Virus record (IMG/VR): IMGVR_UViG_3300037092_000015
Coordinates: 1 to 64,000 of that record
DNA length: 64,000 nucleotides
Direction: 5' to 3' (one strand)
DNA from: a virus
Position numbers and translations under genes: made by a program. Shown here in pieces: positions 1 to 64,000 of the stretch; within the stretch, counting starts at the first letter, position 1; each line of letters begins with the position of its first letter. The notes under the pieces are model-generated. The model made no database searches. It was not told where the DNA came from and saw only the letters and a program-made list of their open reading frames with translations.

Positions 1-293
1 AGCCTCACCACCGGGCAGCTTCCCCCCGCCGCAACCACCGCCGCCACGAACGCAGCCGCTTTCGCCGCATAGCCCGCGCTCGCCTTCCGCGACACCTTGG
101 ACTGCCGCCGCACCCGCTTCCTTTCCGACGGCTCCGCTACCGCAACCGCCCCGGCCACCGTCGTCCAGTTCGCTTTCTTTTGACGCTCAGCACCAGCCCG
201 TTGCCAGGGCCGCACCGCCGCCGATGCCTGCGACGGAAACGTGCGGAGCCAGAGCGCCGGCTTGCCTTTCTTGACGTAGTCTTTTAGACTCAC
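1..293 (-). CDS. Hypothetical protein, partial (runs off window start)
   Basis: GTG at 291-293 abuts the methylase stop; open frame VSLKDYVKKGKPALWLRTFP... Confidence 0.5.
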   Translation of the reverse strand, partial: MSLKDYVKKGKPALWLRTFPSQASAAVRPWQRAGAERQKKANWTTVAGAVAVAEPSERKRVRRQSKVSRKASAGYAAKAAAFVAAVVAAGGSCPVVR

Positions 294-1006
294 TTAGTCG
301 CGTCCTCGTGACAATGTTTGCCATGCAAGCCTAACCACTGCTGGAACTTGTCCGTTCCCAATGGCTTGCAATCTGTCCATCCAATAGGCCAACCCATCAG
401 CCTTTCTACCCATATCGGGTTCGGTAGAAATCCCTTCGGACATAGCTCGAATGGATTCTTTGCTTGGCTCATAAAAACTTCGCTCCGGCTCCTTTGTGTT
501 TTTATTGGTGTTCCTATCATAGGCAACAATCCACATTCTCTGACGCTCGTGTCGTGCTCCAACGTCGCCAGCCGAAAACACTCCCCATGTCGCATCATAC
601 CCCATCGTATCCATATCCCCAAAGACTCTTCCAATTCCTTGAACAGTGATAGCTGGCGAGTTTTCCACGACGATGTATCTCGGTCGTACTTCGCAAACCA
701 CTCGCGCCATTTCCGACCAGAGCCCACTTCGTGCACCATCCAATCCTTTTCTGTTTCTTCCTGCTGTGCTAATGTCTTGGCAGGGGAACCCGCCGCAGAC
801 AACGTCAACGAGTCCTCGCCACGGCTTTCCGTCAAAGGTTCGCACGTCATCCCAGATGGGGAACTTTGGCAAGATGCCGTCTCGCTGCCGTTGCAACAAG
901 ACTTCACGGCAGTAAGGCTCAATTTCGACAGCACAGACACAGGTATGTCCGAGAAGCATTCCGCCGAGGATACCACCCCCTGCTCCTGCAAATAGATGTA
1001 GCTCAT
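290..1006 (-). CDS. Overlapping alternative-frame ORF, putative beta polypeptide of the C5 methyltransferase
   Basis: 238-aa frame fully overlapping the alpha gene, carrying the motif IX-like PNPIWVERLMGWPIGWTD. Confidence 0.7.
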   Translation of the reverse strand: MSYIYLQEQGVVSSAECFSDIPVSVLSKLSLTAVKSCCNGSETASCQSSPSGMTCEPLTESRGEDSLTLSAAGSPAKTLAQQEETEKDWMVHEVGSGRKWREWFAKYDRDTSSWKTRQLSLFKELEESLGIWIRWGMMRHGECFRLATLEHDTSVRECGLLPMIGTPIKTQRSRSEVFMSQAKNPFELCPKGFLPNPIWVERLMGWPIGWTDCKPLGTDKFQQWLGLHGKHCHEDATK

Positions 1007-1010
1007 TCAA
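294..1010 (-). CDS. C5-cytosine DNA methyltransferase, alpha polypeptide
   Basis: Motif I LFAGAGG, IV GGFPCQD, VI ENS, VIII HERQRMWIVA, X LQAIGNGQVP; motif IX absent; TTG start. Confidence 0.9.
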   Translation of the reverse strand: MNELHLFAGAGGGILGGMLLGHTCVCAVEIEPYCREVLLQRQRDGILPKFPIWDDVRTFDGKPWRGLVDVVCGGFPCQDISTAGRNRKGLDGARSGLWSEMARVVCEVRPRYIVVENSPAITVQGIGRVFGDMDTMGYDATWGVFSAGDVGARHERQRMWIVAYDRNTNKNTKEPERSFYEPSKESIRAMSEGISTEPDMGRKADGLAYWMDRLQAIGNGQVPAVVRLAWQTLSRGRD

Positions 1011-1199
1011 TCAATTTCCTTTCGCTGTTATTACCATTGACACTGCTAGCTTCCCGCGCCTCCCTAGCTTCGGCCACTTCCTGACACACACCTTGCACAG
1101 CGGCGCCACGTATTCAATGCCGCACTTGTTTATCACCTCGGCTACGGCAAAATCGTCCTGTGCAACATCTTTGTAAATGTTGTCGTGGAATAAGTTCAC
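1011..1199 (-). CDS. Hypothetical protein
   Basis: Tightly packed with neighbours on the operon strand; CxxC. Confidence 0.45.
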   Translation of the reverse strand: MNLFHDNIYKDVAQDDFAVAEVINKCGIEYVAPLCKVCVRKWPKLGRRGKLAVSMVITAKGN

Positions 1200-1203
1200 T
1201 GCT

Positions 1204-1590
1204 TTACCGCTCCTCCGGCATCTTGCCTTTTATCCACTCGCAGATGCTACCCATCTTCATGGCGTAGTATAGGTCGAACGACTTAGCTTCTTCCGCCGTG
1301 CACTTGCTAGACTCCTTTTCGTACTTCCACAGCACGAACAGGCAGCTCCGCAACCGCTGCGACGGCGTCTTCTGCTCTAACTGCCCCTTTACCTCAAGTG
1401 GAGCGTCCACCGTCACGCCTTGCGGAGTCAGCGACATGGTTAGCGCCATCTGTTGAAGCCTGAACAAAACCACCTGCTCCGTCGCCTCCAGTTCGCACGT
1501 GCTGAACCGTAGCGTCACGCTCCGGTCTTTCCTTGTTGACGCGCCCTCAAGCACTGCATCCAATACTATCGGCTTTATTTTATCACTCAT
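1204..1590 (-). CDS. Hypothetical phage protein
   Basis: 128 aa with KTPSQRLRSCLFVLW, typical of phage replication regions. Confidence 0.7.
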   Translation of the reverse strand: MSDKIKPIVLDAVLEGASTRKDRSVTLRFSTCELEATEQVVLFRLQQMALTMSLTPQGVTVDAPLEVKGQLEQKTPSQRLRSCLFVLWKYEKESSKCTAEEAKSFDLYYAMKMGSICEWIKGKMPEER

Positions 1591-2034
1591 AGTTTTACGT
1601 AGTTAAATGCTTTCACTGCCGCACTCCGGACACTCGTCAACGGGCGTCACATCTTCCCTGCTCCCGTCGTCGCCATAGGTGTGCACGCAATCCCGCACCC
1701 GGCACACGTGACCACAGTCGTCGCACCGAACCGGATCTCCGCAGCACATCCGCCTCCGGCCACTTCGAGTTAGCCCGGTACGGCGCCCCGCGCTCGCACC
1801 GCCTATCCTCGCCGCCGTCCTGCACGTCCCGGTAGTGCATCCCTAGACCGCGCCAGCTAGCCGCCACCGTTAGCAGCAGCATCAGCGCGTGGTGCATCGC
1901 GCTCCGGCTCCCCACCATCCGACCTACGTCCTCCGGATGCGGACACGCCCGCAACGACAGCCGATTCCCTACCCGCTCCAACTCCACCAGAAGCTGCCTC
2001 ACTTCTTCCGCCGCCACTAACCCGCAGGGCTTTG

Positions 2035-2424
2035 TCACTTCCCCTCCTTTTGCTTTTTGATTGCTGCTTCCTTCGCTTCGCCCATGCAATACGCACCTAA
2101 CATCATTTGCAAGAACCACGCCGACGCCAACACAAAACACCCGGTTGCGGCCAGCATCGCAGTGATACCAACGTCCATCGCCCGATCTAAGAACACCGGC
2201 ACCGGAATACCCATTATGCGCTCCCTTAGCTCTCCTGCCTCTTTTACCTTTGTGCCAATGATGACCGCCATTCCAAGCGATAAAGCAACTGTTACCCACA
2301 GCCAGAACTGGAACAAGTTCCAGCACCACTGTTCTGGCTCGCTTTGCAGCTTGCCGAAGTAAAACAGCGCAAGGAACGATCCATTGCCTGCCACATACCA
2401 CACTAATCTTTTCAATTTCTTCAT
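2035..2424 (-). CDS. Membrane protein
   Basis: Several hydrophobic segments; GAAAGGAAA upstream. Confidence 0.7.
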   Translation of the reverse strand: MKKLKRLVWYVAGNGSFLALFYFGKLQSEPEQWCWNLFQFWLWVTVALSLGMAVIIGTKVKEAGELRERIMGIPVPVFLDRAMDVGITAMLAATGCFVLASAWFLQMMLGAYCMGEAKEAAIKKQKEGK

Positions 2425-2456
2425 ACTTTTGTTTTCCTTTCGTTTGGTTTGTTCAC

Positions 2457-4352
2457 TTAATCGTCACGCTGTTGCGGCACGTCTTGATTGTTTATCTTTG
2501 ACTCTGCCACCAGCCTGCAAAATTGAGCGTCAAATCTTAGTTTGTATTCACCTTTCGGAACACCACGTCCTTTCACTACCTTGACTGTCATGCTGGATTC
2601 TGCTTCGCCCATCTCTACCAGCATCACGATATTTGCGTTGTGCGCTATCACCCGCGACTCTCGCAACTTCCCTTCCTCGTTAAGCTGCGACAGTATCACC
2701 ATCGGCACCTTAGCTTCGCGTGATAGCGCCCTCAGACCGTGGCTCACTTGTGCCACCTGTTGCTCGCGGCTGTCACGTGATTGCCCGGGAGCCACAAACT
2801 GGATGTAGTCAACTATCACAAGCCTTATCCTGCCGTCGGCCTTCAACTGCATCACACGGTTTGAAATGTCTTCGACCGTCAGCAACGCAGAGTCGTCAAT
2901 GTAAAGCGGTAAAGAAACAATACTCGGCATGTGACACTTTATCTGCTCTATATCCTCGTTTGAGAACTTGCCAGTATTGAATTTGTTTCGGCTCACATCT
3001 GTCTTACGGCTCACCATCAAATCGAATATCTCTTCCTTGTCCATCTCAAGCGAGAACAGCCCTACCCCATACCCGGCGTCTAGCGCAACGCACGCAAGGT
3101 GCAACCCGAACGTGCTCTTGCCACCTCCTGTCTCGCCAGCCACTACGATGGTTTGCCCGTCCTTCAACCCGCCGGATATGTCGTCAAACTCTGGTATGCC
3201 GGTCGGCACGCCTAGCTTGCCGATGTTGTTCAACATGTAGTCGTATCTATCCAGCGACAACCGCGCCAGCGCCAGCAGTGGCTTCTCTTCAATCGCAGGA
3301 AACTTCAAGCTCCGCTCGAACTTCATCAAGTCGTCTTCTGCAAGTAATTGAGTGTTCGGGTTAAGCCACAGCAACTCTTGCAACCCACCGTTTGACGCTC
3401 CAATGATGCGCTTCGCCCCAGGCAGCCTGCTCAAGCGCGAGCAGTTCGTGTTAGCCTGGTCAATTCCGAACGGCTTCAATAGTTCTACTACCCGCTTTGC
3501 GGTTTTCTTGTAAACCTCAAGTGACGGGCTGTCTAGCTTGATCCACGCATGAACACTCTTGCCAGCCGACGACACCACCGCCGCCACTGGTAGCCTTAGT
3601 CGAGAGTAAAGCGCAAGCTGCGCATCCATTGGCAGTGAGTCAGATTCCACCAGCATGTAGCGCCAAGCCACAACATCCGCGTCTGTTACCGCGCCGTCCT
3701 TGCCTGAACCTTTTGGTGCGCACGGGTTTATTCTGAACCACGCCCCGGCATCAGAAGCTGGAACCCCTTGCGTCACGAACCACTCTATCCACTGCTCCCG
3801 TGTCTGCGTCTTTCCACCTCCGTATGGATTAGCTTTCTTGCTGTCTTTTGCGTCTAACAAGTATTTGCAGACGATATTTAGATGCTCGTTCTCTTGATAC
3901 AAAAGTCCGAGCGCAAGCCGCGCCCTATCCACATTCCCGTCCGGCAGCTTCACCGGCGACTTAGCTACCATCTTCGATTCAGTCAACCTTGCCCCTGTCA
4001 ACCACCAGTCCGCATGTTCAAGCGGTGTCTTCTCTGGCTTCTGTTCCTCCTCCATCGGCCTTGTCCCATATTCCCTACGCACTGCCTCGCGACGAGGTGA
4101 CGGGTTCCTATCGCCGCGCTTGGACGGCTCCGGCCTCTTGTTTACGGCCCACGCTATCACATCCCGCAACTCCTTGTCCGTCACGTCCGCAGCAAACTGA
4201 GACCGCAACGTGGCAAAAACAACTTCACTCGGCATCCCGTCTCCAATTAACGGAATAGCCAACTCCATAGCCGCCTTGTGACGCGTTCCTTCCGGGTGCC
4301 CACCTAGCAGCTTGCTGGCGGTCTTTGGCGGGATGTAGGCATCAGATGCCAC
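2457..4352 (-). CDS. Primase (AEP/RepA-like) fused to a DnaB-like SF4 helicase
   Basis: LVESD...SSAGKSVHAWI primase motifs; GVPTGIPEFD, Walker A GETGGGKST, FSLEM, IVDYIQ, ILSQLN. Confidence 0.88.
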   Translation of the reverse strand: MASDAYIPPKTASKLLGGHPEGTRHKAAMELAIPLIGDGMPSEVVFATLRSQFAADVTDKELRDVIAWAVNKRPEPSKRGDRNPSPRREAVRREYGTRPMEEEQKPEKTPLEHADWWLTGARLTESKMVAKSPVKLPDGNVDRARLALGLLYQENEHLNIVCKYLLDAKDSKKANPYGGGKTQTREQWIEWFVTQGVPASDAGAWFRINPCAPKGSGKDGAVTDADVVAWRYMLVESDSLPMDAQLALYSRLRLPVAAVVSSAGKSVHAWIKLDSPSLEVYKKTAKRVVELLKPFGIDQANTNCSRLSRLPGAKRIIGASNGGLQELLWLNPNTQLLAEDDLMKFERSLKFPAIEEKPLLALARLSLDRYDYMLNNIGKLGVPTGIPEFDDISGGLKDGQTIVVAGETGGGKSTFGLHLACVALDAGYGVGLFSLEMDKEEIFDLMVSRKTDVSRNKFNTGKFSNEDIEQIKCHMPSIVSLPLYIDDSALLTVEDISNRVMQLKADGRIRLVIVDYIQFVAPGQSRDSREQQVAQVSHGLRALSREAKVPMVILSQLNEEGKLRESRVIAHNANIVMLVEMGEAESSMTVKVVKGRGVPKGEYKLRFDAQFCRLVAESKINNQDVPQQRDD

Positions 4353-4356
4353 GACG

Positions 4357-5091
4357 TTACCAGAGCTTTATTGCCGCCTTCGTTGGGCCGTCGTATTTAC
4401 CCTCCATCACCTTATACACCGCATCCGGTCTTTCAACTATCCAGTCGAAAGTTGCCTTCCAACCCCTATCGTTCTTGCCAGTGAGAAAGTCGCTCGCCAG
4501 TATCCGCACTAGCGCAGCCCCGTAGTTCGCAACCCAAAATGGGTCCTCCCGCCGTGCCTTCAAATGAACCATCCTTGTTTTACCAACACCAAGGACCTTT
4601 GAAAGCTTCCCGTCACACGCGGCGTTCCACTGCTCTGCTTCCGCCGGGAATGCGGGAGTGACGGGTAGTGCGCTTGCGCCTATCCCTGGTTCTTGGTTTA
4701 CGGTTTCTGGTTTAAGGTTTGCTCCGGCTTTTTCGGGGTCTTTACCTGGTCTTTGCCGGGGCTTGCGCGGGGCTTTCACGTCTCCTTCGGTAAGGCTACG
4801 ATTTTCCGGGGTCTTCATTTTCCATGTTGCTTCCGGTAGCCGATACACCTTCACTTGTTGCGTAGCACCTACACGCTTGCCGGTATCTTTAATCACCTTC
4901 TCAGTTACAAGGTCTGCAAGCGCTTTTCTAACCGTTTCATCATGCTGCTGCGTTAGCTCGCAAATGGTGTGGACAGATGGGTAGGCAAGCCCAGTGTCCC
5001 CGGCGTAGTTAGCTAGTGCGATAAGCACAAACTTCTTGCCGGATGATATTTCTTTTTGGTCAAATGCCCATCCTAATGCTTGAATACTCAT
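4357..5091 (-). CDS. Replication initiator (lambda O-like, N-terminal HTH)
   Basis: MSIQALGWAFDQ...KFVLIALANYA...AYPSV HTH; C-terminal FLTGKNDRGWKATFDWI..KVMEGKY. Confidence 0.85.
   Translation of the reverse strand: MSIQALGWAFDQKEISSGKKFVLIALANYAGDTGLAYPSVHTICELTQQHDETVRKALADLVTEKVIKDTGKRVGATQQVKVYRLPEATWKMKTPENRSLTEGDVKAPRKPRQRPGKDPEKAGANLKPETVNQEPGIGASALPVTPAFPAEAEQWNAACDGKLSKVLGVGKTRMVHLKARREDPFWVANYGAALVRILASDFLTGKNDRGWKATFDWIVERPDAVYKVMEGKYDGPTKAAIKLW
4686..4813. repeat. Iteron-like repeats, putative replication origin inside the initiator gene
   Basis: 11-nt tandem TTTTCGGGGTC/TTTACCTGGTC/TTTGCCGGGGC/TTGCGCGGGGC (4730-4773), a copy at 4802-4813, and 7-nt NNGGTTT periodicity at 4686-4720. 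Confidence 0.55.
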
Positions 5092-5699
5092 ACGACTAGC
5101 TCCTTTTGAATAGCGGAAATGTCTTTTCTTGATAACTTGAACCACTCGCCACGCACCCGCTTGGTATGGTAGCGTTCGTGTAACTTTCCTTCCATCACTA
5201 ACGTCCATACAGGTTGAGAAGTAAATACCATTCGGAATGACGGGTCTTCTGCCTGTAAGGTGCTCTCGCGTATTGCGGGGGTTGTAGAAAATCCTATCTT
5301 AGTGCATCCATGTCCGTTCGCGGTAGCCAAGTAGATTGATCCAAGCGACTTTGCTTTTACTATTGGATGAACCACTTGCTGTTTCGGTTTCAGATGAAAC
5401 ACTTCTGCAATCGCTATTTTTTTTCCACGCTTCGCCCTAACGGCGTTCGGTATTGCCTCACACTCGATGACCTCTTTTAGACGTGTTATTTCCTGGTCAA
5501 AGTCTTCCCCTAGCATTCCCAAGTTTACAGACCAGTCAAACGCTACAGCTACCGTTTCTAGTTGTAGCCTATATTGTTCAAATAATTTGAAGCCGTTGCG
5601 TAATGCAGAAGGTCCGTGTTTGGATAATGCACAACTGTTGTAAACAGCATTGAAGCGTGCCAACTCTAATGCAATCATCCGTTCGGGTTCTGTGATCAT
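5088..5699 (-). CDS. GIY-YIG (T5orf172/MUG113-like) domain protein
   Basis: IYL...TKIGFS...RESTLQ...EGKLHERYHTKRVRGEWFKL. Confidence 0.8.
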   Translation of the reverse strand: MITEPERMIALELARFNAVYNSCALSKHGPSALRNGFKLFEQYRLQLETVAVAFDWSVNLGMLGEDFDQEITRLKEVIECEAIPNAVRAKRGKKIAIAEVFHLKPKQQVVHPIVKAKSLGSIYLATANGHGCTKIGFSTTPAIRESTLQAEDPSFRMVFTSQPVWTLVMEGKLHERYHTKRVRGEWFKLSRKDISAIQKELVV

Positions 5700-5703
5700 A
5701 AAC

Positions 5704-5819
5704 AAAAAGCCCCCGAACGAAGCCGGCCAGACCAAGACTCAAGAAGGGAAATGGGGCGCCAGCGCAGAAGCACTATTCGCCAAACCATTCTTGGTCCGGA
5801 TTCGGCCCCGTTCGGGGGC
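5704..5819 (-). terminator. Long leader hairpin with a U-tract (attenuator or terminator-like)
   Basis: GCCCCCGAACG (5709-5719) pairs with CGTTCGGGGGC (5809-5819), inner GACCAAGA/TCTTGGTC; TTTTTGTTT follows on the minus strand. Confidence 0.55.
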
Positions 5820-5908
5820 GTCTTACTTATTGTCAGCCCGTTCATTCTTTCCATTACCGTAGGCGTTCTTGACGCGCCTCGCCGCTCTTCGCAGCTCCAA
5901 CTACGCGC

Positions 5909-5937
5909 AACATAGCGCCTTCGTTCCCGTTTAGCAA
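5909..5937 (-). promoter_or_regulatory. Sigma70-like promoter TTGCTA-17-TATGTT
   Basis: Correct spacing; shares TTGCYAAACGGG...TATGTTGC with the site at 17836-17865. Confidence 0.6.
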
Positions 5938-5996
5938 GCGCATTTCGTAACTATTTTTCAAGCGGCTCGTTCAGCTACGGTGCTGTGCGGGGGCGG

Positions 5997-6191
5997 TCAC
6001 AGCGTCTCTTTTAACATCTCCACGGTCGCCGCGTCCACCGGCTTCGGGCGGTTGCTGGTCAGGTGCCAGGCGCGGCATTTCGGGCACCTGTAGGCGTGCA
6101 GGCGCTTCCAACGGCCAGACGCCAAGGCCGCCGCTTCGGTTGCGTGCCGGCGCTTCTTTCCGCAGTAGTGGTAGCGTGACGGAGGGTGCAT
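5997..6191 (-). CDS. Small Zn-ribbon protein
   Basis: CGKKRRH...AYRCPKCRAWHLTS. Confidence 0.7.
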   Translation of the reverse strand: MHPPSRYHYCGKKRRHATEAAALASGRWKRLHAYRCPKCRAWHLTSNRPKPVDAATVEMLKETL

Positions 6192-6199
6192 TGTTACGG

Positions 6200-6886
6200 C
6201 TATAGCAGCGCCCTTTGCGCGGCTTCACGCTGCCGTTTTGTCGGCTCCGGTGCCTGCTCACGGAATAAAGTGCCCTGTTGCAACTCGCGACGGATGCGGT
6301 CGCACGCGATTTGGAAGTAGGCCGGGTCAATCTCGCACCCGATGAACTTTCGGCCCGTGCGGATGCAGGCGACTGCGGTCGTCCCGGAGCCAAAATAAGG
6401 GTCACAAATAAGCCCGCCAGCCGGAGTCCATTCATTCAATAGCACCTGAAACAAGTCAACAGGTTTTTGCATTGGATGGAACGATGGTTCGCCTCGTATT
6501 GTGTGTGGTATCCAAACCCGTGTATATACCCTGCATTGGTCTGTTACATTTGACCAAGCAATTTCCGCGTCAGAACCAGGTAGTTTGCGGTCTGTTTCGT
6601 CCTGTTTATTCCATATCAACCACCCACCGCTAATTGGCAACCTGTCCGCATACCAGTTCCCCCCAAATAGAATACACTTACCAAACCGCAATAACGGAGT
6701 GGGGTCAAACCTATTGCTATCCCCATGAATCTTTGCACCATGCCATTTGAACTGCTTTGACGATTGGTAATCAATTCCATACGGTGGGTCCGTAACCACC
6801 GCGTCCACCCCTTGCAGCGTCGGCAGCACAGTCAAGCAGTCGGCGTTGTATAACACGCAAGGCCCGATAACGATTGGCTCCTTCAT
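6200..6886 (-). CDS. DNA N6-adenine/N4-cytosine methyltransferase (beta class)
   Basis: DPPYG, HPMQKP, DPYFGSGTT, FIGCEID. Confidence 0.9.
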   Translation of the reverse strand: MKEPIVIGPCVLYNADCLTVLPTLQGVDAVVTDPPYGIDYQSSKQFKWHGAKIHGDSNRFDPTPLLRFGKCILFGGNWYADRLPISGGWLIWNKQDETDRKLPGSDAEIAWSNVTDQCRVYTRVWIPHTIRGEPSFHPMQKPVDLFQVLLNEWTPAGGLICDPYFGSGTTAVACIRTGRKFIGCEIDPAYFQIACDRIRRELQQGTLFREQAPEPTKRQREAAQRALL

Positions 6887-6890
6887 ATCA

Positions 6891-7277
6891 CTACCACGTC
6901 TCCGCGCCACGGTCCCGCTGCACGATGGGAGGCGGTAGATCCACATTCACCCCATGCTTGCCGAGTTCCGAAACCCAGAACTGCCGTATGTCGGGTTCAC
7001 AGTGCGCCATTGCGTCTGCCCACGTCGGCCACCGTTGGTGCTTGCCGTGAAACCAGTATTGCCAGTAGAGGCTCTGTTGATTGTGCGGCTGCTCAGGCGA
7101 GTGCTTTACGGCGCACGCTTGGCACACGTCCGGCCTTGGAGGCAGCAAATACGCTCCTGAATTGATTGGGATTTCCGCGGCAGCATCTGCTACAGCCGCA
7201 CGCTTCGGCGCTTGGCGCTTGGTTTGCGGCGCTTTGACGCCCGGAGCGGGGCTTGGCAGCGGTTTAGCCGTGCTCAC
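6891..7277 (-). CDS. Hypothetical protein
   Basis: GTG start overlaps the upstream stop; CQACAVKH..QPHNQQSLYWQY..WPTWADAMAHC. Confidence 0.6.
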   Translation of the reverse strand: MSTAKPLPSPAPGVKAPQTKRQAPKRAAVADAAAEIPINSGAYLLPPRPDVCQACAVKHSPEQPHNQQSLYWQYWFHGKHQRWPTWADAMAHCEPDIRQFWVSELGKHGVNVDLPPPIVQRDRGAETW

Positions 7278-7708
7278 GCGCCAGCGCCCTCGGTAGCAGA
7301 CGCCTTGGCCGCCAATTCTCCGTAGGTCGCCCATAGGTCCGGGAACGCTGCCTTGATCCGCGCTAAGTTGCTGGCGTCCGCTCGGTATCCCGCTTCCGCT
7401 AGCATGGAAACGAATCCGCCGCCGTTTACCCGCATCTGCCACAGCACCGCCTGGTCGCTTACAAGCTGCGTGTGTGTTGGCGTCTTGACTACGTTCGGAT
7501 GCTCGCTACCGCTTACGCCCAGCAGCACCGCCAACCCTTCCTCAAGGTCCGCCACGTGCTTCGCCTGAGCCTCCGACGTGGCGTAGTCGTCTGGGTGCGC
7601 TCGTGCTAAGTTTAAGGCGAAGCGCAGACCGCTTTCAAAAAAACGCTTCATTCCGTGCTCGGTGTCTAGCACCACTTCGTTGCCGTCTTTAATCCACTTG
7701 CTTTGCAT
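7274..7708 (-). CDS. Hypothetical phage protein
   Basis: GGGFVSMLAEAGYRADASNLARIKAAFPDLW; GAAAGGAAA RBS. Confidence 0.7.
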   Translation of the reverse strand: MQSKWIKDGNEVVLDTEHGMKRFFESGLRFALNLARAHPDDYATSEAQAKHVADLEEGLAVLLGVSGSEHPNVVKTPTHTQLVSDQAVLWQMRVNGGGFVSMLAEAGYRADASNLARIKAAFPDLWATYGELAAKASATEGAGA

Positions 7709-7764
7709 AGTTTCCTTTCATTTGGTTGTTGTTCTTGCTGTCACCATCCTTGCGTGTTTGTGTC

Positions 7765-8215
7765 CTACTTGACTATCATATCTATCAACGTCGCGCCACT
7801 GTAGATAGTGTCCGCCGGCTTCTTGTCCGCTTCGTAGCTATAGCCTTTGAGCAGCGCCAGCACCGCCTCGCTTTCCTTGATAGATGTGCCGCACTGTTTT
7901 GCCCGCTGCTCCGACGCTAATGCTTCACCTTCAAACACTGCCGCTACCACGTTCGGCTGGCCATCCTTGCGCTTCATCCGGGATGCCGCTCGGCGCATCT
8001 TAACTGCCTTTGACTCTGCCTTCTGTTCCTCGCAGGCAAGCTCCTTCATGCTCTGCATTACTGTCTGCCGCGCCAAGTCCACCAAGTCCTCCTTGTCTGC
8101 GTCCCGCTGCCGCGCTAGTTCTACCATCAACGCGCACAGATTCTGCACCGCCGCATCCGGCTTGTTTCGATCTCCAGTGTCGCCAGTCCGGTCGTAGCAT
8201 TCTCGCCGCGCACGC
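7765..8215 (-). pseudogene. N-terminally truncated J-domain-like protein
   Basis: RARRECYDRTGD resembles the end of a J-domain, but the HPD portion and a plausible start are missing; overlaps the SNF2 3' end. Confidence 0.4.
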
Positions 8216-10013
8216 CTGCCCCGTCGGAGGTGCCCGACACTGGAAGAGCATCGCCGCACGCCGCCGCATCCGAATTGTCTAGCACGCTGCCCAGTTCCAC
8301 CGCCAGCACCGGCTCCGCGCCGACCACCATAGCAGCGCCCTTGTCTAGTACCCGGTCGGCTACGTCTTGCTTGCGCACGATAGTCTTCACCATCTTCGCG
8401 TCTAAGCTCCCTTCAAGAACTAGGTGCTGAACTAGCACTGCGTCTGCCTGCCCGATGCGGTGCGTCCGATCTTCTGCCTGGCTCACGATGCCGGGCCTCC
8501 AGTCCAGTTCAGCCATGACTACATGACTGGAAGCCGTCAGCGTGATGCCGACACCCGCCGCTGTGATGCTCCCGATAAACAGCGTGACTGTCGGATCTTC
8601 TTGGAATGCCCGCACTGCCGCATCTTTATCCGCTTCTGTCATGCCGCCGTAGAGGTGCACCGCCGCCGCTCCAAACTCCGCTTGCAGCGCGTCCACTACG
8701 TCCCGGTGGTGAGCAAAGCAGACAACTTTACCCTCGTCCATTGCAAGCCGCAAGTGCTCTATCACAGCCGGTATCTTTGCGACCGCAACCGCGTGCCGTT
8801 GCTTTGCAATTTCTTCGAAGGCAACCGAGTAGGCTTTCTTTAGCTGGTCCGCTAGCGCCGCGTATCCCGTCTGGTCGTCCGCCATCGCCGCTGCCGCAAC
8901 TTTAGCCTTGAGCGTGGTCAGCCGCGCCTCATGCGCCGCGAACGCTTCCGCTTCCTCACGCACCAGTCCGGCGCTACCGTTAGCTGCGATCTCAATTATC
9001 TGCCTGCGCTTCGGTGGCAGGTCTTTCAGCACGTCCTTTTTTAGCCTTCGCACCATCACAGTTGAACGGAGACGGTTGTGCAACTCATCCAAGTGCGACG
9101 CACCGCTAAAATCCCATCCCCACCCGTTTTGGAACCCCGCGCAATAACGTATCTGGTCTTTGAACCCCCACTTGCCGGGCTCTAGCGACCGCAGCAACGG
9201 GAACAGTTCGATAGGCCGGTTGATCAGCGGCGTGCCAGACATGAACACCCGGCGCCGCGCCTTCACCCCGTCATGCCCAGGTTCTTGCCCACGCGCCTTC
9301 TTGCCGAGCACGATCTTGGTTCTGGCTGCTTTTGGATTTTTCAGGTGGTGGCACTCATCGCAGATAAACAGGTCCCACACCGTCGCAGTTATCGCTTTCT
9401 CGAACTTGCCTGCAATATCGTAGTTCATCACCACCACGTCGCACACGTCTCCTATCCATGCCTCTTTTGCCAGTTGGACACCCACCCTAAGCGGTCTCAC
9501 GGCCCACTTCGCTATCTCCCTGCTCCAGTTGAGCTTGAGCGATGCGGGACACATAACCAGCACCCGCTTCACCGTCGGGTCCATGTTGATTATTCCGATA
9601 GCTTGGATCGTCTTCCCCAGCCCCATCTCGTCGCCTATCAGCGTCCCGGGACGACCGGCGGCGAACGATATTCCCGCCTTTTGGAACGGCATGTAAGCCA
9701 GACCGTCTGGCACTGGTATCGCCACGTCCGCGTCTATCGCCTTGCTGGCTTCAATAGCTTTGTTCTCTTGCGCCGCCTGACCCGCACTCACCGGCTGCCA
9801 CCAGCAACATTCCCAGTTCCCGGTTCGTTTGTCCTTGGACCAGCTCACGCCCGCCGATTTGAGCGGGTGGTCCGGCATGGCTTTGCTCGCCTTCCACGCT
9901 GCGCTGAACGCTTCCGTCGGCGATGCCTTACGGAGCAACCGCCGCCCGTTGCTCGTCAGCACTTCTTTTGAAGCAGACCATGCAGCCAGCTTCTCAATTT
10001 CAACGGTGTTCAC
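8127..10013 (-). CDS. SNF2-family (HARP/SMARCAL1-like) helicase
   Basis: GDEMGLGKT, DECHHLKN, SGTPLINRP, QAEDRTHRIGQ. Confidence 0.92.
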   Translation of the reverse strand: MNTVEIEKLAAWSASKEVLTSNGRRLLRKASPTEAFSAAWKASKAMPDHPLKSAGVSWSKDKRTGNWECCWWQPVSAGQAAQENKAIEASKAIDADVAIPVPDGLAYMPFQKAGISFAAGRPGTLIGDEMGLGKTIQAIGIINMDPTVKRVLVMCPASLKLNWSREIAKWAVRPLRVGVQLAKEAWIGDVCDVVVMNYDIAGKFEKAITATVWDLFICDECHHLKNPKAARTKIVLGKKARGQEPGHDGVKARRRVFMSGTPLINRPIELFPLLRSLEPGKWGFKDQIRYCAGFQNGWGWDFSGASHLDELHNRLRSTVMVRRLKKDVLKDLPPKRRQIIEIAANGSAGLVREEAEAFAAHEARLTTLKAKVAAAAMADDQTGYAALADQLKKAYSVAFEEIAKQRHAVAVAKIPAVIEHLRLAMDEGKVVCFAHHRDVVDALQAEFGAAAVHLYGGMTEADKDAAVRAFQEDPTVTLFIGSITAAGVGITLTASSHVVMAELDWRPGIVSQAEDRTHRIGQADAVLVQHLVLEGSLDAKMVKTIVRKQDVADRVLDKGAAMVVGAEPVLAVELGSVLDNSDAAACGDALPVSGTSDGAGVRGENATTGLATLEIETSRMRRCRICAR

Positions 10014-10426
10014 TTACCACCTCCCGCTGTCCGCGCCGACCACTTCACCAGCACCGCCCGCAGCGCATCCCGCTCCTCAGCAACCGCGATTGCCGCCCTC
10101 TGGGTGGCCAGGAGCAACTCCTTGGCCGCGTCCCGCTCCGCAAGCAGGGCGGCGTGCGCGTTTCCGGACTCCGCTTGAGTTGCTTTAGCGTCAGTAATAA
10201 TCCTTGCCAGAGCCTTTTCAAACCTATCCCGCATTGCATCGCATTTCGCGGAAGGGTTTGCAATGCTTCCAGTTAAAAACGCCGTCCCCAGGGCTTCCAA
10301 TACTTGCAGTGTTTTCGCATTCATGTCTTGCTTTCGTGCTTGGAACCGGGCTGCCACGGTCGCGGGCGCTTCCTGCCCCGCTTCGCTGCCGCCGCTCTTT
10401 GTTGTCTTTGTTGTTGTCCGATTCAC
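10010..10426 (-). CDS. Hypothetical coiled-coil protein
   Basis: Stop overlaps the SNF2 start (GTGA). Confidence 0.55.
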   Translation of the reverse strand: MNRTTTKTTKSGGSEAGQEAPATVAARFQARKQDMNAKTLQVLEALGTAFLTGSIANPSAKCDAMRDRFEKALARIITDAKATQAESGNAHAALLAERDAAKELLLATQRAAIAVAEERDALRAVLVKWSARTAGGGK

Positions 10427-10532
10427 ATGGCAAATATTTTGTTCACCGATTCCGTCCTTTAGAATCGAGCATTTGCTACGTTTCTAATAGTTCGGCAAGA
10501 TTGCTTAATGCCATTTTCATCGTTCTATCCGC

Positions 10533-10811
10533 CTATTTCTTTCCACCGCTCGGTTTACCGTATCGCCACGCCCGCAAGTCCTGCGGCAAGTCCGGCAGCT
10601 TGCCGGTCACTTTAGCGAACGCGACCCGCCTGTTCACGAACCGCACCCGCACCCTCGGGTAGTGCCCTAGCCACACCCGCCGCCTCACCTTGTAAGGCGA
10701 CACGTGCGTCCGCGCCGCCTCGCTGTGAATGAACTCCTGTAGCGGCACTTCACCGCGCATCGCTTTTGCTTTCTGTTTTGTCATTGTTTGCCTTTTATTT
10801 TTGTCAGCCAT
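10533..10811 (-). CDS. Small basic hypothetical protein
   Basis: Operon strand, Arg/Lys-rich. Confidence 0.5.
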   Translation of the reverse strand: MADKNKRQTMTKQKAKAMRGEVPLQEFIHSEAARTHVSPYKVRRRVWLGHYPRVRVRFVNRRVAFAKVTGKLPDLPQDLRAWRYGKPSGGKK

Positions 10812-11092
10812 GATTCCAGTCTCGCCCTGTAGTCAACCACCCGGTGCGCCGTGGCCACGCCGCCTAAGTGAACAATCCAACCGTCGCCAAGCTTCCCGGT
10901 TTCGCCGTCGCGCTCAAGCATGAGTCGGTAGTGAGACACCTGAATGCTGTAGCGGTGCAACTCGTCGTCTGGCACGTCGCGCACCACGTAAACTAAGCCC
11001 TTCTTCGGCAGCGCTGTGTAGAGCGAGGCTATGGTTGAATGAAACACCGCATCAATGCAAGCTACCTTGTCTCCTGTGCTGAACAGCTTCAC
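10781..11092 (-). CDS. Probable chimeric ORF (small beta-domain N-terminus plus nuclease-like C-terminus)
   Basis: GDKVACID..GLVYVVRDV joined to DDELHRYSIQVSHYRLMLE..GWIVHL. Confidence 0.45.
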   Translation of the reverse strand: MKLFSTGDKVACIDAVFHSTIASLYTALPKKGLVYVVRDVPDDELHRYSIQVSHYRLMLERDGETGKLGDGWIVHLGGVATAHRVVDYRARLESWLTKIKGKQ

Positions 11093-12891
11093 GGTCTTAA
11101 CCCGCTTTCCGTAATGAACCGGCTAGGCGACCGCGCCTCCATCGGCCCTGGCGGCATCGCGTCGCCCCTGTTTTGCGGACGCTCGCGGCAATAAGTCAGT
11201 AGCAAATTATCCTTCGCTCTGGTGCACGCGACAAAGAACAAACGTCGTTCCTCATCAATATCTGTGTCCTTGCGCCCACTTGGTAACACGCCTTCCTCGC
11301 AACCTACTACGATCACGGTTTGAAATTCACGTCCCTTAGCAGCGTGACAGGTGCAGACTGTGACACCTTCCCCGTTTTCTTCTTGCGCCTGTTCCGTCGC
11401 ATTCAAGTAGAGCAGCAAGTCCGGTATCGTCCACGGCCCGCCAGCCGACAGTTCCCGGCAAGCCGTGTGTATCCGCTCCCGGCTATCCGCGCTCAATCCG
11501 TGACGAAGCAAGTCAACGTCAGACACCGCACCGTCGCCCTTGCCGAACGGCCAGCCTAATGCCTCGCTCACGCTCATCATTTCAATTTCCGCCATCCGCT
11601 TTGCGTGAACCGCATCTTGTCCTGGCGTAGCCTTGAGTAGTTGAAGCACCAGCATATCATTAAACGGGTTGTCTATCACCGACAGGAGCAGCTTCGCCCG
11701 CCGCCAGTCACCCGGCTTCACGCGGGGCTTGCTCTGTTTGACCGGCACGCCGTTAGCCCGCAAGTGCTGCGCTACGGCATCGCAAAGACGGTTCGTGCGG
11801 GCGAGAATTGCAACCTCAGTTAATGGTGTTACAGGTTCGTTTTCCACCGGGGTTGGTGTATGCCCCTCGTGAGCAAATCCTTTGATTGGATCACCGCAGT
11901 GGCATACTAGCTCCGGTGCCTTTGTAACTGCTTGCACCTGCTCCAGAACGTAGCTTAACTCGTCCGCTGGCTTGTCACACTCGTGCACCGTGACGCTGCC
12001 GCCCGGACGCATGGCCTGCGTAACCTTTGGAATACGGTTGACGTTGTGCTCTATGAGCCTCTGTGCGGTGTCGCAGATAACGACTCCCGACCTGTAATTG
12101 TTTTCTAGTTTGAACACCGTCCATTGCTTTCCCGCTTTATGTAAAGCTACGTCAATGAACTGCTGAACCTTGGTATCGCGAAACGCGTAGATCGACTGGC
12201 AGTCATCCCCGACTATAAACTTGTTCCCGCACGGCATTGCTTCGTAAATAGCGAAGTCCTGCTCTGATGAGTCTTGCGCCTCGTCTATCCAAACGTGCGT
12301 GTATGGCCAAGGAACCTTACCATCCATCGCCATTTGCGCCGCTCGCAAACCGTGGTGCAGAAGCATGTCGAAGTCGCACATTCCCGATTCAAGAAGCAGC
12401 GCGTGGTAACGGCGCACGACTAGCTCCGCCCGACTCGGCAGCCGAGTCAACGGGTCGCCGCCCTTGCTCGCCGCCAGTGTCGCCAGCGCAACCTTCGTGC
12501 TGCTCTTTTCACCCATCAAATCCATGATGGACAGGAGCAGCGGTTCTACCTGCTCATCGTCCACCACCCCGATGCGCTCCGGCAACCCTAGCGCCACATG
12601 ATGCTCCCGGCACAAACGTAAGCAGAAGCTGTGAAGCGTCCCTACGAACCCGAGCTTGGACGTGACGCCGTGCTCCTTGGCCAGCCTATCCACAAGCTCC
12701 CTCGCTGCCGCGACCGTGTAAGTCACAACCAAGACGGACTCAGGCAGCACGCCCTGCGACACGGCGTAGGCCACGGCGGCTACTAGGGTGCGAGTCTTGC
12801 CGCTCCCCGGACCCGACACAACGAGTTTGTGTGTGGCTGGTGACTCCACGGCGGCCCGTTGCTCTTGGTTTAGCTTCTCAAGTATGTCCAT
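11089..12891 (-). CDS. uvrD: UvrD/PcrA/Rep SF1 helicase
   Basis: LNQEQ, GPGSGKT, IDEAQD, VGDDCQSIYAFR, NYRS, HAAKGREF, EERRLFFVACTRA. Confidence 0.93.
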   Translation of the reverse strand: MDILEKLNQEQRAAVESPATHKLVVSGPGSGKTRTLVAAVAYAVSQGVLPESVLVVTYTVAAARELVDRLAKEHGVTSKLGFVGTLHSFCLRLCREHHVALGLPERIGVVDDEQVEPLLLSIMDLMGEKSSTKVALATLAASKGGDPLTRLPSRAELVVRRYHALLLESGMCDFDMLLHHGLRAAQMAMDGKVPWPYTHVWIDEAQDSSEQDFAIYEAMPCGNKFIVGDDCQSIYAFRDTKVQQFIDVALHKAGKQWTVFKLENNYRSGVVICDTAQRLIEHNVNRIPKVTQAMRPGGSVTVHECDKPADELSYVLEQVQAVTKAPELVCHCGDPIKGFAHEGHTPTPVENEPVTPLTEVAILARTNRLCDAVAQHLRANGVPVKQSKPRVKPGDWRRAKLLLSVIDNPFNDMLVLQLLKATPGQDAVHAKRMAEIEMMSVSEALGWPFGKGDGAVSDVDLLRHGLSADSRERIHTACRELSAGGPWTIPDLLLYLNATEQAQEENGEGVTVCTCHAAKGREFQTVIVVGCEEGVLPSGRKDTDIDEERRLFFVACTRAKDNLLLTYCRERPQNRGDAMPPGPMEARSPSRFITESGLRP

Positions 12892-13081
12892 TCTGGTTTC
12901 CTTTCGTGCTATGCAAGTGAGCGAGACAGGGTTCACACCTGCTCTTGAGGCCCCACGCTGCCAGTTGCCCGGCAGCGGCTTTTGACATACCGGCTAGTCA
13001 TACGCAACCTCTGTGCTTGCTCCGGCTCTTACACCACTCGCTCATTGTTGTTGCTTGATTCACTGCGCCAACCTAACGCAA

Positions 13082-13603
13082 TTACTTGCCTTCCGCAAGC
13101 GCCTTCTTCGCCTCCTCAGCCTGCTCTGGCATCAGCGCCGGGTTTGGCAAAGGCTCCGTCCCCGTCACCACGCCTGTCGCCGTGCCGTCCGTCACCTTGT
13201 CGCCCGGCTTCGGCTCCGGCTGGTCCGGCAGCGGCAGCTTGTCGAACTCGTCTTCGTCCATCGCCGACTTGCGGATAACCTTGCCTTTGTCCGGGCCGTC
13301 AGCGAAGCGGTAGGTCTTCATCCCGTTCTTGCGGTCGAACTCCACGTCCGCCGGCACCTTGCGCGACTCCGCGCCGAGCCGCAACTGGTTTCCCAGTTCG
13401 CTGCACTGGCTCTCCAGTTCCTTGATGACCGCCTTGGCGCTGGCCGCCGACGCCTTGACCGCCTCCTTCTTGAGGCTCACATCAGCCATGAGTTGCGCCA
13501 GTTCCTCGCTTTTGGATTTATACTCCTGAAGCGTGAACTGGTGCTGGATTTCAACCGTCTCCCGTATCGTGTGCTTCTTTTCCTTTGTCTTCTTGCTGTC
13601 CAT
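13082..13603 (-). CDS. Hypothetical phage protein (coiled coil)
   Basis: MDSKK start after an AAGGAAAGG leader. Confidence 0.65.
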   Translation of the reverse strand: MDSKKTKEKKHTIRETVEIQHQFTLQEYKSKSEELAQLMADVSLKKEAVKASAASAKAVIKELESQCSELGNQLRLGAESRKVPADVEFDRKNGMKTYRFADGPDKGKVIRKSAMDEDEFDKLPLPDQPEPKPGDKVTDGTATGVVTGTEPLPNPALMPEQAEEAKKALAEGK

Positions 13604-13812
13604 GTATTGCCTTTCCTTTGTTGTTTTGTTGTGATGTTTACTTATCCCGATCTGCCCGGCGCTGCTTGATGACTTGGCGCCGTTCGCTCTTGCCGTGCCA
13701 AGGACGTTGCGGATCAATTCGCGTCCGAACCCCGCGACCGTCAACGAAGTAGGTGACGCCCGACCATGTTTTCAATGTTCCTGTTTTCATTCTTTCCTTT
13801 CGCTTGTTTCGT

Positions 13813-14194
13813 TTACTTACCAGCCAAGGCCGCAGCAACCGCCGCTGCCTCTGCCGGCTCCAAATTCCAAATGCCCTGTCGCCCGCGCACCGGCACGGGC
13901 TTCGACAGAACCCGAAGGTTCCGCGTCAGCCACGCGAACCTGCCTGGGGTGTAGTCGCCAAGGTCGCGCAACACAGTCGTAAAGTTCCACCACGCACAGC
14001 GCCGCGCCGTAGGGCATCGCCATAGCCGCTGCGTAGGTGGCAACGTCACCGCACTCTTCCAAAGACGGCTTGCGCTTGCTTGCGCATATCACTAAGTTAC
14101 CCCTGTAGGATGTTGGCCAGCTACGAGTTTCGTTCTGCTTCACGCCGCTAGCCATTGCAGATGCCCACGGCTGCCACAAACTAACAGCTTTCAC
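13813..14194 (-). pseudogene. ASCH-domain protein split by a frameshift
   Basis: N-half KAVSLWQPWAS...KQNETRSW; C-half GDYTPGRFAW..PVRGRQGIWNL lies in another frame; junction near 13970. Confidence 0.7.
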
Positions 14195-14697
14195 TTACGA
14201 CCTCCTGTTCGCCTTACGCGGCCAGCAGTAGGCGGCGTCACCCACACCCTAACCGGGAAGTGGCACCGCTCTCCGCCTAGCCCGTCGCGTCGCAGCATGT
14301 CGCACACTGCTTCCGCCTGCTCCTTGGTGGCATGGTAGTCGTGCGTGGTGTTAGGCGGTTCCGCGCCAATAATGTGGCCCGGTGGCCATTCCGCCCACGA
14401 CGCCCATCGCGCTTCGGTAGCCGGTGGCGCACCAGAAGCCTGATTCCCGGCACTAGGGCTTGATTTGCCGCACCTTTGCTCCGTAACCGTGCCGCCAAGG
14501 CTGTTTTGCGCCCCGCCGCGCCACGGGCCGGCCTCGGCAAGTAGCCAGAACACAACCGTCGCGGCAAATAGCAGCCCGAAGCCTGCCGCACATAGTTTTT
14601 GCCCGCCGTTGAAGTGCGCCAGCAAGACGCACAAAGCTGGCGTCGCTACCATCAGGAACAGGCAGACGCCGATTAGATGCTTGCGCGGGTTGCTCAC
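14191..14697 (-). CDS. Hypothetical membrane protein
   Basis: Two N-terminal TM segments; overlapping stop/start with both neighbours. Confidence 0.55.
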   Translation of the reverse strand: MSNPRKHLIGVCLFLMVATPALCVLLAHFNGGQKLCAAGFGLLFAATVVFWLLAEAGPWRGGAQNSLGGTVTEQRCGKSSPSAGNQASGAPPATEARWASWAEWPPGHIIGAEPPNTTHDYHATKEQAEAVCDMLRRDGLGGERCHFPVRVWVTPPTAGRVRRTGGRK

Positions 14698-16754
14698 GAC
14701 AGCACCTCGATTTCCACGTAACCCGGAACCGTTGGCGCGTCGGCGCCTAGCGGTCGCACATCGGTGAGAACCGCCTGGTCTAATTTATCGGTGCGGATTA
14801 ATTCCAGAAGCAATGCTACGAACGCGACCTTGTTATGGTCATCCAGGCGTCCTATCTCGTCCACCATAGCCAGCCGGAACGGCGCGTCCGCTGCCAGTGC
14901 AACAGACAGGGCACAGTAAGTCAACGCCTGCTCTGTCCCTGAGAACATCTTGTGAGTGATCAGCTTCCCGGCTGTCGCCATACCGATTTCACCGTCTTGC
15001 CATACCAACGGGCTTCGTAGAATCCCGCCGCACAACTCGTTAGCCCGCACCACCAACGGACCCACCGCCGCGTCCAGCAGCTTGGATTGCAGCGCCGCCA
15101 CCAATTTTGCGGTCTCTTTCCAGACCTCGCACTCCACCCGCGCCCGCGCTAGTTCCGCCGCCGCCCGGGCGCTGGCCGCCTTCTCCGCTCGCAGCGCCAA
15201 GAGTTGCTTGTAGGCTGTGTCCGCCGTGGCCACTTCGATGCGCTTTGTATCCGCTGCCAGTTTCGCTGCCGTGTAATCTGACCGCGCCTTGTCTAGCGCA
15301 ATCGTGAGAACCGGAACCTTGCCCGCCGCTTCTGCCGCCGCCGCGTTGTGCGCTACCTTCTCACGCAACTCCGCCACTTGGTTAGCCATCACCTTGAGCG
15401 CGTGCTGTGCGCCAATGTAGAGCGTGTTCTTGTGCGTCCAGTCGGCAACCGCGTTCTGGTAGCTGGTATGGGCTTCGGCTGTAGCTTTGTCCCATGATGC
15501 TTGTGCCTGATAAACCTCGCTCAAGGCCACCGACGCCGCCGTCGCCGTAGGGTTGAAGTCCAGTCGCGCCTGTGTGGCCGTCTTAACCGACTTGCTCGCT
15601 GCCTTGATTAAGGTTTCCAACCCCTTCACCACCTTGGATTGCAAGTCCACTATGCTCTGGCCGCACTTGCTGCACTTGACCGCACCCGCCGCGTCTTTCA
15701 GTTCCTTTTGAAGCCGCGTTATATCGGCTTCCGCTTGTCGCACGTCGCCGTCGAGCTTGTTCGCTACCTTGGCAGCGTTCGCAACAGCATCCCGCGCCGC
15801 CGTGTCATCCGGGCGATTGCCTGTCGCCGTCGGCCTCGCTGGCTCCGGACCAGCGGGTAGCATTTTGGAACTAGCTCCGATCTTGATCTCGTTCTCCAGT
15901 TTTGCGATGCGGTTCTGCGTAGCTTCCAAGTCAACCGCCGTAGCCGCTAACTCCTTGGCGTCGTTTAGCGCGTTCAGTGCGCCTTGCCCAACCTCCGTTA
16001 TACGCGACTGCTCCTGCACCGCCGTCTCTAGCAGCGCACGCGCACGCGCCAACCGTTGCTCCGCGTCAACCGGCGGTGGCGGCCCGGTCAGAGCGATCTG
16101 CGCCTGCCCTTGCCCAGTCTTCTGCATCCGCTGCACACACGCTGCGCTTGCCTTCTTTTTCTCCCCCACCATTTCCACCATGCTCTCAACCCACGCTTGC
16201 GGAGTCCGATCAGAGTCGGTGGTTAGCGTCGTGCCGTTCAATAGCTTCACCACTTCCTCCAACCCCGCCTCGCTCTCCGGCGTATTGTCTTCCAGCTTCA
16301 CGTTCTTGACGTTAGCTACAAGCGCCCGCACCATCGCCTCGATGGTCATGTCCTCTGGAAGCTTGCACCGTCCGAACAGGAACCGCGTCCGCGCCGGGCC
16401 GCTCAGCCCCAGGAACTCCCCTTGCACATCCAGCGCCACTGGCGGCATCTTCAAGTCTCCTTCTTGCGTAACCCTCACGCTGCCGCCAACCTCCTGCCAT
16501 GTCCGGCTCAGAACCGTGCCGTCGTCCATCGTCCCTGCGACGTGGAGAGGGTTGCCGCTCGCCACCGCGTCGAATACGTCTCGGGGCTTGGAACTCATGC
16601 CGGGCAAGCTGCCGCCTAGCAGTAGCGATATGGTGTTCTCTCTGGCCGTCTTGCCGGCAAAGTTGCGTCCGTATATCAACGTGACGGCGCCAAGCTTGTG
16701 CGTGAAGGTTTGCCCCTTTACGTTGCGGCCTGTCAAAGTGTCTATCTTTCTCAT
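14694..16754 (-). CDS. SbcC/Rad50-like ABC ATPase with coiled coil and zinc hook
   Basis: Walker A GRNFAGKT, central CSKCG, signature FSGTEQ, Walker B AMVDEIGRLD. Confidence 0.8.
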   Translation of the reverse strand: MRKIDTLTGRNVKGQTFTHKLGAVTLIYGRNFAGKTARENTISLLLGGSLPGMSSKPRDVFDAVASGNPLHVAGTMDDGTVLSRTWQEVGGSVRVTQEGDLKMPPVALDVQGEFLGLSGPARTRFLFGRCKLPEDMTIEAMVRALVANVKNVKLEDNTPESEAGLEEVVKLLNGTTLTTDSDRTPQAWVESMVEMVGEKKKASAACVQRMQKTGQGQAQIALTGPPPPVDAEQRLARARALLETAVQEQSRITEVGQGALNALNDAKELAATAVDLEATQNRIAKLENEIKIGASSKMLPAGPEPARPTATGNRPDDTAARDAVANAAKVANKLDGDVRQAEADITRLQKELKDAAGAVKCSKCGQSIVDLQSKVVKGLETLIKAASKSVKTATQARLDFNPTATAASVALSEVYQAQASWDKATAEAHTSYQNAVADWTHKNTLYIGAQHALKVMANQVAELREKVAHNAAAAEAAGKVPVLTIALDKARSDYTAAKLAADTKRIEVATADTAYKQLLALRAEKAASARAAAELARARVECEVWKETAKLVAALQSKLLDAAVGPLVVRANELCGGILRSPLVWQDGEIGMATAGKLITHKMFSGTEQALTYCALSVALAADAPFRLAMVDEIGRLDDHNKVAFVALLLELIRTDKLDQAVLTDVRPLGADAPTVPGYVEIEVLS

Positions 16755-16776
16755 GCTTTTCCTTTCGTTAGTTGAG

Positions 16777-16908
16777 TGGTGGGCGTGGCAGGATTTGAAC
16801 CTGCAAGTGCGACATAGCCATTAGAAATGTTGTTCGCTACTCAGCAAACGCTGGAAAGCCATGCAGCCCCGTTTCTCTCCGGTGCGTTTTACATTCCGCC
16901 ACGCGCTC
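16777..16908 (-). ncRNA. tRNA-like RNA with an extended central stem-loop
   Basis: Perfect T-arm GCAGG-TTCAAAT-CCTGC, encoded ACCA end, D-arm-like GCGGAATGTAAAACGC, imperfect acceptor stem, no canonical anticodon arm. Confidence 0.6.
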
Positions 16909-16922
16909 ACAAATTGCATCTA

Positions 16923-17717
16923 TCAAAAAGGAACATCCTCAGGCTCCGGCTCCGCCGCTTCGCCTTGCGGCTCACTCGGTGGAGGTTCGTTTTCTGGGGC
17001 TTCCGGTTGTGCCTGCCCGTCGTCAGTCGGCTGTGCGGCGGAGCTCTTGGTTTTGGCGAAGTAACCTTCCAAGAACACTGCCAGTTCGGCGTCGCATACC
17101 TTTGCCATTGCGTCCGTCTCTGGCTTGATGTCCACCATCGAGAATTTTGGTAGTATGTAAGTCACGTCGCCATTCACAATGGTATCGCCCTTTGCGATCA
17201 CCACTGCCCTTTCATACACTTCCCCTTGAGGGTGGCTTGATCCTCGCCGGTGAGCCTTCTTGAACTCAATCCACGCGTTGACACTTGAACCTTTGATGTG
17301 TAATCCTCCAATCTTCAGCACTGGCACCTTTGGGTCTGGGAAGAACCCGATGTAGATGCTGTTGTAGAAGTGCCCGCCAACGGCCTTGCTCGTAACGTGG
17401 TCTTTAATGTCCTTGTAGAACCCTGACGTGATTACGTCGCCTTTGTAAGACTTCACGACCATCACTTCGGAACGGCTGTCCCGCACTTCGTTGGAGTAGA
17501 TGCCGCCGATCTGCTTTGAGTATCCACGGACGCAGGACAACTCGTCCAGCACCAGGAACTTAAACCCGTCTCTGACGTTCACCCGCATTCCTTTCTTTTG
17601 CGTTTTCGGGTTGTCTAGGTCCTTGTCCCAGTATTGTAACTGGCCCGTCTTACCGCTCCATTCAAACCACCGGACTGCTGGATTTGGTCTCGTGTCAACT
17701 GGATTTGATCTGCTCAT
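16923..17717 (-). CDS. Putative single-stranded DNA-binding protein
   Basis: Aromatic beta-rich core and an acidic Pro-rich tail ending EDVPF. Confidence 0.65.
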   Translation of the reverse strand: MSRSNPVDTRPNPAVRWFEWSGKTGQLQYWDKDLDNPKTQKKGMRVNVRDGFKFLVLDELSCVRGYSKQIGGIYSNEVRDSRSEVMVVKSYKGDVITSGFYKDIKDHVTSKAVGGHFYNSIYIGFFPDPKVPVLKIGGLHIKGSSVNAWIEFKKAHRRGSSHPQGEVYERAVVIAKGDTIVNGDVTYILPKFSMVDIKPETDAMAKVCDAELAVFLEGYFAKTKSSAAQPTDDGQAQPEAPENEPPPSEPQGEAAEPEPEDVPF

Positions 17718-17835
17718 GTTTTTCCTTTCCTTGATAAACCGCACGCCCCGGGCAGGTGCATCAAACGTGAATTGGACGCACCGAAGTCCCGAGGCGGCGG
17801 TAAGTTGTTTGTCGATTGATTCACGTTATGCAGGC

Positions 17836-17865
17836 AACATAACGCAACTCCTGCCCGTTTGGCAA
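17836..17865 (-). promoter_or_regulatory. Sigma70-like promoter TTGCCA-18-TATGTT with an overlapping inverted repeat
   Basis: Heads the replication operon; CGTTATG-N7-CATAACG overlaps the -10 box. Confidence 0.55.
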
Positions 17866-17985
17866 CAACTATTTTGAGAAATCTTTTAAGCCGGTTTCAT
17901 CCACCGACACCGCGCACGGCAGACACTACGGATACGGCACCGGCGCCAGCAGCTTGATCTTCTGGACGCTCCGCGCCGTGCCGAC

Positions 17986-18270
17986 TCACTTCAACCCCAC
18001 CCTGACCATCCACACCACATTCGTGCCGCGCTGCTGCTGGACCACCGAAAAGCTCTGTAGCCCATTGGTCCGGGCGGATTGCAGCGCGGCGAGCACGGCG
18101 TCCATAGTGGTGAACGTCTGAGGGTCGGCCTGGCGCAGCGAGCTGGTATGGACTATCCAGCCGGTAAAGTTGGTGCGGACTCCCGACCAGGGATTCACCG
18201 GCGTATGATTGGTTTGTGCGCCAGCCGACACGGCCAGAGCGACGATTGCGATTGCGATTATGTGTTTCAT
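17986..18270 (-). CDS. Small secreted protein
   Basis: Signal peptide MKHIIAIAIVALAVSAGA. Confidence 0.7.
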   Translation of the reverse strand: MKHIIAIAIVALAVSAGAQTNHTPVNPWSGVRTNFTGWIVHTSSLRQADPQTFTTMDAVLAALQSARTNGLQSFSVVQQQRGTNVVWMVRVGLK

Positions 18271-18276
18271 AAAGCG

Positions 18277-19191
18277 TTAAGGGGACGTGGTCCAAGTGGC
18301 CACCCCGAGCGAGGTGACGTGCAGATACATCGGCACCCCATTGTCCGATGCTTGCAGCATAAGCGTGGTGCCGCCGTTGCCGCCGGAGTCCGGGCCGATT
18401 ACAGCAGTCGAATTGAGGGTCAGGATGTTAGCGGTGAGCGAGTCCCCAGCCGGGTCTGCAAACGACGCGGCCACGACGTTACCGCTGCTATCAATCGTCG
18501 CCGCGCCGCCGTAGAAATTCAGCGGGGCCGTGCTATCTTGAATTGTGTTTCCATTCAGGTTGGCCGGGCTTCCGAAGGTCACCGAGCCGCTGATTGTGTC
18601 CACCAATGTAGTCCCTTGAAAATCAATACCAACCCCCGTGTCTTTGGATGCTATGACGACCGGCCCATAGAAAGTTGGTTGAGCAAAGTTAAGGGATGGC
18701 GGGAACTCGATGTTGGCCGCCTGAAAAACGATGGTGTTTGGGTAGCCATAGACCCCCTCTCCAAAAGCCCCAAATCCCCAAGTGCCGTCGCCGCTCGCAT
18801 ACCACGGCGGCGTTCCCACTATCCCAAGCGTTGGGTCAAATGCGCCACCCGGCCCGCAAATGCCCGACAGGTTGGTTGCGAAGTGCGTCTGCCAGTCCAC
18901 ATCCTGCAACACCGGCGTCTGGCTGCCGCCGCCTCCCGTAACATTGGTCCCCATAAAGTTGGTCAGCGCCCAGTTCAACCCGGCGATGCTGTCGCTCTGG
19001 AATTGGAAGTTGTGGTTGATCTTGTTCCAAATCACGATGTATGAATCGCGCGCCGAGTCCGCCCCGTTTGTGCCGCAAAAGATGTTCGTGGTGAACGGCA
19101 GCGCGTAGTAGAGGTTGGTCGAGTAGGTGAAGTCCTGCCCTGGAGCCATAGAGGCCCAGAGCAATCCGATCAAGCAGAGTAGTCTTTTCAT
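18277..19191 (-). CDS. Signal-peptide, fibre-like beta-rich protein
   Basis: MKRLLCLIGLLWASMAPG; GTNGADSARDSYIVIWNKINHNF resembles fibre attachment segments. Confidence 0.7.
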   Translation of the reverse strand: MKRLLCLIGLLWASMAPGQDFTYSTNLYYALPFTTNIFCGTNGADSARDSYIVIWNKINHNFQFQSDSIAGLNWALTNFMGTNVTGGGGSQTPVLQDVDWQTHFATNLSGICGPGGAFDPTLGIVGTPPWYASGDGTWGFGAFGEGVYGYPNTIVFQAANIEFPPSLNFAQPTFYGPVVIASKDTGVGIDFQGTTLVDTISGSVTFGSPANLNGNTIQDSTAPLNFYGGAATIDSSGNVVAASFADPAGDSLTANILTLNSTAVIGPDSGGNGGTTLMLQASDNGVPMYLHVTSLGVATWTTSP

Positions 19192-19371
19192 AAGTCAATT
19201 AAGGCCCGCACCCAGCGCAAGGCCGTTGGTTTGTGACGCGGAAAATCTCATTGGCCAGCGCGTCCTCGATGTCGCCAGCCGCCGCTCGGCTAGGCACTGT
19301 TGGCGCTTGGCGATTCCTCTTGGCCTTTGGCTTCGCCGGCCGCATCTGGAATACCTTGGTGACGTTGGCTT

Positions 19372-22300
19372 TCAGCATGACGTGAATTTCTTGTAAGCAT
19401 CGGCAAACACTGGAGTATTGGCCGCAATGGTTCGGCACGCAGCCAAGTAGAACCCGTAGATCGTCGCCACGTCCCCGTAACTGCCGTCCCCGTTCGGTGG
19501 GGTGGGGATTCCGGTTGGCAATCCGTCCGCAAAGTCCGCTGTGACAACATTCGTCGTCGGGTCATAGGGCAGCGTGATGCCAGTCGGCAGTATCGGTGCG
19601 GTTTCGTTTTTAAGCCATCCGAGATTGGCCGGGTAAGTGGCGCGGGCCTCGACCAAAGGAGGCGCGGGGTAATACTTAACCATCGGAATGGGCGGGTCGG
19701 AATCCGGGTCTCCGGCTATGTCCGCCAGGCCGCTCCCGTCATCCGACGACCATTGGAATTGCGGACTGGACGCAGCGGTTTCCGGCGCGAACGGAGGCTG
19801 CCAAAACGGGTCCACCATCGCCGTCGGCGCAGCCCCCATCCAAAACGCCCCAAACGCATCATCAAAAAGAAACGTGCCCGGGAAGTCGAACAGCTTCTGG
19901 TTGCGGAAAGATTCCAACGGCACGGGCGGCGGCGGGAGCGAGCCGCCGGTGTGTGCTGGCCCGCTGCCTGTGTCCGCTGGCGGCGAGTAGAACGGCACAA
20001 ACCCTACCACCGCCGGGCAGCACGGACTCATTCGGATATTCGCATCCAACACTTGAGCCGGCATCACTCCCGGCTGCGGGGCACTCAGGCCGGCCCCATT
20101 CCATGCCACCGCCGGGCCGGTATAGCCTGGAGCCGGTGTTGTCTGTACCGCCCGAATGTTGAACCCCCACTGCACCTGCACGAAGTCGCCTTTGGGCCGA
20201 TTGTCATCATACTCTGGCTTGAACACGTTGTCTGTCGTGCGCAGCTGGGTTCCAACCGAATAGAGCAGGTGCGGGCAAAGGAATGCCGCCGTGGTGAAGT
20301 TCCCAACGGCGTAGGCCACTGCGCCAACCGGCACTGTGCCGCCCGTCGTCCACGTCACCTCGTCGTCCGAGGTAGTGCCGCCGACCGTCGGGTTCCAGGT
20401 CGGCGCTATGCCGTTGCTGGTGCCTCCGGTGGTAGCCGTCTGGATTGTCTGCCCGACGAGAATCTTCTGGCCGGTGACGTAATCCGTCGATGCTTCCCAT
20501 GCGCCGTATTTTGTGAGGGTCGCGGTGCTGCCAACTTGCGCGTGCGGGTTCCTGTTGCTCGCGTCCGGAGCGTAGCAATCCACCAACAGGGTCGGGTTGC
20601 CGCTGGCCGCAAGCCAGTAGGGGGTTGCCGGCATCACGAAGTTGGTGTTCGCCGTGCCGTCCCACCAAGCCGCGCAATCCAGCACCCCAAACGGCGGCGC
20701 GGTCCAGAAGCGCATCATACCGACGTAGCCCTCGCCAATGTCTGCCCCGGTTGGAATGTCGCCCAGTCTTGTTCCTACGCTCAAAGTGAAAGAGCCGTCT
20801 CCGTTGTCTGTGCAACCTGTCACTGAATACACCCCGTCGCCGCCGATCATCACGTTACCGCTTGCGACCAAACCTCCCAGAAGCGGCGTAGCAGCGTTAT
20901 TGGTTTTCGTCACGTTCAAACTTCCGCTAGAGCCAGAGCCGGAATTGACGGCGCATACTGTCGTCTGGTCCACCGCAAACTTGTCCAGCCCGTAAGGCCG
21001 GGCGAAGTTCACTGACTGCCAAATCTCCTTCGCCTCGACATACTTCCCGCCGACCATGATCGCGTCCTTCTCCCGGAGCCAGGAGTTCGGCAGGTTCCCG
21101 TATTGCGCTCCTGAGTCGTATTGGGACTCGAATCGGTTCATCCAGCGCATCGCCGTCGCTGGCAGGCTCCCGTCGAATGTTCCGCCGTGCGAGATGCAAG
21201 ACCACACCCATCCTCCATCATCGGATACGGTGTCATTCCAGCGCAACCAGTTCTGCGCGGCGAACCAGAAGTGCTCGTCGCTCCCGGCGGCGTTATGGCT
21301 GACAATCGCCCCCGAGTATAGCGGCCCGGCAAGGTGACTGCCTGCCACGTTGCTGTTGTTCACACTACCGTCTAGCCCGACCCACATGAAGCCCGTCGGG
21401 TCGAAGTATGTCCGCTGCGGCCAGGTGGAGTCCTCATTCTGTGCCTGGGTATAATCGTTCACCGTCGCCATCGTCGGCTGCGGCTCCGTCGGCCCCACCT
21501 CCACCTCGTCAAAAACGACCAGCGGCGCGTTGGCTAGCTCCTCATCCATTCGATACGGATAGATGGTGTCACTCGTCATGTTCCACGCATCTGCAAGCGC
21601 CAGCCAGTCCGCGTAGCAGTCCGCCGAAGTGTAGGGGTCGGTCAGCGCCAGCGTCGCTGCATTGGTCTGCGTATAGATGGTACCCTCCGAGGATGCAGCT
21701 GCTTCTGAATAGCCGTAGGATAGCAAAGTATTTCCCCACGTAGCCGACTCGGTGGTATCATACGCCTCCACCGTCTTCACCACCGTCTCCACCACCGAGG
21801 TTTGCAAGTAGTGCGTCGTTAGCGAGCAACTGCCGGAAGAAATAACCACCACTGCCGTCGCGTTGGTGACATTCCCCTCACCGTCGTCCGTGCCAAACGT
21901 CCACGTCCATGAAGTGCCACCGCCCGTCACGACCCCACTAACTCCGCCGTCAGAAACTAGAAGCGGATAGTTCTGAAACTGCGCTATGAAATAGAGAATA
22001 ATTGCGTCGTGGTCCCACCCCACAATTTGCGCGAATAGCCCGCCAGCATCCACCCAGGGATTAACGTCCCCCACCGGAGTATATGCCGGGTCGGGTGTAT
22101 AGCTCAGCACGTTTCCGAGCGAGTATGTCTGGATTCCCGTGTAACGCCCCACCGTAGAAGCCCCGCTAACAGTTCGTATGCTGGTCCCAGGTCTGCCGTT
22201 CTGCTCTGGGTCGGTCGGGTCCCATATTGAAACGACCCGCTCCATCGTTAGGCTTGTGATTGCCGCCGTCCGGTAGCGCACCTGCGGAGCCACATTGTTG

Positions 22301-22866
22301 AACCCCGTAACCGTGGACCACATTCCGGCGGGCGGGTTTTGAACGTTACCATCCGTCGAACCCGTCGTGCAACTCACCGAGACAATCGGAGTCGGGTCGT
22401 TCCGGTCGTTTATGCCCAGTATGCCCTGCCAGTATTTGCGGGCGTTGACCCATTTCGCGCCGACCTTGTGGCATTTCTTGAAGCTGACCTTCGTTCTGTC
22501 GGGTGAGTAGCAGTTGTGGTCAATGGCCTGGACCGGCAGACCTCCGCAAGCCATGATGTCGTTCACCGTGTCCTGAATTTGCTGGGCGCTGATGCCGTTC
22601 AGGTCCCCGAACAGCCATGCACCGCACAGTCCAGTGCTTAGGACGCACGGCACTGGCGGGTCCAGTAATCCATCGTAAGCCTGATCCGTCCTGGGAACCG
22701 GAGACCCTGTGCTATAAGTCGGCGGCGATGCCCCGTCCGACTTCCGAACCGCCGTCACGTTCGCCAGCCGAGGAACCACGTCGCATCCGCTAAGGTGATT
22801 CGGATGCGTGTAGATGATCGAGCCGAGAGGCGGCAGCCTATACGGGAGTGCGAAATTGCCAGGCAC
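19372..22866 (-). CDS. Large tail-tip or receptor-binding structural protein
   Basis: 1164 aa, Thr/Gly/Pro/Trp-rich; carbohydrate-binding-like AWEASTDYVTGQ...APTW...DDEVTW. Confidence 0.7.
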   Translation of the reverse strand: MPGNFALPYRLPPLGSIIYTHPNHLSGCDVVPRLANVTAVRKSDGASPPTYSTGSPVPRTDQAYDGLLDPPVPCVLSTGLCGAWLFGDLNGISAQQIQDTVNDIMACGGLPVQAIDHNCYSPDRTKVSFKKCHKVGAKWVNARKYWQGILGINDRNDPTPIVSVSCTTGSTDGNVQNPPAGMWSTVTGFNNVAPQVRYRTAAITSLTMERVVSIWDPTDPEQNGRPGTSIRTVSGASTVGRYTGIQTYSLGNVLSYTPDPAYTPVGDVNPWVDAGGLFAQIVGWDHDAIILYFIAQFQNYPLLVSDGGVSGVVTGGGTSWTWTFGTDDGEGNVTNATAVVVISSGSCSLTTHYLQTSVVETVVKTVEAYDTTESATWGNTLLSYGYSEAAASSEGTIYTQTNAATLALTDPYTSADCYADWLALADAWNMTSDTIYPYRMDEELANAPLVVFDEVEVGPTEPQPTMATVNDYTQAQNEDSTWPQRTYFDPTGFMWVGLDGSVNNSNVAGSHLAGPLYSGAIVSHNAAGSDEHFWFAAQNWLRWNDTVSDDGGWVWSCISHGGTFDGSLPATAMRWMNRFESQYDSGAQYGNLPNSWLREKDAIMVGGKYVEAKEIWQSVNFARPYGLDKFAVDQTTVCAVNSGSGSSGSLNVTKTNNAATPLLGGLVASGNVMIGGDGVYSVTGCTDNGDGSFTLSVGTRLGDIPTGADIGEGYVGMMRFWTAPPFGVLDCAAWWDGTANTNFVMPATPYWLAASGNPTLLVDCYAPDASNRNPHAQVGSTATLTKYGAWEASTDYVTGQKILVGQTIQTATTGGTSNGIAPTWNPTVGGTTSDDEVTWTTGGTVPVGAVAYAVGNFTTAAFLCPHLLYSVGTQLRTTDNVFKPEYDDNRPKGDFVQVQWGFNIRAVQTTPAPGYTGPAVAWNGAGLSAPQPGVMPAQVLDANIRMSPCCPAVVGFVPFYSPPADTGSGPAHTGGSLPPPPVPLESFRNQKLFDFPGTFLFDDAFGAFWMGAAPTAMVDPFWQPPFAPETAASSPQFQWSSDDGSGLADIAGDPDSDPPIPMVKYYPAPPLVEARATYPANLGWLKNETAPILPTGITLPYDPTTNVVTADFADGLPTGIPTPPNGDGSYGDVATIYGFYLAACRTIAANTPVFADAYKKFTSC

Positions 22867-22869
22867 AAC

Positions 22870-23430
22870 TCAACAGGTTGATTTCCAGAGCAGCCAATAC
22901 ACCTTGTATGGGTCTGCCGTTCCATCCAAGTCTCCCTTCAGCGGAGATCCGCTCGTGGCTGCCACCCCACTCGTAGGCACCGGGTCTTGCGGCATGTTGT
23001 AAGCCCCGCCAGAAGTCTTTTTGGGAACGTCGCAAAGCGCCTGCCAGATTCCCGGAGTGGCGAGGAGGGTTTGTGATCCTGGCAGTACCAAATCAATCAA
23101 ACCCACCGTCGCAATCGGATTCTGCGGCGAGATGCAAACGAACGTGTTCTTTTTAACCGCCACGGATGGGTCAAGTTCCTTGTAAGGCGTCTGCCACGGA
23201 AACTCGCTTGACGGCGAGTCCTGGCTCCCGCCCCGGCGTCGCAAGTTGTTGATCGCTTCTTGGTGTGACCGCACAGCATTAGTCAACGACCCTAACTGCG
23301 AAGCGGTCTGCTGGTTCTTGATCCACTGCCTGCTAGTGTCTCCCGACTCTCTATGAGAAGACAAAGCTGAGTTTTCACGCAGACGCGGAGACGGAGGCGT
23401 TGTAATGCGGCTGAGTCGTGTCGGGTTCAT
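22870..23430 (-). CDS. Hypothetical virion protein
   Basis: Coupled to neighbours; short coiled coil followed by a beta region. Confidence 0.6.
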   Translation of the reverse strand: MNPTRLSRITTPPSPRLRENSALSSHRESGDTSRQWIKNQQTASQLGSLTNAVRSHQEAINNLRRRGGSQDSPSSEFPWQTPYKELDPSVAVKKNTFVCISPQNPIATVGLIDLVLPGSQTLLATPGIWQALCDVPKKTSGGAYNMPQDPVPTSGVAATSGSPLKGDLDGTADPYKVYWLLWKSTC

Positions 23431-23849
23431 GGTTTCACATATTCCGCCCTATCCTTGTCAAATGCCGCCTGCCCGCCCACTCGTAGAGCGTTGTAAATCG
23501 TGTAGGCATGAATGTAGTCCTCACCGAGCCACAGCATGATTTCAAGCAGGAGGTTGTCGCACTCTAGCCGGGTCCAGTCCAGGCCCAGAAGTCCCTTGTA
23601 GCCCGCGTCGTGGTAAACGTATCCCGGCCACACCAGCCCGAATGGCGCAAAGCCGGGGATGGACCAACAAATACCAGGGATAGAACCCCCGTCCGTCGCG
23701 TAGCCTTCTGGCAGTTCTAATACCTCAAGCGTGGAGGTGTCGCCGGGGACGTTGCGAACCTGCGTGGCGTAGCGCGGCAACGGCGGAACGCCGACCATGT
23801 TGCGGCCATCCCGAGTCCGCACCGTGAAGTCTGGAATTATGAATGGCAC
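23427..23849 (-). CDS. DUF1353-like protein
   Basis: PEGYATDGGSIP...YVYHDAGY...RLECDNLLLEIM...ALRVGG. Confidence 0.8.
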   Translation of the reverse strand: MPFIIPDFTVRTRDGRNMVGVPPLPRYATQVRNVPGDTSTLEVLELPEGYATDGGSIPGICWSIPGFAPFGLVWPGYVYHDAGYKGLLGLDWTRLECDNLLLEIMLWLGEDYIHAYTIYNALRVGGQAAFDKDRAEYVKP

Positions 23850-23996
23850 ATCACTTCACCCGCGTCAGAACGCTATACCACCGCCCGGTCTTGCGGTCCC
23901 GCTTGCAGCGCTCGGTGTATTCGCTGCCGTTCAAGAACCGCAGTCGGGGCTGCGGCGTGCGCCGAAACAGCCCTACGATGAATGACCAAAGGTGAT

Positions 23997-24749
23997 TCAT
24001 GTCACGCGCTGGCAGAGCCAGAAGTCACTAGCAAGGTCCGGATCGGTAAAGTAGGTGTATGGAATTGTGAAGTAGCCTTTGAGGCCCCAAGTCGTGCCCC
24101 ACGAGTTTCTCACGATGAACGCCTGCTTGCTGTCATCGTATCCGACCAGCAGAACGGCATGGCCGCCTTGAACAGACTCTTTGGACAGGTCCGGCATCGG
24201 CACCACCCCGGAAGCGGATACAGAATCGCTCTCGAAGCTATCGTAAACGGTGAACCCACCAACGACGGTCCCCTGCACCAGAGCAGCCTTGAGGTCTTCC
24301 AGAACGGTGTTGTCCACGGCCCGGTATTGAAGCAGGAGTTCCTTGGCTGCGTCCGCGTAGCAGTTGGCTAGCGGCGACGCGGCGAACTGCAATTCGTCAT
24401 AAGGCCACTCGCTCTCAGGACAGCATCCTTGAGAATTGATGCTCTTGATTCCGTCCCGGATTTCCGCTCCCGAGTCGCTGTCAACACTGTCCTCGATCAC
24501 GCGTTCGTTGAAGTAGATGAACAGGCGCGACGGCATCACCAACGGCTCGTTCTGAGCGGCTTGCAGGAATTGCAGCGCACCGGCCAGCGCATTGGCTGTG
24601 CATGAACCTAGCTGGCCCTGGTCGTAGCACGGCGGCAGCTTGTCCGTCCAGTCCACTGAGGCGGGTAGCGCGACGGGAGCACGAAGAAAGCGCCGGTCTC
24701 GCTTGTCCGGCCCGGAAGGATGCCAACCGTAACAGTGGTTCGTTCTCAT
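23997..24749 (-). CDS. Papain-family (C1A) cysteine peptidase
   Basis: DQGQLGSCTANA, GGHAVLLVGYDD, VRNSWGTTWGLKGYF. Confidence 0.93.
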   Translation of the reverse strand: MRTNHCYGWHPSGPDKRDRRFLRAPVALPASVDWTDKLPPCYDQGQLGSCTANALAGALQFLQAAQNEPLVMPSRLFIYFNERVIEDSVDSDSGAEIRDGIKSINSQGCCPESEWPYDELQFAASPLANCYADAAKELLLQYRAVDNTVLEDLKAALVQGTVVGGFTVYDSFESDSVSASGVVPMPDLSKESVQGGHAVLLVGYDDSKQAFIVRNSWGTTWGLKGYFTIPYTYFTDPDLASDFWLCQRVT

Positions 24750-24954
24750 TTTACGGCGTCAAAAACGAACCCCTCTCGAAATGCTGCTTCGCTGCCGAAC
24801 CAAGACAGTATCGGGTCCATAGAAAACGAAGTGACGGTCGCCACTTCAACCTCATGGGTGTCCGCGTCCTCGATCACCCCAATTACCTTGTGCCGCAGGA
24901 ACTTCACCGGCCCCGCAGGTTGCTTCCACCAATGGCCTTGTTTAATCTCCATTT

Positions 24955-25413
24955 TCATAGTCTCCACACCAGCCCAGCCACCAGCCACGGGCTTCGTTCC
25001 GTCGTTGCCTTAACCACCCCGAGCGTCAGGTCCAGCGTCTTGACCGGCGTGTCCACCGAGATTCCACCATAGGCCAGCCCGACTGCCGACCCACTGCCAG
25101 AGCCATAAAGCCCCGTAGCCGCCCCAGTGCCCATCCAGGGTGTAATCGTCACCGGCCCGAGCGTCAGCGGGTACTTCAGTTGGAAGTTGGCCGACGGCAT
25201 CGCCACGGTAACCGGGCGCGGGAAGTAGTAGAACCCCACCCCGGCCCCGACGTAGGGCGTGGCGTTGTAGATCGCCAGAACGCCCGCGCCAATCTGCCGG
25301 GTGCCCGCGTCGTAGAGGCCGAACGCCGCCACATCGAAGCCGTTAGTCTGCGCCCGCGCTGCCGGGCACAGCAGCGCGGCGGCAAGGGCGATGAATGCCG
25401 CAAGGCGCTTCAT
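24955..25413 (-). CDS. Secreted outer-membrane beta-barrel-like protein
   Basis: Signal peptide, alternating hydrophobic beta pattern, ends VAGLVWRL. Confidence 0.6.
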   Translation of the reverse strand: MKRLAAFIALAAALLCPAARAQTNGFDVAAFGLYDAGTRQIGAGVLAIYNATPYVGAGVGFYYFPRPVTVAMPSANFQLKYPLTLGPVTITPWMGTGAATGLYGSGSGSAVGLAYGGISVDTPVKTLDLTLGVVKATTERSPWLVAGLVWRL

Positions 25414-25414
25414 A

Positions 25415-25873
25415 CTAACGCAAATGTGGCGGGAGCAACTGGGCGGAGACGCGGCGCACGGCGGCGGGTGCGGCGACGGGCGGTAGCCCGGCGGTCAGCC
25501 CGGCGCACGTCGCTTGCAGGTAAGGCTCCATCGCGGTAGTCGCGTTGGTGCCAATGAGCGACCAGACGCCTTCATAGGCCAAGAGGGCACCGTCCACGAT
25601 CAGCTTGGAGTTGCTGTTCGTGATTCCAGCAGCCGACAGGTCGTTGACGATGGTGGCCGGGTTGACGTTGGTGCTGGATGCTTCGGCGCAGATTACGTCA
25701 CGCGCCAGGGCCACATCGGGAGCCGCTTGCGGATAAACATCCAGGCCGACTTGAACCCCAGTGGAGACGGCGGTTTGCAGCGCGGCGGGCGTCATGACTG
25801 AGGTGGTGGAGCATCCGGTCAGCGCGAGGCCGGCCAGGAGCGTGAGGGTGAGTAGTGCTGTTTTGAACTTCAT
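25415..25873 (-). CDS. Lipoprotein (possible spanin-like)
   Basis: Lipobox LALTG-C. Confidence 0.7.
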   Translation of the reverse strand: MKFKTALLTLTLLAGLALTGCSTTSVMTPAALQTAVSTGVQVGLDVYPQAAPDVALARDVICAEASSTNVNPATIVNDLSAAGITNSNSKLIVDGALLAYEGVWSLIGTNATTAMEPYLQATCAGLTAGLPPVAAPAAVRRVSAQLLPPHLR

Positions 25874-26217
25874 AGTTTGTCTTTCTTTGGTTGTGCCTTG
25901 CGGCGGTTTAACTGTTCTTGAATCGCTTTAATTGAGTCTTGACAGGCGGCGATGTAGGAGAGGTCTTGTTTCTCCGGCGCTGCCTCAATCTTGGCCTTCT
26001 CTACGGCTTTGACAAGCTCTATGGCGAGTTCCAATCCGCCGGCCAGAGACTCGTTCGCCAGGTCAACGGAATGGTGCCCTATCCAGTCCGCGATGGCGAT
26101 GTCCTCGTTCGCGGCCCCGGATCGGTAATGGCCTTGCTCCGTGTCGAGTCCCCATTCGCGCGCGCCGTCGCCATTCACGGCAGCCTGCGCTTTAAGCCAT
26201 TCCAGAAGTAGGCCCAC
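25870..26217 (-). CDS. Hypothetical protein
   Basis: ATGA coupling to the lipoprotein gene. Confidence 0.55.
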   Translation of the reverse strand: MGLLLEWLKAQAAVNGDGAREWGLDTEQGHYRSGAANEDIAIADWIGHHSVDLANESLAGGLELAIELVKAVEKAKIEAAPEKQDLSYIAACQDSIKAIQEQLNRRKAQPKKDKL

Positions 26218-26259
26218 GGTAATGAAATTGGTGCCCGTGACACCGCACGGGCGACGGGG

Positions 26260-26574
26260 TTAGGCAGCCGGAGCCGCCGGAGTGTTCGCCACGACCGCAG
26301 CAGCCATAGCCGCCTTGTCGGTGTCGATCTTGGCCTTCAACGCGGCCAACTTGACCGGGTCGGTGCCCGCCGCCGCCAAAGCGGCAGAGAGGTTAGTCAG
26401 CAAGGTCGTCATGCTGGCTTCGACCGTTTCTTCATCTTCAACATCAGCGATGATGTCATCCAATAATGCCATGATACGTTTCTCCATGTTTGCCAGGTCT
26501 TTGCGTGTTGCCAGTGGCGACTCGGGCCTGCGAGAGTCGTCAGGGACATCTTTTGGGCTGTGGATTGGGTCCAC
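26260..26574 (-). CDS. Small helical protein
   Basis: MALLDDIIADV...AAAVVANTPAA. Confidence 0.6.
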   Translation of the reverse strand: MDPIHSPKDVPDDSRRPESPLATRKDLANMEKRIMALLDDIIADVEDEETVEASMTTLLTNLSAALAAAGTDPVKLAALKAKIDTDKAAMAAAVVANTPAAPAA

Positions 26575-26578
26575 AGGC

Positions 26579-26836
26579 TTACCAGTGGATGAACCCGTGT
26601 CCGGTGATACTGAACAGCAGGTTGATCGCCCAGATCAGCCCGAGCAGGACAAAGAGAATGTCCCACGCCTTACCGACAATCGGTGGAGCGCCAAGCTGTC
26701 CGAATATCCACTTGCCCACCCACCAGATGAGCAGAAAGGCCACGCCCATGATGAGAATGAAGATGAGGGTCTGGGCCATTCCGCCACCCCCGCCGGTGTT
26801 CAAGCTGAAATCTGCGAGTATCGGGACTAAGTTCAT
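26579..26836 (-). CDS. Two-TM membrane protein (holin-like)
   Basis: Two hydrophobic helices. Confidence 0.6.
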   Translation of the reverse strand: MNLVPILADFSLNTGGGGGMAQTLIFILIMGVAFLLIWWVGKWIFGQLGAPPIVGKAWDILFVLLGLIWAINLLFSITGHGFIHW

Positions 26837-27147
26837 AATGTTCTCTCTTGGCCTACCGTGGTTAGTTTCGGCTCCGGTGGCGAGGCCGCGCCCCCAGTTC
26901 CGGTTGACTGCTTCAAATCTTTCACCACGATGCTGTCCGTGCTCTGAAGGTGAGCATCAATTTGCTCTATCTTCTTTGAGTCCGGAGAGCCGTAAATGAT
27001 CTTGCGCCAGAGACCTACCAGGCCATTGTTCTTGGCCAGAATTTGAACCACATGGTCAAGCATCCAGTAAACGGCGACGGCAGCGTTGATGTAAACCAGC
27101 CACTTTGACGGGATGGAGTTGATTATACCGGGTGGCAATTGGTCCAT
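26833..27147 (-). CDS. Membrane protein (holin-like)
   Basis: One TM segment; coupled to neighbours. Confidence 0.55.
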   Translation of the reverse strand: MDQLPPGIINSIPSKWLVYINAAVAVYWMLDHVVQILAKNNGLVGLWRKIIYGSPDSKKIEQIDAHLQSTDSIVVKDLKQSTGTGGAASPPEPKLTTVGQERTL

Positions 27148-27148
27148 A

Positions 27149-27418
27149 TTATATGTGCTTTACGATGTATTGGACTCCAATGGCCAGCACAGCCCCAGCC
27201 CCGGCAGACATGGTGGCGATTAGCCAACTCTTTAGCTTGGTTAATGCCACGACTTGCTGTGCGATTCCACCTACAGAATCACGACCGTAAATCACACGCT
27301 CCAATGCGGAGACCCTGGCCAGGATTCCCGGTGCTGCTTCGCCTTCCCCTTCAAGCAGTTGAAGGACTCGGTTCAGCTTGTTGATAAGGTCTTGACGACT
27401 TGGTTCTTCTGTTCCCAT
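27149..27418 (-). CDS. Coiled coil plus C-terminal TM protein (holin-like)
   Basis: GILARVSALE, C-terminal hydrophobic helix. Confidence 0.6.
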   Translation of the reverse strand: MGTEEPSRQDLINKLNRVLQLLEGEGEAAPGILARVSALERVIYGRDSVGGIAQQVVALTKLKSWLIATMSAGAGAVLAIGVQYIVKHI

Positions 27419-27421
27419 AAA

Positions 27422-29134
27422 TCAATGTCCAACATGCACAGTGCCCGCATAGATTGTCAATCCGCTGGCCGCTGGCGGGTTCGTTGCTGGCGCACCGGCA
27501 GGCGGGTCCATTCCAAACGCGGCCCGGTAGCCAGCCGGAAGGTTCGTCGCGTCCATCTGCGCGGCGCTGCTCCGGCTCGGGTCGAACGGCGGCCATGTCA
27601 GGTTGCCGAACCATGACGGCGCGTTGGCGTAGAGGTAGCTGTTGGCGATTACTTGGCCATTGGTCAGCGCCTCGCCGGAAGCCACCCCAGGCCCTCCTTC
27701 CGTGGTAACAGCGCACCAGTTTCCAGCCCGGATAAGCCCGGTTTGACCTTCAAGGCTGTAGCAGGTCTGCCAGTCACCGCCAACAGCATCGGCTGGCTTG
27801 TCGTAATACTGGGTGAAACCCACTTTGCCAATCAAACATCCCACAATGGAGTTGCTATAGCCTGGGTTCAGGATAGTGATTCCGTAGGTCTGGTAGAGCT
27901 TGCCGCCGTCTGATCCATCATCTGTTACAACGCGATCTCGCACTTCCGTAAGTCCCCATGTGATAGTCGGGTCGTTCGAGTTGTTGGTAAGGCCGTCGTG
28001 ATAGTAGCACGGTATGGAGTTGCCTTCAAAAAGGGGATAGCCATTAAACCCGCCGTGGCAATAAACAAGCTGCGAAATCGTTTTCGGGCTTTGAGAATAC
28101 GGGCAGTTGGTGATGAAATTGTAGGCGAACACAGAATGCCAACTGCACATCATCGGGTAGAAGTTCGGGGCGTTGTGCAGATAGCAATTCTCAACCTTGA
28201 TGCCGGTTCCGTCTTGGTTGAATAGCGCGTAGTCGTTCGCCCCGCCCGCGCTGATGCCGCCCACGTCGCTGTGCTGAACCTCGCAGCGGTTGCAGGTGAA
28301 GAAGTAAATCTGGCGCGTCTGCGTTGACGAGCCGGTGATGGTGCAGTTCTTAACCCAGCACTCGTCGCAGCCCGAGAACGAAATGTAGGTGTTCTCGGTG
28401 CCCGTCATGGCGATGTTCTCAACTCCCATCCTGTGATAGACGGTGCCCTTCGACACGCTGGCCTTGAGCGTGGCCGGGTAGGCCGAATCGAGTGGCGGGT
28501 AGAACGAGACTGAGTTGCCCGAGATCGCTGTCACCTTGACGATCATCACGCATGGGTCAGTCCCCAGGAACAAGCTGAACGTGTCTCCGGACCAGCCGCA
28601 GTCTGCCGGGGCAGCGGAGAACCACAAGAGGTTGCTGACCGCGCACCCTGCCGGTATGGACGCCAGCGTGACGTTGCTGGAGCCGCGGGCGATGCCCGCC
28701 GTGACGGCGACGGTATTCCAATCTCCCGATACGCCGGTCAGGAAGTGGTTGCCGTCGCCAAGGTAGATCGTGTAACCAGCGTTGAAGAAGGTGGCGGGCA
28801 GCCCGTTCGCGTTTGTCGCCCCGCGCAGCGTCAGGCCGTCTTTGGCCATGAACAAGTCTCCGTCCATCGTGTTGGTTCCCGCCGCGATGGTGACAACCGA
28901 GTTGGACGGGCACGCCGCGAGCCAGGCGTTAATCGTCGCTGCGTTTGCGGTGATGGGCAGGTTGGTAAAGATGCTGGTCCGCGCCGGGATGCCGCCCGAC
29001 ACGCCGGCCAGCCCCGCCCAGGAGCCGCCGTAGGGCAGCCGGGCCGAGGGCACCGGGTCTGAGGCGTGGCAGCACAGCGCAAACGCCATTAGTATGAGCA
29101 AGGCCGCCAGTATTATGAACAGCGTGCGCTTCAT
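27422..29134 (-). CDS. Secreted pectate-lyase-like right-handed beta-helix protein
   Basis: Signal peptide MKRTLFIILAALL; WAGLAGVSGGIPART, INAWLAACP, GVENI, CWVKNC, VENC repeats. Confidence 0.75.
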   Translation of the reverse strand: MKRTLFIILAALLILMAFALCCHASDPVPSARLPYGGSWAGLAGVSGGIPARTSIFTNLPITANAATINAWLAACPSNSVVTIAAGTNTMDGDLFMAKDGLTLRGATNANGLPATFFNAGYTIYLGDGNHFLTGVSGDWNTVAVTAGIARGSSNVTLASIPAGCAVSNLLWFSAAPADCGWSGDTFSLFLGTDPCVMIVKVTAISGNSVSFYPPLDSAYPATLKASVSKGTVYHRMGVENIAMTGTENTYISFSGCDECWVKNCTITGSSTQTRQIYFFTCNRCEVQHSDVGGISAGGANDYALFNQDGTGIKVENCYLHNAPNFYPMMCSWHSVFAYNFITNCPYSQSPKTISQLVYCHGGFNGYPLFEGNSIPCYYHDGLTNNSNDPTITWGLTEVRDRVVTDDGSDGGKLYQTYGITILNPGYSNSIVGCLIGKVGFTQYYDKPADAVGGDWQTCYSLEGQTGLIRAGNWCAVTTEGGPGVASGEALTNGQVIANSYLYANAPSWFGNLTWPPFDPSRSSAAQMDATNLPAGYRAAFGMDPPAGAPATNPPAASGLTIYAGTVHVGH

Positions 29135-29562
29135 TTCGTCGCAAACCCGCTTGGCAATCGGCGCACAGTGTTGCTGGCTATCACTGAGAATACCGGCATA
29201 CCACTCGCAGCTTGATTGATCGTGTTTGTCCATCGCTGAACATGGGTGACGCCGACAGGCATCCAAGGCAGTGATGCCAATGAGCAACCGTTGGTTATCC
29301 CGTGCGCCAGAGTCGTGCTTCTCACTATGAACACCACGTTGCTGGATGGGTTGTTTGTGTCAGCCAACCAATTCCACGCAAACACGAACACCGGCGCGGG
29401 CGGCACGACAGCCTTTGGAGCTACCAGCATTTCGGCTCCGCGCTTCTCCACCGCCGCCGCCTTGTGGTGCCGGTGCATCGGCACGTTAGGCGGCATCGGC
29501 GGCAGTTCGGCCCCGAGCGCAGAGACGCACAGGGCCGCGAGGATGACGGGGCGGAGGTTCAC
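29131..29562 (-). CDS. Secreted hypothetical protein
   Basis: Signal peptide MNLRPVILAALCVSALGA. Confidence 0.6.
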   Translation of the reverse strand: MNLRPVILAALCVSALGAELPPMPPNVPMHRHHKAAAVEKRGAEMLVAPKAVVPPAPVFVFAWNWLADTNNPSSNVVFIVRSTTLAHGITNGCSLASLPWMPVGVTHVQRWTNTINQAASGMPVFSVIASNTVRRLPSGFATK

Positions 29563-29862
29563 TCAGCCGAAGCAATCGCTGGTGGCAAACTCTTGGCCGG
29601 CGTTCGGAAGGAAGTTTGGCAGCGGAGAGCCTTGGATGTTCGTCGAGTTGATGTTGTGCAACCAAGCGTTGCACGTTTTCCCGGGTACCGTCGGGTCCAC
29701 CAGGAACTTGAGGGCCAGACCAGCACCGCTAGGGAACAACCCTAGGCAGAACCGTGGCGCGAATTTGAATGTGATGGGCTGTGCCACGTCGTATTTTATG
29801 GCCAGCGCGTGTGTTTCAACTATCATAGTTTGTTCTTTTGTTGTTTGTTTGCTGTAGATCAA
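29563..29862 (-). CDS. Hypothetical protein
   Basis: Abuts the next gene; CAA-rich leader. Confidence 0.5.
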   Translation of the reverse strand: MIYSKQTTKEQTMIVETHALAIKYDVAQPITFKFAPRFCLGLFPSGAGLALKFLVDPTVPGKTCNAWLHNINSTNIQGSPLPNFLPNAGQEFATSDCFG

Positions 29863-30037
29863 GGTGCAATCTTCACTGCCGCGTTGCTGGTTGTCCCGTC
29901 GTCGGTCCAGCTATAATACAGAAAATGGTTGCTGGTTTGGGTTTCATCGTCTGTTTCCGATTCTTGATGTGGATGGTTCATAAATCAATGTCCAACATGC
30001 ATATTTGCTTTGTTCTTTCTTGTTGTTCTGTGATTGT

Positions 30038-32881
30038 TTACTGCACCTTCATTATTATCCCATTGGTGATGCAAAGTTGGTTTGGAGTCGTTCCCACCAC
30101 CCCCGTAAAGATGCTTGGACCGATATTCCGAAAACTCGCTATAGTAATTCCCACCGTTGAGGCAGCGGTTAGCGTATATGTTGAGTTGTCTGTGTCCAAT
30201 CCGGGGCCAGAAATTAACCACTGATCTGGATTCTCCGCACTGCCGGGTGTCCAAAAGTACGTCGCCGTCTCTGGGTAAACCAGCGACAACCCTACAGACC
30301 CAGGAACGTCCGTTGCGAACATCTTTATGTTCGCTTCCAAGTCGGTATGCTCCAACATTGAACAACCCATTTCTGGGTCGTCGCTAATTACTTGTCTCCC
30401 AAACGTGGCAAGGCACAAAGCACACTGGTAAATATGGCCCCCGAAGAACGTAGTGTTTAAGCCCAAGTGATCTACGACCGCCGCCCCGAGTGAATAAACA
30501 CTTGTAGATGGCCATGTAGGCTGGGCGCTGAGAACGTCGCCAACCACCTTAACGCCAATGCTGTCAAACTTAGCAGAGTAAAATTGTTTGTGATCTGAAC
30601 TGCAATCCAGTCCAGTGGCCAACCAGCAGAAGAACGGACTTTGCATCACAAAAATATCATCCCCGCCAGTTCCGCCCACCAACCCTACCAAAGCCGGGGC
30701 AACGGAAATATCCGGCAATCCCCACTCATCTGGGCCAACGTCTTTATGGCCCGTGAAGTGGCACCCGTTGATGTGAGTGGTTGTTTCATTCACAATTCTT
30801 AACAGCACGTTGTTGGTGTTGGCAACGGCGGTAAAGCGGATATTGTTTAACTCCACGTTGAACGGCCAAAAAACGGAGTCCGAACCGGCCAACGTGATGC
30901 AGTTCGTTCCAACTAAGTTGCCAGCGTAGATAAACTTCGTCGAGTAGCCCGACATTCCATCCATCCTGATTGATGCTTGCTTGTTGTAGTTTGAAAACCA
31001 AAGCACGTTGGTAAAGTAGAAGTCCCCCAGTCCGGCCTGAATCGCTACCTGCACCACGAAGTTAGAAGTAGATGCCGTGTTTATTGCTTCTTGGAGTCCG
31101 CACGTTGATGTGCCAGGCGTGTCCGGCCCAAACTTCAAACCGTCGTTGATGTTTGTGGACAGTCCGTTAGCGATGCCTTTCGACGAAACCGTAACAAAAG
31201 GACTTGCTCCACTCGTCACGCCCCCGCCACTATTCCCACCACCGCCCGAAAGATTGGTGGCGTTGACCCACGTGCTGCCGTTCCAGAAATATCCGTTAGT
31301 GGAGTAGCTGTTCGCCACCGCCAGCGTCCCCGTCCCCAGGTCCACCGAGCCGTGAAAGGTTCCGCCTTGAGTGACCATGCTTGACAGCGTGTTGGTTGGC
31401 ACTTGAGCCCAGTCCACTACAGGTTGCGGTAGCCGTGGTATGGCGACGGAGCCCATAATCTGAGCATAGAACGTAGTATTCATCATGTTGGATGTCACCG
31501 TCCCGTCGTTAATTGCGGCAATGTTTGCCATTAGTTCGATGGAGCTTGAGTTCAGGTTGGTGGGGTCAACCGTGTAGGCTTGTAGCATTCCGATTGCCAG
31601 CGCGTTCTTTTGGTTGTTCGTCACCACCGCCGATGGTATCGCTGCCAGTGGCACCTTGCCGCTAGTCAAGTTGTTCGCGTTCAAGCTGGTGATAGCCGCC
31701 GCCGCTGCAAGCTGCCATGCGTTCGTCACAGCAGGACTTACCCCTGACGCGTTAGTAGCTGTTCCGTAGAGAGGTCCGTAGAAAGCGCCAGTGATGACCG
31801 CTGCCGTAGGCGGGTTCGCAGCCCACGCGGTCGTGACCGGGTTTGTAGCTGGTGGCGTGAAGCCAAGGATGCCGACCAGTTCCGCCGCCGTCTGGTTCAC
31901 TACCCCCGCGTGCCCGTTGATAGACACCACCCCGGCAGTGTTGCTGGCTACCAGACCCGCCAGCGTGTTGGACATGCCTACCGTATAGACAACGTTGTTC
32001 GATACCAGCCCTGCAACCGCGTTGCTCACCGCCATGCTGTGCGTAGCCGCGCTCGCGTCTGCGTATCCATTCACGCTGGCAGTCGTCAGATCGTCCAGCC
32101 CTTTGGCTATGTCAGCGAACGTCGCGGTGCCTATCAGGCTTCCGTTAAACTGATTCGCCATCACGCCATCAACAGATAAGTCCGCCGGTGCTCCACTGTT
32201 GTCTGTCAACGTGAGCAATCCGTTGGTTGCGCTAAGCACCACATAAACGCCGGAGCTTGGCGCACTTTCGACGGTAAAATCCCCTGCGTTTATGAGCCTT
32301 GACAGCGTCGCGTTAGTTTGCCCGTTCACTAGCGCGTTCGTGCTGACGCCAGCCACCGCCGCCGCCAGCGCCCCGGTAGTCGCTAACGACGTGGGCGGCA
32401 GCGTCGCATACTGCGTCAAGTAAGGCGCCGCCGGTTGCGGCAAAAAGCTCAATCCGCCGCTCCCTTGCAGCGCGTAGCGTGCGTCGCTTGCCGTGCTTGA
32501 GTAAGGGTAGTCCTGCGGACGCACGATGTTCTGCGGTATCGCCGTCTCGTTAGCCTCCACCCTAACCCAGTCACCCACTCCGCTGACGTGGTTTGTCGGC
32601 ACAAGGAACCCCTGCGTCGTGGTCTCCGGCGGCCACTGTGCCGTCCATGAGTAGAGACCGACGCTCATGTTGGTCCAGTAGATTTGCCCGTTGGTGTCCG
32701 TAGTGTAGCTGCCTTGGTCGTAAGCCTTAGACTGCGCATTCGGATAGACCTTGAGAGGCGTCAGCACTACGCTCCTGCCTGGCGAACCAAGAGACAGCAC
32801 CATGTCAGTTCCGGCAATAGCAGCCACCGGCGACCAAAGGAGCGTCGCCGCTGTCAATGCTGCCAGCACCATGTTGCGCAT
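30038..32881 (-). CDS. Signal-peptide tail fibre/spike-like protein with a C-terminal beta-helix
   Basis: MRNMVLAALTAATLL; GVVSINGHAGVV fibre motif; GPDTPGTSTCGLQEAINTA start of a tailspike-like domain. Confidence 0.72.
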   Translation of the reverse strand: MRNMVLAALTAATLLWSPVAAIAGTDMVLSLGSPGRSVVLTPLKVYPNAQSKAYDQGSYTTDTNGQIYWTNMSVGLYSWTAQWPPETTTQGFLVPTNHVSGVGDWVRVEANETAIPQNIVRPQDYPYSSTASDARYALQGSGGLSFLPQPAAPYLTQYATLPPTSLATTGALAAAVAGVSTNALVNGQTNATLSRLINAGDFTVESAPSSGVYVVLSATNGLLTLTDNSGAPADLSVDGVMANQFNGSLIGTATFADIAKGLDDLTTASVNGYADASAATHSMAVSNAVAGLVSNNVVYTVGMSNTLAGLVASNTAGVVSINGHAGVVNQTAAELVGILGFTPPATNPVTTAWAANPPTAAVITGAFYGPLYGTATNASGVSPAVTNAWQLAAAAAITSLNANNLTSGKVPLAAIPSAVVTNNQKNALAIGMLQAYTVDPTNLNSSSIELMANIAAINDGTVTSNMMNTTFYAQIMGSVAIPRLPQPVVDWAQVPTNTLSSMVTQGGTFHGSVDLGTGTLAVANSYSTNGYFWNGSTWVNATNLSGGGGNSGGGVTSGASPFVTVSSKGIANGLSTNINDGLKFGPDTPGTSTCGLQEAINTASTSNFVVQVAIQAGLGDFYFTNVLWFSNYNKQASIRMDGMSGYSTKFIYAGNLVGTNCITLAGSDSVFWPFNVELNNIRFTAVANTNNVLLRIVNETTTHINGCHFTGHKDVGPDEWGLPDISVAPALVGLVGGTGGDDIFVMQSPFFCWLATGLDCSSDHKQFYSAKFDSIGVKVVGDVLSAQPTWPSTSVYSLGAAVVDHLGLNTTFFGGHIYQCALCLATFGRQVISDDPEMGCSMLEHTDLEANIKMFATDVPGSVGLSLVYPETATYFWTPGSAENPDQWLISGPGLDTDNSTYTLTAASTVGITIASFRNIGPSIFTGVVGTTPNQLCITNGIIMKVQ

Positions 32882-32955
32882 AAACCTAACGTAACATTTC
32901 CCGCTCTTCAAATGCAAGCCTTTAGGCACGTTCATACGTTTTTATTTCTGATCTT

Positions 32956-34188
32956 TCAAGCCGCCATGTTGTAGTCGCTCGGATTCGTCGGCCTGTCTTT
33001 CTGAGTGAACAAGTCCGGGTCCCAGTAGCCGTTGAACACAATGACCCACTTGTGCTGGGTAGCCCAGAACGTCCTATCCCGCATTGGCTGGTCTGGCTCC
33101 CGCCGGCAGCTCATTGACACCATGCCGCCAGAAGTCCCGTCGCTTGAATAGCACTGCGGGTTTATCCTTGCCATGTTGGCGAACATGCCGTCCACCATAG
33201 GAGTGTCTGAGTCGCTGGGCGGAAAGTGCGTGTCCCAGAAGTAGTCCGGAAGCGGGTTGTAAGGGTCGCTCTCCGGCCCTGCCCACCCGGACGAGTCTGG
33301 AAGTATGACGTAGCCGCCAGGATTGATCGGAATCGGCGTCCATGAGAACTCGGTCATCACGACTTGGAACCCGTAAACCGGAGGCTGCTCTAACCCGCGC
33401 CAATACTTAGTGACGATCTCAAGCGCCGCCGCTAGCGCTAGCGCCGTTCCACTGACAAGCGCCTGCGTCCCGTCCGGTGGGTTGCCCCAGTTCTGCCACG
33501 ATACATTCCCGTTAGAGTCTGGCGGCAGAGCCGTTGGAGGTTGCGGACCTACCCCGGAAGACGAGCCTGCTAAAGCAGCGTCCAAAGATGCCTTAAACAT
33601 CGCGTGTATAGCATCCCTGAACGGCGCCGTCGTGTTCTCAAAGTAGTTTTGCAAAAGCCGAATCACCATCTGGTTCTGCTTCTCAGTGTCGCTGCCTAAG
33701 CCGTCCCCGAGGAAAGAGTAGAAATAGCGCGGGTGCTTGATTATCGAAAGCGCCAAGTCAACTGGAATTATTTCTATCGTGTCCGGCGCTGTGTCGCCGC
33801 TCATCACTTCGTCCACTGTCTCAAGCGTGGCCTGGTGCGCGTCCTTGTAGCTGGCCACCGCCGAAAGCAGCTTGTGAAAGTAGCCTTGGCTGTCTGTGCG
33901 GATGATACCACGGTGCAGATTGTCTAGCTCCGTCAGGATAGTGTTCGCCCCGCCGTTGAACCTGTGCTTGATGGTTTGCTGCTCCGCGTTCTCGCACACG
34001 GGAGAATCTGGCTCCTCCTCTATTGGTCGGTTGGCTCCGTTGTCAACTGCCAGGCCCTGAGCCGACACCAGCACTTGTCCGTCTTCTGCCGCCGTCCCCC
34101 TGTTCACGTCCACGCCTTCTGCGCGGTCGTATCCGCACGGCAGCGCGTTCTCGTCGAACAGTATCGGTATGCCTGTTTCTGAACTCAT
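32956..34188 (-). CDS. Tail (distal or baseplate-like) structural protein
   Basis: Position after the tape measure; 410 aa. Confidence 0.6.
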   Translation of the reverse strand: MSSETGIPILFDENALPCGYDRAEGVDVNRGTAAEDGQVLVSAQGLAVDNGANRPIEEEPDSPVCENAEQQTIKHRFNGGANTILTELDNLHRGIIRTDSQGYFHKLLSAVASYKDAHQATLETVDEVMSGDTAPDTIEIIPVDLALSIIKHPRYFYSFLGDGLGSDTEKQNQMVIRLLQNYFENTTAPFRDAIHAMFKASLDAALAGSSSGVGPQPPTALPPDSNGNVSWQNWGNPPDGTQALVSGTALALAAALEIVTKYWRGLEQPPVYGFQVVMTEFSWTPIPINPGGYVILPDSSGWAGPESDPYNPLPDYFWDTHFPPSDSDTPMVDGMFANMARINPQCYSSDGTSGGMVSMSCRREPDQPMRDRTFWATQHKWVIVFNGYWDPDLFTQKDRPTNPSDYNMAA

Positions 34189-34195
34189 GCCATTG

Positions 34196-35227
34196 TCACG
34201 TCACGGTCAGCGTAGCGGCCCCGGTCGTTCTTGCACCCGCCGCCGCGTCCGTCGCCGTGCAACGGTAGAGGTTTCCACTTAGACCGATGTTCGCGCTCCT
34301 GTCCGTGATTCCTGAGCTGGTGTTGGCCGGCGTCACTGTCAGCGTGCTTATCAGCCCGGTAGAGTCCGTGGCCAGCCCGTAAACGCCGCCTGCCGACACG
34401 TTGCTCCATGTGCTGCCGCCGTCCGCGCTCACTTGCCACTGAAATGCTAACGCAAGCTCGCTGCCGAACGAAGCCGCGAACGGAAGCCCAGCCGCCGCCG
34501 CTCCGCCTGCCAAAGTAGCGCCGCCCCATGCCATGACTGCCCCGGTGGACGACACCGTAGTTCCGTAAGCGTTGGCGGTTGCCCCGCTGGCCTTGGCAGT
34601 CACTTGAACCGTCGTGCCGGTCGCTACCGCCGTCACCGACGCGTTAGGCGACGTAGCTGTGGCTACATACTTGGAGCCAGCGCCAGTCCCCCCGTTGATG
34701 CAGGCCGCAAGGTTGGACAGCGTGAGCGCCAGCGTCGTGTCTATCAGCACGTTGCCAGCCGTCACTCCAATGGCGGATACGAAGTGGTAAACCACGCTAT
34801 TGATCGTCACCGTGTCGCCCGCCGTCGGCTGCGCCGTGGCTGTGAGCAGCCCTTGAGCGTAGAACGCGCCCGCTTGGCTTGCAGGGTTGGCCAACACCAC
34901 CGGAGGCGTCCATGTAAGCGTGTTCTCTAGCATCACAGAAATCTGGTTCAGCACCGCCGTCAACCACGCGACGCCCTTAGCACCTACCCTGACGATGGAC
35001 ACTGCCGAGCTTCCTGCCCGCACGTTCTTCGGCCAGTTCGGGTTGAGTGCCGAACGGTAGCCTACCGTGGTCTGCTGCGAGTTCATCACCGGCGCTTGGT
35101 CTGCCACGCTGAACACCGCTATCACATCCCCGGCGGCCAGCGTCACCAGCGACGTGCCGCCAACGTCCTTAATGGTCTCCGTCCCTATCGCCACCCGCGC
35201 CAACTTGATTCCTGTTATCGTTGTCAT
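34196..35227 (-). CDS. Structural protein with a C-terminal Ig-like domain
   Basis: AQPTAGDTVTINSVVY; FQWQVSADGGSTWSNV...LYRCTAT..AATLTVT. Confidence 0.75.
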   Translation of the reverse strand: MTTITGIKLARVAIGTETIKDVGGTSLVTLAAGDVIAVFSVADQAPVMNSQQTTVGYRSALNPNWPKNVRAGSSAVSIVRVGAKGVAWLTAVLNQISVMLENTLTWTPPVVLANPASQAGAFYAQGLLTATAQPTAGDTVTINSVVYHFVSAIGVTAGNVLIDTTLALTLSNLAACINGGTGAGSKYVATATSPNASVTAVATGTTVQVTAKASGATANAYGTTVSSTGAVMAWGGATLAGGAAAAGLPFAASFGSELALAFQWQVSADGGSTWSNVSAGGVYGLATDSTGLISTLTVTPANTSSGITDRSANIGLSGNLYRCTATDAAAGARTTGAATLTVT

Positions 35228-35237
35228 AGTTTCATGT

Positions 35238-36635
35238 TTACGGGGATGCCGCGCCGACTGGCTTCCAGTAAGGGTTAGGCTGGTTAGCGTTTACCCTTTG
35301 CAACATCTTTTCCAACACCGTCACGGTCTTGGCCGTGTTCTTAGCTGTCTGCGCTGCATGGCTGCCGCCACCCATGTTGCCTAGCACTAGACCTTGACGC
35401 TCCCACTGCGATACCTCCAATCGCTTTGCAGACACAGCCGGCGGAGGTATGTTGGGCATCACGGACTTGAGTATGTTCTGAACCCACTTGGGTATTCCAA
35501 TCAATGACAGAAGGTTTAGATGGTGGGCTAACTTTGCAATATTCTCCGATCCGAATCGTAAATACTGGATAAAGATGTTCATCACTGGTGCAAATTGAGA
35601 CGCAATTTCCATTTCTGCCGCGTGTAGGTTTAGTTTCATCACCTTCCACTCCCACGACATCGCGGTTAGACTTGGAATTGACTCTGTTATACCACGCGTC
35701 GCCGTCTTTATTTGTGAGTTGAGAAACCTTACAGCTTCACCATACTGGATTACGTCATGCTCACTCACACCAATAATGTCTGCTAGGTTCCCCATTTTCG
35801 TCACGTAACCCACCGGCATACCACCGGTCTGTAATGACTTGGCGTATATCCTACTTGCTGCATCTGCGGCTTCAAGGAATGCCCGCACCATCATTTGTAT
35901 CGGTTTTATCGCTAGCGTGATCGCATATCTCCATAATCCTATAGCTACACGAACACCGGCCACTGCTGCCGTCAACCCGGCGAACGCGGCTTGCGGCTTT
36001 GACAGAGTCTTGTTAAAGAAGTTAGTCACCATTGACGCGAGGGTAGTGCCTGCCTGACCTTGCTGCTGTGGCTGCGACTTCGGCAGCATCGGCGGCACAG
36101 CGGATGCCCACCAAGACGCATAGCCTGGGGCCTGCCCGCCAGATCCGATTCCTAACTGCCGATTAATCGTAGAGCCAAGATTAGGAACAACGGCGGCACG
36201 ACCGCTACCAGCTTTCACCGCCGCCGCCTTCCTCGCTCTTTCAGCGTCCAGCGCCTCGCGTCGGGAACGTCTCTCCGCTTCTTGCGCTATGCGTGCCGAT
36301 GGAGGTTCTACTTCATTCCTTCTGCGTCTAGCTTCCCGCTCATTATTATATTCTGCTTCAGCGTAGTCCCCCTCTGTTCTTACAGAAAAACCTCTATTTT
36401 GAAGGTCCCTAAACTTCCGCATCGCCGCCGTCAGCTTCACCACGCTCGCTGTCGTTTTGTCCACCCCGGTAGCCCCAGCCGCACCTTGCGCCGCCAAGTT
36501 TGGAAGGCTGATGCCACCCGTAGCTCCCGCCGTGCTGAGCTGCTTCTGGATATTGCGCCCCATCTGCGCCACCAGTTTTTTGTTCGCCGCCGCTTCGACT
36601 AGCATCAACTCTACAACTATGCGTCCATCAGGCAT
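35238..36635 (-). CDS. Tape measure protein (short)
   Basis: Follows the chaperone pair; Ala-rich helical; ends AAQTAKNTAKTV. Confidence 0.7.
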   Translation of the reverse strand: MPDGRIVVELMLVEAAANKKLVAQMGRNIQKQLSTAGATGGISLPNLAAQGAAGATGVDKTTASVVKLTAAMRKFRDLQNRGFSVRTEGDYAEAEYNNEREARRRRNEVEPPSARIAQEAERRSRREALDAERARKAAAVKAGSGRAAVVPNLGSTINRQLGIGSGGQAPGYASWWASAVPPMLPKSQPQQQGQAGTTLASMVTNFFNKTLSKPQAAFAGLTAAVAGVRVAIGLWRYAITLAIKPIQMMVRAFLEAADAASRIYAKSLQTGGMPVGYVTKMGNLADIIGVSEHDVIQYGEAVRFLNSQIKTATRGITESIPSLTAMSWEWKVMKLNLHAAEMEIASQFAPVMNIFIQYLRFGSENIAKLAHHLNLLSLIGIPKWVQNILKSVMPNIPPPAVSAKRLEVSQWERQGLVLGNMGGGSHAAQTAKNTAKTVTVLEKMLQRVNANQPNPYWKPVGAASP

Positions 36636-36638
36636 TTC

Positions 36639-36893
36639 TTATATCTCGTTGCCGTGCATTATCTGCCGAATTTCACTCTTAACATAGCCGGGCGATGTAC
36701 GCCGCAAGTTTCCACCCCACATTCGAGCCTCGTTCTCGACCGCCCACACGTAGAGCATCCACCCTTGCGCTCCTGTTATTTCTTCGGCTATGTGCTGCTC
36801 TGTCATCTGCGGAAATGTCGCCATTATTCTAAACCGTTTTTCAAAAAGCCAACCCAGACCGTCTGTGGCCGAGCCGACTATGTGCTGAAAGGG
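36639..36893 (-). CDS. Tail assembly chaperone, -1 frameshift extension (gpT-like)
   Basis: The -1 frame from slippery C CCT TTC (36887-36893) is open into MATFPQM... Confidence 0.7.
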   Translation of the reverse strand, partial: PFQHIVGSATDGLGWLFEKRFRIMATFPQMTEQHIAEEITGAQGWMLYVWAVENEARMWGGNLRRTSPGYVKSEIRQIMHGNEI

Positions 36894-37639
36894 TTTGCCG
36901 GGGCGTCCGCCGCCGCGCTCCCCTCTTTGCCGACTGGAACTTCTTCATGACTGACCGTGGTGCTCCAATACACTTTCATTTGCTTGTCAATCGCTAAGTA
37001 TAGTTCTAGCAGTTCTTGCGCAGTGCAGTCTCCGAACTCTGCTTCCGCCGCGTCTTTGAACAGTTCTAACCCGTTTTGCTGCTTTAGCAGCGTCCGCACC
37101 TCGCTCGGCTTGCGCGTTACCAGCATCGCCAGTTGCCACAATGACGCGCCGCGTGGAATGTAAGTGTCGTCCACGCTCGGCTCAGCCCTCTTTCCTCCAA
37201 GCTTTCCATACGCTTCCGCTACGTCAATCCAGAACTGGTCCCAGTCCACTCCCTTTTTATCCGTCTTCTTAGCGGCCAGTGTCTGCGCGACTTGCCCCTT
37301 GGCCTTCTCCCACAGCAAGTCGTCCACTACCCACACCGGCTTGCCCGTGACGTTGGCGATTAGCTCCTTGGTTTGTATGCGCTCGATAGGGTGCTTCAAC
37401 AAGCCAAGCCACTCGTAATGACGGTCACGGAACGGCCCGACAGTCCACTTGCCAACCTGAATGTCTTGGCATGGGTTCACCGCCGCCGCCGTTGGACCCG
37501 GCAGCGGTGCCACCAGTGCTACCCGCGCCGCATTGTCCACCTCTCCGTCCTTGGCCTCCTGCGCCGCTACAGCTTGCTGTATCGCCGCCGTCATTCCTTT
37601 GTTTGCTTCCATAGACTGCGCGTTACTGGCCTGCGTCAA
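36878..37639 (-). CDS. Tail assembly chaperone (gpG-like)
   Basis: Between tube and tape measure; ends ANPFST at the slippery heptamer. Confidence 0.72.
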   Translation of the reverse strand: MTQASNAQSMEANKGMTAAIQQAVAAQEAKDGEVDNAARVALVAPLPGPTAAAVNPCQDIQVGKWTVGPFRDRHYEWLGLLKHPIERIQTKELIANVTGKPVWVVDDLLWEKAKGQVAQTLAAKKTDKKGVDWDQFWIDVAEAYGKLGGKRAEPSVDDTYIPRGASLWQLAMLVTRKPSEVRTLLKQQNGLELFKDAAEAEFGDCTAQELLELYLAIDKQMKVYWSTTVSHEEVPVGKEGSAAADAPANPFST

Positions 37640-38081
37640 CGAGGATGATCTTTTCCAGCTTCAAGTCCCGCTCTCCAGGGACTCCGGACGACGCCTTGTA
37701 AGGTGACTCCACGACAAATGCCGTTACTTGCGCTCCGATGCCGTAGCCGAAGTGGTTTGCCATGTCAACGATGGTTATCGTGTCGCCGACCTGCGGGAAT
37801 GTTACGTCCGTTCTGTCCCTGACAGTCAAGTCCCACATGCCGCCGTGTTTGATTATTGACCGGCCAACCTTGGCCCCGCTGCCCTGCTTGTAGTGCTCCA
37901 AGCTCGTGTCCTGAGATTGGTTGCAGGTGAGAATCGACAGCAAAGTCAACCCGTCCACGTCGCCTGCTTGCGCGTCGAGCGTCGGGAGCAGCCCGTCCGT
38001 CCCCCACCGAGACTTTGACACGTCGCCTTGCAGAATGATCTGCGAGCTTGTCCCGCCTGTTACTGGCCATGCAAAACCCAT
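37623..38081 (-). CDS. Putative tail tube protein
   Basis: 152-aa beta-rich protein directly upstream of the chaperone. Confidence 0.55.
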   Translation of the reverse strand: MGFAWPVTGGTSSQIILQGDVSKSRWGTDGLLPTLDAQAGDVDGLTLLSILTCNQSQDTSLEHYKQGSGAKVGRSIIKHGGMWDLTVRDRTDVTFPQVGDTITIVDMANHFGYGIGAQVTAFVVESPYKASSGVPGERDLKLEKIILVDAGQ

Positions 38082-38135
38082 ATTGTTCTCTCTTTCTGTT
38101 CTTGTGTTGTCTGTTTCTGGTTACGAACGTGCCTG

Positions 38136-38396
38136 CTAGCTGCTAGCAGGTTTCACGGGCTGCGACGCCTGCCGCTGTGCGCTCGGCGCGAACTGCTTGG
38201 ACGCCTGCTCGATGTAGCGCCGCTCCGCCACAAAGAACTGCTTCCACAATTGATAGTCGATTGGGTCCTCGCCTGACTCCTCAAACTTAGCCAGCGCCAG
38301 CTTGTCCTGCTCCAACGGCGTCGCCGCCTTGATTTCCACGGACGCGGCTGCCGCCGAACGTGCGCTTTTGATTAGATCGAGATGTGTCTTCTTCAT
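38136..38396 (-). CDS. Hypothetical protein
   Basis: AAGGAACAGAAACA leader. Confidence 0.55.
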   Translation of the reverse strand: MKKTHLDLIKSARSAAAASVEIKAATPLEQDKLALAKFEESGEDPIDYQLWKQFFVAERRYIEQASKQFAPSAQRQASQPVKPASS

Positions 38397-38408
38397 TGTT
38401 TCTGTTCC

Positions 38409-38807
38409 TTAGTTTGGCCACGCGCTGACCGTGACCGTGTTTGTTTGGACTGACATGCCCCTGGCATACAGCGTCAAGTTGGTCGCACTCGCATACCAGA
38501 TGTAGGCGCCAGCCGCGTTGCTTGAAGGGTTCCACTGGGCCGTAACCGTCACCCAGTTGTTAGTGCTGCCGAGCGACACTTGGCCCCACACCGGCAAGTC
38601 GTTCGTGCTGGCCAGCGCCCCGGTTTGGACCGTGTAGGACTTGCTCGGAATGTTCACCGTCGTGAGCGCGAACGCCGCGGAATAGTTGGTCCCTGTCGTC
38701 AGCGTCGTTCCGCTGCCCCATATCAAGGATGCCTTCATCGAAAGCATCCCGGCTGCGAACGCCACCGCTAGCGCCACCACCACCACTATCTTGCTTCTGT
38801 CTTTCAT
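38409..38807 (-). CDS. Signal-peptide Thr/Asn-rich protein inside the neck/tail module
   Basis: MKDRSKIVVVVALAVAFAAG. Confidence 0.65.
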   Translation of the reverse strand: MKDRSKIVVVVALAVAFAAGMLSMKASLIWGSGTTLTTGTNYSAAFALTTVNIPSKSYTVQTGALASTNDLPVWGQVSLGSTNNWVTVTAQWNPSSNAAGAYIWYASATNLTLYARGMSVQTNTVTVSAWPN

Positions 38808-38839
38808 TTTGATTTTGTCTTTCTGTGTTGCCGTCATTT

Positions 38840-39400
38840 TCACCAAGTTCCAACTTCCCCGATGTCGTTTGCCGTGGAAAATGTAAGCTCAGCCCCAGAC
38901 AAGAACACGTTCGCCATGCCGGGCCTTGCCACCGGACGCAGCGGCATCCAGCCGTCGTAATGCAGCGGGAACTCTTCGCTCATGTTCGACATGCTCCGCA
39001 CAGTGTCGCGCAGCGCCGCTATGCTCTGCGTCAAAGACTCCTTGCCGGGTGGCTGACCGTCAGCTTGCGGCAGCCGGTTCCTGAACCCGTGCCCTTGGAG
39101 CAGCACCACGAGCCAGCGCCGGTCGGCCCGGTGCGTCCGGTCCGCGTCCTGCAAGCTGACCCCAGGCCGCTGCTTTTCTCCGTTCAAGCACACCAGCACC
39201 GTCGGCTCGTCGTTGGCGACGGTGTAAACGTATTCCCAAAGGTGCGACTCGCCTTCCATGCTCTTGGTGTTAGGCTCAGCACTTGGCGCAACGCGGGGCT
39301 GAGTGAACATCTTGTCTATCCAAGAGCACAAGGCGTTCAACTGCCAGTCTTCCGTCACTGGCGGCTTTGGCATGTTCGGCCTGCGTTCACCCCAAGCCAT
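38840..39400 (-). CDS. Putative tail terminator/completion protein
   Basis: Synteny with Mu-like neck genes. Confidence 0.55.
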   Translation of the reverse strand: MAWGERRPNMPKPPVTEDWQLNALCSWIDKMFTQPRVAPSAEPNTKSMEGESHLWEYVYTVANDEPTVLVCLNGEKQRPGVSLQDADRTHRADRRWLVVLLQGHGFRNRLPQADGQPPGKESLTQSIAALRDTVRSMSNMSEEFPLHYDGWMPLRPVARPGMANVFLSGAELTFSTANDIGEVGTW

Positions 39401-39897
39401 TATGAAAGCACCCCCTTCACCGCTAGCTTAGCCGCCTGCTCCACCAACCGCTTGGTCCTGTCGTTCACTTCGTCGTTGAACGGGTTCAACGGGAACACGC
39501 GCCGCGCCGGCAAGTCGCCAGAGCCAGGCTGCGTCCACCCGAAGTTGCCGGGGCTGCCGTGGTGGTGCGCCAGCGCGTAGGGCACCTGCCCGGTGTTGCC
39601 CATGCTCACTGTCGCCGCCCCTTCGCCGTTGGATTCCTTCTGTAGCGTAGCCTTGAGAGCGCCAGTGACGAACAGTGTGGCGAACGTCCGGCCAACCTTC
39701 TTCGCGTAGCGCGGAGACAGCGCCTGCCACTCGTTGCCACGGTCCCAGCCCGTGCTGCCAAAGTTGCTCTCCACCACGCCAAAGAAAGTGTCCGCCATAG
39801 CCGCCTGAACCGGCTGCCGAACCTCTCCTAGCTTACGCGCAATAGCCGCGTGCAAGTCGCGCAAGGAGGAAGCGTTGATTTGAAAGGTAGCGTTCAT
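39400..39897 (-). CDS. Phage virion morphogenesis protein (Mu gpG/tail completion S-like)
   Basis: WQALSPRY, LFVTGAL, VPYALAHHHG, LPARRVFP. Confidence 0.85.
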   Translation of the reverse strand: MNATFQINASSLRDLHAAIARKLGEVRQPVQAAMADTFFGVVESNFGSTGWDRGNEWQALSPRYAKKVGRTFATLFVTGALKATLQKESNGEGAATVSMGNTGQVPYALAHHHGSPGNFGWTQPGSGDLPARRVFPLNPFNDEVNDRTKRLVEQAAKLAVKGVLS

Positions 39898-40028
39898 GGC
39901 TTGACTACAAACCTTTCCGTTTTCACCACCTTGCCGTTGTGGTCCAGCGTCAACCGCACTGCATTGACAGCCTTTTCTGGTGGCTGCTCTTTGCCCTCTC
40001 GGTCGTAAAACTTGATAACAGTCTTCAT
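39894..40028 (-). CDS. 44-aa ORF coupled to the MuF stop (possible immunity or partner protein)
   Basis: ATGA overlaps at both ends; MKTVIKFYDREGKE...; not in the provided ORF track. Confidence 0.6.
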   Translation of the reverse strand: MKTVIKFYDREGKEQPPEKAVNAVRLTLDHNGKVVKTERFVVKP

Positions 40029-43000
40029 GTTGCTGCCGTGTTGCAGGAACTATTATACTTAGCCTTCACGGCTGCGTCAATAGCCTTTTTGAGAGCTAGG
40101 AACGCGTCACGCCCATCCTTACCATCCATCTTAGCAAACGGCTCCTTGTAAACTTCATTTCGGTTCACCAATCCGTCATTGACTAATTTGTCAATTACAC
40201 GCCCAGCAGAGAACTCCGCATAGGCTTCGTGCAGGCTTCGCATGGTCCAAAGTTCTGTTGCAATATCTTGTTCATGCCCTTTGCTGTCTGCGACATACAC
40301 AGGCCACTCCGTCTTATCTACGATAGGTTCTTTAGCCCAGCTTTTAGCGTAATCAGTAGGAAGCCGGCTTATGTCGTGACCAATGGTGCTACGGAATTTC
40401 AGCAGCGCATTGTAAAGCTCCTGATCCGCTGTCTTTGGTTCTGCAATGCTAGCATCCGGGTGAAGTAAACCACCGTCAGCCCATTGGTCTCGCCACACTC
40501 TAAACTTGTCCCCATGAGCTAACATTGCTACATCCCGAGCTTCTCTTATTCCAATCACCGCCCGATCTTTAGCGAAATCAAACTCAGCGTGCCCTAGCTC
40601 GTGCGCTAAAACATCCGGCACTGGCGTGGACACCGCCGTCTTAGTTTTGTTGTTCCACTCGCCCGCCTTGCTCCACGTCTTGCCACCTGCCTCAAAGCTA
40701 CCAAGCGCATCCGGTTCCACCAGCCGCACCACGCCGCAAATCTCGTCGGCTGCGAAGTAGTCGCACACCGTCCGCACCATCATCTTTTCAGGCAGCGACG
40801 GCGCATGGCCGATTCCTACCGTAACCACAGGCGCAGCCATGTGCGCCATGCTTGGCACCGGCAACCTTGCCGCCTCCCGCGAGTCCCGGTGCGGCGCCAC
40901 CTGCACCAGCCGCCCCGTCCGCGTGTCCTGACGCATGTAGCCGGATACCTCCACCGCCGCCACCGTCCCCGTGCGCACGCTGCCCGCTGCCGCGCTTCCT
41001 TTGACTGGCCTGTATGCCTGCATGTCCTTTGGGACTGTATGCTCTTCTGTCCATCCGCCCGGTGGCGCGTTCTTGTCGTTGACCTTATCAATGACGCTTC
41101 GCAGGCTGACTTTCTTTGCCTGCTCCGGCGCGGGGGGTTCCGGGGCTTTATACACCATTCCGAAATCGTGGCGCCGTTGGCTACCTTTCAGACGCACGTT
41201 CCGGTTAACGTGCGATATGTGCGCGATGCGACCGTGCGTATGTGTGCTACTATTCAACGACACCCTAACCCACTCACCAATGCGATAAGTCTGGTCGTGA
41301 AATTCACCAGTCTCTTGGTTCATGCGCCCGACCGTGAACTGGTTATGCCCTTCTGGATTGTGAACTTGTCCCAGATCACTGGCCACCAGTAACCCGGTGC
41401 GAACGGTTGCCTCGCTTCCCTGCAAGTGCCCGGTGCCAGCCTTGCGCTTGCCCGGTATAAGTGTGCAACAGCAATTTGCGTTTTCCGCCGCTCCACCTAC
41501 GGAGTCGCCGGGGCATTGCTGCCCGTTGCTGAATACGTGCCCCACCGGCACTTCGCCTTCAAGCACGTTCTCCGCGTGAGTGGCCCTTTTTGTTTCGCGC
41601 TCCAACTGGTCCCACATGCACGTCGCGAACCCCGCACGCTGCAAAACGTGGAGTTGCGCCATGCCGAGCGTAGCCGTCGCTTCGGTCTCCGCCACCACGC
41701 GCCCGCTGCCCGCCTCTACCTCTGCCGCCTTGCGCTTCACCCGCCGCGCCAACTCTTCCACGCTCTCACCAGCCGCCCGGCCTTCCGCAAGCTCCTTGTC
41801 CAGCCGGTCTGCCGTCTCCACCGGAAAATTGAGCAGCAGAGGTGCCCTGCTAGTGGCAAAGTCGGTTGCCTCCTCAGGTTCTGCCGCCACAGGTCCGCCG
41901 CCGCCCATTCGCCATGATTCCGGCTGTGCCGGATACGCGACGGGCTGACCACTGGCCGGTTGCCCGGCGCTAGGCGTGCCCTGTGGCGCATTGGTTGGCT
42001 GCGGGGCGGTGAGCGGACCTGAAATTGATTGCGGCGCTACCAAAGCCGCTAGGGAGTGGCTGGCGGCCATGTAAATCTCTTTGTGCGCCAGGAACAGGAG
42101 CAAGGCAACCGCCTCAAGCTCCTCTTCGCGCTTCTTCCGCCGCTTGGCTCCGTCCGCACGCTTGGCATCGGCTACCGCTGCCGCCTCTATCACGGCGACA
42201 GCACGGTCAACCGCCCGCTGGTAGCCAGCCTGAGCCTCACTACGGATGCGACGGTGCGCCGCCAGCGTCCGCTCGCGCTCGGTAGGTTCGGACGCTGTCA
42301 CCGTATCTGATTTGCGGGGTGCGCTAGCGGCCAGCGAGTGCCGTTCTGGGTGCCACACGTATGACGGATGCTCTGCGTCGTCCGTCTTCTTGAACCCGTG
42401 CCGCTCGTAGAAAGCATTCAACCTTCCTTGCAACTCGGGCGTGTCCGCGCCTGCCGTCAGTTCCAGCCGCCGCCCCGACTTGGTAGCGAAGTCTTTCAGC
42501 CGCCCCATAGCCTTGCTGCCAGCCCCCTTGCCTTGCTCCACTGCGTCAAGCCGCGTGATGAACACTGCGTCCGGGTGTATCTGTGCGCTCAACCTTACAG
42601 ACGGGTCGCTTGACCCGTGGTATCCCATGCGGCCTAGCGAGCCTTTCATGCGGGCCATGCCGAAGTCCTCCGGCCTGACGTGCTGGTTGCCGTGGAACGG
42701 GTGCCCGGGTGCAAACGCGCCTTGAGCAGCATTGACTACGGTGCCAGTCCTGACCGCCGTTGCCGCTACCTTTGGCTCCCACCCTAATTCCACCAGATGC
42801 CGACCCTTGCGCTCTGGTAGGCTGTAGAGCAAGTCCACCGCCGTCACCTTGCGGCCGGCGAAAGCGTCACTGCCGTCCAGTTCTTTCAACTTACCTTTTT
42901 TGAGATACGCGATGGTCAGGTGCAGATGGTAGCTGTGCTCGCTCGGCTCCTTGTTCGCAAAGAACTCTTCCACCAGTTCCGCGTGCAGCCGCTCCAGTTC

Positions 43001-43738
43001 CGGGCTATCAATATCCACCTTGAGCACGTCGTAGTCCGAGCACTCGAACCGGGATACCTTGCCGAGCGTGAATTTGACAGGCCCATAACCAGCCAAGAGC
43101 ACTTGCAGCCTGTTCGCGTCGAAGTCAAAGTTGAAGCCGTATAAGACAGTGACGTGCGTCTCACTCTCACGCCCATTCTCTGGGTCCAGCGCCGCGTCCG
43201 GCACGTTGGCCTTGCCCCACGCTAGCAACTCGTCCTCTAGCGCCCCGTGCACCATAGCCATGAGGCAACCGCGCTCCGGGGTGCTGGCCTGCACCGCGTC
43301 TTGCGTGTAGAGGGAACCGTCAACGGCTCCTAACTTCAAGTCTCTAGAGGTCGCTCGGTCTCCGAGGCTGTAATTTGACGGAACATACAGAGCAGCCTGC
43401 TCTCGATCTAAAAAATGTCCGCTCTCGGTTTCAAACCCTTCGTGCTGAACATTACTCCAGCCGCCCGAATTATCTTTCGATCTTGGATTGACTGCTGAAT
43501 ATTCTCCGAACGCTTGCCAATGGCTCGGCCCCTTGTAACGCTTCCCGCCAATGACTAGAACCGCGTGCCGTATCTTGCCGCTAGGCTCCCCTACAGGATC
43601 GTTCGCCGCGTCCTGCGCGTGCTTGCTCCATTGGTTGCCCCAGAACTTGTGACCCGCCGCGAATGCACCTTCTGCCGCCCGCACCGCCGCCAGCGCCTCT
43701 ATGCCCCGTGCCAGTTTCTCTATGCGCACCGCCTTCAT
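40025..43738 (-). CDS. MuF (SPP1 gp7-like) polyvalent head protein with 2H phosphoesterase, GNAT, MuF and zincin domains
   Basis: HVT/HLT 2H motifs; QGKGAGS..FYERHGF GNAT; AETEAT..FSNGQQCPGD..NCCC MuF; HELGH..HEAYAE zincin; likely start MKAVRIEK. Confidence 0.85.
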   Translation of the reverse strand: MKAVRIEKLARGIEALAAVRAAEGAFAAGHKFWGNQWSKHAQDAANDPVGEPSGKIRHAVLVIGGKRYKGPSHWQAFGEYSAVNPRSKDNSGGWSNVQHEGFETESGHFLDREQAALYVPSNYSLGDRATSRDLKLGAVDGSLYTQDAVQASTPERGCLMAMVHGALEDELLAWGKANVPDAALDPENGRESETHVTVLYGFNFDFDANRLQVLLAGYGPVKFTLGKVSRFECSDYDVLKVDIDSPELERLHAELVEEFFANKEPSEHSYHLHLTIAYLKKGKLKELDGSDAFAGRKVTAVDLLYSLPERKGRHLVELGWEPKVAATAVRTGTVVNAAQGAFAPGHPFHGNQHVRPEDFGMARMKGSLGRMGYHGSSDPSVRLSAQIHPDAVFITRLDAVEQGKGAGSKAMGRLKDFATKSGRRLELTAGADTPELQGRLNAFYERHGFKKTDDAEHPSYVWHPERHSLAASAPRKSDTVTASEPTERERTLAAHRRIRSEAQAGYQRAVDRAVAVIEAAAVADAKRADGAKRRKKREEELEAVALLLFLAHKEIYMAASHSLAALVAPQSISGPLTAPQPTNAPQGTPSAGQPASGQPVAYPAQPESWRMGGGGPVAAEPEEATDFATSRAPLLLNFPVETADRLDKELAEGRAAGESVEELARRVKRKAAEVEAGSGRVVAETEATATLGMAQLHVLQRAGFATCMWDQLERETKRATHAENVLEGEVPVGHVFSNGQQCPGDSVGGAAENANCCCTLIPGKRKAGTGHLQGSEATVRTGLLVASDLGQVHNPEGHNQFTVGRMNQETGEFHDQTYRIGEWVRVSLNSSTHTHGRIAHISHVNRNVRLKGSQRRHDFGMVYKAPEPPAPEQAKKVSLRSVIDKVNDKNAPPGGWTEEHTVPKDMQAYRPVKGSAAAGSVRTGTVAAVEVSGYMRQDTRTGRLVQVAPHRDSREAARLPVPSMAHMAAPVVTVGIGHAPSLPEKMMVRTVCDYFAADEICGVVRLVEPDALGSFEAGGKTWSKAGEWNNKTKTAVSTPVPDVLAHELGHAEFDFAKDRAVIGIREARDVAMLAHGDKFRVWRDQWADGGLLHPDASIAEPKTADQELYNALLKFRSTIGHDISRLPTDYAKSWAKEPIVDKTEWPVYVADSKGHEQDIATELWTMRSLHEAYAEFSAGRVIDKLVNDGLVNRNEVYKEPFAKMDGKDGRDAFLALKKAIDAAVKAKYNSSCNTAAT

Positions 43739-44011
43739 CACTCCACCAAGTCCAGCCGCACCTTCACCGGCACTGCCGCCCGACCGCAACAGCCCAGCGC
43801 CCGCACGTATAGCCGCCGCTCCGGAGCCGGAAACCCCGCCGCCTTGAACATGGCGTCCAACTTCCGGCGCTCCTGCGCCTTCCGCCGCCGCTCGCTGCAT
43901 GGTTTCACTGGCTGTCATTGCTCCGTCACGTAACATGCCGGGAGAGAGGGAGGAAAAGGGACCTCTGGCTCCCGGCCCGGCCTGAGCCGGCAAATTGAAG
44001 TCGCTTGCTCA

Positions 44012-44641
44012 TCACGGCGACCCTAGCTTGTCTTGTGCCCACTTTGGGAACATTTGCGGCGACCCAGTCCGCAAGTCAACCGGCGCCTCCAAGCTGCCTT
44101 GCCGAACCGTTCCCTTGATCGGCGGATTGAACGTCAAATAGTCAAACGCTCCGCCGCCTTTCACCGGCACGCACACCGGGTTGACCCAGTCGCGCCCGCA
44201 CGGGTCTGTTGGCGGTGTTATGGCGTGCGTTGCGATACCGCCGATGCGCCGTCCGCCTTCTACCCTGCCGTCCATCCACTCCTCTGCTGCTTTGTTGAAC
44301 GTCGCCAACGGAGCGTAAGCCCCGTTCTCTGTCAGCACCACCATCTGCAATCCTGCCTTGCTGTTTACCAGCCGCCAAGCGGCCATATAGACAACGTGGT
44401 CAAACGCCTCAGGAGGCACCGATCCGGGCGTCACGCTCAAAGGAGTGTGACCAGCATTCTGTATGGCCGCACGAACCTTCCGCACCATCTGCTCAAGCAG
44501 CATCGTGCTGCGCAATGGCGGTGTAGCCACCGGCGACCCGCTGCCGTCAGCCTTCGTCACCTGCTCGTAGTCGAGCGCCATGAACAGGTCCTTCTGCTCT
44601 GGCACCACCCAATTGGTGTTGATTTGCGGGGCTTGAATCAC
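44012..44641 (-). CDS. Head-tail adaptor (Mu gp36-like)
   Basis: VRAAIQ..GSVPPEAFDHVVYMAAWRL; synteny. Confidence 0.65.
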   Translation of the reverse strand: MIQAPQINTNWVVPEQKDLFMALDYEQVTKADGSGSPVATPPLRSTMLLEQMVRKVRAAIQNAGHTPLSVTPGSVPPEAFDHVVYMAAWRLVNSKAGLQMVVLTENGAYAPLATFNKAAEEWMDGRVEGGRRIGGIATHAITPPTDPCGRDWVNPVCVPVKGGGAFDYLTFNPPIKGTVRQGSLEAPVDLRTGSPQMFPKWAQDKLGSP

Positions 44642-44703
44642 GCGGTTGAAATTGAAGCCCGCCGCCGCGCCTGGCTGGCAACGGCGGCGAGCGTGTCAGT
44701 CCG

Positions 44704-45324
44704 TTACTGGCTGTTCGCCCACACGCTGTAGTTCGTGAGCGTCGCACCGGACGCGCCGATGCTGTAGATGTAGATGTAGGGGATCGCACCCTTGCCTGGC
44801 GTTGTGCTGACGCTATACACCTTGTTTGTCACTGTGATTGTGCCTGGCACACCGCTCAGCGCAAGCGTCACCGTGTCAAACAGTTGCATCCCGTTCGCGT
44901 TGTAGCAAGCACCGTTAGTCCCTCCAGTGCTCAAGGAAGGCGGCTGAACGGAAGCATACAGCACGTATGTCGCCGTGTAGGCTCCGCCTCCATTAGTGGC
45001 CGTAGCTGCCCCGTTGAACTGCAAGGCTAGCGAGTTCCCCGACAGCACGCCGTTAGGGCTTCCGCCTCCTCCGAATACCGTCGCAGGCGCAGCGCAATTC
45101 ACCAGCACTAGGTTGTTCGTGGTGACGCCCGAAGAGATTGACTGCGGATACAGACCGTTGGTGCAAACCAGCGGAGCGCCCGGCCCGTTGATGTTGCCAG
45201 ATACCAGCACTTGCGACGGCAATCCTAACCCGAATGGGTTAGCCGAAGCCGCTTGGCTGGTGAACGATAAGGCGACCACTGCAAAGGCCAGCGCCGCGAT
45301 GAATGTAATTTTCTTGATGCTCAT
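44704..45324 (-). CDS. Signal-peptide Thr/Asn-rich protein after the capsid gene (decoration-like)
   Basis: MSIKKITFIAALAFAVVALSFTSQA. Confidence 0.7.
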   Translation of the reverse strand: MSIKKITFIAALAFAVVALSFTSQAASANPFGLGLPSQVLVSGNINGPGAPLVCTNGLYPQSISSGVTTNNLVLVNCAAPATVFGGGGSPNGVLSGNSLALQFNGAATATNGGGAYTATYVLYASVQPPSLSTGGTNGACYNANGMQLFDTVTLALSGVPGTITVTNKVYSVSTTPGKGAIPYIYIYSIGASGATLTNYSVWANSQ

Positions 45325-45409
45325 ATTGGTCTTGTTTCTTTTTTTTGTGTTGTTTGGTCCGGCCAAAGCCGCCCGGCCCGTCGCCGGGCAGGCTCAAGCC
45401 GTCGGTTCG

Positions 45410-47188
45410 CTATTTCACCACGCACTGGATGCCTTGGCGCTCGTCGCCAACGCCGACGCCGAACATGGCCCGCAGGTGCATGTTCGCCATTTCGTAGTTG
45501 TGGTCGAGGAACTTAACGCTCAGGAACGGAATCCGGAGCTTCGGGCTCATCACGATCTCCAGCGCAGCCGTGCTCGGAATCTCCGGCATGATCTTGGTGT
45601 AGTCCAGCGGTGCGCGGCTGACGAACAGCAGCGCGTTGCGCGTGCCGGCAAAGCCAAGGACCGACGCGGTGGTCGGATCCCCGGTGGACACCGAGTAGTT
45701 CGGTGGGGTGGCGCCGTCGGAAACTTCCGTCAGCGTGTCCGTCATCAACTGCGACTCGCTATACTTCACGTTCCCTACGCGGTGGTAGTTGCCAGTCTTG
45801 ATGAGGTCGTTGCCAGTCTTGCCGGCAATCGCGTCCTTGATTGCCCGCAAGGTTTGGTTCAACACAAACCCAGAGTCGGCAGGCAACAGCGAATAAATGT
45901 CTGGATGCAACCAAGCAAACCGCTCCACATCGGGGGAGTCTTCGGGCTCCTGGCCGCCGGGGAACTTGGCCATGTTCATCACGCGAGGCAGTTCCGCCAG
46001 GAACGTGCTAACAGTAGCGCCCTTGACGTTGAACACTGCGCGGTTCAACACCGGGTCAGTGTATGCCGGGGCGAACTTCTTGCCAGCCGTGACCGTGCCG
46101 TCGTTCTCGATGCGCTGCGTCCCATTGACGATTGCGTTGACCAGTTGGAACACAATGCCTTCGCACAGCCCATAGATTTGCACCGTCTTCTGCTCGTTGA
46201 AGAGCTGCCGGTAGGTGCTCGCCAAGAGCGTGTTCATGATGCTAATCGGGATGCCGATGTAGTTGTTCATTTGCACGTTGGCATTCCGAGCGTTGCCGAC
46301 GTTGCCGCCCCATGCGCTGTTAGTCAGGTTCGTCCGCTTCTGGTAGCCCGGAACGATGATGTAGCGGGTGACCGCCTCCTGCATGAACAACACCGGCTGG
46401 TTTTCAACGTCCGTGCTGATGTCGTTCAACTGCGGCAGCATGTTCTCGATGTGCCCCAGGTTCCACGTCATAATCAGGTCGCTGTTCAAGGCGCCCTGCC
46501 CGGTCGTCGGACTCGTGCTGCCCGGATCGTTGTAGTCCGCAGCGCGAATAAGGTCCAAGATCGGGGCGTCGCCGCCGAGCGCCTTGACCTTGTTTTCGAT
46601 CATGCCGATAAACGTCGCCCGCGCATTGGCCGCCTCAGTAGCCGCCATAATCGCCCGGGTGGCCGTGCCGCCGGTTCCGCAGGTGCGGATCAAACCGCCT
46701 TGGCGCCACGTCTTCAGGAAAGGCTCGCTGGCCTTGACGTAGCCTTGCACCATCTCGCCAAGCGACTGCTCGCAGCCGTGCAGCGTGCCGGTCTTCAGTT
46801 CGCCGGCCTGTATCTTCCGGTCGGACAGATCGTCTTGCTTCACCTTCACCGGCAGGTTGGCGATGTAGGCAACGCCGCGTCCCGGCTTGAGCATCTCAAT
46901 GTCGAGCGCCTCAGCCCGGATGGTGTCTTTCACCTCTTCCTTGAGCGCGATGGCCCCGCGAACACGCGCCTGCACAATGGCAGTGTCGATGCTCACTTCG
47001 GCCCGCACCCGCTCCCGAGCTTCGGCAGCCTTGATCTTCTCCGCGTTGTCGTAGTCGGTGGCGCGAACAGCCCAGCCGTCGTCCATCAGCAGGTCGACCT
47101 GCTCCTTCTCAACTTTCAGTCGTGTGCCCACTTCCCAATTCTTCTCGGGGCAGGCTTTCACCACGACGATTTCGTGTTTGTCGTTCAT
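45410..47188 (-). CDS. Major capsid protein with an N-terminal scaffold-like extension
   Basis: Follows the protease; strong codon bias; capsid-like C-terminal LLFVSRAP..MFGVGVGD. Confidence 0.8.
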   Translation of the reverse strand: MNDKHEIVVVKACPEKNWEVGTRLKVEKEQVDLLMDDGWAVRATDYDNAEKIKAAEARERVRAEVSIDTAIVQARVRGAIALKEEVKDTIRAEALDIEMLKPGRGVAYIANLPVKVKQDDLSDRKIQAGELKTGTLHGCEQSLGEMVQGYVKASEPFLKTWRQGGLIRTCGTGGTATRAIMAATEAANARATFIGMIENKVKALGGDAPILDLIRAADYNDPGSTSPTTGQGALNSDLIMTWNLGHIENMLPQLNDISTDVENQPVLFMQEAVTRYIIVPGYQKRTNLTNSAWGGNVGNARNANVQMNNYIGIPISIMNTLLASTYRQLFNEQKTVQIYGLCEGIVFQLVNAIVNGTQRIENDGTVTAGKKFAPAYTDPVLNRAVFNVKGATVSTFLAELPRVMNMAKFPGGQEPEDSPDVERFAWLHPDIYSLLPADSGFVLNQTLRAIKDAIAGKTGNDLIKTGNYHRVGNVKYSESQLMTDTLTEVSDGATPPNYSVSTGDPTTASVLGFAGTRNALLFVSRAPLDYTKIMPEIPSTAALEIVMSPKLRIPFLSVKFLDHNYEMANMHLRAMFGVGVGDERQGIQCVVK

Positions 47189-47254
47189 TTGTGTCTGCTT
47201 TCTTTTCTGTTGTTGTCTGCTTTGCCCTTGTTCTGTGTTTCGGGGGGCACCCGC

Positions 47255-50200
47255 TCACCGCGTCAGCGGTAAATTCTTCTTCGCCGGGTGGTCGCGCTCG
47301 TAGGCGAGCACCTCAAGCACCTCAAGCCCAGTGGCCGGCTTTTTCGGCGGCAGCTTAACCTTCACAGGCATGACCGAAGCCATAACCTGCTCAGCTTTCT
47401 GGCGCCGCGCCGATAGCGACTCAATAACTCCCTTGGACGCCGCGCCTACTGACGCCAGCGACGGCGGCAGCGCCGGGGTGGCCGAGTGCACCGTGGCCGG
47501 GGACGCGACAGCGGATGCCTGTGCCATGCTACCTGCCGAACCTTTTTCTGTGACGGTCGTATGATAATGCTCGTGCGCCGCTTTCATTGCTTGCCGGTGG
47601 GTGTTGAATACGCCGTGGTCTTTCCACAGACCAGCGCTGTCAGGATGACCGGCAGAACTAAGAGCGAAACCTTTGCGCCGTGACAAAGGGTTGATATTGT
47701 ATTGCACAGTGTCACCGCGCAGATGGCCGCCCGGAACTTCCTTCTGGAAACTATTAGCCTCTTGATCGTAGGCACCCGTCCCTGGCCCAAACGTATTCCA
47801 ACTATCTTCGTCAGCCAAATTGTGCGTCTTGCGTGCGTCTGCGCTGGCCTTCCTTGCGGCCTCGCTCCAAGTGGCCCGCACGGTCTCCGCCGCGTCCAGT
47901 TCCACCGCCTTGACCTCTCCGCCTTGCTCCACCCAGCTTGCCACCACCTTGCCGGCATCAAAGCCGCCCTCGCTCGCGTAGGCCAGCGCAACCTTCTCCC
48001 CACCGCCCACGACCGGAACGTAACTCGTCTTCCGCTCCACTAGCACAGCCGGGGCGCCCAGCGTCACCGAACCGCCGTCCGCTGCGACCGTGAACTGCAC
48101 CCGCAAGCTCTTGCCGTCCTTGCCGCAGACAACCGCTCCCCAGTCGCCGTCGTTGTCGTAGTCGCAAAGAATATCCTGCACCCAGATGCCGCCGCAAGGA
48201 CCGCACGCGTTGGCACCCACCTCTGGCTCCTTCTGGAACCGTGGGTCGTTCTTGGCCGCCTCGCGCACCAAGTCAGCTAAGTCGCTGTAGAGCATTGCAC
48301 TGGCGCGGACGGTAGCCTCGCTCCGCTGCTCTTGCGCCTCGGCGGCATGAACCGATCTGGATGAAGTAGCGTCGGTGGCTTGGACGCGACTGCGTAACAC
48401 GCCCGCTTTGTCCAGTTCCTTGCCGTGCTTTTCGGCATGGGATTCATGCTCCTTTGCCACAGATTCCCATTGGCTTGCAGTGTTGAGATGCCACTTCCGC
48501 AAGTTGGGTTTGTCTTTGTTGAAATCCGAACCGGCAAGTTCTCGCATCTGCGCGGACTTACCTTGCAATTCTTCCGCCGCGTCTAAGTGCGCTGAATAGG
48601 CTTTCATGTGCCCTGCCGTATTGCTTGCTTCATCCGTAAGCCTGTGCGCCCTTGCACTTCTGGATTCGGCCGCCGCCTTCCGCGCTGCATCGGACCAAGT
48701 AGCCTGCACCACATTGCCAGTAGCCCGCACGACCTCGCGCCCGCCCGCCATTAACTCCGTAGCCCGCACCGGCGGCATCGCACTGAACGCCGGCCTGTTC
48801 GTCAACGTGCCAAGGACAAAGGCTACCCCGGTGATCCGCGCCGGGTTGCTCACGCTCCCCCGCACCCCGTCCGGGAACGCCAGAGCAGGCTTCGCGCAGT
48901 CGCAAGCCGCCACACCGTTCTGGCACGTCCCGCAAACGCACTTCGCGTAGTCCGCGTCCGTGCCGAATGAAGGAGACCACCGACGCCAGTCGCGGTCGTT
49001 AACCGCCTTGGCACCGCTGCCGCTCGGCCTGCCTTCCAACAGCACCGAAGGTCGACCGTAAACCGGGTCGTTGCCAGCGCTGAACTCTGTAGCCCACACG
49101 CTCGCCTGCTTCTCGTCATGCTCGAAGCAACCGTATGGCTCCTGGTCCGGCTTCGCAGCCTTGATCGCGTCCATGCTCTCCTGGCATACCTTGGCGTCGC
49201 GCTCGGGCACAACGTCCACCGTCAAAGTCAACGCGCAGTCGCGGCCCTTGGTCACCGGGCCGGAGAACCCCGCCGTGATGGTGTGGACGCCGCCTGGCGC
49301 CCAGCAGAAACGGACGGGAGCATTCACGCTCCAAGGTTCACTCTTGATTGAAATCTCTTCCGCCACTGCCGAGTAGCAGCGCACGATGTTGCTGTTGTCT
49401 TTGCTCATAGATTGGTTGGTTGCTTTGTTCTTGCCGTAAGCTGCCGCCTCTTTTGCTTTCCAAGTTGCCTTGTGCTTTTCCGCCAGTTTTGAATGCTCAA
49501 ATTCAGCGTTGCCGTGATATTCCTGCATCACTCTGTCGTTTTGGGCAACAGCCTCGCATTTCAGTTTCTTATGCGCCTTTGCGGCATCCTTGTGCGCTTC
49601 TGCCGCCTTTGCGTGGCCCGGCATGTTGTGCATTTCAAGCGCCGTTTGCGTCCACTTCTGAGCGTCGTGTGAAAACTGTTCGGCGGACCAGTCGCGCCGC
49701 ACATCCTCTTTATCCAACACCCCTGCTAATGGACTTTTTGAATACTGGTTCCCGTGAAACTCGTGCCCCGCCGCATACGCGCCAACCGCCGCCGTTACCG
49801 TGCCGAGACGGGAGCCGGATTCTGTGGCGTTCATGCGCTCCATTTCTTGCAGTTCCATCGCCCTGTTGTGCGTTGTCACTCCGCGCTGGTGGTGTATCGC
49901 CATACCTCTGTGATACTCAGCTTCCTCGCCCGACAGTTCTATTTTCCTGCTGCAAGCCAAATGAGCATCATGCGCCTTTTCGTGCGCCGCGTGCGCCGCT
50001 TGATGTTGCCCAAAGTTCCTTGTCCCGGCAGCTTGCATTGTCAAGTTGTCTGCAATATCGCTATCCTTTGCTGCCTGCCGCCTCGCCTCCAGCGCCGCGT
50101 CCCGGGCCGCCTGGCTCCACGTCGCCCGCACCGTGCCCGTGCGAACGGTGCAGGATGCTTTTGCAGTGCCCGCTTTGCTGTGGTGAGTTGTAGCCGCTGA

Positions 50201-50488
50201 CTTGTGGTAGGCAATCTGCATCTGATGATATTGGCTATCGCCACCGTTTTCGATAGCCGTCTGGTGCCGTTCTGCCGCGATTGCGTGGAATTGAACCGCG
50301 CCATTATGGGCAACCTTGTCTCCTAGCATGTTGGCTGCACTGCTCTCCTTGTCTGCCATGTCTGAATATAGTGCCGCCAGTTTAATGCTAGGGTTTTCGC
50401 TATTCTTGGCAGCACGATGCCCCGCCGCGTTCCGGTTGCCGACCGGGGCGCCCGCCAGCACTGCGTTCCGTTGTGTCGTGTCACTCAT
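47255..50488 (-). CDS. Mu-like prohead protease embedded in a modular polyprotein
   Basis: CFEHDEKQAS, RRWSPSF, LGTLTNRPAFSAMPPV core (about 48765-49408) flanked by His/Ala-rich modules. Confidence 0.8.
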   Translation of the reverse strand: MSDTTQRNAVLAGAPVGNRNAAGHRAAKNSENPSIKLAALYSDMADKESSAANMLGDKVAHNGAVQFHAIAAERHQTAIENGGDSQYHQMQIAYHKSAATTHHSKAGTAKASCTVRTGTVRATWSQAARDAALEARRQAAKDSDIADNLTMQAAGTRNFGQHQAAHAAHEKAHDAHLACSRKIELSGEEAEYHRGMAIHHQRGVTTHNRAMELQEMERMNATESGSRLGTVTAAVGAYAAGHEFHGNQYSKSPLAGVLDKEDVRRDWSAEQFSHDAQKWTQTALEMHNMPGHAKAAEAHKDAAKAHKKLKCEAVAQNDRVMQEYHGNAEFEHSKLAEKHKATWKAKEAAAYGKNKATNQSMSKDNSNIVRCYSAVAEEISIKSEPWSVNAPVRFCWAPGGVHTITAGFSGPVTKGRDCALTLTVDVVPERDAKVCQESMDAIKAAKPDQEPYGCFEHDEKQASVWATEFSAGNDPVYGRPSVLLEGRPSGSGAKAVNDRDWRRWSPSFGTDADYAKCVCGTCQNGVAACDCAKPALAFPDGVRGSVSNPARITGVAFVLGTLTNRPAFSAMPPVRATELMAGGREVVRATGNVVQATWSDAARKAAAESRSARAHRLTDEASNTAGHMKAYSAHLDAAEELQGKSAQMRELAGSDFNKDKPNLRKWHLNTASQWESVAKEHESHAEKHGKELDKAGVLRSRVQATDATSSRSVHAAEAQEQRSEATVRASAMLYSDLADLVREAAKNDPRFQKEPEVGANACGPCGGIWVQDILCDYDNDGDWGAVVCGKDGKSLRVQFTVAADGGSVTLGAPAVLVERKTSYVPVVGGGEKVALAYASEGGFDAGKVVASWVEQGGEVKAVELDAAETVRATWSEAARKASADARKTHNLADEDSWNTFGPGTGAYDQEANSFQKEVPGGHLRGDTVQYNINPLSRRKGFALSSAGHPDSAGLWKDHGVFNTHRQAMKAAHEHYHTTVTEKGSAGSMAQASAVASPATVHSATPALPPSLASVGAASKGVIESLSARRQKAEQVMASVMPVKVKLPPKKPATGLEVLEVLAYERDHPAKKNLPLTR

Positions 50489-50643
50489 GTCACTTGAGCA
50501 GTTGCACCCGGTTAACCGACGCTGCGTAATCCGTTTCGTGTCTGCTTCGCGGGCTATGCTCATTGAACACGCCCGCCACTGCCGTTGTAAGCCGTTCGCT
50601 CACGTCCGTTTATGTTTACCGACTCTATTCAATCTTCTTTGTT

Positions 50644-52530
50644 TCAATCCGCGCCCAGCCCGCGAGGGCGGGGCGACATTCGGTTCGTCTTTGAAATTTC
50701 GTCCACGGTTGCCACGACATTTTTCCACTCGCCGTTTCCGGTTCCCGCAACCTTGCACTTCACAACGGCCTGCTCGACCTTTGCCAACTGCTCCGCCGTA
50801 GCCTTGGACAGCGCCGCTCGCAGCCGGTAGCTGCTAGCCGCCGCCCGCGCCTCAACCTGCTCCGGCTCCTGTTCGCCGCCGACTGGTGCCCCGCCTTGCG
50901 CCTCTGATTGCAAAGCCATCGACGCCTTTGCTTGCTGGACTTGACGTTCTAGTTGCTGTTCAAACTTTTCCTCTTCGGTCAGCGCCTCTCCTTGGACCTG
51001 TATCACGCCGTTCACAAGCACTTGGTCACCAGGTTGCGGCTGCTTCAACCCGACCACCTTGTAGGCTTCTTCCGCAACCACCGGCATCTTGCACGTCGTA
51101 GTGATCGTGCCCATGCGTACCGCCGCTTCCTGCGGAGACTCAATGTGCGTAAAGTCAGCCGTCACCCTCGGGCGCTCCTTGGCGTCACCGTAATTCACAG
51201 TCAGTAGCGTCGTGGCGAACTGGTACTCCAAAACTTCTGCCACCCAGTCCGTTACCGCTTCAAGCTTCTCCTGCTTAACTTCACCGTGCACCTTGCCTAG
51301 ACCGTAGCTGCCGCCGCCTTTGCCTTGGTCTCCCGTGTCGCTAGTTAGCGTTTGGCCTAGGAACAACTGCTCGCACCACTTCTCTGCAAGGGAAATCATC
51401 ACCCTTATCGGGTTGTCCGCCGTGATGCTCTGCGGTGCTATCACAGTCGGCTTCATGCTATCGCTCTGCGCTGCATAGACGATGAAACCTTGCGCCGCGC
51501 ACCGGGCCGCCGCCGCCTCGAACTGGTCAATCTCTGACTGAGAAATGCCTGGCATGTATGGGATGGCCATGAACGGGTTGCCGAACTTTTGCCCGAAGTT
51601 GCGCATCCAGTCCATCGCAAACACGATGTTCAGCCACGCCGTAGCAATGCACCGCATCTCGCCCGCCATGAGAAAGCTGCCGCTCTTGCTCTTGTGCTTC
51701 GCCACCATGAACTTGCGCGGGTCGTTCAGCAGCTTGCGCGGCACAACAGAACCCGGAAACGAAAGGTTGTCCTCTCCGCGCCCGTCGTCCGCAACCCCCA
51801 CACTTCCGTCCGCCTGCACCGCTATGTAGCGCGGGTTGACCCACCCGGACGCACGCACTGTTCGCTCTAGCTTGCCGCCGCCTACCGATGCAGGGTTTGA
51901 CCAGAGCAGTTCCGTGATGCTGATACCGTTCGGTATGGCGTCCGTAAGGTCGTAAACCATCCCCTTGAAGTTGTCCTCTTCCTTGAACCTGTCCGGCTCG
52001 AAACTACCGAAACTGCGCCGCACGAAGTCCGCCTTCTCAACCGCGCTCTTAGTCGGCGGTGTGCTTTCGTCAACCGTGAACGGAGTTACCTTGTAGTTCA
52101 CCATCTTTGCCGCCGTCCGCAACGTGTTCAAGCAGCGCCGATACGTCGGCCACGTGTCTGCGATTTTCACTCCCAAAGCTGCTTGCTGCCAAAGCGACCC
52201 CGCCGCCGCGCCACGAAGCAACGCGGAAATTTGCGGGATGGAGAGCACGTCTGGCAATCCCAACCACCAATCACTGAGCGCGTTTGCTGGCACCTGCCGC
52301 CCCGCCAAGTCCCCCGCCGCCGCCTTCGCCGGCACTTGCTTGCCGCGCCGTATCGAAGCAGGCAGTTCACCAACGGCCCTAACCAAGTTTGACACCGCGC
52401 CGCCAAATGGAAACGACACGGCCTTGACCGGCTTCCGGTTCACCGTGTAGAGGAGGTAATTAACTACTCCGGCGAGATACGCTACCACTTTGCACCTCCA
52501 CAAAGGAAAAGGCCGGCGGCTTCGGGACAC
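50644..52530 (-). CDS. Portal protein (DUF935/Mu gp29-like); start uncertain
   Basis: DAIPNGISITELLW, WMRNFGQKFGNP, FLGQTLTSD..GGSYGLGKVHGEV. Confidence 0.88.
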   Translation of the reverse strand: MSRSRRPFPLWRCKVVAYLAGVVNYLLYTVNRKPVKAVSFPFGGAVSNLVRAVGELPASIRRGKQVPAKAAAGDLAGRQVPANALSDWWLGLPDVLSIPQISALLRGAAAGSLWQQAALGVKIADTWPTYRRCLNTLRTAAKMVNYKVTPFTVDESTPPTKSAVEKADFVRRSFGSFEPDRFKEEDNFKGMVYDLTDAIPNGISITELLWSNPASVGGGKLERTVRASGWVNPRYIAVQADGSVGVADDGRGEDNLSFPGSVVPRKLLNDPRKFMVAKHKSKSGSFLMAGEMRCIATAWLNIVFAMDWMRNFGQKFGNPFMAIPYMPGISQSEIDQFEAAAARCAAQGFIVYAAQSDSMKPTVIAPQSITADNPIRVMISLAEKWCEQLFLGQTLTSDTGDQGKGGGSYGLGKVHGEVKQEKLEAVTDWVAEVLEYQFATTLLTVNYGDAKERPRVTADFTHIESPQEAAVRMGTITTTCKMPVVAEEAYKVVGLKQPQPGDQVLVNGVIQVQGEALTEEEKFEQQLERQVQQAKASMALQSEAQGGAPVGGEQEPEQVEARAAASSYRLRAALSKATAEQLAKVEQAVVKCKVAGTGNGEWKNVVATVDEISKTNRMSPRPRGLGAD

Positions 52531-52643
52531 CTGTATCCCGGAGCCGCCTGGCCCCCCATACCCACAACCGTCACTGTGTTGCCGAATCTCACCAAGGTTC
52601 TTCGCGTTCTGCTAAACTTTCGGACCGCAACTGTTACAATGCG

Positions 52644-52672
52644 AAAATAGCGACCGCCTCCGTTTCTGGCAA
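52644..52672 (-). promoter_or_regulatory. Sigma70-like promoter TTGCCA-17-TATTTT for the head operon
   Basis: Correct spacing; just downstream of a terminator. Confidence 0.5.
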
Positions 52673-52711
52673 TAGAGGTTGCGCATTTTGTTTATTTTGT
52701 TTGCGGGCAGC

Positions 52712-52737
52712 AAAAAGCCCCGGCTTGCACCGAGGCT
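52712..52737 (-). terminator. Rho-independent terminator
   Basis: AGCCTCGG-TGCAAG-CCGGGGCT then TTTT on the minus strand. Confidence 0.65.
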
Positions 52738-52768
52738 GACACCGATAAGATTGAAGATGTGAACTTCC

Positions 52769-52993
52769 CTACTTGCCTCTAGCTCCGTGGAACAGCGCGT
52801 CAAACATTGCGTCGCCAGTCTTGCATTCAGCCTTGCCCGCCGCGTAGCCGTCGTTGAACGCTACCCGTATCAGCCGCTCAAGACTGTCCACCGTCATCGT
52901 GACGCGCTTAGCCGCAAACAGCTTCGCGTTGCACTGCCGCACCCGAGCCATGTAGCTATCGGCTGATGCGCTCACGCCGCCTGCTCCCGCCAC
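52769..52993 (-). CDS. Hypothetical protein
   Basis: Operon packing. Confidence 0.5.
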   Translation of the reverse strand: MAGAGGVSASADSYMARVRQCNAKLFAAKRVTMTVDSLERLIRVAFNDGYAAGKAECKTGDAMFDALFHGARGK

Positions 52994-53193
52994 TCGTCAA
53001 CGCCCATCTCACGCTCCACGTCCGCCTTCACCTTGGCCGCCGATTCCGCCCGCGTCTCGCCTGAGTTGAACCAAAGCTCCCGATCCACCGGCTCTCCCGT
53101 GGCGCTGGTCCCGTCCGTAAGCGGCTCCACCGACGCCCACGCCACCCACCCCGGACCCACCGCGCCGCGCCGGCACTTGAAGTAGCCTGTCAC
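52972..53193 (-). CDS. Hypothetical protein
   Basis: Operon packing. Confidence 0.55.
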   Translation of the reverse strand: MTGYFKCRRGAVGPGWVAWASVEPLTDGTSATGEPVDRELWFNSGETRAESAAKVKADVEREMGVDEWREQAA

Positions 53194-53510
53194 CGGCCAG
53201 CGCCTTTCTTACCGCTGCGCGGCGGCCTGACCTCTACAGCTACAGGAACCGGCACTGTCAACACCCCGTTCTTCCGCGCAAGCATCGCCGTCGCCGCCAT
53301 TTCTGACACTGTTAGGTTCTCTGGGTTCGGGCGCCGCTTGAACACCGCGCACATCGGCCTGCCAGACGGCACGAGCCGTTCTACAATCATAAACCCGCGA
53401 CTGTCCACTTGTGGGGGTGCCCCCATGCAGTCTCCCTTGTCCATGCTCGGCTTGCGGTGAAAGTAGAAGCACTGGCCGCACGTATCCATGCCGTTGATTG
53501 TGTTGCTCAT
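53190..53510 (-). CDS. Cys-containing hypothetical protein
   Basis: CGQCFYF..GDCMGAPP..C. Confidence 0.6.
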   Translation of the reverse strand: MSNTINGMDTCGQCFYFHRKPSMDKGDCMGAPPQVDSRGFMIVERLVPSGRPMCAVFKRRPNPENLTVSEMAATAMLARKNGVLTVPVPVAVEVRPPRSGKKGAGR

Positions 53511-53512
53511 AG

Positions 53513-53767
53513 TTAAGTTTGCTTGCTGCCGCTGTTCGCTGCCGCCTCTAACGCCCTGTCGTATTCTGCCTCGTCAAACTCTATCCTGCCGTTGAACCTG
53601 TGCACCGGCCCGATACCTACCGCCGCCCGCCACTCATCATGCAACCGCTCACACCGTAGCCGCCTCTGCGTCTTGCTGTTCGGGTTCGGCAAGCTGCACA
53701 GCAACTGCCGAGCTGCCGCGTGTTTGAGGTTCGCTACCTTGCACTCGCGTCTCTGCTTCGGAGTCAT
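53513..53767 (-). CDS. Hypothetical protein
   Basis: ATGA-coupled to TerL. Confidence 0.55.
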   Translation of the reverse strand: MTPKQRRECKVANLKHAAARQLLCSLPNPNSKTQRRLRCERLHDEWRAAVGIGPVHRFNGRIEFDEAEYDRALEAAANSGSKQT

Positions 53768-55155
53768 AGCCTTCCTATCATCCTTTCCTCACCTGGACGT
53801 CCTGCCGACTGGCTCTTCCATGCGCCACTCCCAAACACCGAGGCGGAACTGAATCCGCCAGACACCCCGAGCGCCACTGCCAGATAGCGCAAGGCATCAA
53901 GCGCATGATCGTTCTCCTTCACCGGCTGGTCCTTCGGTTTGTCCGGCGCCCAGACGTAGCTCTCGAACTCGTTTATCAAATTAACGCACGATGGGTCTAC
54001 CGTCAGCCGTGGCCGCCCGTCACCTGCCACCTTGAGCAAGTTCTGTATCTTGTTGATGCCATCAATCACCCTTCCCTTTTCCCCGCGTGCGAACACCTGC
54101 ATGGAGTTCATGTCCGCTATCAGCCCAGCCGCCGCCTCGTCCACCGCTGCGAACTCGTGCCGTCGCCCTTCGGCCTTGAACCACTTGCACGCCTGCCCGA
54201 CTACAACGTTCTGTAGCTGGCCGCGCTCATACCACTCTTGAAACACATGCCAACGACCATCGCTGTCCAAACCTACGTCCAGAATCACAGCCGGGTTCGT
54301 GTAGCCCTCGTCGCACGCTAGCAGCCACCGCTTCATGTCGCCAGGCTGCCGAACCAGCACATGCACCGCTGCGCTGAACCCGTCATACACCGCACCCTCT
54401 GCCGACGCCCACGCGCCCTCGAACAGCCGCTTTCGACGCATTCCAGTCAGGTCGTTCAGCACCGCCATGCGCCGGCTACCGTCCTCTGTCAATATATAGG
54501 TGCATCCATTGCGTATAACGGAACCTTGCGGGTTGCCTTGAGGAAACTCTTTAGCCGCTTGTTCCGGTGTCAGGTTTCGGTAGATAGTAGGGTTGTCGGT
54601 GTGCACTGACGACAGCAACCGAATCTTTCCATCCTTAGCCCGCTTTCGTATCCAGTGCTGACTCCCGCCAGGGTTCGCGTCACCGTAGAGTTGCGGCCAC
54701 TTCACAACCGCCCCGCGACCGCTGCACCGTGTTGCTAAATACTCCCAGTCGTTAAGGGAAAGCTCCTCTGTCTGGCATGTGTAAATAAAATCACGCTCGC
54801 TGCTAAGGATGCGGTCTGGATTGTCCATTCCACCGCACCATATCGTTGACCCGTTCGGGTAGATGAAACGCGACGGGGTTTCCCCTCCGAACGCCTCTAC
54901 TCCGCCGTTGCCATGTGTCACCTTGGCAAACGTCTTTAGCACAGACCCCGCTAGACTAGCCGCAGTCTTGCGCACAATAGCCCCCTGGCAGCCCGGGTAG
55001 GTCATGCACAATATGTGCGCCTTCATACAGCACGGCCACGTCTTGCCAGTGTCCGAAGGACCACAAATAATAACCTCGTGCTCCCTCGACGCCACCAAGT
55101 CGTAAGCGGCCCCGCGTAGTGGCTCCTTCTTTGACTTGACGATGCGCCGCGCCAT
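53764..55155 (-). CDS. terL: Terminase large subunit (PBSX-like)
   Basis: GPSDTGKT, QTEEL, DANPG, DEGYTNP, PVKENDHALDALRY. Confidence 0.93.
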   Translation of the reverse strand: MARRIVKSKKEPLRGAAYDLVASREHEVIICGPSDTGKTWPCCMKAHILCMTYPGCQGAIVRKTAASLAGSVLKTFAKVTHGNGGVEAFGGETPSRFIYPNGSTIWCGGMDNPDRILSSERDFIYTCQTEELSLNDWEYLATRCSGRGAVVKWPQLYGDANPGGSQHWIRKRAKDGKIRLLSSVHTDNPTIYRNLTPEQAAKEFPQGNPQGSVIRNGCTYILTEDGSRRMAVLNDLTGMRRKRLFEGAWASAEGAVYDGFSAAVHVLVRQPGDMKRWLLACDEGYTNPAVILDVGLDSDGRWHVFQEWYERGQLQNVVVGQACKWFKAEGRRHEFAAVDEAAAGLIADMNSMQVFARGEKGRVIDGINKIQNLLKVAGDGRPRLTVDPSCVNLINEFESYVWAPDKPKDQPVKENDHALDALRYLAVALGVSGGFSSASVFGSGAWKSQSAGRPGEERMIGRL

Positions 55156-55739
55156 TACGGAAGGTCCTTCTCCGCCACGCCGCAATCCCACACTGCCGTC
55201 GCCTCAGTGCCATCCGGTGCCTTGACCGACAATGTGCCACCCTCCCGTGGCGGCTCCCGGTATGTCTTTGGGTCATGCGACTTGAGTAAGAATATGGTCA
55301 GGGTGTCGCTAAACTCCCTCACCTTGTCCACGCATACGGGCTTGCCAGCGGCATTCTTCATCCAGATGCGCTTCTCTACCCCGTCTCTTGCCCGTTTAAT
55401 CGCCGCATTTGTTAGCCTGCCGACTGCTAACTTTAAGGCTTGGTCCCATTGCTTAGCGAACAGTTGGCTTTTCTTTCGAGCATTGTAGGCGGTCGGTGGC
55501 GTGATTCCAGCCTCCTCGCACGACGCTGCTACGTTAGGCACGTTAGCTAATGCCGTAAGGAACTTACTTCGCCAATTACCTTTGCCGGCAGCCGTACTTC
55601 GCCGCCTTCCTTTTTTAATTCCTTTAGGCGTAACTTTCGTAAATGCTTCCTTGTCACCCTGCCCCGGCCTTATCGTAGTGCCTACGGGCTTGCCTTTCGC
55701 ATTTAACTTAACCCCATGTTGGCTGCCGTTGCCGTTCAT
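55155..55739 (-). CDS. terS: Terminase small subunit
   Basis: WRSKFLTALANVPNVAASCEEAGI..AYNARK..FAKQWDQA..FSDTLTIFLLK; directly upstream of TerL. Confidence 0.8.
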   Translation of the reverse strand: MNGNGSQHGVKLNAKGKPVGTTIRPGQGDKEAFTKVTPKGIKKGRRRSTAAGKGNWRSKFLTALANVPNVAASCEEAGITPPTAYNARKKSQLFAKQWDQALKLAVGRLTNAAIKRARDGVEKRIWMKNAAGKPVCVDKVREFSDTLTIFLLKSHDPKTYREPPREGGTLSVKAPDGTEATAVWDCGVAEKDLP

Positions 55740-56030
55740 GCGTCGAACACCTTTCCTGCGCTAGCCACGATGCGGCCACGCTTGTCGGTCAGCCTTTTGT
55801 TGTTTGCATTTGTTGTCAGCCCCATATTGCTCCCGTTATCTTTTCCTCCTTACTACCCCAAAACCCCATCGCCCGGTTCCTGGGGCGTGGCCTGCTCGTC
55901 TTGAACTCCTTGGCTATCTGCCGCGTCTGAGCCTCGACGAACACGTCGCCAGACTCCCACCTTATCGGCTCCCCGTTGCGACCGATGTCGGTCTCGCAGC
56001 CTGAAACTTCTAATGTCCTATGCATTGCGC

Positions 56031-56057
56031 TGTTATGTAACTTTGGTTAGGGGTCAT
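56031..56057 (+). other. Left boundary of the cassette array; attI/attG-like simple site
   Basis: ATGTAAC-TTTG-G|TTAGGGGTCAT; GTTAGGGGTCAT (56046-56057) is the exact reverse complement of ATGACCCCTAAC (56624-56635). Confidence 0.55.
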
Positions 56058-56710
56058 AGCAGCACGCCTTGGTTTGCCTCGCGTTCCAGACGGGAGCAGG
56101 CGGTTGCGTAGTGTGTCGGATTCTTCTCGATGCCCACGAAGTTGCGGCGAGTTTTCAGACAGGCCAGCCCTGTGCTTCCGCTGCCCATCCACGGGTCTAG
56201 CACGGTGTCGCCTTCCTTCGTTACGTCGAGGATGATTTGTTGCATCAGTCGCACCGGCTTCTGTGACGGATGCCCTGTCCATTCGTCGCCAGTGTATGAC
56301 GCCGCGACGGTCGAGTTGATCAGGTATTGCCGATAGACTTTGTAGTTCGCCTGACCGTTGCGCTCGTAGATGCGTTCGTATTGGCTTCCGCAGCCTGTCT
56401 TTTTATCCCAGATGTGGATTGCCGTGTAGTCGAGCGGGAAGTCCGCCTTCGCAGACCAGAAGATGAGTTGCCGACATTCTATCAGGCGCAGAGATTCGAG
56501 CAGCCCGTCCTCGTATCCGTAGGCTTCCGCGTGGTAGTCAGGATATGGCGGGTCACAGATTATCACGTCGCACTTCATCGGGAGCATCGTCTGGCAGTCG
56601 CCGAGTATGAGAGTCGCCACGACATGACCCCTAACAAATCGCTTCAGCGAACCGCCGTTGGGCGTCGCAGGCGAGTTCGGGAGCGTTAGCTCGGCGGTCG
56701 CTGAGCTCAT
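56054..56710 (-). CDS. DNA N6/N4 methyltransferase (cassette 1)
   Basis: DPPY, HPSQKP, DPWMGSGST; ATG lies inside attC1. Confidence 0.88.
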   Translation of the reverse strand: MSSATAELTLPNSPATPNGGSLKRFVRGHVVATLILGDCQTMLPMKCDVIICDPPYPDYHAEAYGYEDGLLESLRLIECRQLIFWSAKADFPLDYTAIHIWDKKTGCGSQYERIYERNGQANYKVYRQYLINSTVAASYTGDEWTGHPSQKPVRLMQQIILDVTKEGDTVLDPWMGSGSTGLACLKTRRNFVGIEKNPTHYATACSRLEREANQGVLL

Positions 56711-56719
56711 ACGTTAGAC
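56629..56719 (+). repeat. attC site 1
   Basis: CCCTAAC-AAATC-GCTTCAG...CTGAGC-TCATAC-GTTAGAC. Confidence 0.85.
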
Positions 56720-56867
56720 AGCCGGGCCGCACGTTGGGTTTGCGTTTGGTTTTCGACCAGCGGGCGGCGACCGCAGCGCGGGCTTGCTCGCTGGTGCGGG
56801 CTTTTGCCGCGCCAGTCCCAGCAGACCCTCCGAGTTTTCCGAGCGCGACCGCGGCGGGATTTTTCAT
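56631..56867 (-). CDS. Small basic protein (cassette 2)
   Basis: MKNPAAVALGKLGG..ARAAVAARW. Confidence 0.7.
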   Translation of the reverse strand: MKNPAAVALGKLGGSAGTGAAKARTSEQARAAVAARWSKTKRKPNVRPGCLTYELSDRRANAPELACDAQRRFAEAIC

Positions 56868-57133
56868 TGAACTAAACATTTTGCCGCGCCGAGCGCGTCT
56901 GCCGTGATTCCAATCCGAAGCATATCTTCCGCCGCCCTGCGGGATTTTGGCCCGTAGTAATTTTCCCCCAGGAAGCTGCCAGCCTTGCAGTCAATCCATT
57001 CGATTTGGTCGGGCGCGATTTGCACCCCATCGCGGTCGCAGATTTGTTCGCCTCGAATTTCGACACCCTCACTCACAACCAACATTTTCGTTACCGGATC
57101 AATCCGGTTTTTTATTCTGGCACAGGTATTCAT
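56864..57133 (-). CDS. Hypothetical protein (cassette 2)
   Basis: ATGA-coupled to the next gene. Confidence 0.6.
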   Translation of the reverse strand: MNTCARIKNRIDPVTKMLVVSEGVEIRGEQICDRDGVQIAPDQIEWIDCKAGSFLGENYYGPKSRRAAEDMLRIGITADALGAAKCLVQ

Positions 57134-57172
57134 ATTTTTAAGCAGGGATTAGTTTCCTCTCCCTTTGATTTT

Positions 57173-57496
57173 TTAATAGCGTTCGCCGGGAAGGTCTGGG
57201 GTTGCCCGGAGTTTGGGGCGCGCAAGGAAGGCTTTGTTGCTCGCTTCGCGAGCCGCTTTGCCAGCCTCACGTTGAGCCGCCGCCGCCGATTCTTCTTGCT
57301 GATAGGCGGCCAATTGTGCGGTATGCACACGAGCGCCAACCACTTTACCTTCGGGTGAATATTTGCTTCCGACCAGATGAAACGGAATGGCTTCACCTTT
57401 TGCGGTTTTGAAGCCGCCTTCCGGTTGAAGGATTGCATCTGTCCACTGTCCGCCGCCGGTTTGTCCGGCTGGCACTCTTGGTTCGTCTTCGTTCAT
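57173..57496 (-). CDS. Small protein with an N-terminal EPRVPAGQTGGGQW tag (cassette 2)
   Basis: Tag shared with 57761-58075. Confidence 0.7.
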   Translation of the reverse strand: MNEDEPRVPAGQTGGGQWTDAILQPEGGFKTAKGEAIPFHLVGSKYSPEGKVVGARVHTAQLAAYQQEESAAAAQREAGKAAREASNKAFLARPKLRATPDLPGERY

Positions 57497-57544
57497 TTTT
57501 TCTTTCGTTGGCTTGGCTTACTGGGCCTCGCCCTTTATGCCTGC

Positions 57545-57573
57545 AATATACGCAAGCGATTGCGTATATGCAA
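57545..57573 (-). promoter_or_regulatory. Cassette-internal promoter TTGCAT-17-TATATT with a palindromic operator
   Basis: ATATACGCAA-GCGA-TTGCGTATAT spans the spacer. Confidence 0.7.
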
Positions 57574-57635
57574 ACAAAATCTTCATTTATTTACACACTC
57601 ACAAAACCATTGATTCTATTGACTCAAACCGGCCT

Positions 57636-57735
57636 GCCCAACAAATCGCTGCACGCAATGACCGCCGCATTGGGCGTCATTGGCGAGTTCGGGCATCGTG
57701 GGCGCGGCGTTCATGCGTGAGCTTGGTCGTTGGGC
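57636..57735 (+). repeat. attC site 2
   Basis: GCCCAAC-AAATC-GCTGCAC...GTGAGC-TTGGTC-GTTGGGC. Confidence 0.85.
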
Positions 57736-57760
57736 GCTTAGTCACTCCGCGCCCGATGCG

Positions 57761-58075
57761 TTACGGGTTTTTCGTGTAGTCCTTTTCCCCCGCCTTTTGG
57801 ATATCCTCGAAAAATCCAGGCCGATGCACTCGCGCCACCGGCGAGTTGAACCACGGATTGTTGCGTTGCGCCCAGTCCACGGCCTTCTCCCCAGCGCGCG
57901 GCAGTGCGGCCTGCGCCTCTTTGATGGCTTGCGGAATATGCGTTTGCTCGATGTTTGTCCGCTGAGGCAGGCTTTGGAGTCTGCCGATTTCGGAGCTGAT
58001 GACCGCTCCCGTCTCGGGCATGAATTGCCCGCCTTCCGGCGATCCCGCCGGGACTCTTGGTTGATCTGGATTCAT
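57761..58075 (-). CDS. Small protein with an N-terminal NPDQPRVPAGSPEGGQF tag (cassette 3)
   Basis: CAA-rich leader, tag motif. Confidence 0.72.
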   Translation of the reverse strand: MNPDQPRVPAGSPEGGQFMPETGAVISSEIGRLQSLPQRTNIEQTHIPQAIKEAQAALPRAGEKAVDWAQRNNPWFNSPVARVHRPGFFEDIQKAGEKDYTKNP

Positions 58076-58098
58076 TGTGTGTTTTTGTTGTTCGACGC

Positions 58099-58193
58099 GC
58101 CCAACCAATCACTGGAGCGAATGCAGGCGGGCGCTGCCTGTTCGCAAATTCGGATGTCAGTGGCCGCCTGCATCGCTCAGTTCTGCGTTCGGC
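58099..58193 (+). repeat. attC site 3
   Basis: GCCCAAC-CAATC-ACTGGAG...CTCAGT-TCTGC-GTTCGGC. Confidence 0.85.
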
Positions 58194-58465
58194 ATCTGAA
58201 ATTCCAATTGCCTCTGGACCGGCTTGTCGAACGTTTTCCACGCTGGGTCAGTACAGAAGGGATGCAGGTCCACGAAGGCATTGTAGTAGATCCCCCAGGA
58301 GTGTGTGATGCAGATTCTGAGATTCAGTCGGAAGTTGTATTCTTCCGTAGTCAGGTATCGGTCATCATCGGCCTCCGAATGCCGAACCAGACGCTCCACA
58401 CGAACCGCCGCCAGCCTCTCGGACTCCGGGAGGCTGTTTCGTTTTCGGGCGGCAGTGGTGTTCAT
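58157..58465 (-). CDS. Hypothetical protein (cassette 4)
   Basis: Starts in attC4 and ends in attC3 (PNAELSDAGGH). Confidence 0.65.
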   Translation of the reverse strand: MNTTAARKRNSLPESERLAAVRVERLVRHSEADDDRYLTTEEYNFRLNLRICITHSWGIYYNAFVDLHPFCTDPAWKTFDKPVQRQLEFQMPNAELSDAGGH

Positions 58466-58494
58466 GGCGGCGGTCGGTGAGCTACTTGTTCGGC
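58381..58494 (+). repeat. attC site 4
   Basis: GCCGAAC-CAGAC-GCTCCAC...GTGAGC-TACTT-GTTCGGC. Confidence 0.85.
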
Positions 58495-58799
58495 GCGCGC
58501 AGGCATTCCTCCCACGTCATGCCGCAGACTTTCTTGTAATGCTTTGCCGAGGCCACCAGTTCCCGCGCGGTCTTTCCCGACGCGACGACCTGCTCTCGCG
58601 TGTAGTCGAAGTTCACCGGCTTTCCGTCTTGGTCCTGCCATTGGCCTTCGCTGCGCTCGTTCCAGCCCAGGACCAGGAAGTGGGTTCCGTAGGGAGAAGT
58701 GATGCGCGCCGCGTCGCACTTGAACATGCGGACGAATCGCCGAACCAAGCGCTCCAGACAACCGCCGACGGGCGTCTCTTTTGAAGTCGTAGCGTTCAT
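58482..58799 (-). CDS. Hypothetical protein (cassette 5)
   Basis: Starts in attC5 and ends in attC4 (PNK). Confidence 0.7.
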   Translation of the reverse strand: MNATTSKETPVGGCLERLVRRFVRMFKCDAARITSPYGTHFLVLGWNERSEGQWQDQDGKPVNFDYTREQVVASGKTARELVASAKHYKKVCGMTWEECLRAPNK

Positions 58800-58829
58800 G
58801 TCGGCGGTGTCTGAGCTTGGTCGTTCGGA
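58739..58829 (+). repeat. attC site 5
   Basis: GCCGAAC-CAAGC-GCTCCAG...CTGAGC-TTGGTC-GTTCGGA. Confidence 0.85.
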
Positions 58830-59176
58830 GATGCATTAATGCGCTTGATAATACAGCTTGTGCAGAGCGTTCTCCCTCGTGTGGTCGTTGGCAGACTCCC
58901 CATCCGGCCTGTGTTCTGCGGAAATGCTGCGATGATATTCCTGGCATTGCTCCGCGCTTTGGATAGCTGCTCACGCTTGTTCCCCCCCAGCCTAGGGGCG
59001 ACCAGTGCAGATAGCGCGTCCAGCAGGATTCGCTCTCGCGCTCGGACAGCCGTTCCCAGTCCTGAGACTGATGTTGGTCCGCGGACGATACCATTGCATA
59101 GGTCGGTGATCTGGCTCTCAATCGCAGAACCAAGCGGGTCGAGCGAACTGCCCGATTGCGTCTCAGGTTTATTCAT
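58796..59176 (-). CDS. Hypothetical protein (cassette 6)
   Basis: ATGA couplings inside attC6 and attC5. Confidence 0.6.
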   Translation of the reverse strand: MNKPETQSGSSLDPLGSAIESQITDLCNGIVRGPTSVSGLGTAVRARERILLDALSALVAPRLGGNKREQLSKARSNARNIIAAFPQNTGRMGSLPTTTRGRTLCTSCIIKRINASPNDQAQTPPT

Positions 59177-59215
59177 AGCGTTTTGGCGGGCAGTCGCTCA
59201 CCCGCGGCGTTCGGT
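59124..59215 (+). repeat. attC site 6
   Basis: GCAGAAC-CAAGC-GGGTCGAG...CTCACCC-GCGGC-GTTCGGT. Confidence 0.8.
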
Positions 59216-59472
59216 GGAAGCGGTTGACCGCATTCCTTGCAACAGCTTGGGGCCTTCTGCTTCTCTGCCAGTTCTGCGTCGTGGACCAGCATCGCCGCTG
59301 CCAACCTTCGGCTGGCCATCGTGAAACGGCGCCACAAATATTCTTCGTGCGTTTGCAGGCACGGCCTTGGTCTGTTCGTATGCGCCAGCGCCCATGCATC
59401 CCTCCACCAAACGCACCGAACCAATCGCGGCAGCGAACCGCCGACTGGCGTTGTTGCAATAGGGGTGTTCAT
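59173..59472 (-). CDS. Hypothetical protein (cassette 7)
   Basis: Starts in attC7 and ends in attC6; CKECG. Confidence 0.65.
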   Translation of the reverse strand: MNTPIATTPVGGSLPRLVRCVWWRDAWALAHTNRPRPCLQTHEEYLWRRFTMASRRLAAAMLVHDAELAEKQKAPSCCKECGQPLPPNAAGERLPAKTL

Positions 59473-59508
59473 TGGTGGTTATCGCCGCCGCTCAGCTTGT
59501 CGTTGGGG
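59415..59508 (+). repeat. attC site 7 (degenerate)
   Basis: ACCGAAC-CAATC-GCGGCAG...CTCAGC-TTGTC-GTTGGGG. Confidence 0.7.
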
Positions 59509-59535
59509 CGCTTAGTCACTCCACGCCCAGTTACG

Positions 59536-59811
59536 CTATTGCGCGGTGTTTTCACACGCCGGTAGTGCCGATGTGTCGGCGACTTTCTTGATGTCCCCAA
59601 GCTTGGCTCGTACGTCGTCAATGTGCAGGCATTCCGCCAGGTTGCATCCAGCTTGGTCTGCTACCGGCACGGCTAGGTTGCCGTTGCAGGCGTCGTTTCC
59701 AGGAGTCGCATCGTGGAGTATTCCGACGATGGACTTCACGTAGTATCCGGGCGGCACGATGCGGAGCACGCGGTCCCCGTTCTTTGCTTCTCTTCCGTTT
59801 GCGTAGTGCAT
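59536..59811 (-). CDS. Small SH3-like hypothetical protein (cassette 8)
   Basis: MHYANGREAKNGD..GILHDATPGNDACNG..ECLHIDD. Confidence 0.75.
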   Translation of the reverse strand: MHYANGREAKNGDRVLRIVPPGYYVKSIVGILHDATPGNDACNGNLAVPVADQAGCNLAECLHIDDVRAKLGDIKKVADTSALPACENTAQ

Positions 59812-59837
59812 ACTTATGTTCTGTGTTTACCGTCGCG

Positions 59838-59932
59838 CCCTAACCAATCACTAGAGCGAATGCAGGCGGGCGCTGCCTGTTCGCAAATGGGTTTGTCAGT
59901 GGCCGCCTGCATCGCTCAGTTCTGTGTTCGGT
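59838..59932 (+). repeat. attC site 8 (near-identical to attC3)
   Basis: CCCTAAC-CAATC-ACTAGAG...CTCAGT-TCTGT-GTTCGGT. Confidence 0.85.
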
Positions 59933-60123
59933 GATGTGTTTTCCACGGTCACATACCCAAGGAATGCCATCGTTTTCCCGCAACAGCGAGGCATGGGAGC
60001 ATCTGCCCCGAGATAGGCAGGCACATATTCCTCTCGCCCACACTGTCGGCAGTAGTGCTTGAAGCATCTCACCGAACGAGCCGCGTCAGCCAACGGCGGG
60101 GTTACGCTTTTAGTGTTCTTCAT
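59896..60123 (-). CDS. Small Zn-ribbon protein (cassette 9)
   Basis: CRQCG..PRCCGKTM; ends PNTELSDAGGH in attC8. Confidence 0.7.
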   Translation of the reverse strand: MKNTKSVTPPLADAARSVRCFKHYCRQCGREEYVPAYLGADAPMPRCCGKTMAFLGYVTVENTSPNTELSDAGGH

Positions 60124-60162
60124 ACGTCCTTTGGCCCGCCGTGGCTGCGCTCTGTGTTATGC
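60071..60162 (+). repeat. attC site 9
   Basis: ACCGAAC-GAGCC-GCGTCAG...CTGCGC-TCTGT-GTTATGC. Confidence 0.82.
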
Positions 60163-60246
60163 CCTACCATCGGAAGGTTCCCGTATCGTCGATTTTGCGG
60201 GTGAGCCACCAGACCACGATCATCAGTATTATCAGTTCCATATGGT

Positions 60247-60441
60247 TTATTTATTCCCTCTGAGCAGGCGGTAGGCGCGGATCGCTACAGCGTCCCACAC
60301 GGCTACTGATTCGCTTGGCAGGTCTCTGAATTTACAGAGGGGGCGCCCCCAGATTGATTTTGGCTGGCTCAGCATTTCTTTCCGGCTAGCGTTGTAGAGT
60401 TTGATAGCCAGTGTTCGGGCTTCATCTAGTTTTTGTTTCAT
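60247..60441 (-). CDS. Hypothetical protein (cassette 10)
   Basis: ATGA coupling. Confidence 0.6.
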   Translation of the reverse strand: MKQKLDEARTLAIKLYNASRKEMLSQPKSIWGRPLCKFRDLPSESVAVWDAVAIRAYRLLRGNK

Positions 60442-60671
60442 GGCAGTAGGTCGTTGAGGCGCTTCTGGAGCGCGGTTGCCAGCACGCTAACCTTTGTCTG
60501 TTGCTCTGAGGCTGGCAGGTTTTCGATTTCGTAGCACAGGTTCAGCGCGGCGCTTCTGGCGTCCCCGATTCCCCGGTGCAGTTTGATTTCTTTCGCAGTC
60601 GTAGCCGTGGCCACCTGCGAGAGTTCCAGATACAGGCTGTTGATAGTGTCGAGTTCCATAGGCATAACCAA
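60438..60671 (-). CDS. Hypothetical protein (cassette 10)
   Basis: SLYLELSQVATATTAKE..CYEIENLPASEQQTKVSV. Confidence 0.65.
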   Translation of the reverse strand: MVMPMELDTINSLYLELSQVATATTAKEIKLHRGIGDARSAALNLCYEIENLPASEQQTKVSVLATALQKRLNDLLP

Positions 60672-60720
60672 TCACGCCACCGAACCGGCTCCGCGCCGGT
60701 CGGTGAGTTCCTTGTTATGC
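60662..60720 (+). repeat. attC site 10 (59 bp)
   Basis: GCATAAC-CAATC-ACGCCAC...GTGAGT-TCCTT-GTTATGC. Confidence 0.85.
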
Positions 60721-60950
60721 CTGCACCCCAGGACGTGAGTGATGGTGCCGCCATTCGGGCCGGGGTCGTTGAGGCACTCGGGGCACTGCACGGCCATTTT
60801 GTCCGCGCAGGTTTTTCCCGGCGCATATGTCGCGCAGTTCGAGCATTCACCGAGCAGATACCATCCGCACCAGCACTTTGCTGCCGCTGGCAGGTTGCTC
60901 AGCATGTCCATGTATTCTTGTTGGTCAGAGTTAAACATCGCAGCGCTCAC
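60672..60950 (-). CDS. Cys-rich hypothetical protein (cassette 11)
   Basis: CWCGWY..CSNC..CPEC; ends in attC10. Confidence 0.65.
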   Translation of the reverse strand: MSAAMFNSDQQEYMDMLSNLPAAAKCWCGWYLLGECSNCATYAPGKTCADKMAVQCPECLNDPGPNGGTITHVLGCRHNKELTDRRGAGSVA

Positions 60951-61630
60951 AATTCATCCGGTTCGCAGGCGTTGTCGAAGTGCCGCTTGTCCTTCTCGAC
61001 GCCGATAAATTTACGACCAGTCCGCAGGCAGGCGATTCCCGTGCTGCCGCTGCCCATGTATGGGTCTAGCACCGTTGCCCCGACCGGCACGCCAACTTGT
61101 TCCAGACACCACGCCATCAGCGCGACCGGCTTTTGGTTGCTGTGGATTCGCGGCTCGTCCTTTTCCTTCGCTTGCGCACCGTTCCAATAGCGCGTTTTCA
61201 GCCGCAGAACGCCGTCCTGGTTTGTCCACGCCGTCTCGCCGTCGGCCTGGTCGTTGCTTGGGATGCCTTCGCGCTTGTCCCATATCAGCCACCGTGAGGA
61301 GTTCGGCAGGCGGTTCGCGTAGTGATTCGCGCCCCACAGCACCACAATTGGATAGCCGAGCCACGGGCGCGGGTCGAACGGCTTGTCATCGCCCATGATT
61401 GCCTCGCCATCAGTGCCGAGTTTCACGCCGCCTTTACGCGCTCCGTGGCAGTAGGCGATTCCATACGGCGGGTCGCTGATTAGCGCGTCCGCGTCTATCC
61501 ACGGAAGCTCCAGACAGTCGGCATTGATTAGTCGGCAGTCTCCGATTGTGACCCCTAACAAGTCGCTGCACGCAATGCCCACCGCGTTCACGGTTTGCTT
61601 GCAATCGGGTGCTGTTGGCGCGGTGGTCAT
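60947..61630 (-). CDS. DNA N6/N4 methyltransferase, C-terminus apparently truncated
   Basis: DPPYG, HSNQKP, DPYMGSGST; ends abruptly FDNACEPDEL; ATG in attC11. Confidence 0.85.
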   Translation of the reverse strand: MTTAPTAPDCKQTVNAVGIACSDLLGVTIGDCRLINADCLELPWIDADALISDPPYGIAYCHGARKGGVKLGTDGEAIMGDDKPFDPRPWLGYPIVVLWGANHYANRLPNSSRWLIWDKREGIPSNDQADGETAWTNQDGVLRLKTRYWNGAQAKEKDEPRIHSNQKPVALMAWCLEQVGVPVGATVLDPYMGSGSTGIACLRTGRKFIGVEKDKRHFDNACEPDEL

Positions 61631-61650
61631 GCGTGAGCTAGTCGTTATCC
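61553..61650 (+). repeat. attC site 11
   Basis: CCCTAAC-AAGTC-GCTGCAC...GTGAGC-TAGTC-GTTATCC. Confidence 0.85.
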
Positions 61651-61965
61651 TTCATGCTGTGTAGGTATTCCGTGGTCAGGGTGCTGGTATTCTGGATACT
61701 TGCGGCCCTTGACAGGCTCTCCGCGCAGCGGAGCTCCGCACTGCTCCATACATGCCACTCCAGTTGCTGTGATCTGTCGGATTTCATGCAGCGCCTTGTC
61801 GTCGCCGTGCCCTGTTACCCACGCATGGCGGGCATCGTTGCACAGTTTTTCGATGATGAGCAGCCACTCGGCTACACAGTGTTGATGATCGGGCCACTTC
61901 TGTTCTTGGTAGGCGCGTTCGCCTTCGATTGCATGTCTTACGTCTGCATCTATATGTCGATTCAT
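61645..61965 (-). CDS. MazG-like (all-alpha NTP pyrophosphohydrolase-like) protein, last cassette
   Basis: ERAYQEQKW..EWLLIIE..ALHEIRQITATGVACME. Confidence 0.65.
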   Translation of the reverse strand: MNRHIDADVRHAIEGERAYQEQKWPDHQHCVAEWLLIIEKLCNDARHAWVTGHGDDKALHEIRQITATGVACMEQCGAPLRGEPVKGRKYPEYQHPDHGIPTQHEG

Positions 61966-61966
61966 A

Positions 61967-62057
61967 GGATAACGAGTCGGTTCAGCGACTGCCGGGTTCG
62001 CGTTTGGGTTTCAGTTCGGGAGTCAGCGGCCCGGCATCGCTGACCTCTTTGTTCCGG
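61967..62057 (+). repeat. attC site 12
   Basis: GGATAAC-GAGTC-GGTTCAG...CTGACC-TCTTT-GTTCCGG. Confidence 0.82.
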
Positions 62058-62368
62058 GCTGCCGATCCGGAACCTTTGCATGTGGGGCATTTCCGCCCTG
62101 GCTCAGCTTGTTTGTTCGTCGCGCCGGAATGAGCGCCGCCAGCCTCTTCCTTGGCTGCCGCAAGTTCACCCTGCCTCAGCCGAACGCTAGCCGTGATTGA
62201 CTGCCGCATGGTCCAGCCGTCCTCGTCGCGGCCTCGCGCCTTCCAAAATCGCCGCGCACCGGCCCTCACCGAAGCAGCCATCTGACGCAGCGGCTCACCG
62301 GTCGGATGCTCAAGCACCGTCTCCCAGTCTCCCTGCTGAATCGTTGCTAGATTTAGACCGTCGTTCAT
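61982..62368 (-). CDS. Hypothetical protein reading into attC12
   Basis: CPTCKGSG then ARNKEVSDAG from the attC. Confidence 0.55.
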   Translation of the reverse strand: MNDGLNLATIQQGDWETVLEHPTGEPLRQMAASVRAGARRFWKARGRDEDGWTMRQSITASVRLRQGELAAAKEEAGGAHSGATNKQAEPGRKCPTCKGSGSAARNKEVSDAGPLTPELKPKREPGSR

Positions 62369-62617
62369 CGCGTCACTCCATCCACGCTATTATCCCACTG
62401 TCGTATTGCACCACAGTCACAAGACTCACTTGGCCGCATATCCTACAAACCACCTTTGCCTTACCGCCGCCGGCCCCGATCTTGAAATACCGATCTACCA
62501 CCACAGCGTCATTGTGTCCGCACCGTCTGTTTCTTCTTGGCCAGTAGTAGCTACACAATACGAAGAACGATACAACGCAAGCCGACGGCAGTAACAGTAT
62601 CACCCAGTCAAGAATCG

Positions 62618-62809
62618 TCACTTGGCACCTCGCGATTCCTTTTCCGCCTTGTGCTCGACCGGCTTCCGTATCCCAGCTTTCGGTTCCGTGAACGCCGTGC
62701 ACTGGCTTCCGTGGTTGCTGACCGCCGGCTTGTTAAAGACGCAGCACCAACCCGCAATGCCAGTGTCCAGCGCATCCCAGTAGTAGCAGGTAGCACAGGT
62801 TGCGCTCAT
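62618..62809 (-). CDS. Small Cys-rich protein
   Basis: CATCYYW..GWCC..QCTAF. Confidence 0.6.
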   Translation of the reverse strand: MSATCATCYYWDALDTGIAGWCCVFNKPAVSNHGSQCTAFTEPKAGIRKPVEHKAEKESRGAK

Positions 62810-62897
62810 GCTGGTGTGTTATTTTTCATGCTTACACTTTTATGAAACGCCTAGTCACTACTTGGTTTGGAAACCATGTCATTCCATCCGGCCGGGT

Positions 62898-63149
62898 CTA
62901 GCAAGCCTGCCTATATTTCTCTTCATTTTCTTGCCTCGCTAGTAAAGTAGCTGCGACCACCTGTAATCTTGAAACATCCTGCTCTACCATCATCCGCAGC
63001 GCGTCCTTGGCCGCAGTTCGCGCCTTGCCAGCCCCGCGCCCCGGCAGCCGCGTCACCGCTTGCAGCGCCAGCTTCGCCAGTTCCAAGTGCAACTCCTGAC
63101 GGCGGATACGGTCCTTGCTGGCGCGGGGCGTCTGCATGTCAGTCAACAC
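62898..63149 (-). CDS. Hypothetical protein
   Basis: Operon packing. Confidence 0.5.
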   Translation of the reverse strand: MLTDMQTPRASKDRIRRQELHLELAKLALQAVTRLPGRGAGKARTAAKDALRMMVEQDVSRLQVVAATLLARQENEEKYRQAC

Positions 63150-63948
63150 TCTCGACCAAGTGCTTGAAGAAGCTTCGGTTCAGAACCCGGAACGTCGCCA
63201 AATGGCCTGTGCCTAGCTTCTCGACATATTGTTTGGAAGCCCAGTAGGCCAGATTGTGCACAGCCGTGTCCGGTTTCACCTTGTCAATCAATGCACTGTG
63301 ACCGTTAGCAACCACCGCCTGCATTAACTCGTCGCATGTGAAAGGTTTTTCAAACTTGAGCACCGCCCGCTTCATTGCGGCCCCAAGCGTGCTAGGAGCG
63401 TCCAACAAGTCCTCAGTGCTTCGCACAGCAGCTTGAATCTTTACCGCGTCAGGCTTCGGCGTCCATTTCTGCACGACAGTCACCGCGCCTTCTGCTACAA
63501 GTAGCGGCTTTGTTTTCGACCAGTAACCGTAACCAGCCGACCACAACTTACCGTCCCGCTTCTGCCGATTGGCCCAGCAACTCACTAGGCTCTTGCTGAA
63601 CCCGGAAGCCTTTCGTATGGCCCGCAACTTCATAGGGTCCGGCATAGATTTGACTATGCCCCACAGAACGCCGTCCGTACTACCGGGCGCTGGCACTGGC
63701 TTCCTGTTGCCGTTTCCGCCGTTCCTTGAAGCAGGCTTTGACAACCGCGCACCGTGCACGGTTGAAGTTCTTTTAGGCGCAACCGGCATGGTTGGCTGGT
63801 CTGGCATATTGCATCCTGACTCCCCTTCCCGGAACGCCTCCAGTTCCTTGATTAGTGCCGTGAACCGTTCAACCCTCGCCCGTAGCGCCGCGATGGTGTT
63901 GTTAATTGCCGTCATCATGTCTTGTGCCCTTTCGGATTGGTTGGCCAT
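63139..63948 (-). CDS. Putative DNA-binding protein (two winged-helix-like segments)
   Basis: N-terminal coiled coil; LRAIRKASGFSKSLVSCW; FTCDELMQAV..NLAYWASKQYVEK. Confidence 0.55.
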   Translation of the reverse strand: MANQSERAQDMMTAINNTIAALRARVERFTALIKELEAFREGESGCNMPDQPTMPVAPKRTSTVHGARLSKPASRNGGNGNRKPVPAPGSTDGVLWGIVKSMPDPMKLRAIRKASGFSKSLVSCWANRQKRDGKLWSAGYGYWSKTKPLLVAEGAVTVVQKWTPKPDAVKIQAAVRSTEDLLDAPSTLGAAMKRAVLKFEKPFTCDELMQAVVANGHSALIDKVKPDTAVHNLAYWASKQYVEKLGTGHLATFRVLNRSFFKHLVESVD

Positions 63949-64000
63949 GCTTCCGCCATTGTAGCCAACGGCTGCCCTGGCGCAACATAATTCTGCTTTG

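What the first reader, a model, noticed from the sequence alone, without database searches (positions are those of the whole stretch)
40025..50488. Head polyproteins built with a linker-tag-cargo grammar
MuF and the protease protein are strings of modules joined by a recurring linker (AVRTGTVVNA, TVRTGLLVAS, SVRTGTVAA, TVRTGTVRAT, SRLGTVTAA, VVRATGNVVQAT, ETVRAT). Each linker is followed by one of a few short tags: GH[KPE]F[WH]GNQ (about 43640, 42695, 49755), TWS[QDE]AAR.A (about 50115, 48690, 47860), HNPEGHNQFT (about 41345) or VEVSGYMR..GRLVQVAPH (about 40920). A further tag, GAPVGNRNAAG (about 50440), follows VLA at the N-terminus. Inference: the linkers are prohead-protease sites that release packaged cargo proteins, and the tags are DNA-binding or ejection signals. 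Polyvalent MuF proteins are known; the shared grammar across two genes is the notable part.
Basis: partly seen in the sequence, partly recalled or inferred. Interest (0 to 1): 0.82.

Follow-up and report, generated by a model that had tools for sequence, protein, structure and literature searches.

The report
Phage head polyproteins: cut sites plus headers
Two giant head proteins of an uncultured peat phage are strings of modules joined by probable cut sites of the phage's own capsid protease, and each module starts with one of a few short "header" peptides that recur in hundreds of other phages, always where a protein's final N-terminus is predicted to be; what reads them is unknown.

Summary
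In detail: every linker and tag is in the sequence, within about 35 bases of the stated coordinates.

Protein B (1102 aa) holds a herpes-assemblin/T4-gp21-like serine protease core. Protein A (1237-1322 aa) is a MuF polyvalent protein with 2H, GNAT and zincin modules.

**Linkers.** The functional part of each linker is aliphatic-x-Ala. This motif also ends B's protease core. It is crowded in the capsid protein's N-terminal extension, and its Ala is invariant at the border with the HK97-fold body. It matches herpes assemblin sites such as VQA-S.

**Tags.** Relatives show the tags are separate units. TWSDAAR and GH.F.GNQ follow x-A only in proteins with a B-like protease. In other phages they follow x-K (HK97-type protease), x-N or x-E, or directly follow the start Met of small proteins. 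So the linker tracks the protease and the header stays constant, always at the predicted mature N-terminus.

**Spread.** GHPFRGNQ and GAPxGNxNA each occur in at least 119 IMG/VR loci. No Pfam model or paper describing them was found.

No cleavage has been shown, and header function is unknown. This scan has already reported cut-site polyproteins and another header peptide on other phage DNA. I call this a new variant of a known kind.

The parts
50644..52530 (-). Portal protein (628 aa), Mu type
   Evidence: Pfam Portal_Mu E 3.2e-38 and PHROG 113 E 2e-34.
47255..50563 (-). Protein B: protease polyprotein, 1102 aa from Met1. Public gene calls start at Met26 (window 50488).
   Evidence: ORF. 35 homologues share the core and the grammar. 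The Atlas record starts at residue 26.
50453..50488 (-). B short leader ending in the site AVLA| (residues 26-37)
   Evidence: Homologues show the same layout: MNNTILA|GAP.., MSEQIKA|GAP.., ILRA|GAP...
50414..50452 (-). Header GAPVGNRNAAGHR
   Evidence: 22 copies in the B family, 21 with h-x-A upstream. At least 119 IMG/VR loci carry the motif.
50153..50413 (-). B module 1 body: His/Ala-rich helical hairpin
   Evidence: Body similar to module 2 (z 5.3) although the headers differ.
50123..50152 (-). Linker CTVRTGTVRA|, predicted cut after Ala147
50075..50122 (-). Header TWSQAARDAALEARRQ
49817..50074 (-). B module 2 body: helical hairpin
49790..49816 (-). Linker GSRLGTVTA|
49742..49789 (-). Header AVGAYAAGHEFHGNQY
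   Evidence: Same register as the two copies in A and as the A homologues.
49382..49741 (-). B module 3 body: helical hairpin
   Evidence: z 4.4 against module 2.
48782..49381 (-). Prohead serine protease core (B residues 395-594), with invariant His482 and Ser530
   Evidence: Alignment A1. AF2 pLDDT 85. VIA-align matches: VZV protease Z 7.3, T4 gp21 Z 7.1, HCMV protease Z 4.8. No Pfam or NCBIfam hit.
48701..48781 (-). Release linker with three sites: PPVRA|TELMAGGREVVRA|TGNVVQA|
   Evidence: The conserved motif 'PAFxAMxPV[KR]A' ends the core in all homologues. pLDDT is below 50 here.
48653..48700 (-). Header TWSDAARKAAAESRSA
48320..48652 (-). B module 4 body: helical
   Evidence: weak similarity to modules 2 and 3.
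48302..48319 (-). Site EATVRA| with no header after it
47894..48301 (-). B module 5: Cys-containing domain, function unknown
   Evidence: It sits at a different place in homologues P0008 and P0032.
47873..47893 (-). Linker AAETVRA|
47825..47872 (-). Header TWSEAARKASADARKT
47258..47824 (-). B C-terminal module, function unknown
   Evidence: 68% identical to the C-terminus of P0005.
45410..47188 (-). Major capsid protein (592 aa): N-terminal extension of 216 aa plus an HK97-fold body
   Evidence: Foldseek probability 1.00, E 4e-11, to many phage capsid proteins. 44 homologues.
46541..47188 (-). Capsid N-terminal extension with 11 h-x-A motifs, none followed by a header
   Evidence: 12 h-[KRQ]-A in the whole capsid protein against 1.9 expected; 11 of its h-x-A motifs lie in the extension. 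Helical in the model.
46532..46555 (-). Predicted capsid maturation site DLIRA|ADY
   Evidence: Ala216 is invariant in 35 sequences, always as [VI]-[KRT]-A. It lies in a segment with pLDDT below 50.
40025..43738 (-). Protein A: MuF polyvalent protein, 1237 aa from Met86. The longest ORF starts at TTG 43993.
43676..43738 (-). A leader ending in the site AAVRA|
   Evidence: Homologues show KVLA|, AVKA| and TVQA| before the same header.
43628..43675 (-). Header AEGAFAAGHKFWGNQW
42794..43627 (-). A module 1: unknown domain plus a 2H phosphoesterase
   Evidence: Pfam 2_5_RNA_ligase2, E 2.3e-10, 41 bits, above the cut-off.
42728..42763 (-). Linker ATAVRTGTVVNA|
42680..42727 (-). Header AQGAFAPGHPFHGNQH
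42314..42679 (-). A module 2: GNAT-like acetyltransferase
   Evidence: Weak Pfam GNAT hits, E 0.0013-0.03. Homologue P0037 carries precomputed GNAT families.
41414..42313 (-). A module 3: MuF head-morphogenesis region
   Evidence: PHROG 2468 E 9e-12 and PHROG 2662 E 8e-21. Pfam Phage_Mu_F is below its cut-off.
41381..41410 (-). Linker ATVRTGLLVA|
41330..41380 (-). Header SDLGQVHNPEGHNQFTV
   Evidence: Homologues: VKA|VAGQAHNPEGHNQW and VVRA|GQAGQVNNPEGHNQW.
40985..41329 (-). A module 4: small domain of unknown function
   Evidence: No family hit.
40955..40984 (-). Linker GSVRTGTVAA|
40883..40954 (-). Header VEVSGYMRQDTRTGRLVQVAPHRD
   Evidence: Homologue P0037 has PVRA|AEHDVSGEARDASGKW at the same place.
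40028..40882 (-). A module 5: zincin-like domain (HELGH ... HEAYAEF)
   Evidence: The motifs are in the sequence. P0092 has the same pair of motifs behind TWS headers. No Pfam hit.

Best explanation
The head module of this roughly 75-kb uncultured phage encodes two polyproteins. They are most likely loaded into the procapsid as fusions and then cut into pieces by the phage's own maturation protease.

Protein B carries that protease, an assemblin/gp21-fold Ser-His enzyme. Its predicted specificity is aliphatic(P3)-x-Ala(P1), cutting before a small residue. This is the same logic as herpesvirus assemblin.

The predicted cuts would do the following:
- free the protease from its own C-terminal flank;
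- chop the 216-residue scaffold-like extension off the capsid protein;
- release at least 5 modules from A (2H phosphoesterase, GNAT, MuF, a small domain, zincin);
- release at least 7 modules from B.

Each released module of A and B, except MuF and one B module, would begin with one of a small set of 13-24 residue headers: TWSDAAR.., A.GAFA.GH.F.GNQ, ..NPEGHNQF, GAP.GN.NAAG, VEVSG..R. The capsid-extension fragments carry no header.

The headers are autonomous, swappable units. They occur on unrelated bodies. In other phages they follow whatever site the local protease uses, or they sit directly after the start Met. So their constant property is to form the N-terminus of the predicted final protein.

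I infer that they act after cleavage as labels on the pieces that stay in the head. They may bind DNA or a conserved head part and so travel with the genome.

Status of each step:
- Shown: the motifs, the folds, the conservation and the co-variation.
- Inferred: the cleavage itself, which bond is cut, packaging of the pieces, and any header function.
For: **Protease**
- The core is conserved in 35 homologues, with invariant His and Ser.
- The fold matches VZV protease (Z 7.3) and T4 gp21 (Z 7.1), clear of the next unrelated rows at Z 4.3 or less.
- The gene lies between the Mu-type portal and an HK97-fold capsid gene.

**Site**
- h-x-A directly precedes 36 of 37 TWS tags.
- 107 of 108 headers in the family have it within 13 residues upstream.
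- It ends the protease core in all homologues.
- Its Ala is invariant at the capsid extension/body border, and there are two further conserved copies.
- h-[KRQ]-A counts are 12 observed against 1.9 expected in the capsid protein; 11 of its h-x-A motifs lie in the extension.
- The sites fall in low-confidence, probably flexible, segments of both models.
- Pseudorabies assemblin sites are YLQA-T and VQA-S (PMC4498786).

**Co-variation**
- A header-only profile search of 1.84 billion proteins gave 63 proteins. P1 before the header falls into classes that are uniform within each protein: A, K, N, E or Met.
- The 4 proteins that hold a B-like protease core all have P1 = Ala. None of about 37 proteins in the other classes holds the core (Fisher p about 1e-4, my arithmetic).
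- Locus L002 has an HK97/S78-type protease (PANPDA signature; weak Pfam S78 hit on its representative). It places 10 TWSDAAR headers and a GHPFRGNQ header after L-x-G-x-K, and its capsid N-terminus has GxK sites.

**Header autonomy**
- About 20 small proteins of 57-143 aa start with the header right after Met (17 as M-[AT]-WSDAAR, 3 as MWSDAAR) and have unrelated bodies.
- There are 252 GH.F.GNQ headers in 120 IMG/VR loci. P1 is K in 158. In 38 of 43 loci with several headers, all headers share one P1.
- Four ORFs cannot extend upstream of M-GD..GHPFRGNQ.
- Paralogous cargo genes share the layout leader, K site, header.
- In B, similar hairpin bodies carry three different headers.

**Selection on the peptide**
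- The codons of the linkers differ from one another.
Against: - There are no proteomic, N-terminal sequencing or expression data. The phage is uncultured and no cultured relative was found.
- The protease assignment rests on a middling structural Z (about 7) and conserved His and Ser. No Pfam or NCBIfam protease model matches.
- h-x-A is a short motif that is frequent in Ala-rich proteins: A has 4 h-[KRQ]-A against 4.7 expected. Individual sites cannot be called from sequence alone.
- Three of A's sites have V, N or A at P2 rather than K/R/Q.
- Many of the counts are over homologous proteins and are not independent events.
- A has its own zincin domain, which the literature proposes as the processing enzyme of polyvalent proteins (PMC5512222).
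- Nothing shows that the released pieces stay in the capsid or reach the host.
- The header function is pure inference.
- For GAPxGNxNA, the upstream residues in other phages show no clear site pattern.
Confidence: 0.65

Rival explanations
1. The polyproteins are processed, but by the zincin-like metallopeptidase embedded at the C-terminus of A, as proposed in general for polyvalent proteins. The prohead protease in B would not be the enzyme. The h-x-A motif would then be the zincin's site or irrelevant.
For: A ends in an HELGH...HEAYAEF domain. Iyer et al. 2017 propose autoprocessing by such domains (PMC5512222). P0092 joins TWS headers to a similar zincin.
Against: - The same motif marks B, the end of B's protease core and the capsid protein's invariant border.
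- P1 = Ala goes with the B-like protease core in the same polypeptide.
- The motif equals assemblin specificity.
- In L002 the sites switch to x-K together with an HK97-type protease.
Confidence: 0.08
2. No cleavage happens at these places. Linker plus tag are conserved docking or hinge peptides inside full-length proteins, for instance binding sites for the portal, the capsid shell or DNA, and the h-x-A is part of that peptide.
For: There are no cleavage data. Some phage virion proteins with peptidase domains are packaged unprocessed (N4 vRNAP, PMC5512222). Short N-terminal leaders such as MNTVKA|TWS would give only tiny propeptides.
Against: - The residues before a given header change by class (A, K, N, E, Met) while the header stays constant. 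That is hard to explain if they form one binding peptide.
- The invariant site lies at the capsid extension/body border, where cleavage is the rule in HK97-type systems.
- The motif sits at the end of the protease core, as at the assemblin release site.
Confidence: 0.1
3. The tags are not labels that act after cleavage. They are the P' side (exosite) of the protease substrate and serve to recruit the protease or make cutting efficient.
For: TWSDAAR begins exactly at P1' in every class. A small first residue (T/A/S/G) suits many proteases.
Against: - The same headers follow sites of at least four P1 classes linked to different protease families. They also follow the start Met of stand-alone proteins that need no cut.
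- The 11 capsid-extension sites and the site EATVRA|S work without any header.
- The GNQ header sits 4 or 7 residues from the site, depending on the phage.
Confidence: 0.1
4. The grammar is only a trace of history: modules were copied or shuffled together with their flanks, so linkers and tags recur without any present function.
For: Modules are clearly shuffled among homologues. Hairpin bodies in B are paralogous.
Against: - Linker codons differ while the peptides are kept.
- Headers are conserved across unrelated phages and on unrelated bodies.
- The capsid site is invariant.
Confidence: 0.04

Closest known systems
Herpesvirus assemblin (protease-scaffold protein pUL26 with release and maturational sites)
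   Same: - Same fold class by structure comparison (VZV protease Z 7.3).
- The order is His, then Ser.
- The protease is fused to further assembly protein.
- A release site lies directly behind the core.
- The site logic is aliphatic-x-Ala before Ser/Thr (PrV YLQA-T and VQA-S, PMC4498786).
   Different: - There is no detectable sequence-family membership (no Pfam hit).
- The core sits in the middle of a 1102-aa chain with at least 7 predicted cut modules, not a single scaffold.
- The scaffold-like part is on the capsid protein itself.
- It is a phage, not a herpesvirus.
Polyvalent proteins of phages and conjugative elements, MuF class (Iyer, Burroughs, Anand, de Souza, Aravind 2017, PMC5512222)
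   Same: A is a MuF protein fused to a 2H phosphoesterase, a GNAT and a zincin-like peptidase. All of these are listed as typical domains, and such proteins are predicted to be packaged and delivered with the DNA.
   Different: That paper proposes processing by the embedded zincin. It names no site motif and no header peptides ('linker' and 'GNQ' do not occur in its text). Here the junctions carry the prohead protease's motif, and each module has a conserved header.
Phage T4 internal proteins and Alt with the capsid targeting sequence, cut by gp21; phiKZ/SPN3US head proteins cut by gp175/gp245
   Same: Head-internal proteins carry N-terminal propeptides that are removed by the prohead protease at a short motif. 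That motif also marks capsid, portal and protease, and long propeptides are cut several times (PMC10052503).
   Different: In T4 the conserved N-terminal peptide is the part that is cut off. Here the conserved peptide lies after the site and would stay on the product. Cargo is strung into polyproteins fused to the protease and to MuF. The P1 residue is Ala rather than Glu.
Bacteriophage Mu head module (portal gpH, gpF, protease/scaffold gpI, capsid gpT)
   Same: Mu-type portal (Pfam E 3e-38), a MuF-like protein, and a protease gene just before the capsid gene.
   Different: - B's core does not match Pfam Mu-like_Pro.
- MuF lies after the capsid gene and two small genes.
- The capsid protein is 592 aa with its own 216-aa extension.
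- The genome is not recognisably a transposable phage in this window.
Cut-site polyproteins and a 'header peptide on phage head cargo' noted earlier in this scan (e1-5740039, e1-5995657, e1-5985874 and others)
   Same: The same idea appears on other phage DNA: module borders carry the capsid protease's motif, and in one case a short conserved peptide heads each cargo module. These are AI notes that I did not check.
   Different: Those cases use other motifs (x-K, R-x-D and so on) and another header (K-[YF]-[DN]-P-x-Q-P-R). Here the site is assemblin-like x-Ala, several different headers are used side by side, and the header/linker independence was tested across protease classes.

Membership tests
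Assemblin / HK97 / gp21-fold capsid maturation serine proteases | Characteristic fold | tested here: met
   The AF2 model (pLDDT 85) matches VZV protease (Z 7.3, 101 residues aligned, rmsd 2.7) and T4 gp21 (Z 7.1, 132 aligned, rmsd 3.7). HCMV and KSHV proteases also appear in the list. Z is middling, and Foldseek alone was not significant.
Assemblin / HK97 / gp21-fold capsid maturation serine proteases | Catalytic His followed by Ser, both conserved | tested here: inconclusive
   His482 and Ser530 are invariant in 36 sequences and lie in the expected order and spacing. Their superposition on known catalytic residues was not checked, and the third triad residue is not assigned.
Assemblin / HK97 / gp21-fold capsid maturation serine proteases | Match to a curated sequence family (Peptidase_S21, S77, S78, Mu-like_Pro) | tested here: not met
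   No Pfam, NCBIfam or PHROG hit for B or for its core, even at E up to 1.
Assemblin / HK97 / gp21-fold capsid maturation serine proteases | Encoded in the head module next to the capsid gene, with shown cleavage of head proteins | tested here: inconclusive
   The gene order portal - B - capsid is met. Cleavage cannot be tested with these tools.
Polyvalent proteins (Iyer et al. 2017), MuF class | Two or more unrelated effector or enzyme domains in one polypeptide of a phage, together with a virion domain such as MuF | tested here: met
   - 2H phosphoesterase above the Pfam cut-off.
- MuF by PHROG, E 9e-12.
- GNAT weak, but homologue P0037 carries precomputed GNAT families.
- HExxH zincin motif.
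- Head-module context.
Polyvalent proteins (Iyer et al. 2017), MuF class | Packaged in the virion and delivered to the host | not testable with these tools
   No virion data exist for this uncultured phage.
HK97-fold major capsid proteins with an N-terminal scaffold (delta-type) extension removed by the protease | HK97 fold of the body | tested here: met
   Foldseek probability 1.00, E 4e-11 to 1e-7, to more than 30 phage capsid structures over about 350 columns.
HK97-fold major capsid proteins with an N-terminal scaffold (delta-type) extension removed by the protease | Helical N-terminal extension bounded by a conserved protease site | tested here: met
   Residues 43-203 are helical and 205-235 have low confidence. 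Ala216 is invariant in [VI]-[KRT]-A. Removal of the extension itself has not been shown.
T4-type capsid targeting sequence | Conserved N-terminal peptide that is itself removed by the protease | tested here: not met
   Here the conserved peptides lie on the C-terminal side of the predicted cut. Leaders of the T4 type do occur before the site in other phages (L018 and L050).

The most novel reading that the evidence does not exclude
The headers (TWSDAAR.., GD..GHPFRGNQ[WY], GAPxGNxNAAG, GTSEGxKKxW, NPEGHNQ[WF], VSGExRDxxGKW) form a shared, undescribed N-terminal address code of tailed phages. A free header at the mature N-terminus would be read by a conserved partner, such as packaged DNA, the portal or tail channel, or a host factor. 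That reading would decide which protease products are kept in the head and delivered with the genome. This would explain why the code is kept across phages with unrelated capsid proteases.
Probability: 0.25. Interest if true: 0.9.

Novelty: new variant of a known kind. Interest (0 to 1): 0.7.

Why it matters
How phages choose, load and release the proteins they inject with their DNA is known in detail only for a few model phages.

This case gives a sequence-level rule that can be read straight from genomes: the protease site comes first, then a header, then the cargo.

The rule offers three things:
- A way to predict the specificity of an unstudied capsid protease family, here x-Ala as in herpesviruses.
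- A way to find cargo genes in metagenomes by their headers.
- A defined open question, namely what reads the headers. It can be tested with peptides, procapsid co-expression and virion mass spectrometry in any cultivable phage that carries GHPFRGNQ-type headers.

If the headers do direct retention or delivery, they could be used to load foreign proteins into phage heads.

Tried and rejected
**Searches that found nothing useful**
- IMG/VR search with the capsid protein: no relatives.
- tblastn of B against 50,697 cultured-phage records: no match.
- phmmer of B against PDB sequences: nothing.
- Pfam, PHROG and NCBIfam for B, its core and its modules: nothing.
- Foldseek of the protease model: not significant, with gp21 and HCMV protease only as weak rows. 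VIA-align was needed.
- Literature searches for the header strings: only chance hits.
- ESM Atlas for B's hairpin region: no usable hit.
- Pattern scan for WSDAAREAA in 185,579 bacterial and archaeal species genomes: 44 matches, nearly all chance or out of context, with one plausible case in a Lentisphaeraceae MAG.
- tblastn of a header-rich polyprotein (L028) against cultured phages: it matched only a cargo domain, not the headers. So I could not name a cultured phage that carries the headers.
The neighbourhoods and upstream stop codons of the small M-[AT]-WSDAAR proteins could therefore not be checked. For the GNQ header, upstream stops were checked in IMG/VR loci instead.

**Ideas considered and dropped**
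- Linkers as recent DNA repeats or recombination joints: the codons differ.
- 'LYSD.AD' as a further header: it occurs only in B.
- Host signal peptidase as the enzyme acting at A-x-A-like sites: there are no signal-type hydrophobic segments at these internal sites, which lie in proteins that assemble in the cytoplasm (my reasoning).
- Asn-cyclisation self-cleavage at HN/GNQ: there is no supporting fold or evidence.

Full report
**What is there.** On the minus strand the window carries a head module:
- a Mu-type portal (52530-50644; Pfam Portal_Mu, E 3e-38);
- protein B (50563-47255, 1102 aa; public gene calls start at Met26, window 50488);
- a 592-aa protein (47188-45410);
- two small genes (45366-44704 and 44641-44012);
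- protein A (longest ORF 43993-40025).

A most likely starts at Met86 (window 43738). That start has a GGAG-type ribosome binding site, and the database protein has 1237 aa. The contig is 75,477 bases. Earlier notes of this scan call it an uncultured peat phage.

**Check of the observation.**
- In six-frame translation of the window, VRTG occurs only in A and B (4 times).
- VRA[TS] occurs 7 times: five in B, one at residue 41 of the 592-aa protein and one in the portal.
- The six VRTG-type linkers use different codons, so the peptide is conserved rather than a recent DNA copy.

**Identity of the proteins.**
- A has a 2H phosphoesterase above the Pfam cut-off, a MuF region (PHROG E 9e-12; Pfam below cut-off), a weak GNAT and a C-terminal HELGH...HEAYAEF zincin motif. 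This is a typical MuF polyvalent protein in the sense of Iyer et al. 2017 (PMC5512222).
- B matches no curated family and no PDB sequence.
- Its 35 homologues share one core, B residues about 395-594, with invariant His482 and Ser530.
- An AlphaFold model of the core (pLDDT 85) best matches varicella-zoster virus protease (Z 7.3) and T4 gp21 (Z 7.1). HCMV and KSHV proteases follow, and unrelated rows begin at Z 4.3. Foldseek alone was not significant. I take B to carry an assemblin/gp21-fold capsid protease of a family that has not been curated.
- The 592-aa protein is an HK97-fold major capsid protein (Foldseek probability 1.00, E 4e-11). It has a 216-residue, mostly helical N-terminal extension.

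**The linker is a three-residue site.** Across B and its homologues, the residues before 37 TWS tags are V/I/L at P3 (37 of 37), mostly K/R/Q at P2, and Ala at P1 (36 of 37).
- The same h-x-A precedes GAPxGNxNAAG, GTSEG and the extended GNQ tag (A.GA[FY]A.GH.F.GNQ, always 7 residues after the Ala). It also precedes NPEGHNQ and, in a homologue, HDVSGEARD..GKW.
- In 42 family proteins, 107 of 108 headers have h-x-A within 13 residues upstream. The motif's density gives a background of about 26%.
- The motif also ends the protease core in all homologues ('PAFxAMxPV[KR]A').
- In the capsid protein, h-[KRQ]-A occurs 12 times against 1.9 expected. Eleven of the protein's h-x-A motifs lie in the N-terminal extension.
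- In an alignment of 35 capsid proteins, the Ala of [VI]-[KRT]-A at the extension/body border is invariant, and two more copies are conserved.
- Both modelled sites fall in segments with pLDDT below 50.
- Herpesvirus assemblin cuts at the same kind of site. Pseudorabies virus has release site YLQA-T and maturational site VQA-S (PMC4498786).
- VRTG in front of the site is a peculiarity of this phage. Homologues mostly have D/E at P5.

**The tags are independent of the linker.** I built a profile from the TWSDAAR tag alone, excluding upstream residues, and searched 1.84 billion representative proteins. It returned 63 proteins. The residue before the tag falls into classes that are uniform within each protein:
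- Ala;
- Lys (often G-x-K or h-x-K);
- Asn (h-x-N, in at least 12 proteins);
- Glu;
- the start Met. About 20 small proteins of 57-143 aa begin with the header right after Met: 17 as M-[AT]-WSDAAR and 3 as MWSDAAR. Their bodies are unrelated and often very basic.

The four proteins that hold a B-like protease core (E 3e-22 to 3e-136) all belong to the Ala class. None of about 37 proteins in the other classes holds it (Fisher p about 1e-4, my arithmetic).

The IMG/VR locus L002 makes the same point inside one genome.
- Its 1906-aa polyprotein begins with an HK97/S78-type protease. It shows the ...VPANPDA signature, and its representative has a weak Pfam S78 hit.
- Ten TWSDAAR tags and a GHPFRGNQ tag follow L-x-G-x-K there.
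- Its capsid N-terminus has G-x-K sites.

Locus L001 has the window's layout (portal, polyprotein, 612-aa capsid protein) and uses V-[MK]-A before SWSDAAR and GTSEG. So the linker follows the protease while the header is constant.

**How widespread the headers are.**
- These loci hold 252 distinct GH.F.GNQ headers, and 227 have the form G[DE]xx-GH.F.GNQ.
- The residue before is K in 158, L in 21, F in 11, and others in the rest. P3 is V/I/L in 167.
- In 38 of 43 loci with several headers, all headers use the same P1.
- In four ORFs a stop codon lies just upstream, so the protein must start M-GD..GHPFRGNQ.
- In L018, L050 and L068, paralogous small genes share a leader of about 25 residues, a K site, the header, a Gly-rich spacer and different bodies, including GNATs. 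In L018 they lie next to the terminase genes.
- Headers can be stacked, as in GGPGSG-AQx-GHPFxGNQ.
It lies mostly at the N-terminus of small proteins (median ORF 120 aa). It also occurs after h-x-K and h-x-A sites and in the linker of a small terminase subunit.
- No Pfam model covers the GNQ or TWS headers, and no paper in the library contains the strings.
- In 185,579 bacterial and archaeal genomes the WSDAAREAA pattern gave almost only chance hits. The TWS header is thus essentially confined to phage and metagenome sequence.

**Header and body are shuffled.** In B, hairpin bodies 1, 2 and 3 resemble each other (z 5.3 and 4.4 against shuffles, headers excluded) but carry GAP, TWS and GNQ headers. 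The three TWS headers sit on different bodies. Homologues hold the same modules in other orders and on either side of the protease. The eleven fragments predicted from the capsid extension, and the short spacer peptides next to the protease, carry no header.

**Most likely mechanism.** A and B enter the procapsid as fusions to proteins that are built in anyway (MuF and the protease). The protease in B then cuts after h-x-Ala. It frees itself, removes and chops the capsid extension, and releases the modules. Each module then starts with a header. This part I hold at about 0.75-0.8. It rests on fold, position, conservation and co-variation, and not on any cleavage data.

The role of the headers is inferred with less confidence. 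Their one constant property is to sit at the predicted mature N-terminus, whatever creates that N-terminus. In other phages a separate, removable leader lies in front of them. They are therefore more likely to act after cleavage than as T4-type targeting peptides or as protease recognition elements. I suggest they mark pieces that are kept in the head, by binding DNA or a conserved head part.

**Rivals.**
- Processing by A's own zincin (PMC5512222). This does not explain the sites in B and the capsid protein, nor the link between P1 and protease type.
- No cleavage at all. This is hard to square with P1 classes that change while the header stays constant.
- Headers as P'-side recognition. This is contradicted by Met-start proteins and by sites without headers.
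- Mere duplication history. This is contradicted by codon divergence and by conservation across unrelated phages.

**Comparison with what is known, and novelty.** Capsid-protease processing of internal proteins is textbook (T4; phiKZ and SPN3US, PMC10052503). MuF polyvalent proteins are also well known. Three things appear undescribed in the sources I could search:
- a phage protease family with assemblin-like x-Ala sites that is itself the hub of a cargo polyprotein;
- a vocabulary of conserved headers placed after the cut site;
- the finding that these headers are shared by phages with different protease specificities.

This scan has already reported cut-site polyproteins with other motifs, and one other header peptide, on other phage DNA (AI notes I did not test). 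The general idea is therefore recurring, and this is a further, well-supported variant.

**Limits.**
- Many counts are over related proteins.
- The structural Z of the protease model is middling.
- Individual h-x-A sites, especially in Ala-rich A, cannot be called with certainty.
- No cultured phage with these headers could be named.

Noticed in passing
P0089, P0093, P0095, P0102, P0105, P0106, P0118, P0123, P0140; L003:8901-9020: A large class of metagenomic polyproteins places the TWSDAAR header after aliphatic-x-Asn, for example VRN|TWSDAAR and HVDN|TWSDAAR. This suggests a capsid protease, or self-cleavage, specific for Asn. One member (P0089) has DUF2213 at its N-terminus.
   Followed up: partly
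window 44704-45366 and 38409-38846 (minus strand): Two small head-module proteins (220 and 145 aa) begin with a hydrophobic, signal-peptide-like segment. A Thr/Ser/Gly-rich, probably beta-rich body follows. Neither matches any family. This is odd for genes lying between the capsid and MuF genes.
   Followed up: no
genome C1:74092 and 74725 (beyond the window's end): A 105-aa ORF carries KTVQVKSYTRDDGHH, which resembles the VEVSGYMR..VQVAPH header of A. A 243-aa ORF carries the only other VRTGT in the genome.
   Followed up: no
L213:1370-2233 and L169, L230 (IMG/VR): GAPxGNKNA occurs as tandem copies in the linker of a small terminase subunit (Pfam Phage_terminase, E 8e-22). It also occurs at the start of runs of 3-4 paralogous, very basic proteins of 58-126 aa.
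   Followed up: partly
L002:6853-7557: A GIY-YIG homing endonuclease gene sits between the protease polyprotein and the capsid gene of this IMG/VR phage.
   Followed up: no
window 47065-47188 (capsid protein residues 1-41): The capsid protein and its homologues start with a conserved small beta unit (MKxVIxKA....GD...). It ends at the first conserved site (VRA|T, or VTA|S/T in relatives). Its role is unknown.
   Followed up: no
window 50644-52530 (portal): The portal has h-R-A motifs near both ends (LVRA at residues 49-52, RLRA at 569-572) and TVRA|S at 224-227. Mu-type portals are known to be trimmed (my recollection), but conservation of these motifs was not checked.
   Followed up: no
P0092 (350 aa, metagenome): This stand-alone protein starts MAWSDAAR, has a second header and ends in a zincin with HEYGH...HELFAESF. 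Those are the same motif pair as in A's last module, so the zincin is itself a header-tagged cargo in other phages.
   Followed up: partly

Follow-up and report, generated by a model that had tools for sequence, protein, structure and literature searches.

Integrons are the textbook gene-capture device of bacteria. To our knowledge, their cassette layout, in which each gene is followed by its attC site and the promoter lies next to intI, is treated as near-universal. In the Vibrio cholerae superintegron, single inverted cassettes (e.g. toxin-antitoxin cassettes) carry a gene antisense to attC together with its own promoter, and such inverted cassettes are a minority in bacterial chromosomal integrons. 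In the 'inverted integrase' integrons of Treponema and other Spirochaetes, the orientation of intI with respect to attI and attC is reversed, while the relation between cargo and attC is normal.

Clusters of attC sites without an integrase (CALINs) have been described in the genomes of phages TJE1, PH101 and P12002L (Qi et al. 2023, Front Microbiol, PMC9892861). These clusters are small, with at least two attC sites in each CALIN and three in TJE1, and lie in phages of virulent type. Standard integron surveys restrict ORF calling to top-strand sequence that precedes attC (PMC7370490).

The array analysed here consists of 12 cassettes in an uncultured tailed phage from peat, and is located between an accessory gene and the DNA-packaging (terminase) genes, just upstream of the latter. 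The source record (IMGVR_UViG_3300037092_000015) is 75.5 kb in length and 81% complete, and its positions 1–64,000 constitute the stretch of 64,000 nt referred to below as the window. We interpret the region as very probably an integrase-less integron array (CALIN), belonging to a phage-borne integron family with canonical sites but bottom-strand genes. As in the phage CALINs of Qi et al. (PMC9892861), attC sites occur without intI and DNA methyltransferases are found among the cargo; as in TJE1, the array occupies an accessory region upstream of the terminase. In contrast to the small CALINs published, it contains 12 sites, and in contrast to TJE1, which is canonical with attC on the gene strand at gene 3′ ends, its cargo is all antisense, many genes start inside attC and the stops are frame-locked. 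The original prediction was overstated with regard to phage attC clusters as such, which were already published (PMC9892861); we found no paper describing the inverted layout.

With canonical integrons (class 1, sedentary chromosomal and that of Shewanella phage M16-3, MZ568829), the array shares the R″-L″...L′-R′ organization with bulges and the G|TT crossover that yields chimeric R boxes, and its relatives additionally share an IntI-like gene that diverges from the attC top strand and has an attI-type junction next to it. It differs in that the cargo lies on the bottom strand and the record lacks intI. Because of the bottom-strand cargo, genes are read towards attI/intI and not away from it, and a Pc-type arrangement is impossible in the inverted design. 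Compared with the inverted cassettes of V. cholerae, the phage arrays are wholly inverted and mostly without promoters, their genes being joined by stop/start signals in attC. As in the 'inverted integrase' integrons, intI shares its direction of transcription with the cassette genes, but the phage arrays keep the canonical intI–attC geometry and it is the cargo that is flipped.

Structure and polarity of the attC sites

All 12 of the predicted imperfect palindromes were present at exactly the predicted positions, with lengths of 59–114 nt and uniformly + polarity (Table 1). They meet the attC layout criterion, R″(RYYYAAC)-L″...L′-R′(GTTRRRY), with invariant AAC/GTT and a structure conserved despite variable sequence. 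In DNA folds, the 5′ arm of the + strand opened with R″(xxxxAAC) and 5 nt of spacer, after which stems of 3 bp and then 6 bp were each followed by a bulge, the first of one base; in most of the 12 sites, one-base bulges fell at positions 16 and 23 of this arm. These folds agree with the earlier reading that L″ is longer than L′ on the + strand, and the extrahelical bases on the R″-L″ arm fulfil the asymmetry criterion of attC, which marks the recombined bottom strand. Two sites, attC 3 and attC 8, were 92% identical by self-blast.

Table 1. Positions in the window of the attC sites, cassettes, genes and left junction (R1, covariance model built from these 12 sites themselves)
Feature	Position	Strand	R1 (bits)	Cassette	Remarks
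Large terminase	53764..55191	-			PF17288/PF04466; downstream of array in direction of transcription
Left array junction G|TTAGGG	56046..56052	+			Sequence; no attC to left
attC 1	56629..56719	+	79.2	1 (56047-56713)	91 nt; R″ CCCTAAC / R′ GTTAGAC; R1 and fold
attC 2	57636..57735	+	64.6	2 (56714-57729)	100 nt
attC 3	58099..58193	+	72.1	3 (57730-58187)	95 nt
attC 4	58381..58494	+	63.6	4 (58188-58488)	114 nt
attC 5	58739..58829	+	82.4	5 (58489-58823)	91 nt
attC 6	59124..59215	+	67.7	6 (58824-59209)	92 nt
attC 7	59415..59508	+	56.9	7 (59210-59502)	94 nt
attC 8	59838..59932	+	64.5	8 (59503-59926)	95 nt
attC 9	60071..60162	+	77.2	9 (59927-60156)	92 nt
attC 10	60662..60720	+	56.0	10 (60157-60714)	59 nt, minimal
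attC 11	61553..61650	+	52.9	11 (60715-61644)	98 nt
attC 12	61967..62057	+	65.2	12 (61645-62051)	91 nt
N6_N4 DNA methylase	56054..56710	-		1	PF01555 E=1.5e-22; codon score +40.5; frame open from ATG inside attC1
105-aa cassette protein, function unknown	58482..58799	-		5	22 metagenomic homologs; starts at ATGA in attC loop
N6_N4 DNA methylase	60947..61630	-		11	PF01555 E=1.6e-17; codon score +51.7; ATG inside attC11
Phage backbone gene, CPTCKGSG motif	61982..62368	-			Last 23 codons and stop codon within attC12, entered in Asn frame

The R1 model scored the 12 sites at 53–82 bits on the + strand and below 20 bits on the − strand, as had been anticipated (about 12 matches of + polarity), albeit with a model trained on the same sites; no attC site beyond the 12 was detected in an R1 scan of the 75.5-kb record, and an Rfam search of the sites gave no match. 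In an alignment of 26 sites, 90% of cells were paired, compared with 68% in shuffles. The L-box helices were 98% and 91% paired, and compensatory changes were detected in 15 of the 16 L-box pairs and in 19/23 pairs overall.

The CALIN criterion (two or more same-strand attC sites separated by less than 4 kb and without a neighbouring integron integrase) is met by the 12 sites, which lie on the + strand within 5.4 kb. The predicted absence of a tyrosine recombinase from the window extends to the whole 75.5-kb record, in which a profile search with PF00589 and TIGR02249 gave no match; without intI, the criterion for a complete integron (intI and attI adjoining the array) is not met. At the left junction, cassette 1 begins with TTAGGG, which is the complement of part of R″ in attC1, and any resemblance to the phage attI consensus is weak at best. 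The right junction is formed by R′ of attC12 (GTTCCGG).

The polarity was calibrated with phages of canonical layout. On M16-3, with intI on the + strand and cassette genes on the − strand, R1 matched approximately 10 intergenic sites on the − strand at gene 3′ ends, and in the integrase-less M16-3 array with + genes, the matches were on the + strand. Likewise, the matches in TJE1 were on the gene strand at gene 3′ ends. In related phage contigs, the sites are divergent to an IntI-like integrase gene, which is the canonical geometry, and copies of the same cassette in different contexts diverged precisely at AA|C of the gene strand. These observations support a genuine integron-type cassette array in which the polarity of attC opposes that of every credible gene, as originally predicted.

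Cargo genes and translation signals within attC

Using a codon model trained on the structural genes of the same phage, minus-strand ORFs scored positive and plus-strand ORFs negative, with one weak exception at 56734–56907 (+1.6). Together with the PF01555 matches, this bears out the assignment of every credible ORF to the minus strand. As all coding signal is on the minus strand and the attC top strand is the + strand, the cargo is inverted, and the usual layout of a top-strand ORF with attC at its 3′ end, which is not strictly defining, is not met. The proposal that the cargo is typical phage accessory content was correct for the two DNA methylases but overstated for the rest, the function of which is unknown; the 'MazG-like' label given to 61645–61965 found no confirmation, with no match in Pfam, PHROGs or PDB and only a weak lead from Atlas. 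Cassette 11 also holds a Cys-rich ORF. Several small ORFs lie on the minus strand of cassette 2, which has an AT-rich promoter-like region of its own (57497–57635, with promoter-like matches on the minus strand). For cassette 7, the codon score was approximately 0 and the coding call is uncertain.

Genes run through the swap point in a single frame, and a stop or start is often located at an ATGA in the attC loop. The frame in which AAC is read as Asn stops inside attC in 84/86 sites. In 31 sites this stop coincides with an ATGA, compared with 6 and 6 in the other two frames. Incoming ORFs used the Asn frame in 21 cases, the TAA frame in 11 and the third frame in one. In cassette 6, the stop and start overlap at ATGA in the attC loop (59176/59173); in the gene of the 105-aa protein, the R″ box GTTCGGC sits within the codons L-V-R-R. 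The predicted starts inside attC loops showed no obvious Shine–Dalgarno sequence, and neither a terminator-like site nor T-runs were found on the gene strand.

Along the gene strand, a cassette consists of C, the attC 5′ arm, the loop (often with ATGA), the attC 3′ arm, the gene and RYYYAA, and the whole array is co-directional with the phage operon and, where relatives have one, with intI. A gene either terminates at TAA within its own final RYYTAA or continues through the swap point, where AAC encodes Asn, and acquires a short tail and a stop codon from the attC of its neighbour; this stop is often the TGA of an ATGA that also supplies the start codon of the next gene. By inference, the loop ATGA may couple translation regardless of cassette order, and the inversion may exist because it lets an integron fit inside a one-directional phage operon.

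Cassette exchange and relatives of the array

The 12 sites are real integron cassette boundaries, and cassette-type exchange occurs at the R boxes. Over 15 arrays, R″ of one site was complementary to R′ of the preceding site at 46/61 junctions, with a maximum of 24 in 5000 shuffles, while R″ fitted its own R′ in only 12/76 sites. This chain holds for 8/12 junctions in the window (GTTAGGG at 56046 included), the four exceptions being those before attC 2, 6, 8 and 11. A contig from another peat metagenome (run X4) lacks exactly cassette 4, with the joint 58186->58488 and seven shared letters. The identical protein MNATTS...LRAPN of the cassette 5 gene (58482–58799) occurs with four different neighbour-encoded tails after 'APN' and varied read-ins before 'PSSD'. 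Variation at G|TT among relatives, as predicted, was thus confirmed, and the crossover in this array family (G|TT in R′, corresponding to AA|C on the bottom strand) is canonical. Contigs of two other peat runs track the phage backbone to 56048 and then diverge, and further divergence points were found at 58192 and 60717 (the latter in a contig of run X5). Contigs also break inside attC sites or beside R″, at 57644 (three runs), 59416, 60677 and 62037, indicating that exchange at G|TT is not the sole source of variation.

The same inverted arrays were found in approximately 20 other IMG/VR phage contigs. A search with one attC pattern yielded 12 IMG/VR contigs, and in all nine of the pattern-found contigs with at least two sites, the coding potential was opposite to the attC top strand. 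One relative (L041), a complete genome with direct terminal repeats, carries 14 sites in the same location, upstream of and antiparallel to TerS/TerL, with all 13 junctions fitting the R-box chain. No recombinase was detected in L041, and a recombinase is absent from the window record and three other complete array-bearing phages. An IntI-like gene, of which the window has none, is present in 11 contigs (L080, L084–L093). In nine of these 11, attC sites lie just upstream of intI on the opposite strand, with the cassette genes co-directional with intI. The best family for the IntI-like proteins was TIGR02249, at 237–257 bits over the full length, just below the curated cut-off (NCBI) of 265 bits. 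They possess the RKHRHY residues and the IntI-specific LP..L..KYP...W...FP insert, invariant with two true IntI. A conserved attI-type junction, RYYYAA|CAAGGATT...ATG(intI), is present, and in 6/8 loci it agrees with R″ of the first attC. The arrays adjoining intI and this junction sit just upstream of the terminase, and TerL and portal genes lie downstream of intI in L093 and L089. In sum, genuine sites of canonical polarity and inverted cargo are demonstrated, and the same design recurs in many phages, some with an IntI-like gene and an attI-type junction.

Origin of the arrays and implications

A host origin, in which the array is a piece of a chromosomal integron acquired passively, with an accidental orientation and no phage-specific pool, gains some weight from the published phage CALINs of presumed bacterial origin (PMC9892861) and from the Anaerolineae MAG with the best TerL relative, which encodes a true IntI (418 bits). 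We consider it unlikely, given that coding signals are co-oriented with the phage operon throughout, in 11/11 other codon-scored arrays and in the arrays beside intI, and that the canonical controls M16-3 and TJE1 show the opposite layout. In addition, homologs of the 105-aa protein, which represents the only cassette family traced, were confined to viral or metagenome contigs, with none among 185,579 species genomes, and an IntI-like gene and attI-type junction adjoin such arrays in phage contigs with TerL and portal. Even less probable is a recombinase other than classical IntI, such as a host Xer-like enzyme or an unrecognised phage protein, with the IntI-like genes of the relatives serving another purpose. 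Although the array-bearing phages without a recombinase and the sub-threshold IntI-like scores are compatible with it, the crossover position, the R/L box layout and the bulges are those of IntI substrates, and the IntI-like genes carry the IntI-specific insert and adjoin a conserved attI-type junction with the R-box half of the first cassette.

That the hairpins are merely phage regulatory or terminator repeats (REP-like or RNA stem-loops) resembling attC, without site-specific recombination, is scarcely credible. They do occur where genes meet, form strong folds whichever strand is taken, and include start and stop codons with a plausible effect on expression. However, pairing of the outer R-box halves with the preceding site is not expected of a self-contained hairpin, and neither the precise absence of cassette 4 in another run nor the same gene with different neighbours, diverging at AA|C, fits this explanation. 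R1 also cross-detects canonical attC sites, related arrays adjoin IntI-like genes and an attI-type junction, and T-runs are absent from the gene strand. An intrinsic terminator or REP-like identity was accordingly rejected, on the lack of a gene-strand terminator-like site and the pairing of R boxes across neighbouring sites.

For the integrase-less integron array, activity in the window phage has not been shown, as no integrase is present in a record that is 81% complete. Movement of cassettes by IntI in trans, from an IntI-bearing co-infecting phage or the host, is inferred, as is recombination by the integrase itself. A co-infecting phage of the IntI-bearing kind is a candidate source, because related phages encode an IntI-like protein of their own beside such arrays. 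Whether tailed phages run an integron system of their own is, in our judgement, evenly balanced. Such a system, distinct from that of bacteria, would comprise a clade of phage-encoded IntI that has a dedicated attI and is sited immediately upstream of the terminase genes, together with a phage-specific pool of 'backwards' cassettes. With the attC sites also acting as frame-locked translation joints (Asn at the swap point, stop/start ATGA in the loop), the cassettes would yield a functional polycistron in any order. Arrays lacking an integrase would rely on one supplied in trans during co-infection, and standard surveys would have missed the pool.

The design is directly testable with existing attC × attI assays. 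If true, it would reveal that metagenomic cassette surveys have a blind spot and provide an example of a recombination site under the joint constraint of folding, recombinase binding and translation. With the same recombination chemistry and the cargo turned round, the module can live inside a one-directional phage operon, and the recombination site becomes part of the coding and translation signals. This would allow modular swapping of phage accessory genes such as DNA methylases, plausibly countering host restriction.

The attC-type sites and their junctions

The window covers the initial 64 kb of a 75,477-bp linear IMG/VR virus record (completeness about 81%). Almost all of its long ORFs, including one for a MuF-like polyprotein, lie on the minus strand, and, relative to transcription, the array stands directly upstream of the terminase genes. 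The MuF-like head protein of 1322 aa (40025-43993) contains a 2H phosphoesterase domain (PF13563, E=2e-10).

All 12 imperfect palindromes claimed in the original prediction were present in the array, at the coordinates that it gave. DNA folding of the + strand gave a uniform structure: an R'' box (xxxxAAC) and a spacer of 5 nt, then a stem of 3 bp and one of 6 bp, each followed by a bulge (of one base after the first stem), and a variable stem-loop that leads into a bulge-free mirror arm closing with GTTxxxx. Compensatory changes were detected in the L boxes by RNAalifold. Across 26 sites of two phages, pairing was found in 90% of cells versus 68% in shuffles, with compensatory change in 15 of 16 L-box pairs; the outer four R-box positions were unpaired in 6-12 of these sites. 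A covariance model, R1, was derived from the 12 window sites and their shared structure. R1 scored 53-82 bits on the + strand versus at most 19 on the − strand, the model being made from the same 12 sites. No further attC sites were found in the whole record by R1 search, and no Rfam family matched the array region. A crude scan for AAC...GTT was dropped as not specific.

Crossover in an integron at G|TT moves the last six R' bases into the next cassette, so the R'' box of site n should match the R' box of site n-1. This match was observed at 8 of 12 junctions in the window (one of them GTTAGGG at 56046, the array start, without attC), at all 13 junctions of L041, a complete related phage with a 14-site array, and at 46 of 61 junctions over 15 arrays, where 5000 shuffles gave a maximum of 24. 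Only 12 of the 76 sites in the 15 arrays had an R'' box that matched their own R' box. On this sequence evidence, the window sites are to be regarded as cassette boundaries and not as plain hairpins. The heptamer GTTGGGT at 56733-56739, 14 nt past the R' box of attC1, is a 6-of-7 match to the R'' box of attC2. A cassette lost here may have left it as a scar, which would account for the broken chain at junction 1/2.

Related sequences had been expected to vary with breaks at G|TT, and this was fulfilled in part. One contig from another peat metagenome joined 58186 to 58488, so that exactly cassette 4 was absent, with the 7-nt GTTCGGC common to both ends. Contigs of two peat runs matched the phage backbone as far as 56048, beyond which their first cassette was a different one, and other peat contigs diverged at 58192 and 60717, within R' boxes. 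The break points at 57644, 59416, 60677 and 62037 did not fit, being within attC sites or next to R''. Cassette exchange itself has been shown by comparison of sequences.

The cassette-5 protein (58482-58799) was found, identical, on at least five contigs besides its own record, although with protein-level context only. After '...LRAPN', this identical protein carried four different C-terminal tails (K, DQAHA and AELSDAGGH, each followed by a stop, and one of 21 residues), and the read-ins ahead of '...PSSDTADM' also varied between contigs. The residues 'PN' correspond to the R' box CCGAAC, and two foreign tails were the exact translation of attC2-type and attC3/8-type sites in the same frame. 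Since tails and read-ins vary around a constant protein, the conserved unit on the gene strand is C-attC-gene-RYYYAA, which is a cassette as cut at AA|C of that strand. These contexts provide the strongest case for the cassette boundaries. An exact 29-nt word from the gene had no match in IMG/VR, and the protein family had no match in species genomes. The non-cassette homologs (L045, L047-L050) had ordinary starts and the native '...LVRRFVRMFKCD', and the R'' box GTTCGGC of the cassette form corresponded to their native L-V-R-R codons. This hints that an attC may have been joined to the cassette-5 gene at GTT in its 5' coding region, a way in which an inverted cassette could be born.

Polarity of the sites and coding strand of the cargo

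Polarity is not given by the R-box chain rule alone; R1 was calibrated on canonical arrays. In Shewanella phage M16-3 (MZ568829), with intI on the + strand and then a divergent array of minus-strand genes, R1 matched about ten intergenic sites, all of them on the − strand and each at a gene's 3' end. The second array of this phage, which lacks an integrase and has + strand genes, was matched on the + strand. The attC sites of Tetrasphaera phage TJE1 recombine with IntI1 (PMC9892861), and TJE1 gave two R1 matches, both on the gene strand and at gene 3' ends. The calibration in M16-3 and TJE1 indicates that the R1 orientation, the + strand of the window, is the canonical top strand.

Both PF01555 DNA methylases of the array are encoded on the minus strand. 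Under a codon model derived from 14 structural genes of the phage, minus-strand ORFs scored positive in no fewer than 10 of 12 cassettes; on the plus strand every ORF was negative except 56734-56907 (+1.6). Terminator-like sites were found on the + strand only. R1 polarity, taken with minus-strand coding, places the cargo in inverted orientation relative to attC; the inversion in the original prediction was thus borne out by R1 calibration, the methylases and the codon scores. Of the cargo labels proposed at the same time, that of the DNA methylases held (PF01555), but 'MazG-like' for 61645-61965 did not, being backed by no more than a weak Atlas lead. PHROGs and Pfam gave nothing for 10 cassette ORFs other than the two methylases, the only cargo with an assigned function.

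Several features of the cassette content were also observed. Two promoter-like matches on the gene strand and a palindrome of 24 nt (ATATACGCAAGCGATTGCGTATAT) lie in the AT-rich region 57497-57635 of cassette 2, and a stretch 77% identical to this region adjoins an attC in L041 (L041:5394-5474); the region may be a promoter/operator module that is carried along as cassette cargo. Cassettes 3 and 8 have near-identical attC sites and 5' leaders but different genes, and a small GC hairpin (GGGCG-CTTAGTCACTC-CGCCC type) is common to both just past G|TT (57736-57758 and 59510-59532). ORFs 57173-57496 (cassette 2) and 57761-58077 (cassette 3) have in common the N-terminal motif M-N-x-D-x-P-R-V-P-A-G...GGQ(W/F) and are putative paralogues.

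Related arrays, phage IntI-like recombinases and attI-type junctions

Among 41 loci with a related terminase, an array was found only in L041, a complete genome of 55,166 bp with direct terminal repeats and a TerL 45% identical to that of the window phage. In this genome the 14 sites are found immediately upstream of TerS and TerL, in antiparallel orientation to them, the cargo is almost wholly unlike that of the window, and no tyrosine recombinase was found. One narrow attC pattern search yielded 12 more IMG/VR contigs with 1-6 sites each. Coding potential lay opposite the attC top strand in L041, metagenome contig L046 and the nine pattern-found contigs with at least two sites. Three array-bearing records are complete, and no recombinase was found in these three.

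Homologs of the array-flanking genes were found in none of the 41 relatives by TerL, which precluded comparison with an empty site. When rejoined, the phage flanks form a hairpin with an 8-bp stem (GGTTCCGG-9 nt-CCGGAACC) in the 3' end of gene 61982-62368; a first reading of this hairpin as the founding target was given up, and it may be incidental. The host signal was weak, with the best TerL relatives in two Anaerolineae/Anaerolineales MAGs and the others scattered across phyla. The closest TerL relative (49% identity) is in an Anaerolineae MAG (L053; G002:C500:1977-2909) that also encodes, on a contig of 3 kb, a true integron integrase scoring 418 bits. No R1 sites were found in the two MAGs or beside the MAG IntI, in a weak search that is not evidence of absence.

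A 327-aa recombinase adjoins the array of fragment L080, and ten relatives with 66-73% identity were found on viral contigs up to 75 kb. For these proteins the best match was to the integron-integrase model, at 237-257 bits over a single full-length stretch (cut-off 265), with XerC/D scores near 100-119; they had the catalytic RKHRHY and the IntI-specific insert LP..L..KYP...W...FP in common with two true IntI proteins. At 9 of 11 recombinase loci, attC sites stood directly upstream of the gene on the opposite strand; the attC-intI geometry of these nine is like that of M16-3, yet the phage cassette genes are co-directional with intI. A conserved junction, RYYYAA|CAAGGATT(A/C)(G/T)GCAAC...GTTCGCTTAAT, was detected 35-45 nt before the intI ATG, and in 6 of 8 loci its RYYYAA half was identical to R'' of the first attC. 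We assign it as a predicted attI-type site with crossover at the expected position. The left junction of the window showed only weak likeness to this phage attI consensus.

Coordinates of phage genes in the window and of putative attI-type junctions in IntI-bearing contigs
Feature	Contig	Position	Strand	Setting
Large terminase	window	53764-55191	-	
Mu-type portal	window	50644-52530	-	
attI-type junction	L080	4270-4312		before intI start
attI-type junction	L084	1130-1170		before intI start
attI-type junction	L085	5700-5738		before intI start
attI-type junction	L090	3040-3087		before intI start
attI-type junction	L092	3230-3279		before intI start
attI-type junction	L093	2445-2494		before intI start

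In L093 and L089, TerL and portal genes were found just downstream of intI. The module order in intI-bearing phages is array-attI-intI-terminase, and the window order is equal except that intI is missing. The terminase family of the intI-bearing phages is not that of the window, so the module is present in several lineages. On the 75-kb contig L085, an additional integrase gene of ordinary phage type (phrog_1; L085:3518-4465) is present about 1.3 kb upstream of the array.

Predicted translation signals and the inverted layout

An ATG inside the attC loop opens 7 of 12 window genes and 6 of 14 L041 genes, with reading through the L''-R'' arm. Over 88 sites, an interior ATG was found in 65 on the gene strand versus 39 on the top strand, and an ORF from such an ATG extended at least 40 codons beyond the site in 45 versus 13 cases; the use of loop ATGs as starts is inferred. 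The frame that reads the R' AAC as Asn met a stop within attC in 84 of 86 sites, and this stop was the TGA of ATGA in 31 sites (6 for each of the other two frames). The best-scoring incoming ORFs used the Asn frame in 21 cases, the frame stopping at the TAA of RYYTAA|C in 11 and the third frame in one. Nine window genes reach or cross a boundary, seven in the Asn frame, one stopping at the R' TAA and one in the third frame (56631-56879, with a negative codon score). Cassettes 7 to 6 and 6 to 5 are linked by ATGA overlaps.

Integrons and CALINs, attC clusters without an integrase, have already been published for phages (Qi et al. 2023, PMC9892861); those examples have few sites, three in TJE1, and their layout was called typical. 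By R1, TJE1 is canonical, with sites on the gene strand at 3' ends, whereas the window is inverted. In a large metagenome survey (PMC7370490), ORF prediction was confined to the top strand upstream of attC, so an inverted layout would be missed. Neither inverted arrays nor this phage IntI clade were described in the literature searched, most subscription journals being outside the search.

Taken together, the window array belongs to a family of phage integrons whose cargo is inverted, and is itself without an integrase; the catalyst of exchange in the window phage and the reason for the inversion are inferred. The canonical integron is divergent, with intI in one direction and the cassettes in the other; unlike it, the phage operon is one-directional. 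Turning the cargo inside the cassettes would make intI and cargo co-directional and leave the IntI-attI-attC geometry unchanged. The cost of such an inversion would be an attC at the 5' end of the gene, which must suit translation, and this would account for the loop ATG, the Asn frame and the built-in stops.

Follow-up and report, generated by a model that had tools for sequence, protein, structure and literature searches.

The window, that is, the whole stretch of 64,000 nucleotides analysed here, carries 12 co-oriented attC sites within 6 kb; since no recombinase was found in the record that contains it, this region is a CALIN, an attC cluster without an integrase. Taken as a whole, the evidence is very probably best explained by a genuine integron-type array in the genome of a peat-soil phage, with 12 cassettes (56047-62051) renewed by IntI-type recombination. 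The array belongs to an integron variant particular to phages, in which the intI/attI/attC geometry stays canonical but the attC bottom strand carries the cargo genes. Complementarity between the start of a cassette and its R'' box is a textbook hallmark of integron cassettes, so that the end matching is an ordinary observation by itself, which only confirms that the cassettes are real. The interest lies in their location and build: 12 exchangeable cassettes beside packaging genes, with at least two DNA methyltransferases, no integrase and genes flipped relative to bacterial cassettes.

Array map and phage setting

The array is carried by a 75-kb phage, whose host probably belongs to the Verrucomicrobiota, and lies just upstream of terS and terL; along transcription the terminase genes follow it directly, with only a 69-aa ORF in between. 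The large terminase subunit matches Pfam Terminase_3C and Terminase_3 and has 41 TerL relatives in IMG/VR; the gene at 55155-55739, which has no Pfam match, is a putative small subunit by its position and sequence only. The features are listed below (pairs, attC stem pairs out of 14; run, length of the exact match between cassette start and R'').

53764-55739, minus strand: terminase genes (putative small subunit 55155-55739, large subunit 53764-55191)
56018-56048, plus strand: array-proximal junction, attI-like or secondary GTT site (...GTTATGTAACTTTG followed by GTT, crossover G at 56046)
56047-56713, minus strand: cassette 1, N6_N4 DNA methyltransferase at about 56054-56620; attC1 56629-56719, 14/14 pairs; run 12/12
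56714-57729, minus strand: cassette 2, three small ORFs; attC2 57636-57735, 13/14 pairs
57730-58187, minus strand: cassette 3, ORF 57761-58075; attC3 58099-58193, 14/14 pairs; run 9
58188-58488, minus strand: cassette 4, ORF 58157-58465; attC4 58381-58494; run 9
58489-58823, minus strand: cassette 5, ORF 58482-58799; attC5 58739-58829, 14/14 pairs; run 8
58824-59209, minus strand: cassette 6, ORF 58796-59176; attC6 59124-59215, 14/14 pairs; near pair
59210-59502, minus strand: cassette 7, ORF 59173-59472; attC7 59415-59508; run 8
59503-59926, minus strand: cassette 8, ORF 59536-59811; attC8 59838-59932, closely similar to attC3
59927-60156, minus strand: cassette 9, small Cys-rich ORF 59896-60123; attC9 60071-60162, 14/14 pairs; run 9
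60157-60714, minus strand: cassette 10, coupled ORFs 60247-60441 and 60438-60671; short attC10 60662-60720; run 8
60715-61644, minus strand: cassette 11, ORF 60672-60950 and N6_N4 methyltransferase 60947-61630; attC11 61553-61650
61645-62057, minus strand: cassette 12, distal array end, ORF 61645-61965; attC12 61967-62057, 14/14 pairs; run 8
61982-62368, minus strand: backbone gene running into attC12, the AAC of R' being an Asn codon (...ARNKEVSDAG... in translation)

Both methyltransferases match Pfam PF01555 (8e-23 for cassette 1, 1.6e-17 for the second, in cassette 11). Cassette 2 has promoter-like sites on the minus strand and a promoter-like AT-rich stretch with an inverted repeat, TATACGCAA-GCGA-TTGCGTATA, at 57547-57568. 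No hairpin was found left of the 56046 junction (z = -0.2), which resembles the junctions (..TAATCNTT followed by GTT) that adjoin intI in phage integrons. The first-pass annotation had placed the array at 56046-61973; its left end, the G at 56046, holds, and its right end has to be moved to the R' of attC12 (62051-62057).

Metagenome assemblies such as this record are prone to misjoins at repeats, and the array could in principle be a bacterial integron fragment joined to a phage contig by the assembly. This is extremely improbable: two runs hold 99% of the sampled words of the stretch, an independent contig of 2404 nt from run X3 spans the terminase side up to where the array begins (56048), neither GC content nor coding strand is interrupted at either array border, and a complete related phage (L041/G001; direct terminal repeats, 100% complete) has the same layout.

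attC folding, cassette ends and variants in peat samples

All 12 sites of the array are canonical for attC, their extrahelical bases lying at 16 and 23/24. On the minus strand they fold into hairpins made up of R box, spacer and L box, in which the 3' arm carries two bulged bases; the L''/L' stem, the 6-bp spacing and the bulges opposite AAC are found on the bottom strand. A scan for strict geometry (3 bp, bulge, 6 bp, bulge, 5 bp), after the attC geometry of Nivina et al. 2016 (PMC5027507), recovered 10/12 sites at 13/14 pairs or better, with the plus strand as top in all; the rest of the 75 kb and the shuffled sequences gave no site at the same threshold. attC4 has a variant geometry with three extrahelical bases (16/20/24); attC7, which the scanner missed, is degenerate, its 3' arm being aberrant in the window where a contig from run X5 has a canonical L'. 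AAC in R'' and GTT in R' occur without exception at the 12 sites, and compensatory changes occur at seven of nine consensus L-box pairs (mean column identity 52%). The bases flanking the cores are off consensus at several sites (GTTCGG, GTTATG, GTTCCGG), as also occurs in bacterial arrays of the same attC family; GTTCGG, already pointed out as common, is present in 5/12 R' boxes; across this family, 35% of viral R' boxes and 25% of bacterial ones have C at position 4. The orientation of the attC sites is given by bulge polarity and by break points located at R', not R''; this strand assignment does not depend on the genes, given that 20 of the 21 loci with IntI have an attC top strand directed away from intI.

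Under recombination at G↓TT, a cassette begins with what used to be the 3' half of its own R', and this segment pairs with the R'' of the same cassette. We compared the sequence starting at each crossover G with the reverse-complemented sequence that ends in the AAC of the next attC. The exact runs for cassettes 1-12 (12, 3, 9, 9, 8, 4, 8, 3, 9, 8, 4 and 8) total 85, whereas R''/R' pairing inside the same attC totals 57. Shuffled pairings, which the first-pass annotation had named as the control that could refute the matching, gave a mean of 48.6 (sd 6.2, maximum 80), and none of 100,000 reached 85; at positions 4-10, identity is 63/84 for true pairs versus 36.5 (sd 4.6) in shuffles. Start and own R'' clearly match in 10/12 cassettes. 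Recomputing every pair returned the eight perfect pairs reported earlier, together with the two near pairs, which are cassettes 6 (8/10) and 8 (9/10), the loose match of cassette 2 (run 3; 4/7 at positions 4-10) and the sole failing interval, cassette 11 (run 4). The R'' of the latter matches the start of cassette 1 instead (run 11), and cassette 11 probably consists of two fused cassettes. Circularisation at G↓TT in silico, with the bottom strand of each attC joined to its own cassette start, yielded attC folds summing to -322.0 kcal/mol, compared with -274.7 for the linear form and -273.0 (sd 8.5) for shuffled partners, of which 0/20,000 were as low. In arrays of the same attC family, a set selected with one attC pattern only, the signature amounts to 5.35/7 matching positions versus 2.96 in random pairs for viral cassettes (n=188) and 4.90 versus 3.24 for bacterial ones (n=209).

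These results confirm that the end matching is real, and they support the original interpretation, which agrees with the prediction of the integron cassette model. Three independent lines concur: the canonical attC geometry, the recurrence of the signature in viral and bacterial cassettes of this family, and whole-cassette differences, with breaks at G↓TT, in contigs from other peat samples. The end match and the variants at G↓TT described below establish the cassettes as units, but not the circular origin also proposed for them: the flank match is symmetric, the same half-sites surrounding the gene whichever strand is taken as top, and therefore indicates neither orientation nor a circle. Mismatch between R'' and R' within an attC, earlier read as a sign of swapped neighbours, follows automatically from the crossover position and is thus no evidence for swapping.

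We then compared the window with assembled contigs of the peat metagenome runs X3-X6. An X4 contig joins 58186 to 58488, the 301 absent bases (58187-58487) being exactly cassette 4, and the joint involves 7 common letters only (GTTCGGC). Contigs of X3 and X4 depart from the window directly after 56048, with a different first cassette after the GTT at 56046-56048; an X3 contig diverges after 58192 (R' of attC3), an X5 contig diverges after 60717 (R' of attC10), and an X3 contig meets the backbone at 62037, at the distal array end. The breaks at 56048, 58192 and 60717 and the cassette 4 joint are all located at R'. One break seen in two runs, at 57644, lies directly past the R'' of attC2 and is not explained by G↓TT recombination. 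No clean circle junction was seen among the assembled contigs; an X6 joint going back 558 bases, the length of cassette 10, was rejected as a circle product, since it carries the attC9 spacer and is not a clean G↓TT junction.

Orientation of the cargo

In bacterial-type cassettes, the ORF is on the attC top strand and the attC downstream of the gene. The window does not follow this arrangement: 12/12 cassettes, with both methyltransferases, read better on the attC bottom strand, which is the strand of all other phage genes, and each attC stands in front of its own gene. Viral arrays of the window's attC type in IMG/VR give 163 antisense and 13 sense, whereas bacterial arrays of this type give 107 sense and 29 antisense; in L116, Pfam matches fall exclusively on the antisense strand. 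Many window ORFs start or end within an attC hairpin and several start at an ATG in the hairpin loop; the ATG of the cassette 5 ORF overlaps the stop of the cassette 6 ORF (ATGA, 58796-58799), and the ORFs of cassettes 6 and 7 overlap likewise (59173-59176). Hairpin ATG starts or ATGA stop-start overlaps are found at 73/251 viral sites versus 14/259 bacterial bottom strands, and at 7/12 junctions ORFs cross the crossover with AAC read as Asn. In such a reversed cassette, the attC preceding the gene on the coding strand would provide a start codon in its loop and take up the stop codon of the ORF upstream, with the crossover inside an in-frame Asn codon; cassettes so built would therefore be swappable between co-infecting phages and translated by coupling.

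The codon overlaps, their excess at viral sites, the position of the genes on the folding strand and the failure to find a recombinase in the window phage would also suit hairpins that are mainly RNA or translation elements (couplers, start-codon carriers), shuffled by homologous recombination between similar repeats with no integrase. We consider this improbable. The matched ends are a whole gene apart instead of forming the two arms of a hairpin, and such a match therefore cannot arise by selection for RNA folding; the cassette 4 deletion joint has just 7 bases in common; and the geometry is precisely what IntI needs, related phages carrying IntI beside such arrays. A translational role may exist alongside IntI recombination, not instead of it.

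Integrase supply and relation to known integrons

The 75-kb record (81% complete) yielded no match to PF00589, TIGR02249, PF00239 or PF01797 and no IntI remnant by tblastn, and the complete related phage has no integrase either. Of the intI and attI that adjoin the array in a complete integron, only the attI-like junction at 56046 is found. One attC pattern has matches in 77 stretches of IMG/VR and in at least 120 stretches from genomes, most of them verrucomicrobial; four of five verrucomicrobial genomes with the window's attC type have an IntI above the curated cut-off. A full-length IntI homologue lies beside the array in 11 of the IMG/VR stretches examined, eight of them in one clade. One of these 11 is a clear phage (G007), which carries a helicase, the array, IntI (330 bits, cut-off 265), TerL, portal and major capsid protein.

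The missing integrase, the 87.5% identity of attC1 to an attC of a Pedosphaera MAG, the damaged attC7 and the apparent fusion in cassette 11 could point to a fossil, that is, a piece of a bacterial chromosomal integron captured once by the phage, with an end signature inherited and no longer maintained. This is unlikely, if somewhat less so than the RNA-element reading. Firstly, the uniformly antisense cargo departs from the mostly sense bacterial arrays of this attC type. Secondly, the cassette 8 gene has 27 homologues in other IMG/VR contigs, and in all 30 other phage contigs encode homologues of the cassette 8 and 12 genes, none of them with an attC in the flanks examined, so that this cargo is of phage type. 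Thirdly, whole-cassette variants occur among the peat samples, and an array with matching position and orientation is present in a phage whose TerL is 45% identical.

If the array is renewed by IntI-type recombination, as we favour, each unit would have been inserted or rearranged through the folded bottom strand of attC, recombined at G↓TT. Since the record holds no integrase, we infer this activity on the array, which would have to be supplied in trans; candidate sources are the host's chromosomal IntI or one encoded by the integron of a co-infecting phage. Chances are about even that phages of Verrucomicrobiota and related phyla keep an integron lineage of their own, with a dedicated IntI clade and reversed cassettes, from which the window borrows IntI in trans. 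The window would then be an integrase-less member renewing its bank of counter-restriction genes; we infer such an exchangeable gene set from the identifiable cargo, which consists of DNA methyltransferases. Should phage arrays be renewed in this way, with IntI acting in trans, integrons would be of use to phages as well as to bacteria in the race of defence and counter-defence. Surveys of the standard kind expect cargo in sense orientation with intI close by, and would therefore misread or miss such arrays. The flipped design bears on the translation of promoterless cassettes and, because cassettes 8 and 12 have attC-less phage homologues, offers natural material for studies of cassette origin.

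With canonical integrons (class 1 mobile; sedentary chromosomal, for example in Vibrio cholerae), the array shares the R''/L''/L'/R' boxes, variable loop, G↓TT crossover, bulges at 16 and 23/24 on the bottom strand, 5-6 nt unpaired spacer and cassette starts complementary to their own R''. It differs in having neither intI nor a Pc promoter, in its location in a phage beside terminase genes, in cargo placed entirely on the bottom strand with attC before the gene, and in its Asn-codon crossovers and frequent GTTCGG. Phage CALINs (Qi et al. 2023, PMC9892861) are integrase-less attC clusters of virulent and temperate phages, with DNA methyltransferases among their cargo and some attC sites shown to be recombined by IntI1. 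That study describes short arrays with cassettes oriented as in bacteria, unlike the 12 sites and antisense cargo found here, and reports no attC-antisense cargo, phage IntI clade, or start or stop codons inside attC. Chromosomal integrons of Verrucomicrobiota and Planctomycetota have the same attC family (up to 87.5% identity), end signature and intI/attC geometry, but their cargo is mostly sense and their IntI falls outside the main phage IntI clade. Phage integrons of IMG/VR, such as G007, differ from the window in encoding IntI between array and terminase genes, and share with it an array upstream of packaging genes, a single coding strand, attC-antisense cargo and a similar junction before G↓TT.

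A twelve-site attC array beside the terminase genes

The 75,477-bp linear record, whose bases 1-64000 form the window, is estimated by CheckV to be 81% complete. The minus strand holds nearly all of its long ORFs, GC skew is negative throughout, and the public runs containing the window stretch are almost exclusively peat metagenomes. A Pfam search with the probable small terminase ORF gave no match, and neither did an Rfam scan of the window at gathering thresholds.

Terminase genes and attC sites of the array
53764-55191, large terminase gene, directly left of the array (Pfam Terminase_3C)
55155-55739, probable small terminase gene, directly left of the array (position and sequence)
56629-56719, attC1
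57636-57735, attC2
58099-58193, attC3
58381-58494, attC4, three-bulge 16/20/24 variant
58739-58829, attC5
59124-59215, attC6
59415-59508, attC7, degenerate, 3' arm aberrant in the window
59838-59932, attC8
60071-60162, attC9
60662-60720, attC10
61553-61650, attC11
61967-62057, attC12

In the 12 repeats (59-114 nt each, between 56629 and 62057), invariant positions are limited to AAC, GTT and a few others, and mean column identity is 52%. The L-box stem shows compensatory changes in 7 of its 9 pairs, and the L box alone was recovered in a MAFFT/RNAalifold consensus. Folded as single-stranded DNA, the minus strand displays paired R boxes, an unpaired spacer, an L stem and two bulged bases on the 3' arm. 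In attC sites, extrahelical bases occupy position 16 and position 23 or 24 with a 6-bp stem between them; the arm that carries them is the AAC arm when the top strand folds and the opposite one when the bottom strand does (Nivina et al. 2016, PMC5027507). Scanning for exactly this arrangement at 13/14 pairs or better retrieved 10 of the 12 sites, all with the plus strand as top strand; the rest of the 75 kb yielded no further site and shuffled sequence, at the same threshold, no site at all. The repeats are attC sites with the minus strand as their recombinogenic bottom strand. Past 59475, a contig of another peat run (X5) carries a canonical L' (CGGCGGTCGCTGCGC) and an R' (GTTCGGTGG) matching attC7's own R''.

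Cassette ends and whole-cassette variants

The first-pass annotation had read the array as integron cassettes, each start being the reverse complement of the R'' of the next attC. We recovered every pair it listed. Exact runs between each start and its own R'' sum to 85, against 48.6 for shuffled pairings (sd 6.2, maximum 80; 100,000 shuffles), and the same measure between R' and R'' within one attC sums to 57. Circularising in silico at G|TT, which joins each attC to its own cassette start, gave a summed folding energy of -322.0 kcal/mol against -274.7 kcal/mol for the linear form; shuffled partners joined in the same way gave -273.0 kcal/mol (sd 8.5), and not one of 20,000 reached -322.0. 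Shuffled pairings are thus not equally good, the end matching lies far beyond chance, and the integron-cassette interpretation is supported. What stands of the cassettes as former circles is that they are discrete units with exchanged ends; the match itself shows neither a circular intermediate nor an orientation, since two half-sites around one gene match whichever strand is top. The mismatch of R'' and R' inside one attC, taken earlier as a sign of swapped neighbours, follows automatically from the crossover position. End complementarity as a phenomenon is a textbook hallmark of integron cassettes, and in the wider attC family described below it reaches 5.35 of 7 bases in 188 viral and 4.90 of 7 in 209 bacterial cassettes, random pairs giving about 3.

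A single interval fails, as the first-pass annotation stated, and it is cassette 11 (60715-61644), whose R'' matches the start of cassette 1 instead (run of 11). Its own start is that of cassette 10, GTTATGCC, and it lacks an attC between its two genes, which share an ATGA at 60947-60950. The foreign R'' match and the two genes without an intervening attC suggest a fusion of two cassettes.

Whole-cassette variants provide independent evidence for recombination at G|TT. We placed contigs of four other peat runs (X3-X6), assembled contigs rather than reads, on 54500-63500 and interpreted the parts that they cover. An X4 contig joins 58186 to 58488; the 301 missing bases are exactly cassette 4, and only GTTCGGC is common at the joint. 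One contig each from X3 and X4 follows the terminase side as far as the first-crossover GTT, at 56048, and then continues into the same different sequence. Further departures from the window sequence come at the R' of attC3 (X3, after 58192) and at the R' of attC10 (X5, after 60717). These breaks all fall at R' and none at R'', in agreement with the strand assigned from the bulges. Among the less tidy results, a break at 57644, just past the attC2 R'', occurs in two runs. Two joints considered as circle or duplication junctions were rejected as unclean: an X6 joint that steps back by 558 bases, equal to cassette 10 in length, carries the attC9 spacer, and an X3 joint from 58767 to 58466 carries a spacer or loop from another attC.

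Some features of single cassettes deserve mention. On the minus strand of cassette 2, 57545-57644 is an AT-rich promoter-like stretch with an inverted repeat, TATACGCAA-GCGA-TTGCGTATA, at 57547-57568; the short island 57596-57644 has other sequence on both sides in X5 and X6 and so looks like a conserved module of its own. Cassettes 3 (57729-58193) and 8 (59502-59932) have closely similar attC sites and similar first ~30 bases (GTTGGGCGCTTAGTCACTCC...) around unrelated genes.

Orientation and nature of the cargo

When scored with a codon model built from the remaining genes of the phage, each of the 12 cassettes read better on the minus strand. The annotated cargo consists of two methyltransferases only, both on that strand. 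No Pfam or PHROGs match was obtained for the ORFs tested in cassettes 2-10, and no Pfam match outside the methyltransferase for those of cassettes 10-12. The cassette 8 protein has homologues at 27 loci of other IMG/VR contigs (44-79% identity) and the cassette 12 protein at 3, with no attC within the fetched flanks; for the nearest cassette 8 homologue, DNA similarity is limited to the gene and an A-rich leader. Judged from these homologues and their flanks, the cargo consists of ordinary accessory genes of phages. The proteins of ORFs 57173-57496 and 57761-58075 share an N-terminal motif (EPRVPAGQTGGGQW, QPRVPAGSPEGGQF) and match no family, and the 3' end of cassette 10 holds a 25-codon hydrophobic ORF on the minus strand (60165-60241, MELIILMIVVWWLTRK...).

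At 7 of the 12 window junctions an ORF runs through the crossover, the AAC of R' being read as Asn (for example ...PNAELSDAGGH(stop), ...APNK(stop) and ...ARNKEVSDAG...). At two junctions (58796-58799 and 59173-59176) the upstream stop overlaps an ATG in the attC loop. This ATGA overlap is present at 73 of 251 IMG/VR sites, with AAC in frame in 65 of the 73, and on 14 of 259 bacterial bottom strands and 1 of 259 bacterial top strands. A conserved outgoing frame through R'' found no support, attC-internal ATGs being found in all three frames (61/43/47). The open-frame counts across these sets require no start codon, overcount as a result, and are used as rough contrasts between the sets only.

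The wider family was collected with one narrow pattern drawn from the window's attC sites. It matched 77 IMG/VR stretches and at least 120 stretches in species-representative genomes. Most of the latter are from Verrucomicrobiota (Opitutaceae, Chthoniobacterales, Pedosphaera and Limisphaerales, one of the last a palsa MAG) and some from Planctomycetota and Nitrospirota. One Pedosphaera MAG has a site that shares 87.5% identity with attC1. Under a GC-matched pooled codon model, viral arrays gave 163 antisense, 13 sense and 11 ambiguous cassettes, a ratio subject to the bias of a single search pattern, whereas bacterial arrays, the positive control for strand call and codon model, gave 107 sense, 29 antisense and 8 ambiguous. 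In one array (L116), Pfam matches fall on the antisense strand only: two N6_N4 methyltransferases, Methyltransf_24 and a PAPS reductase. One antisense array counted as bacterial, on a contig assigned to a Verrucomicrobia MAG (L181:5145-5786), includes a gene of the Mom family of DNA modification; this contig is probably phage or prophage.

Recombinases and related phage arrays

Searches of the 75-kb record turned up neither an integron integrase nor any other tyrosine recombinase, and no serine recombinase or Y1 transposase; a phage IntI used as tblastn query found no IntI remnant, and no hairpin was found left of the first crossover. The object is a 12-cassette phage array, integrase-less and with flipped cargo. 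An array was present at only 1 of 41 loci of TerL relatives, upstream flanks being short in the closest ones (62% identity). At L041, with a TerL identity of only 45%, at least 10 attC sites occupy the same place in the same orientation, upstream of terS and terL; its record (G001) has direct terminal repeats, is rated 100% complete and yielded no tyrosine recombinase. Between the last attC and terS of L041 (9380-9430) lies a near-consensus promoter, TTGACA, 17 nt, TATACC.

Some other members of the family do have an integrase. IntI exceeded the curated cut-off in 4 of the 5 bacterial genomes with the attC pattern that were examined, and a full-length homologue lies beside the array in 11 of the fetched IMG/VR stretches. 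Five phage IntI scored 330, 310, 264, 260 and 249 bits against TIGR02249, the first two passing the 265-bit cut-off and the others falling just under it. Eight of ten viral IntI form, with one MAG locus, a clade with 100/100 support, separate from bacterial IntI. Searching 15 IMG/VR records that bear arrays with terminase Pfam models gave few matches. With PHROGs, G007 was confirmed as a phage, its order on one strand being helicase, 12-site array, IntI, TerL (phrog_15, 1e-176), portal and major capsid protein; another record, G011, gave helicase and primase-helicase matches, and weak portal and head-protein matches.

Complete phage integron
L254:13294-19768 and L255:2356-9556, complete integron of G007, a phage, with IntI at 330 bits against TIGR02249

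Regular integron geometry, with the 5' end of intI beside the array and the attC top strand directed away from that gene, holds for 20 of the 21 loci with IntI, viral and bacterial together. Cargo at IntI-bearing loci is antisense in 39 viral cassettes versus 3 sense, and sense in 17 bacterial cassettes versus 2 antisense. Under one-direction phage transcription, intI would face the same way as all genes, and the array would lie upstream of it with attC pointing backwards; on a simple reading, only flipped cargo would then be expressed.

The window's first junction is GTAACTTTG|GTT, and the exact 22-mer of this attI-side junction had no match in metagenome contigs and viral contigs, in a search that may not have covered close relatives. 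IntI-bearing phages have their first crossover after ..TAATCNTT|GTT, at 35-50 nt from the start codon of intI, and this junction resembles the window's. In the literature searched, no paper was found on cargo antisense to attC or on a clade of phage IntI. Earlier work on phages described integron fragments and 17 CALINs, with methyltransferase cargo, and demonstrated recombination by IntI1 at some phage attC sites (Qi et al. 2023, PMC9892861). The interest of the present array lies not in the end matching, which is already known, but in a phage array that is integrase-less and carries its cargo flipped.
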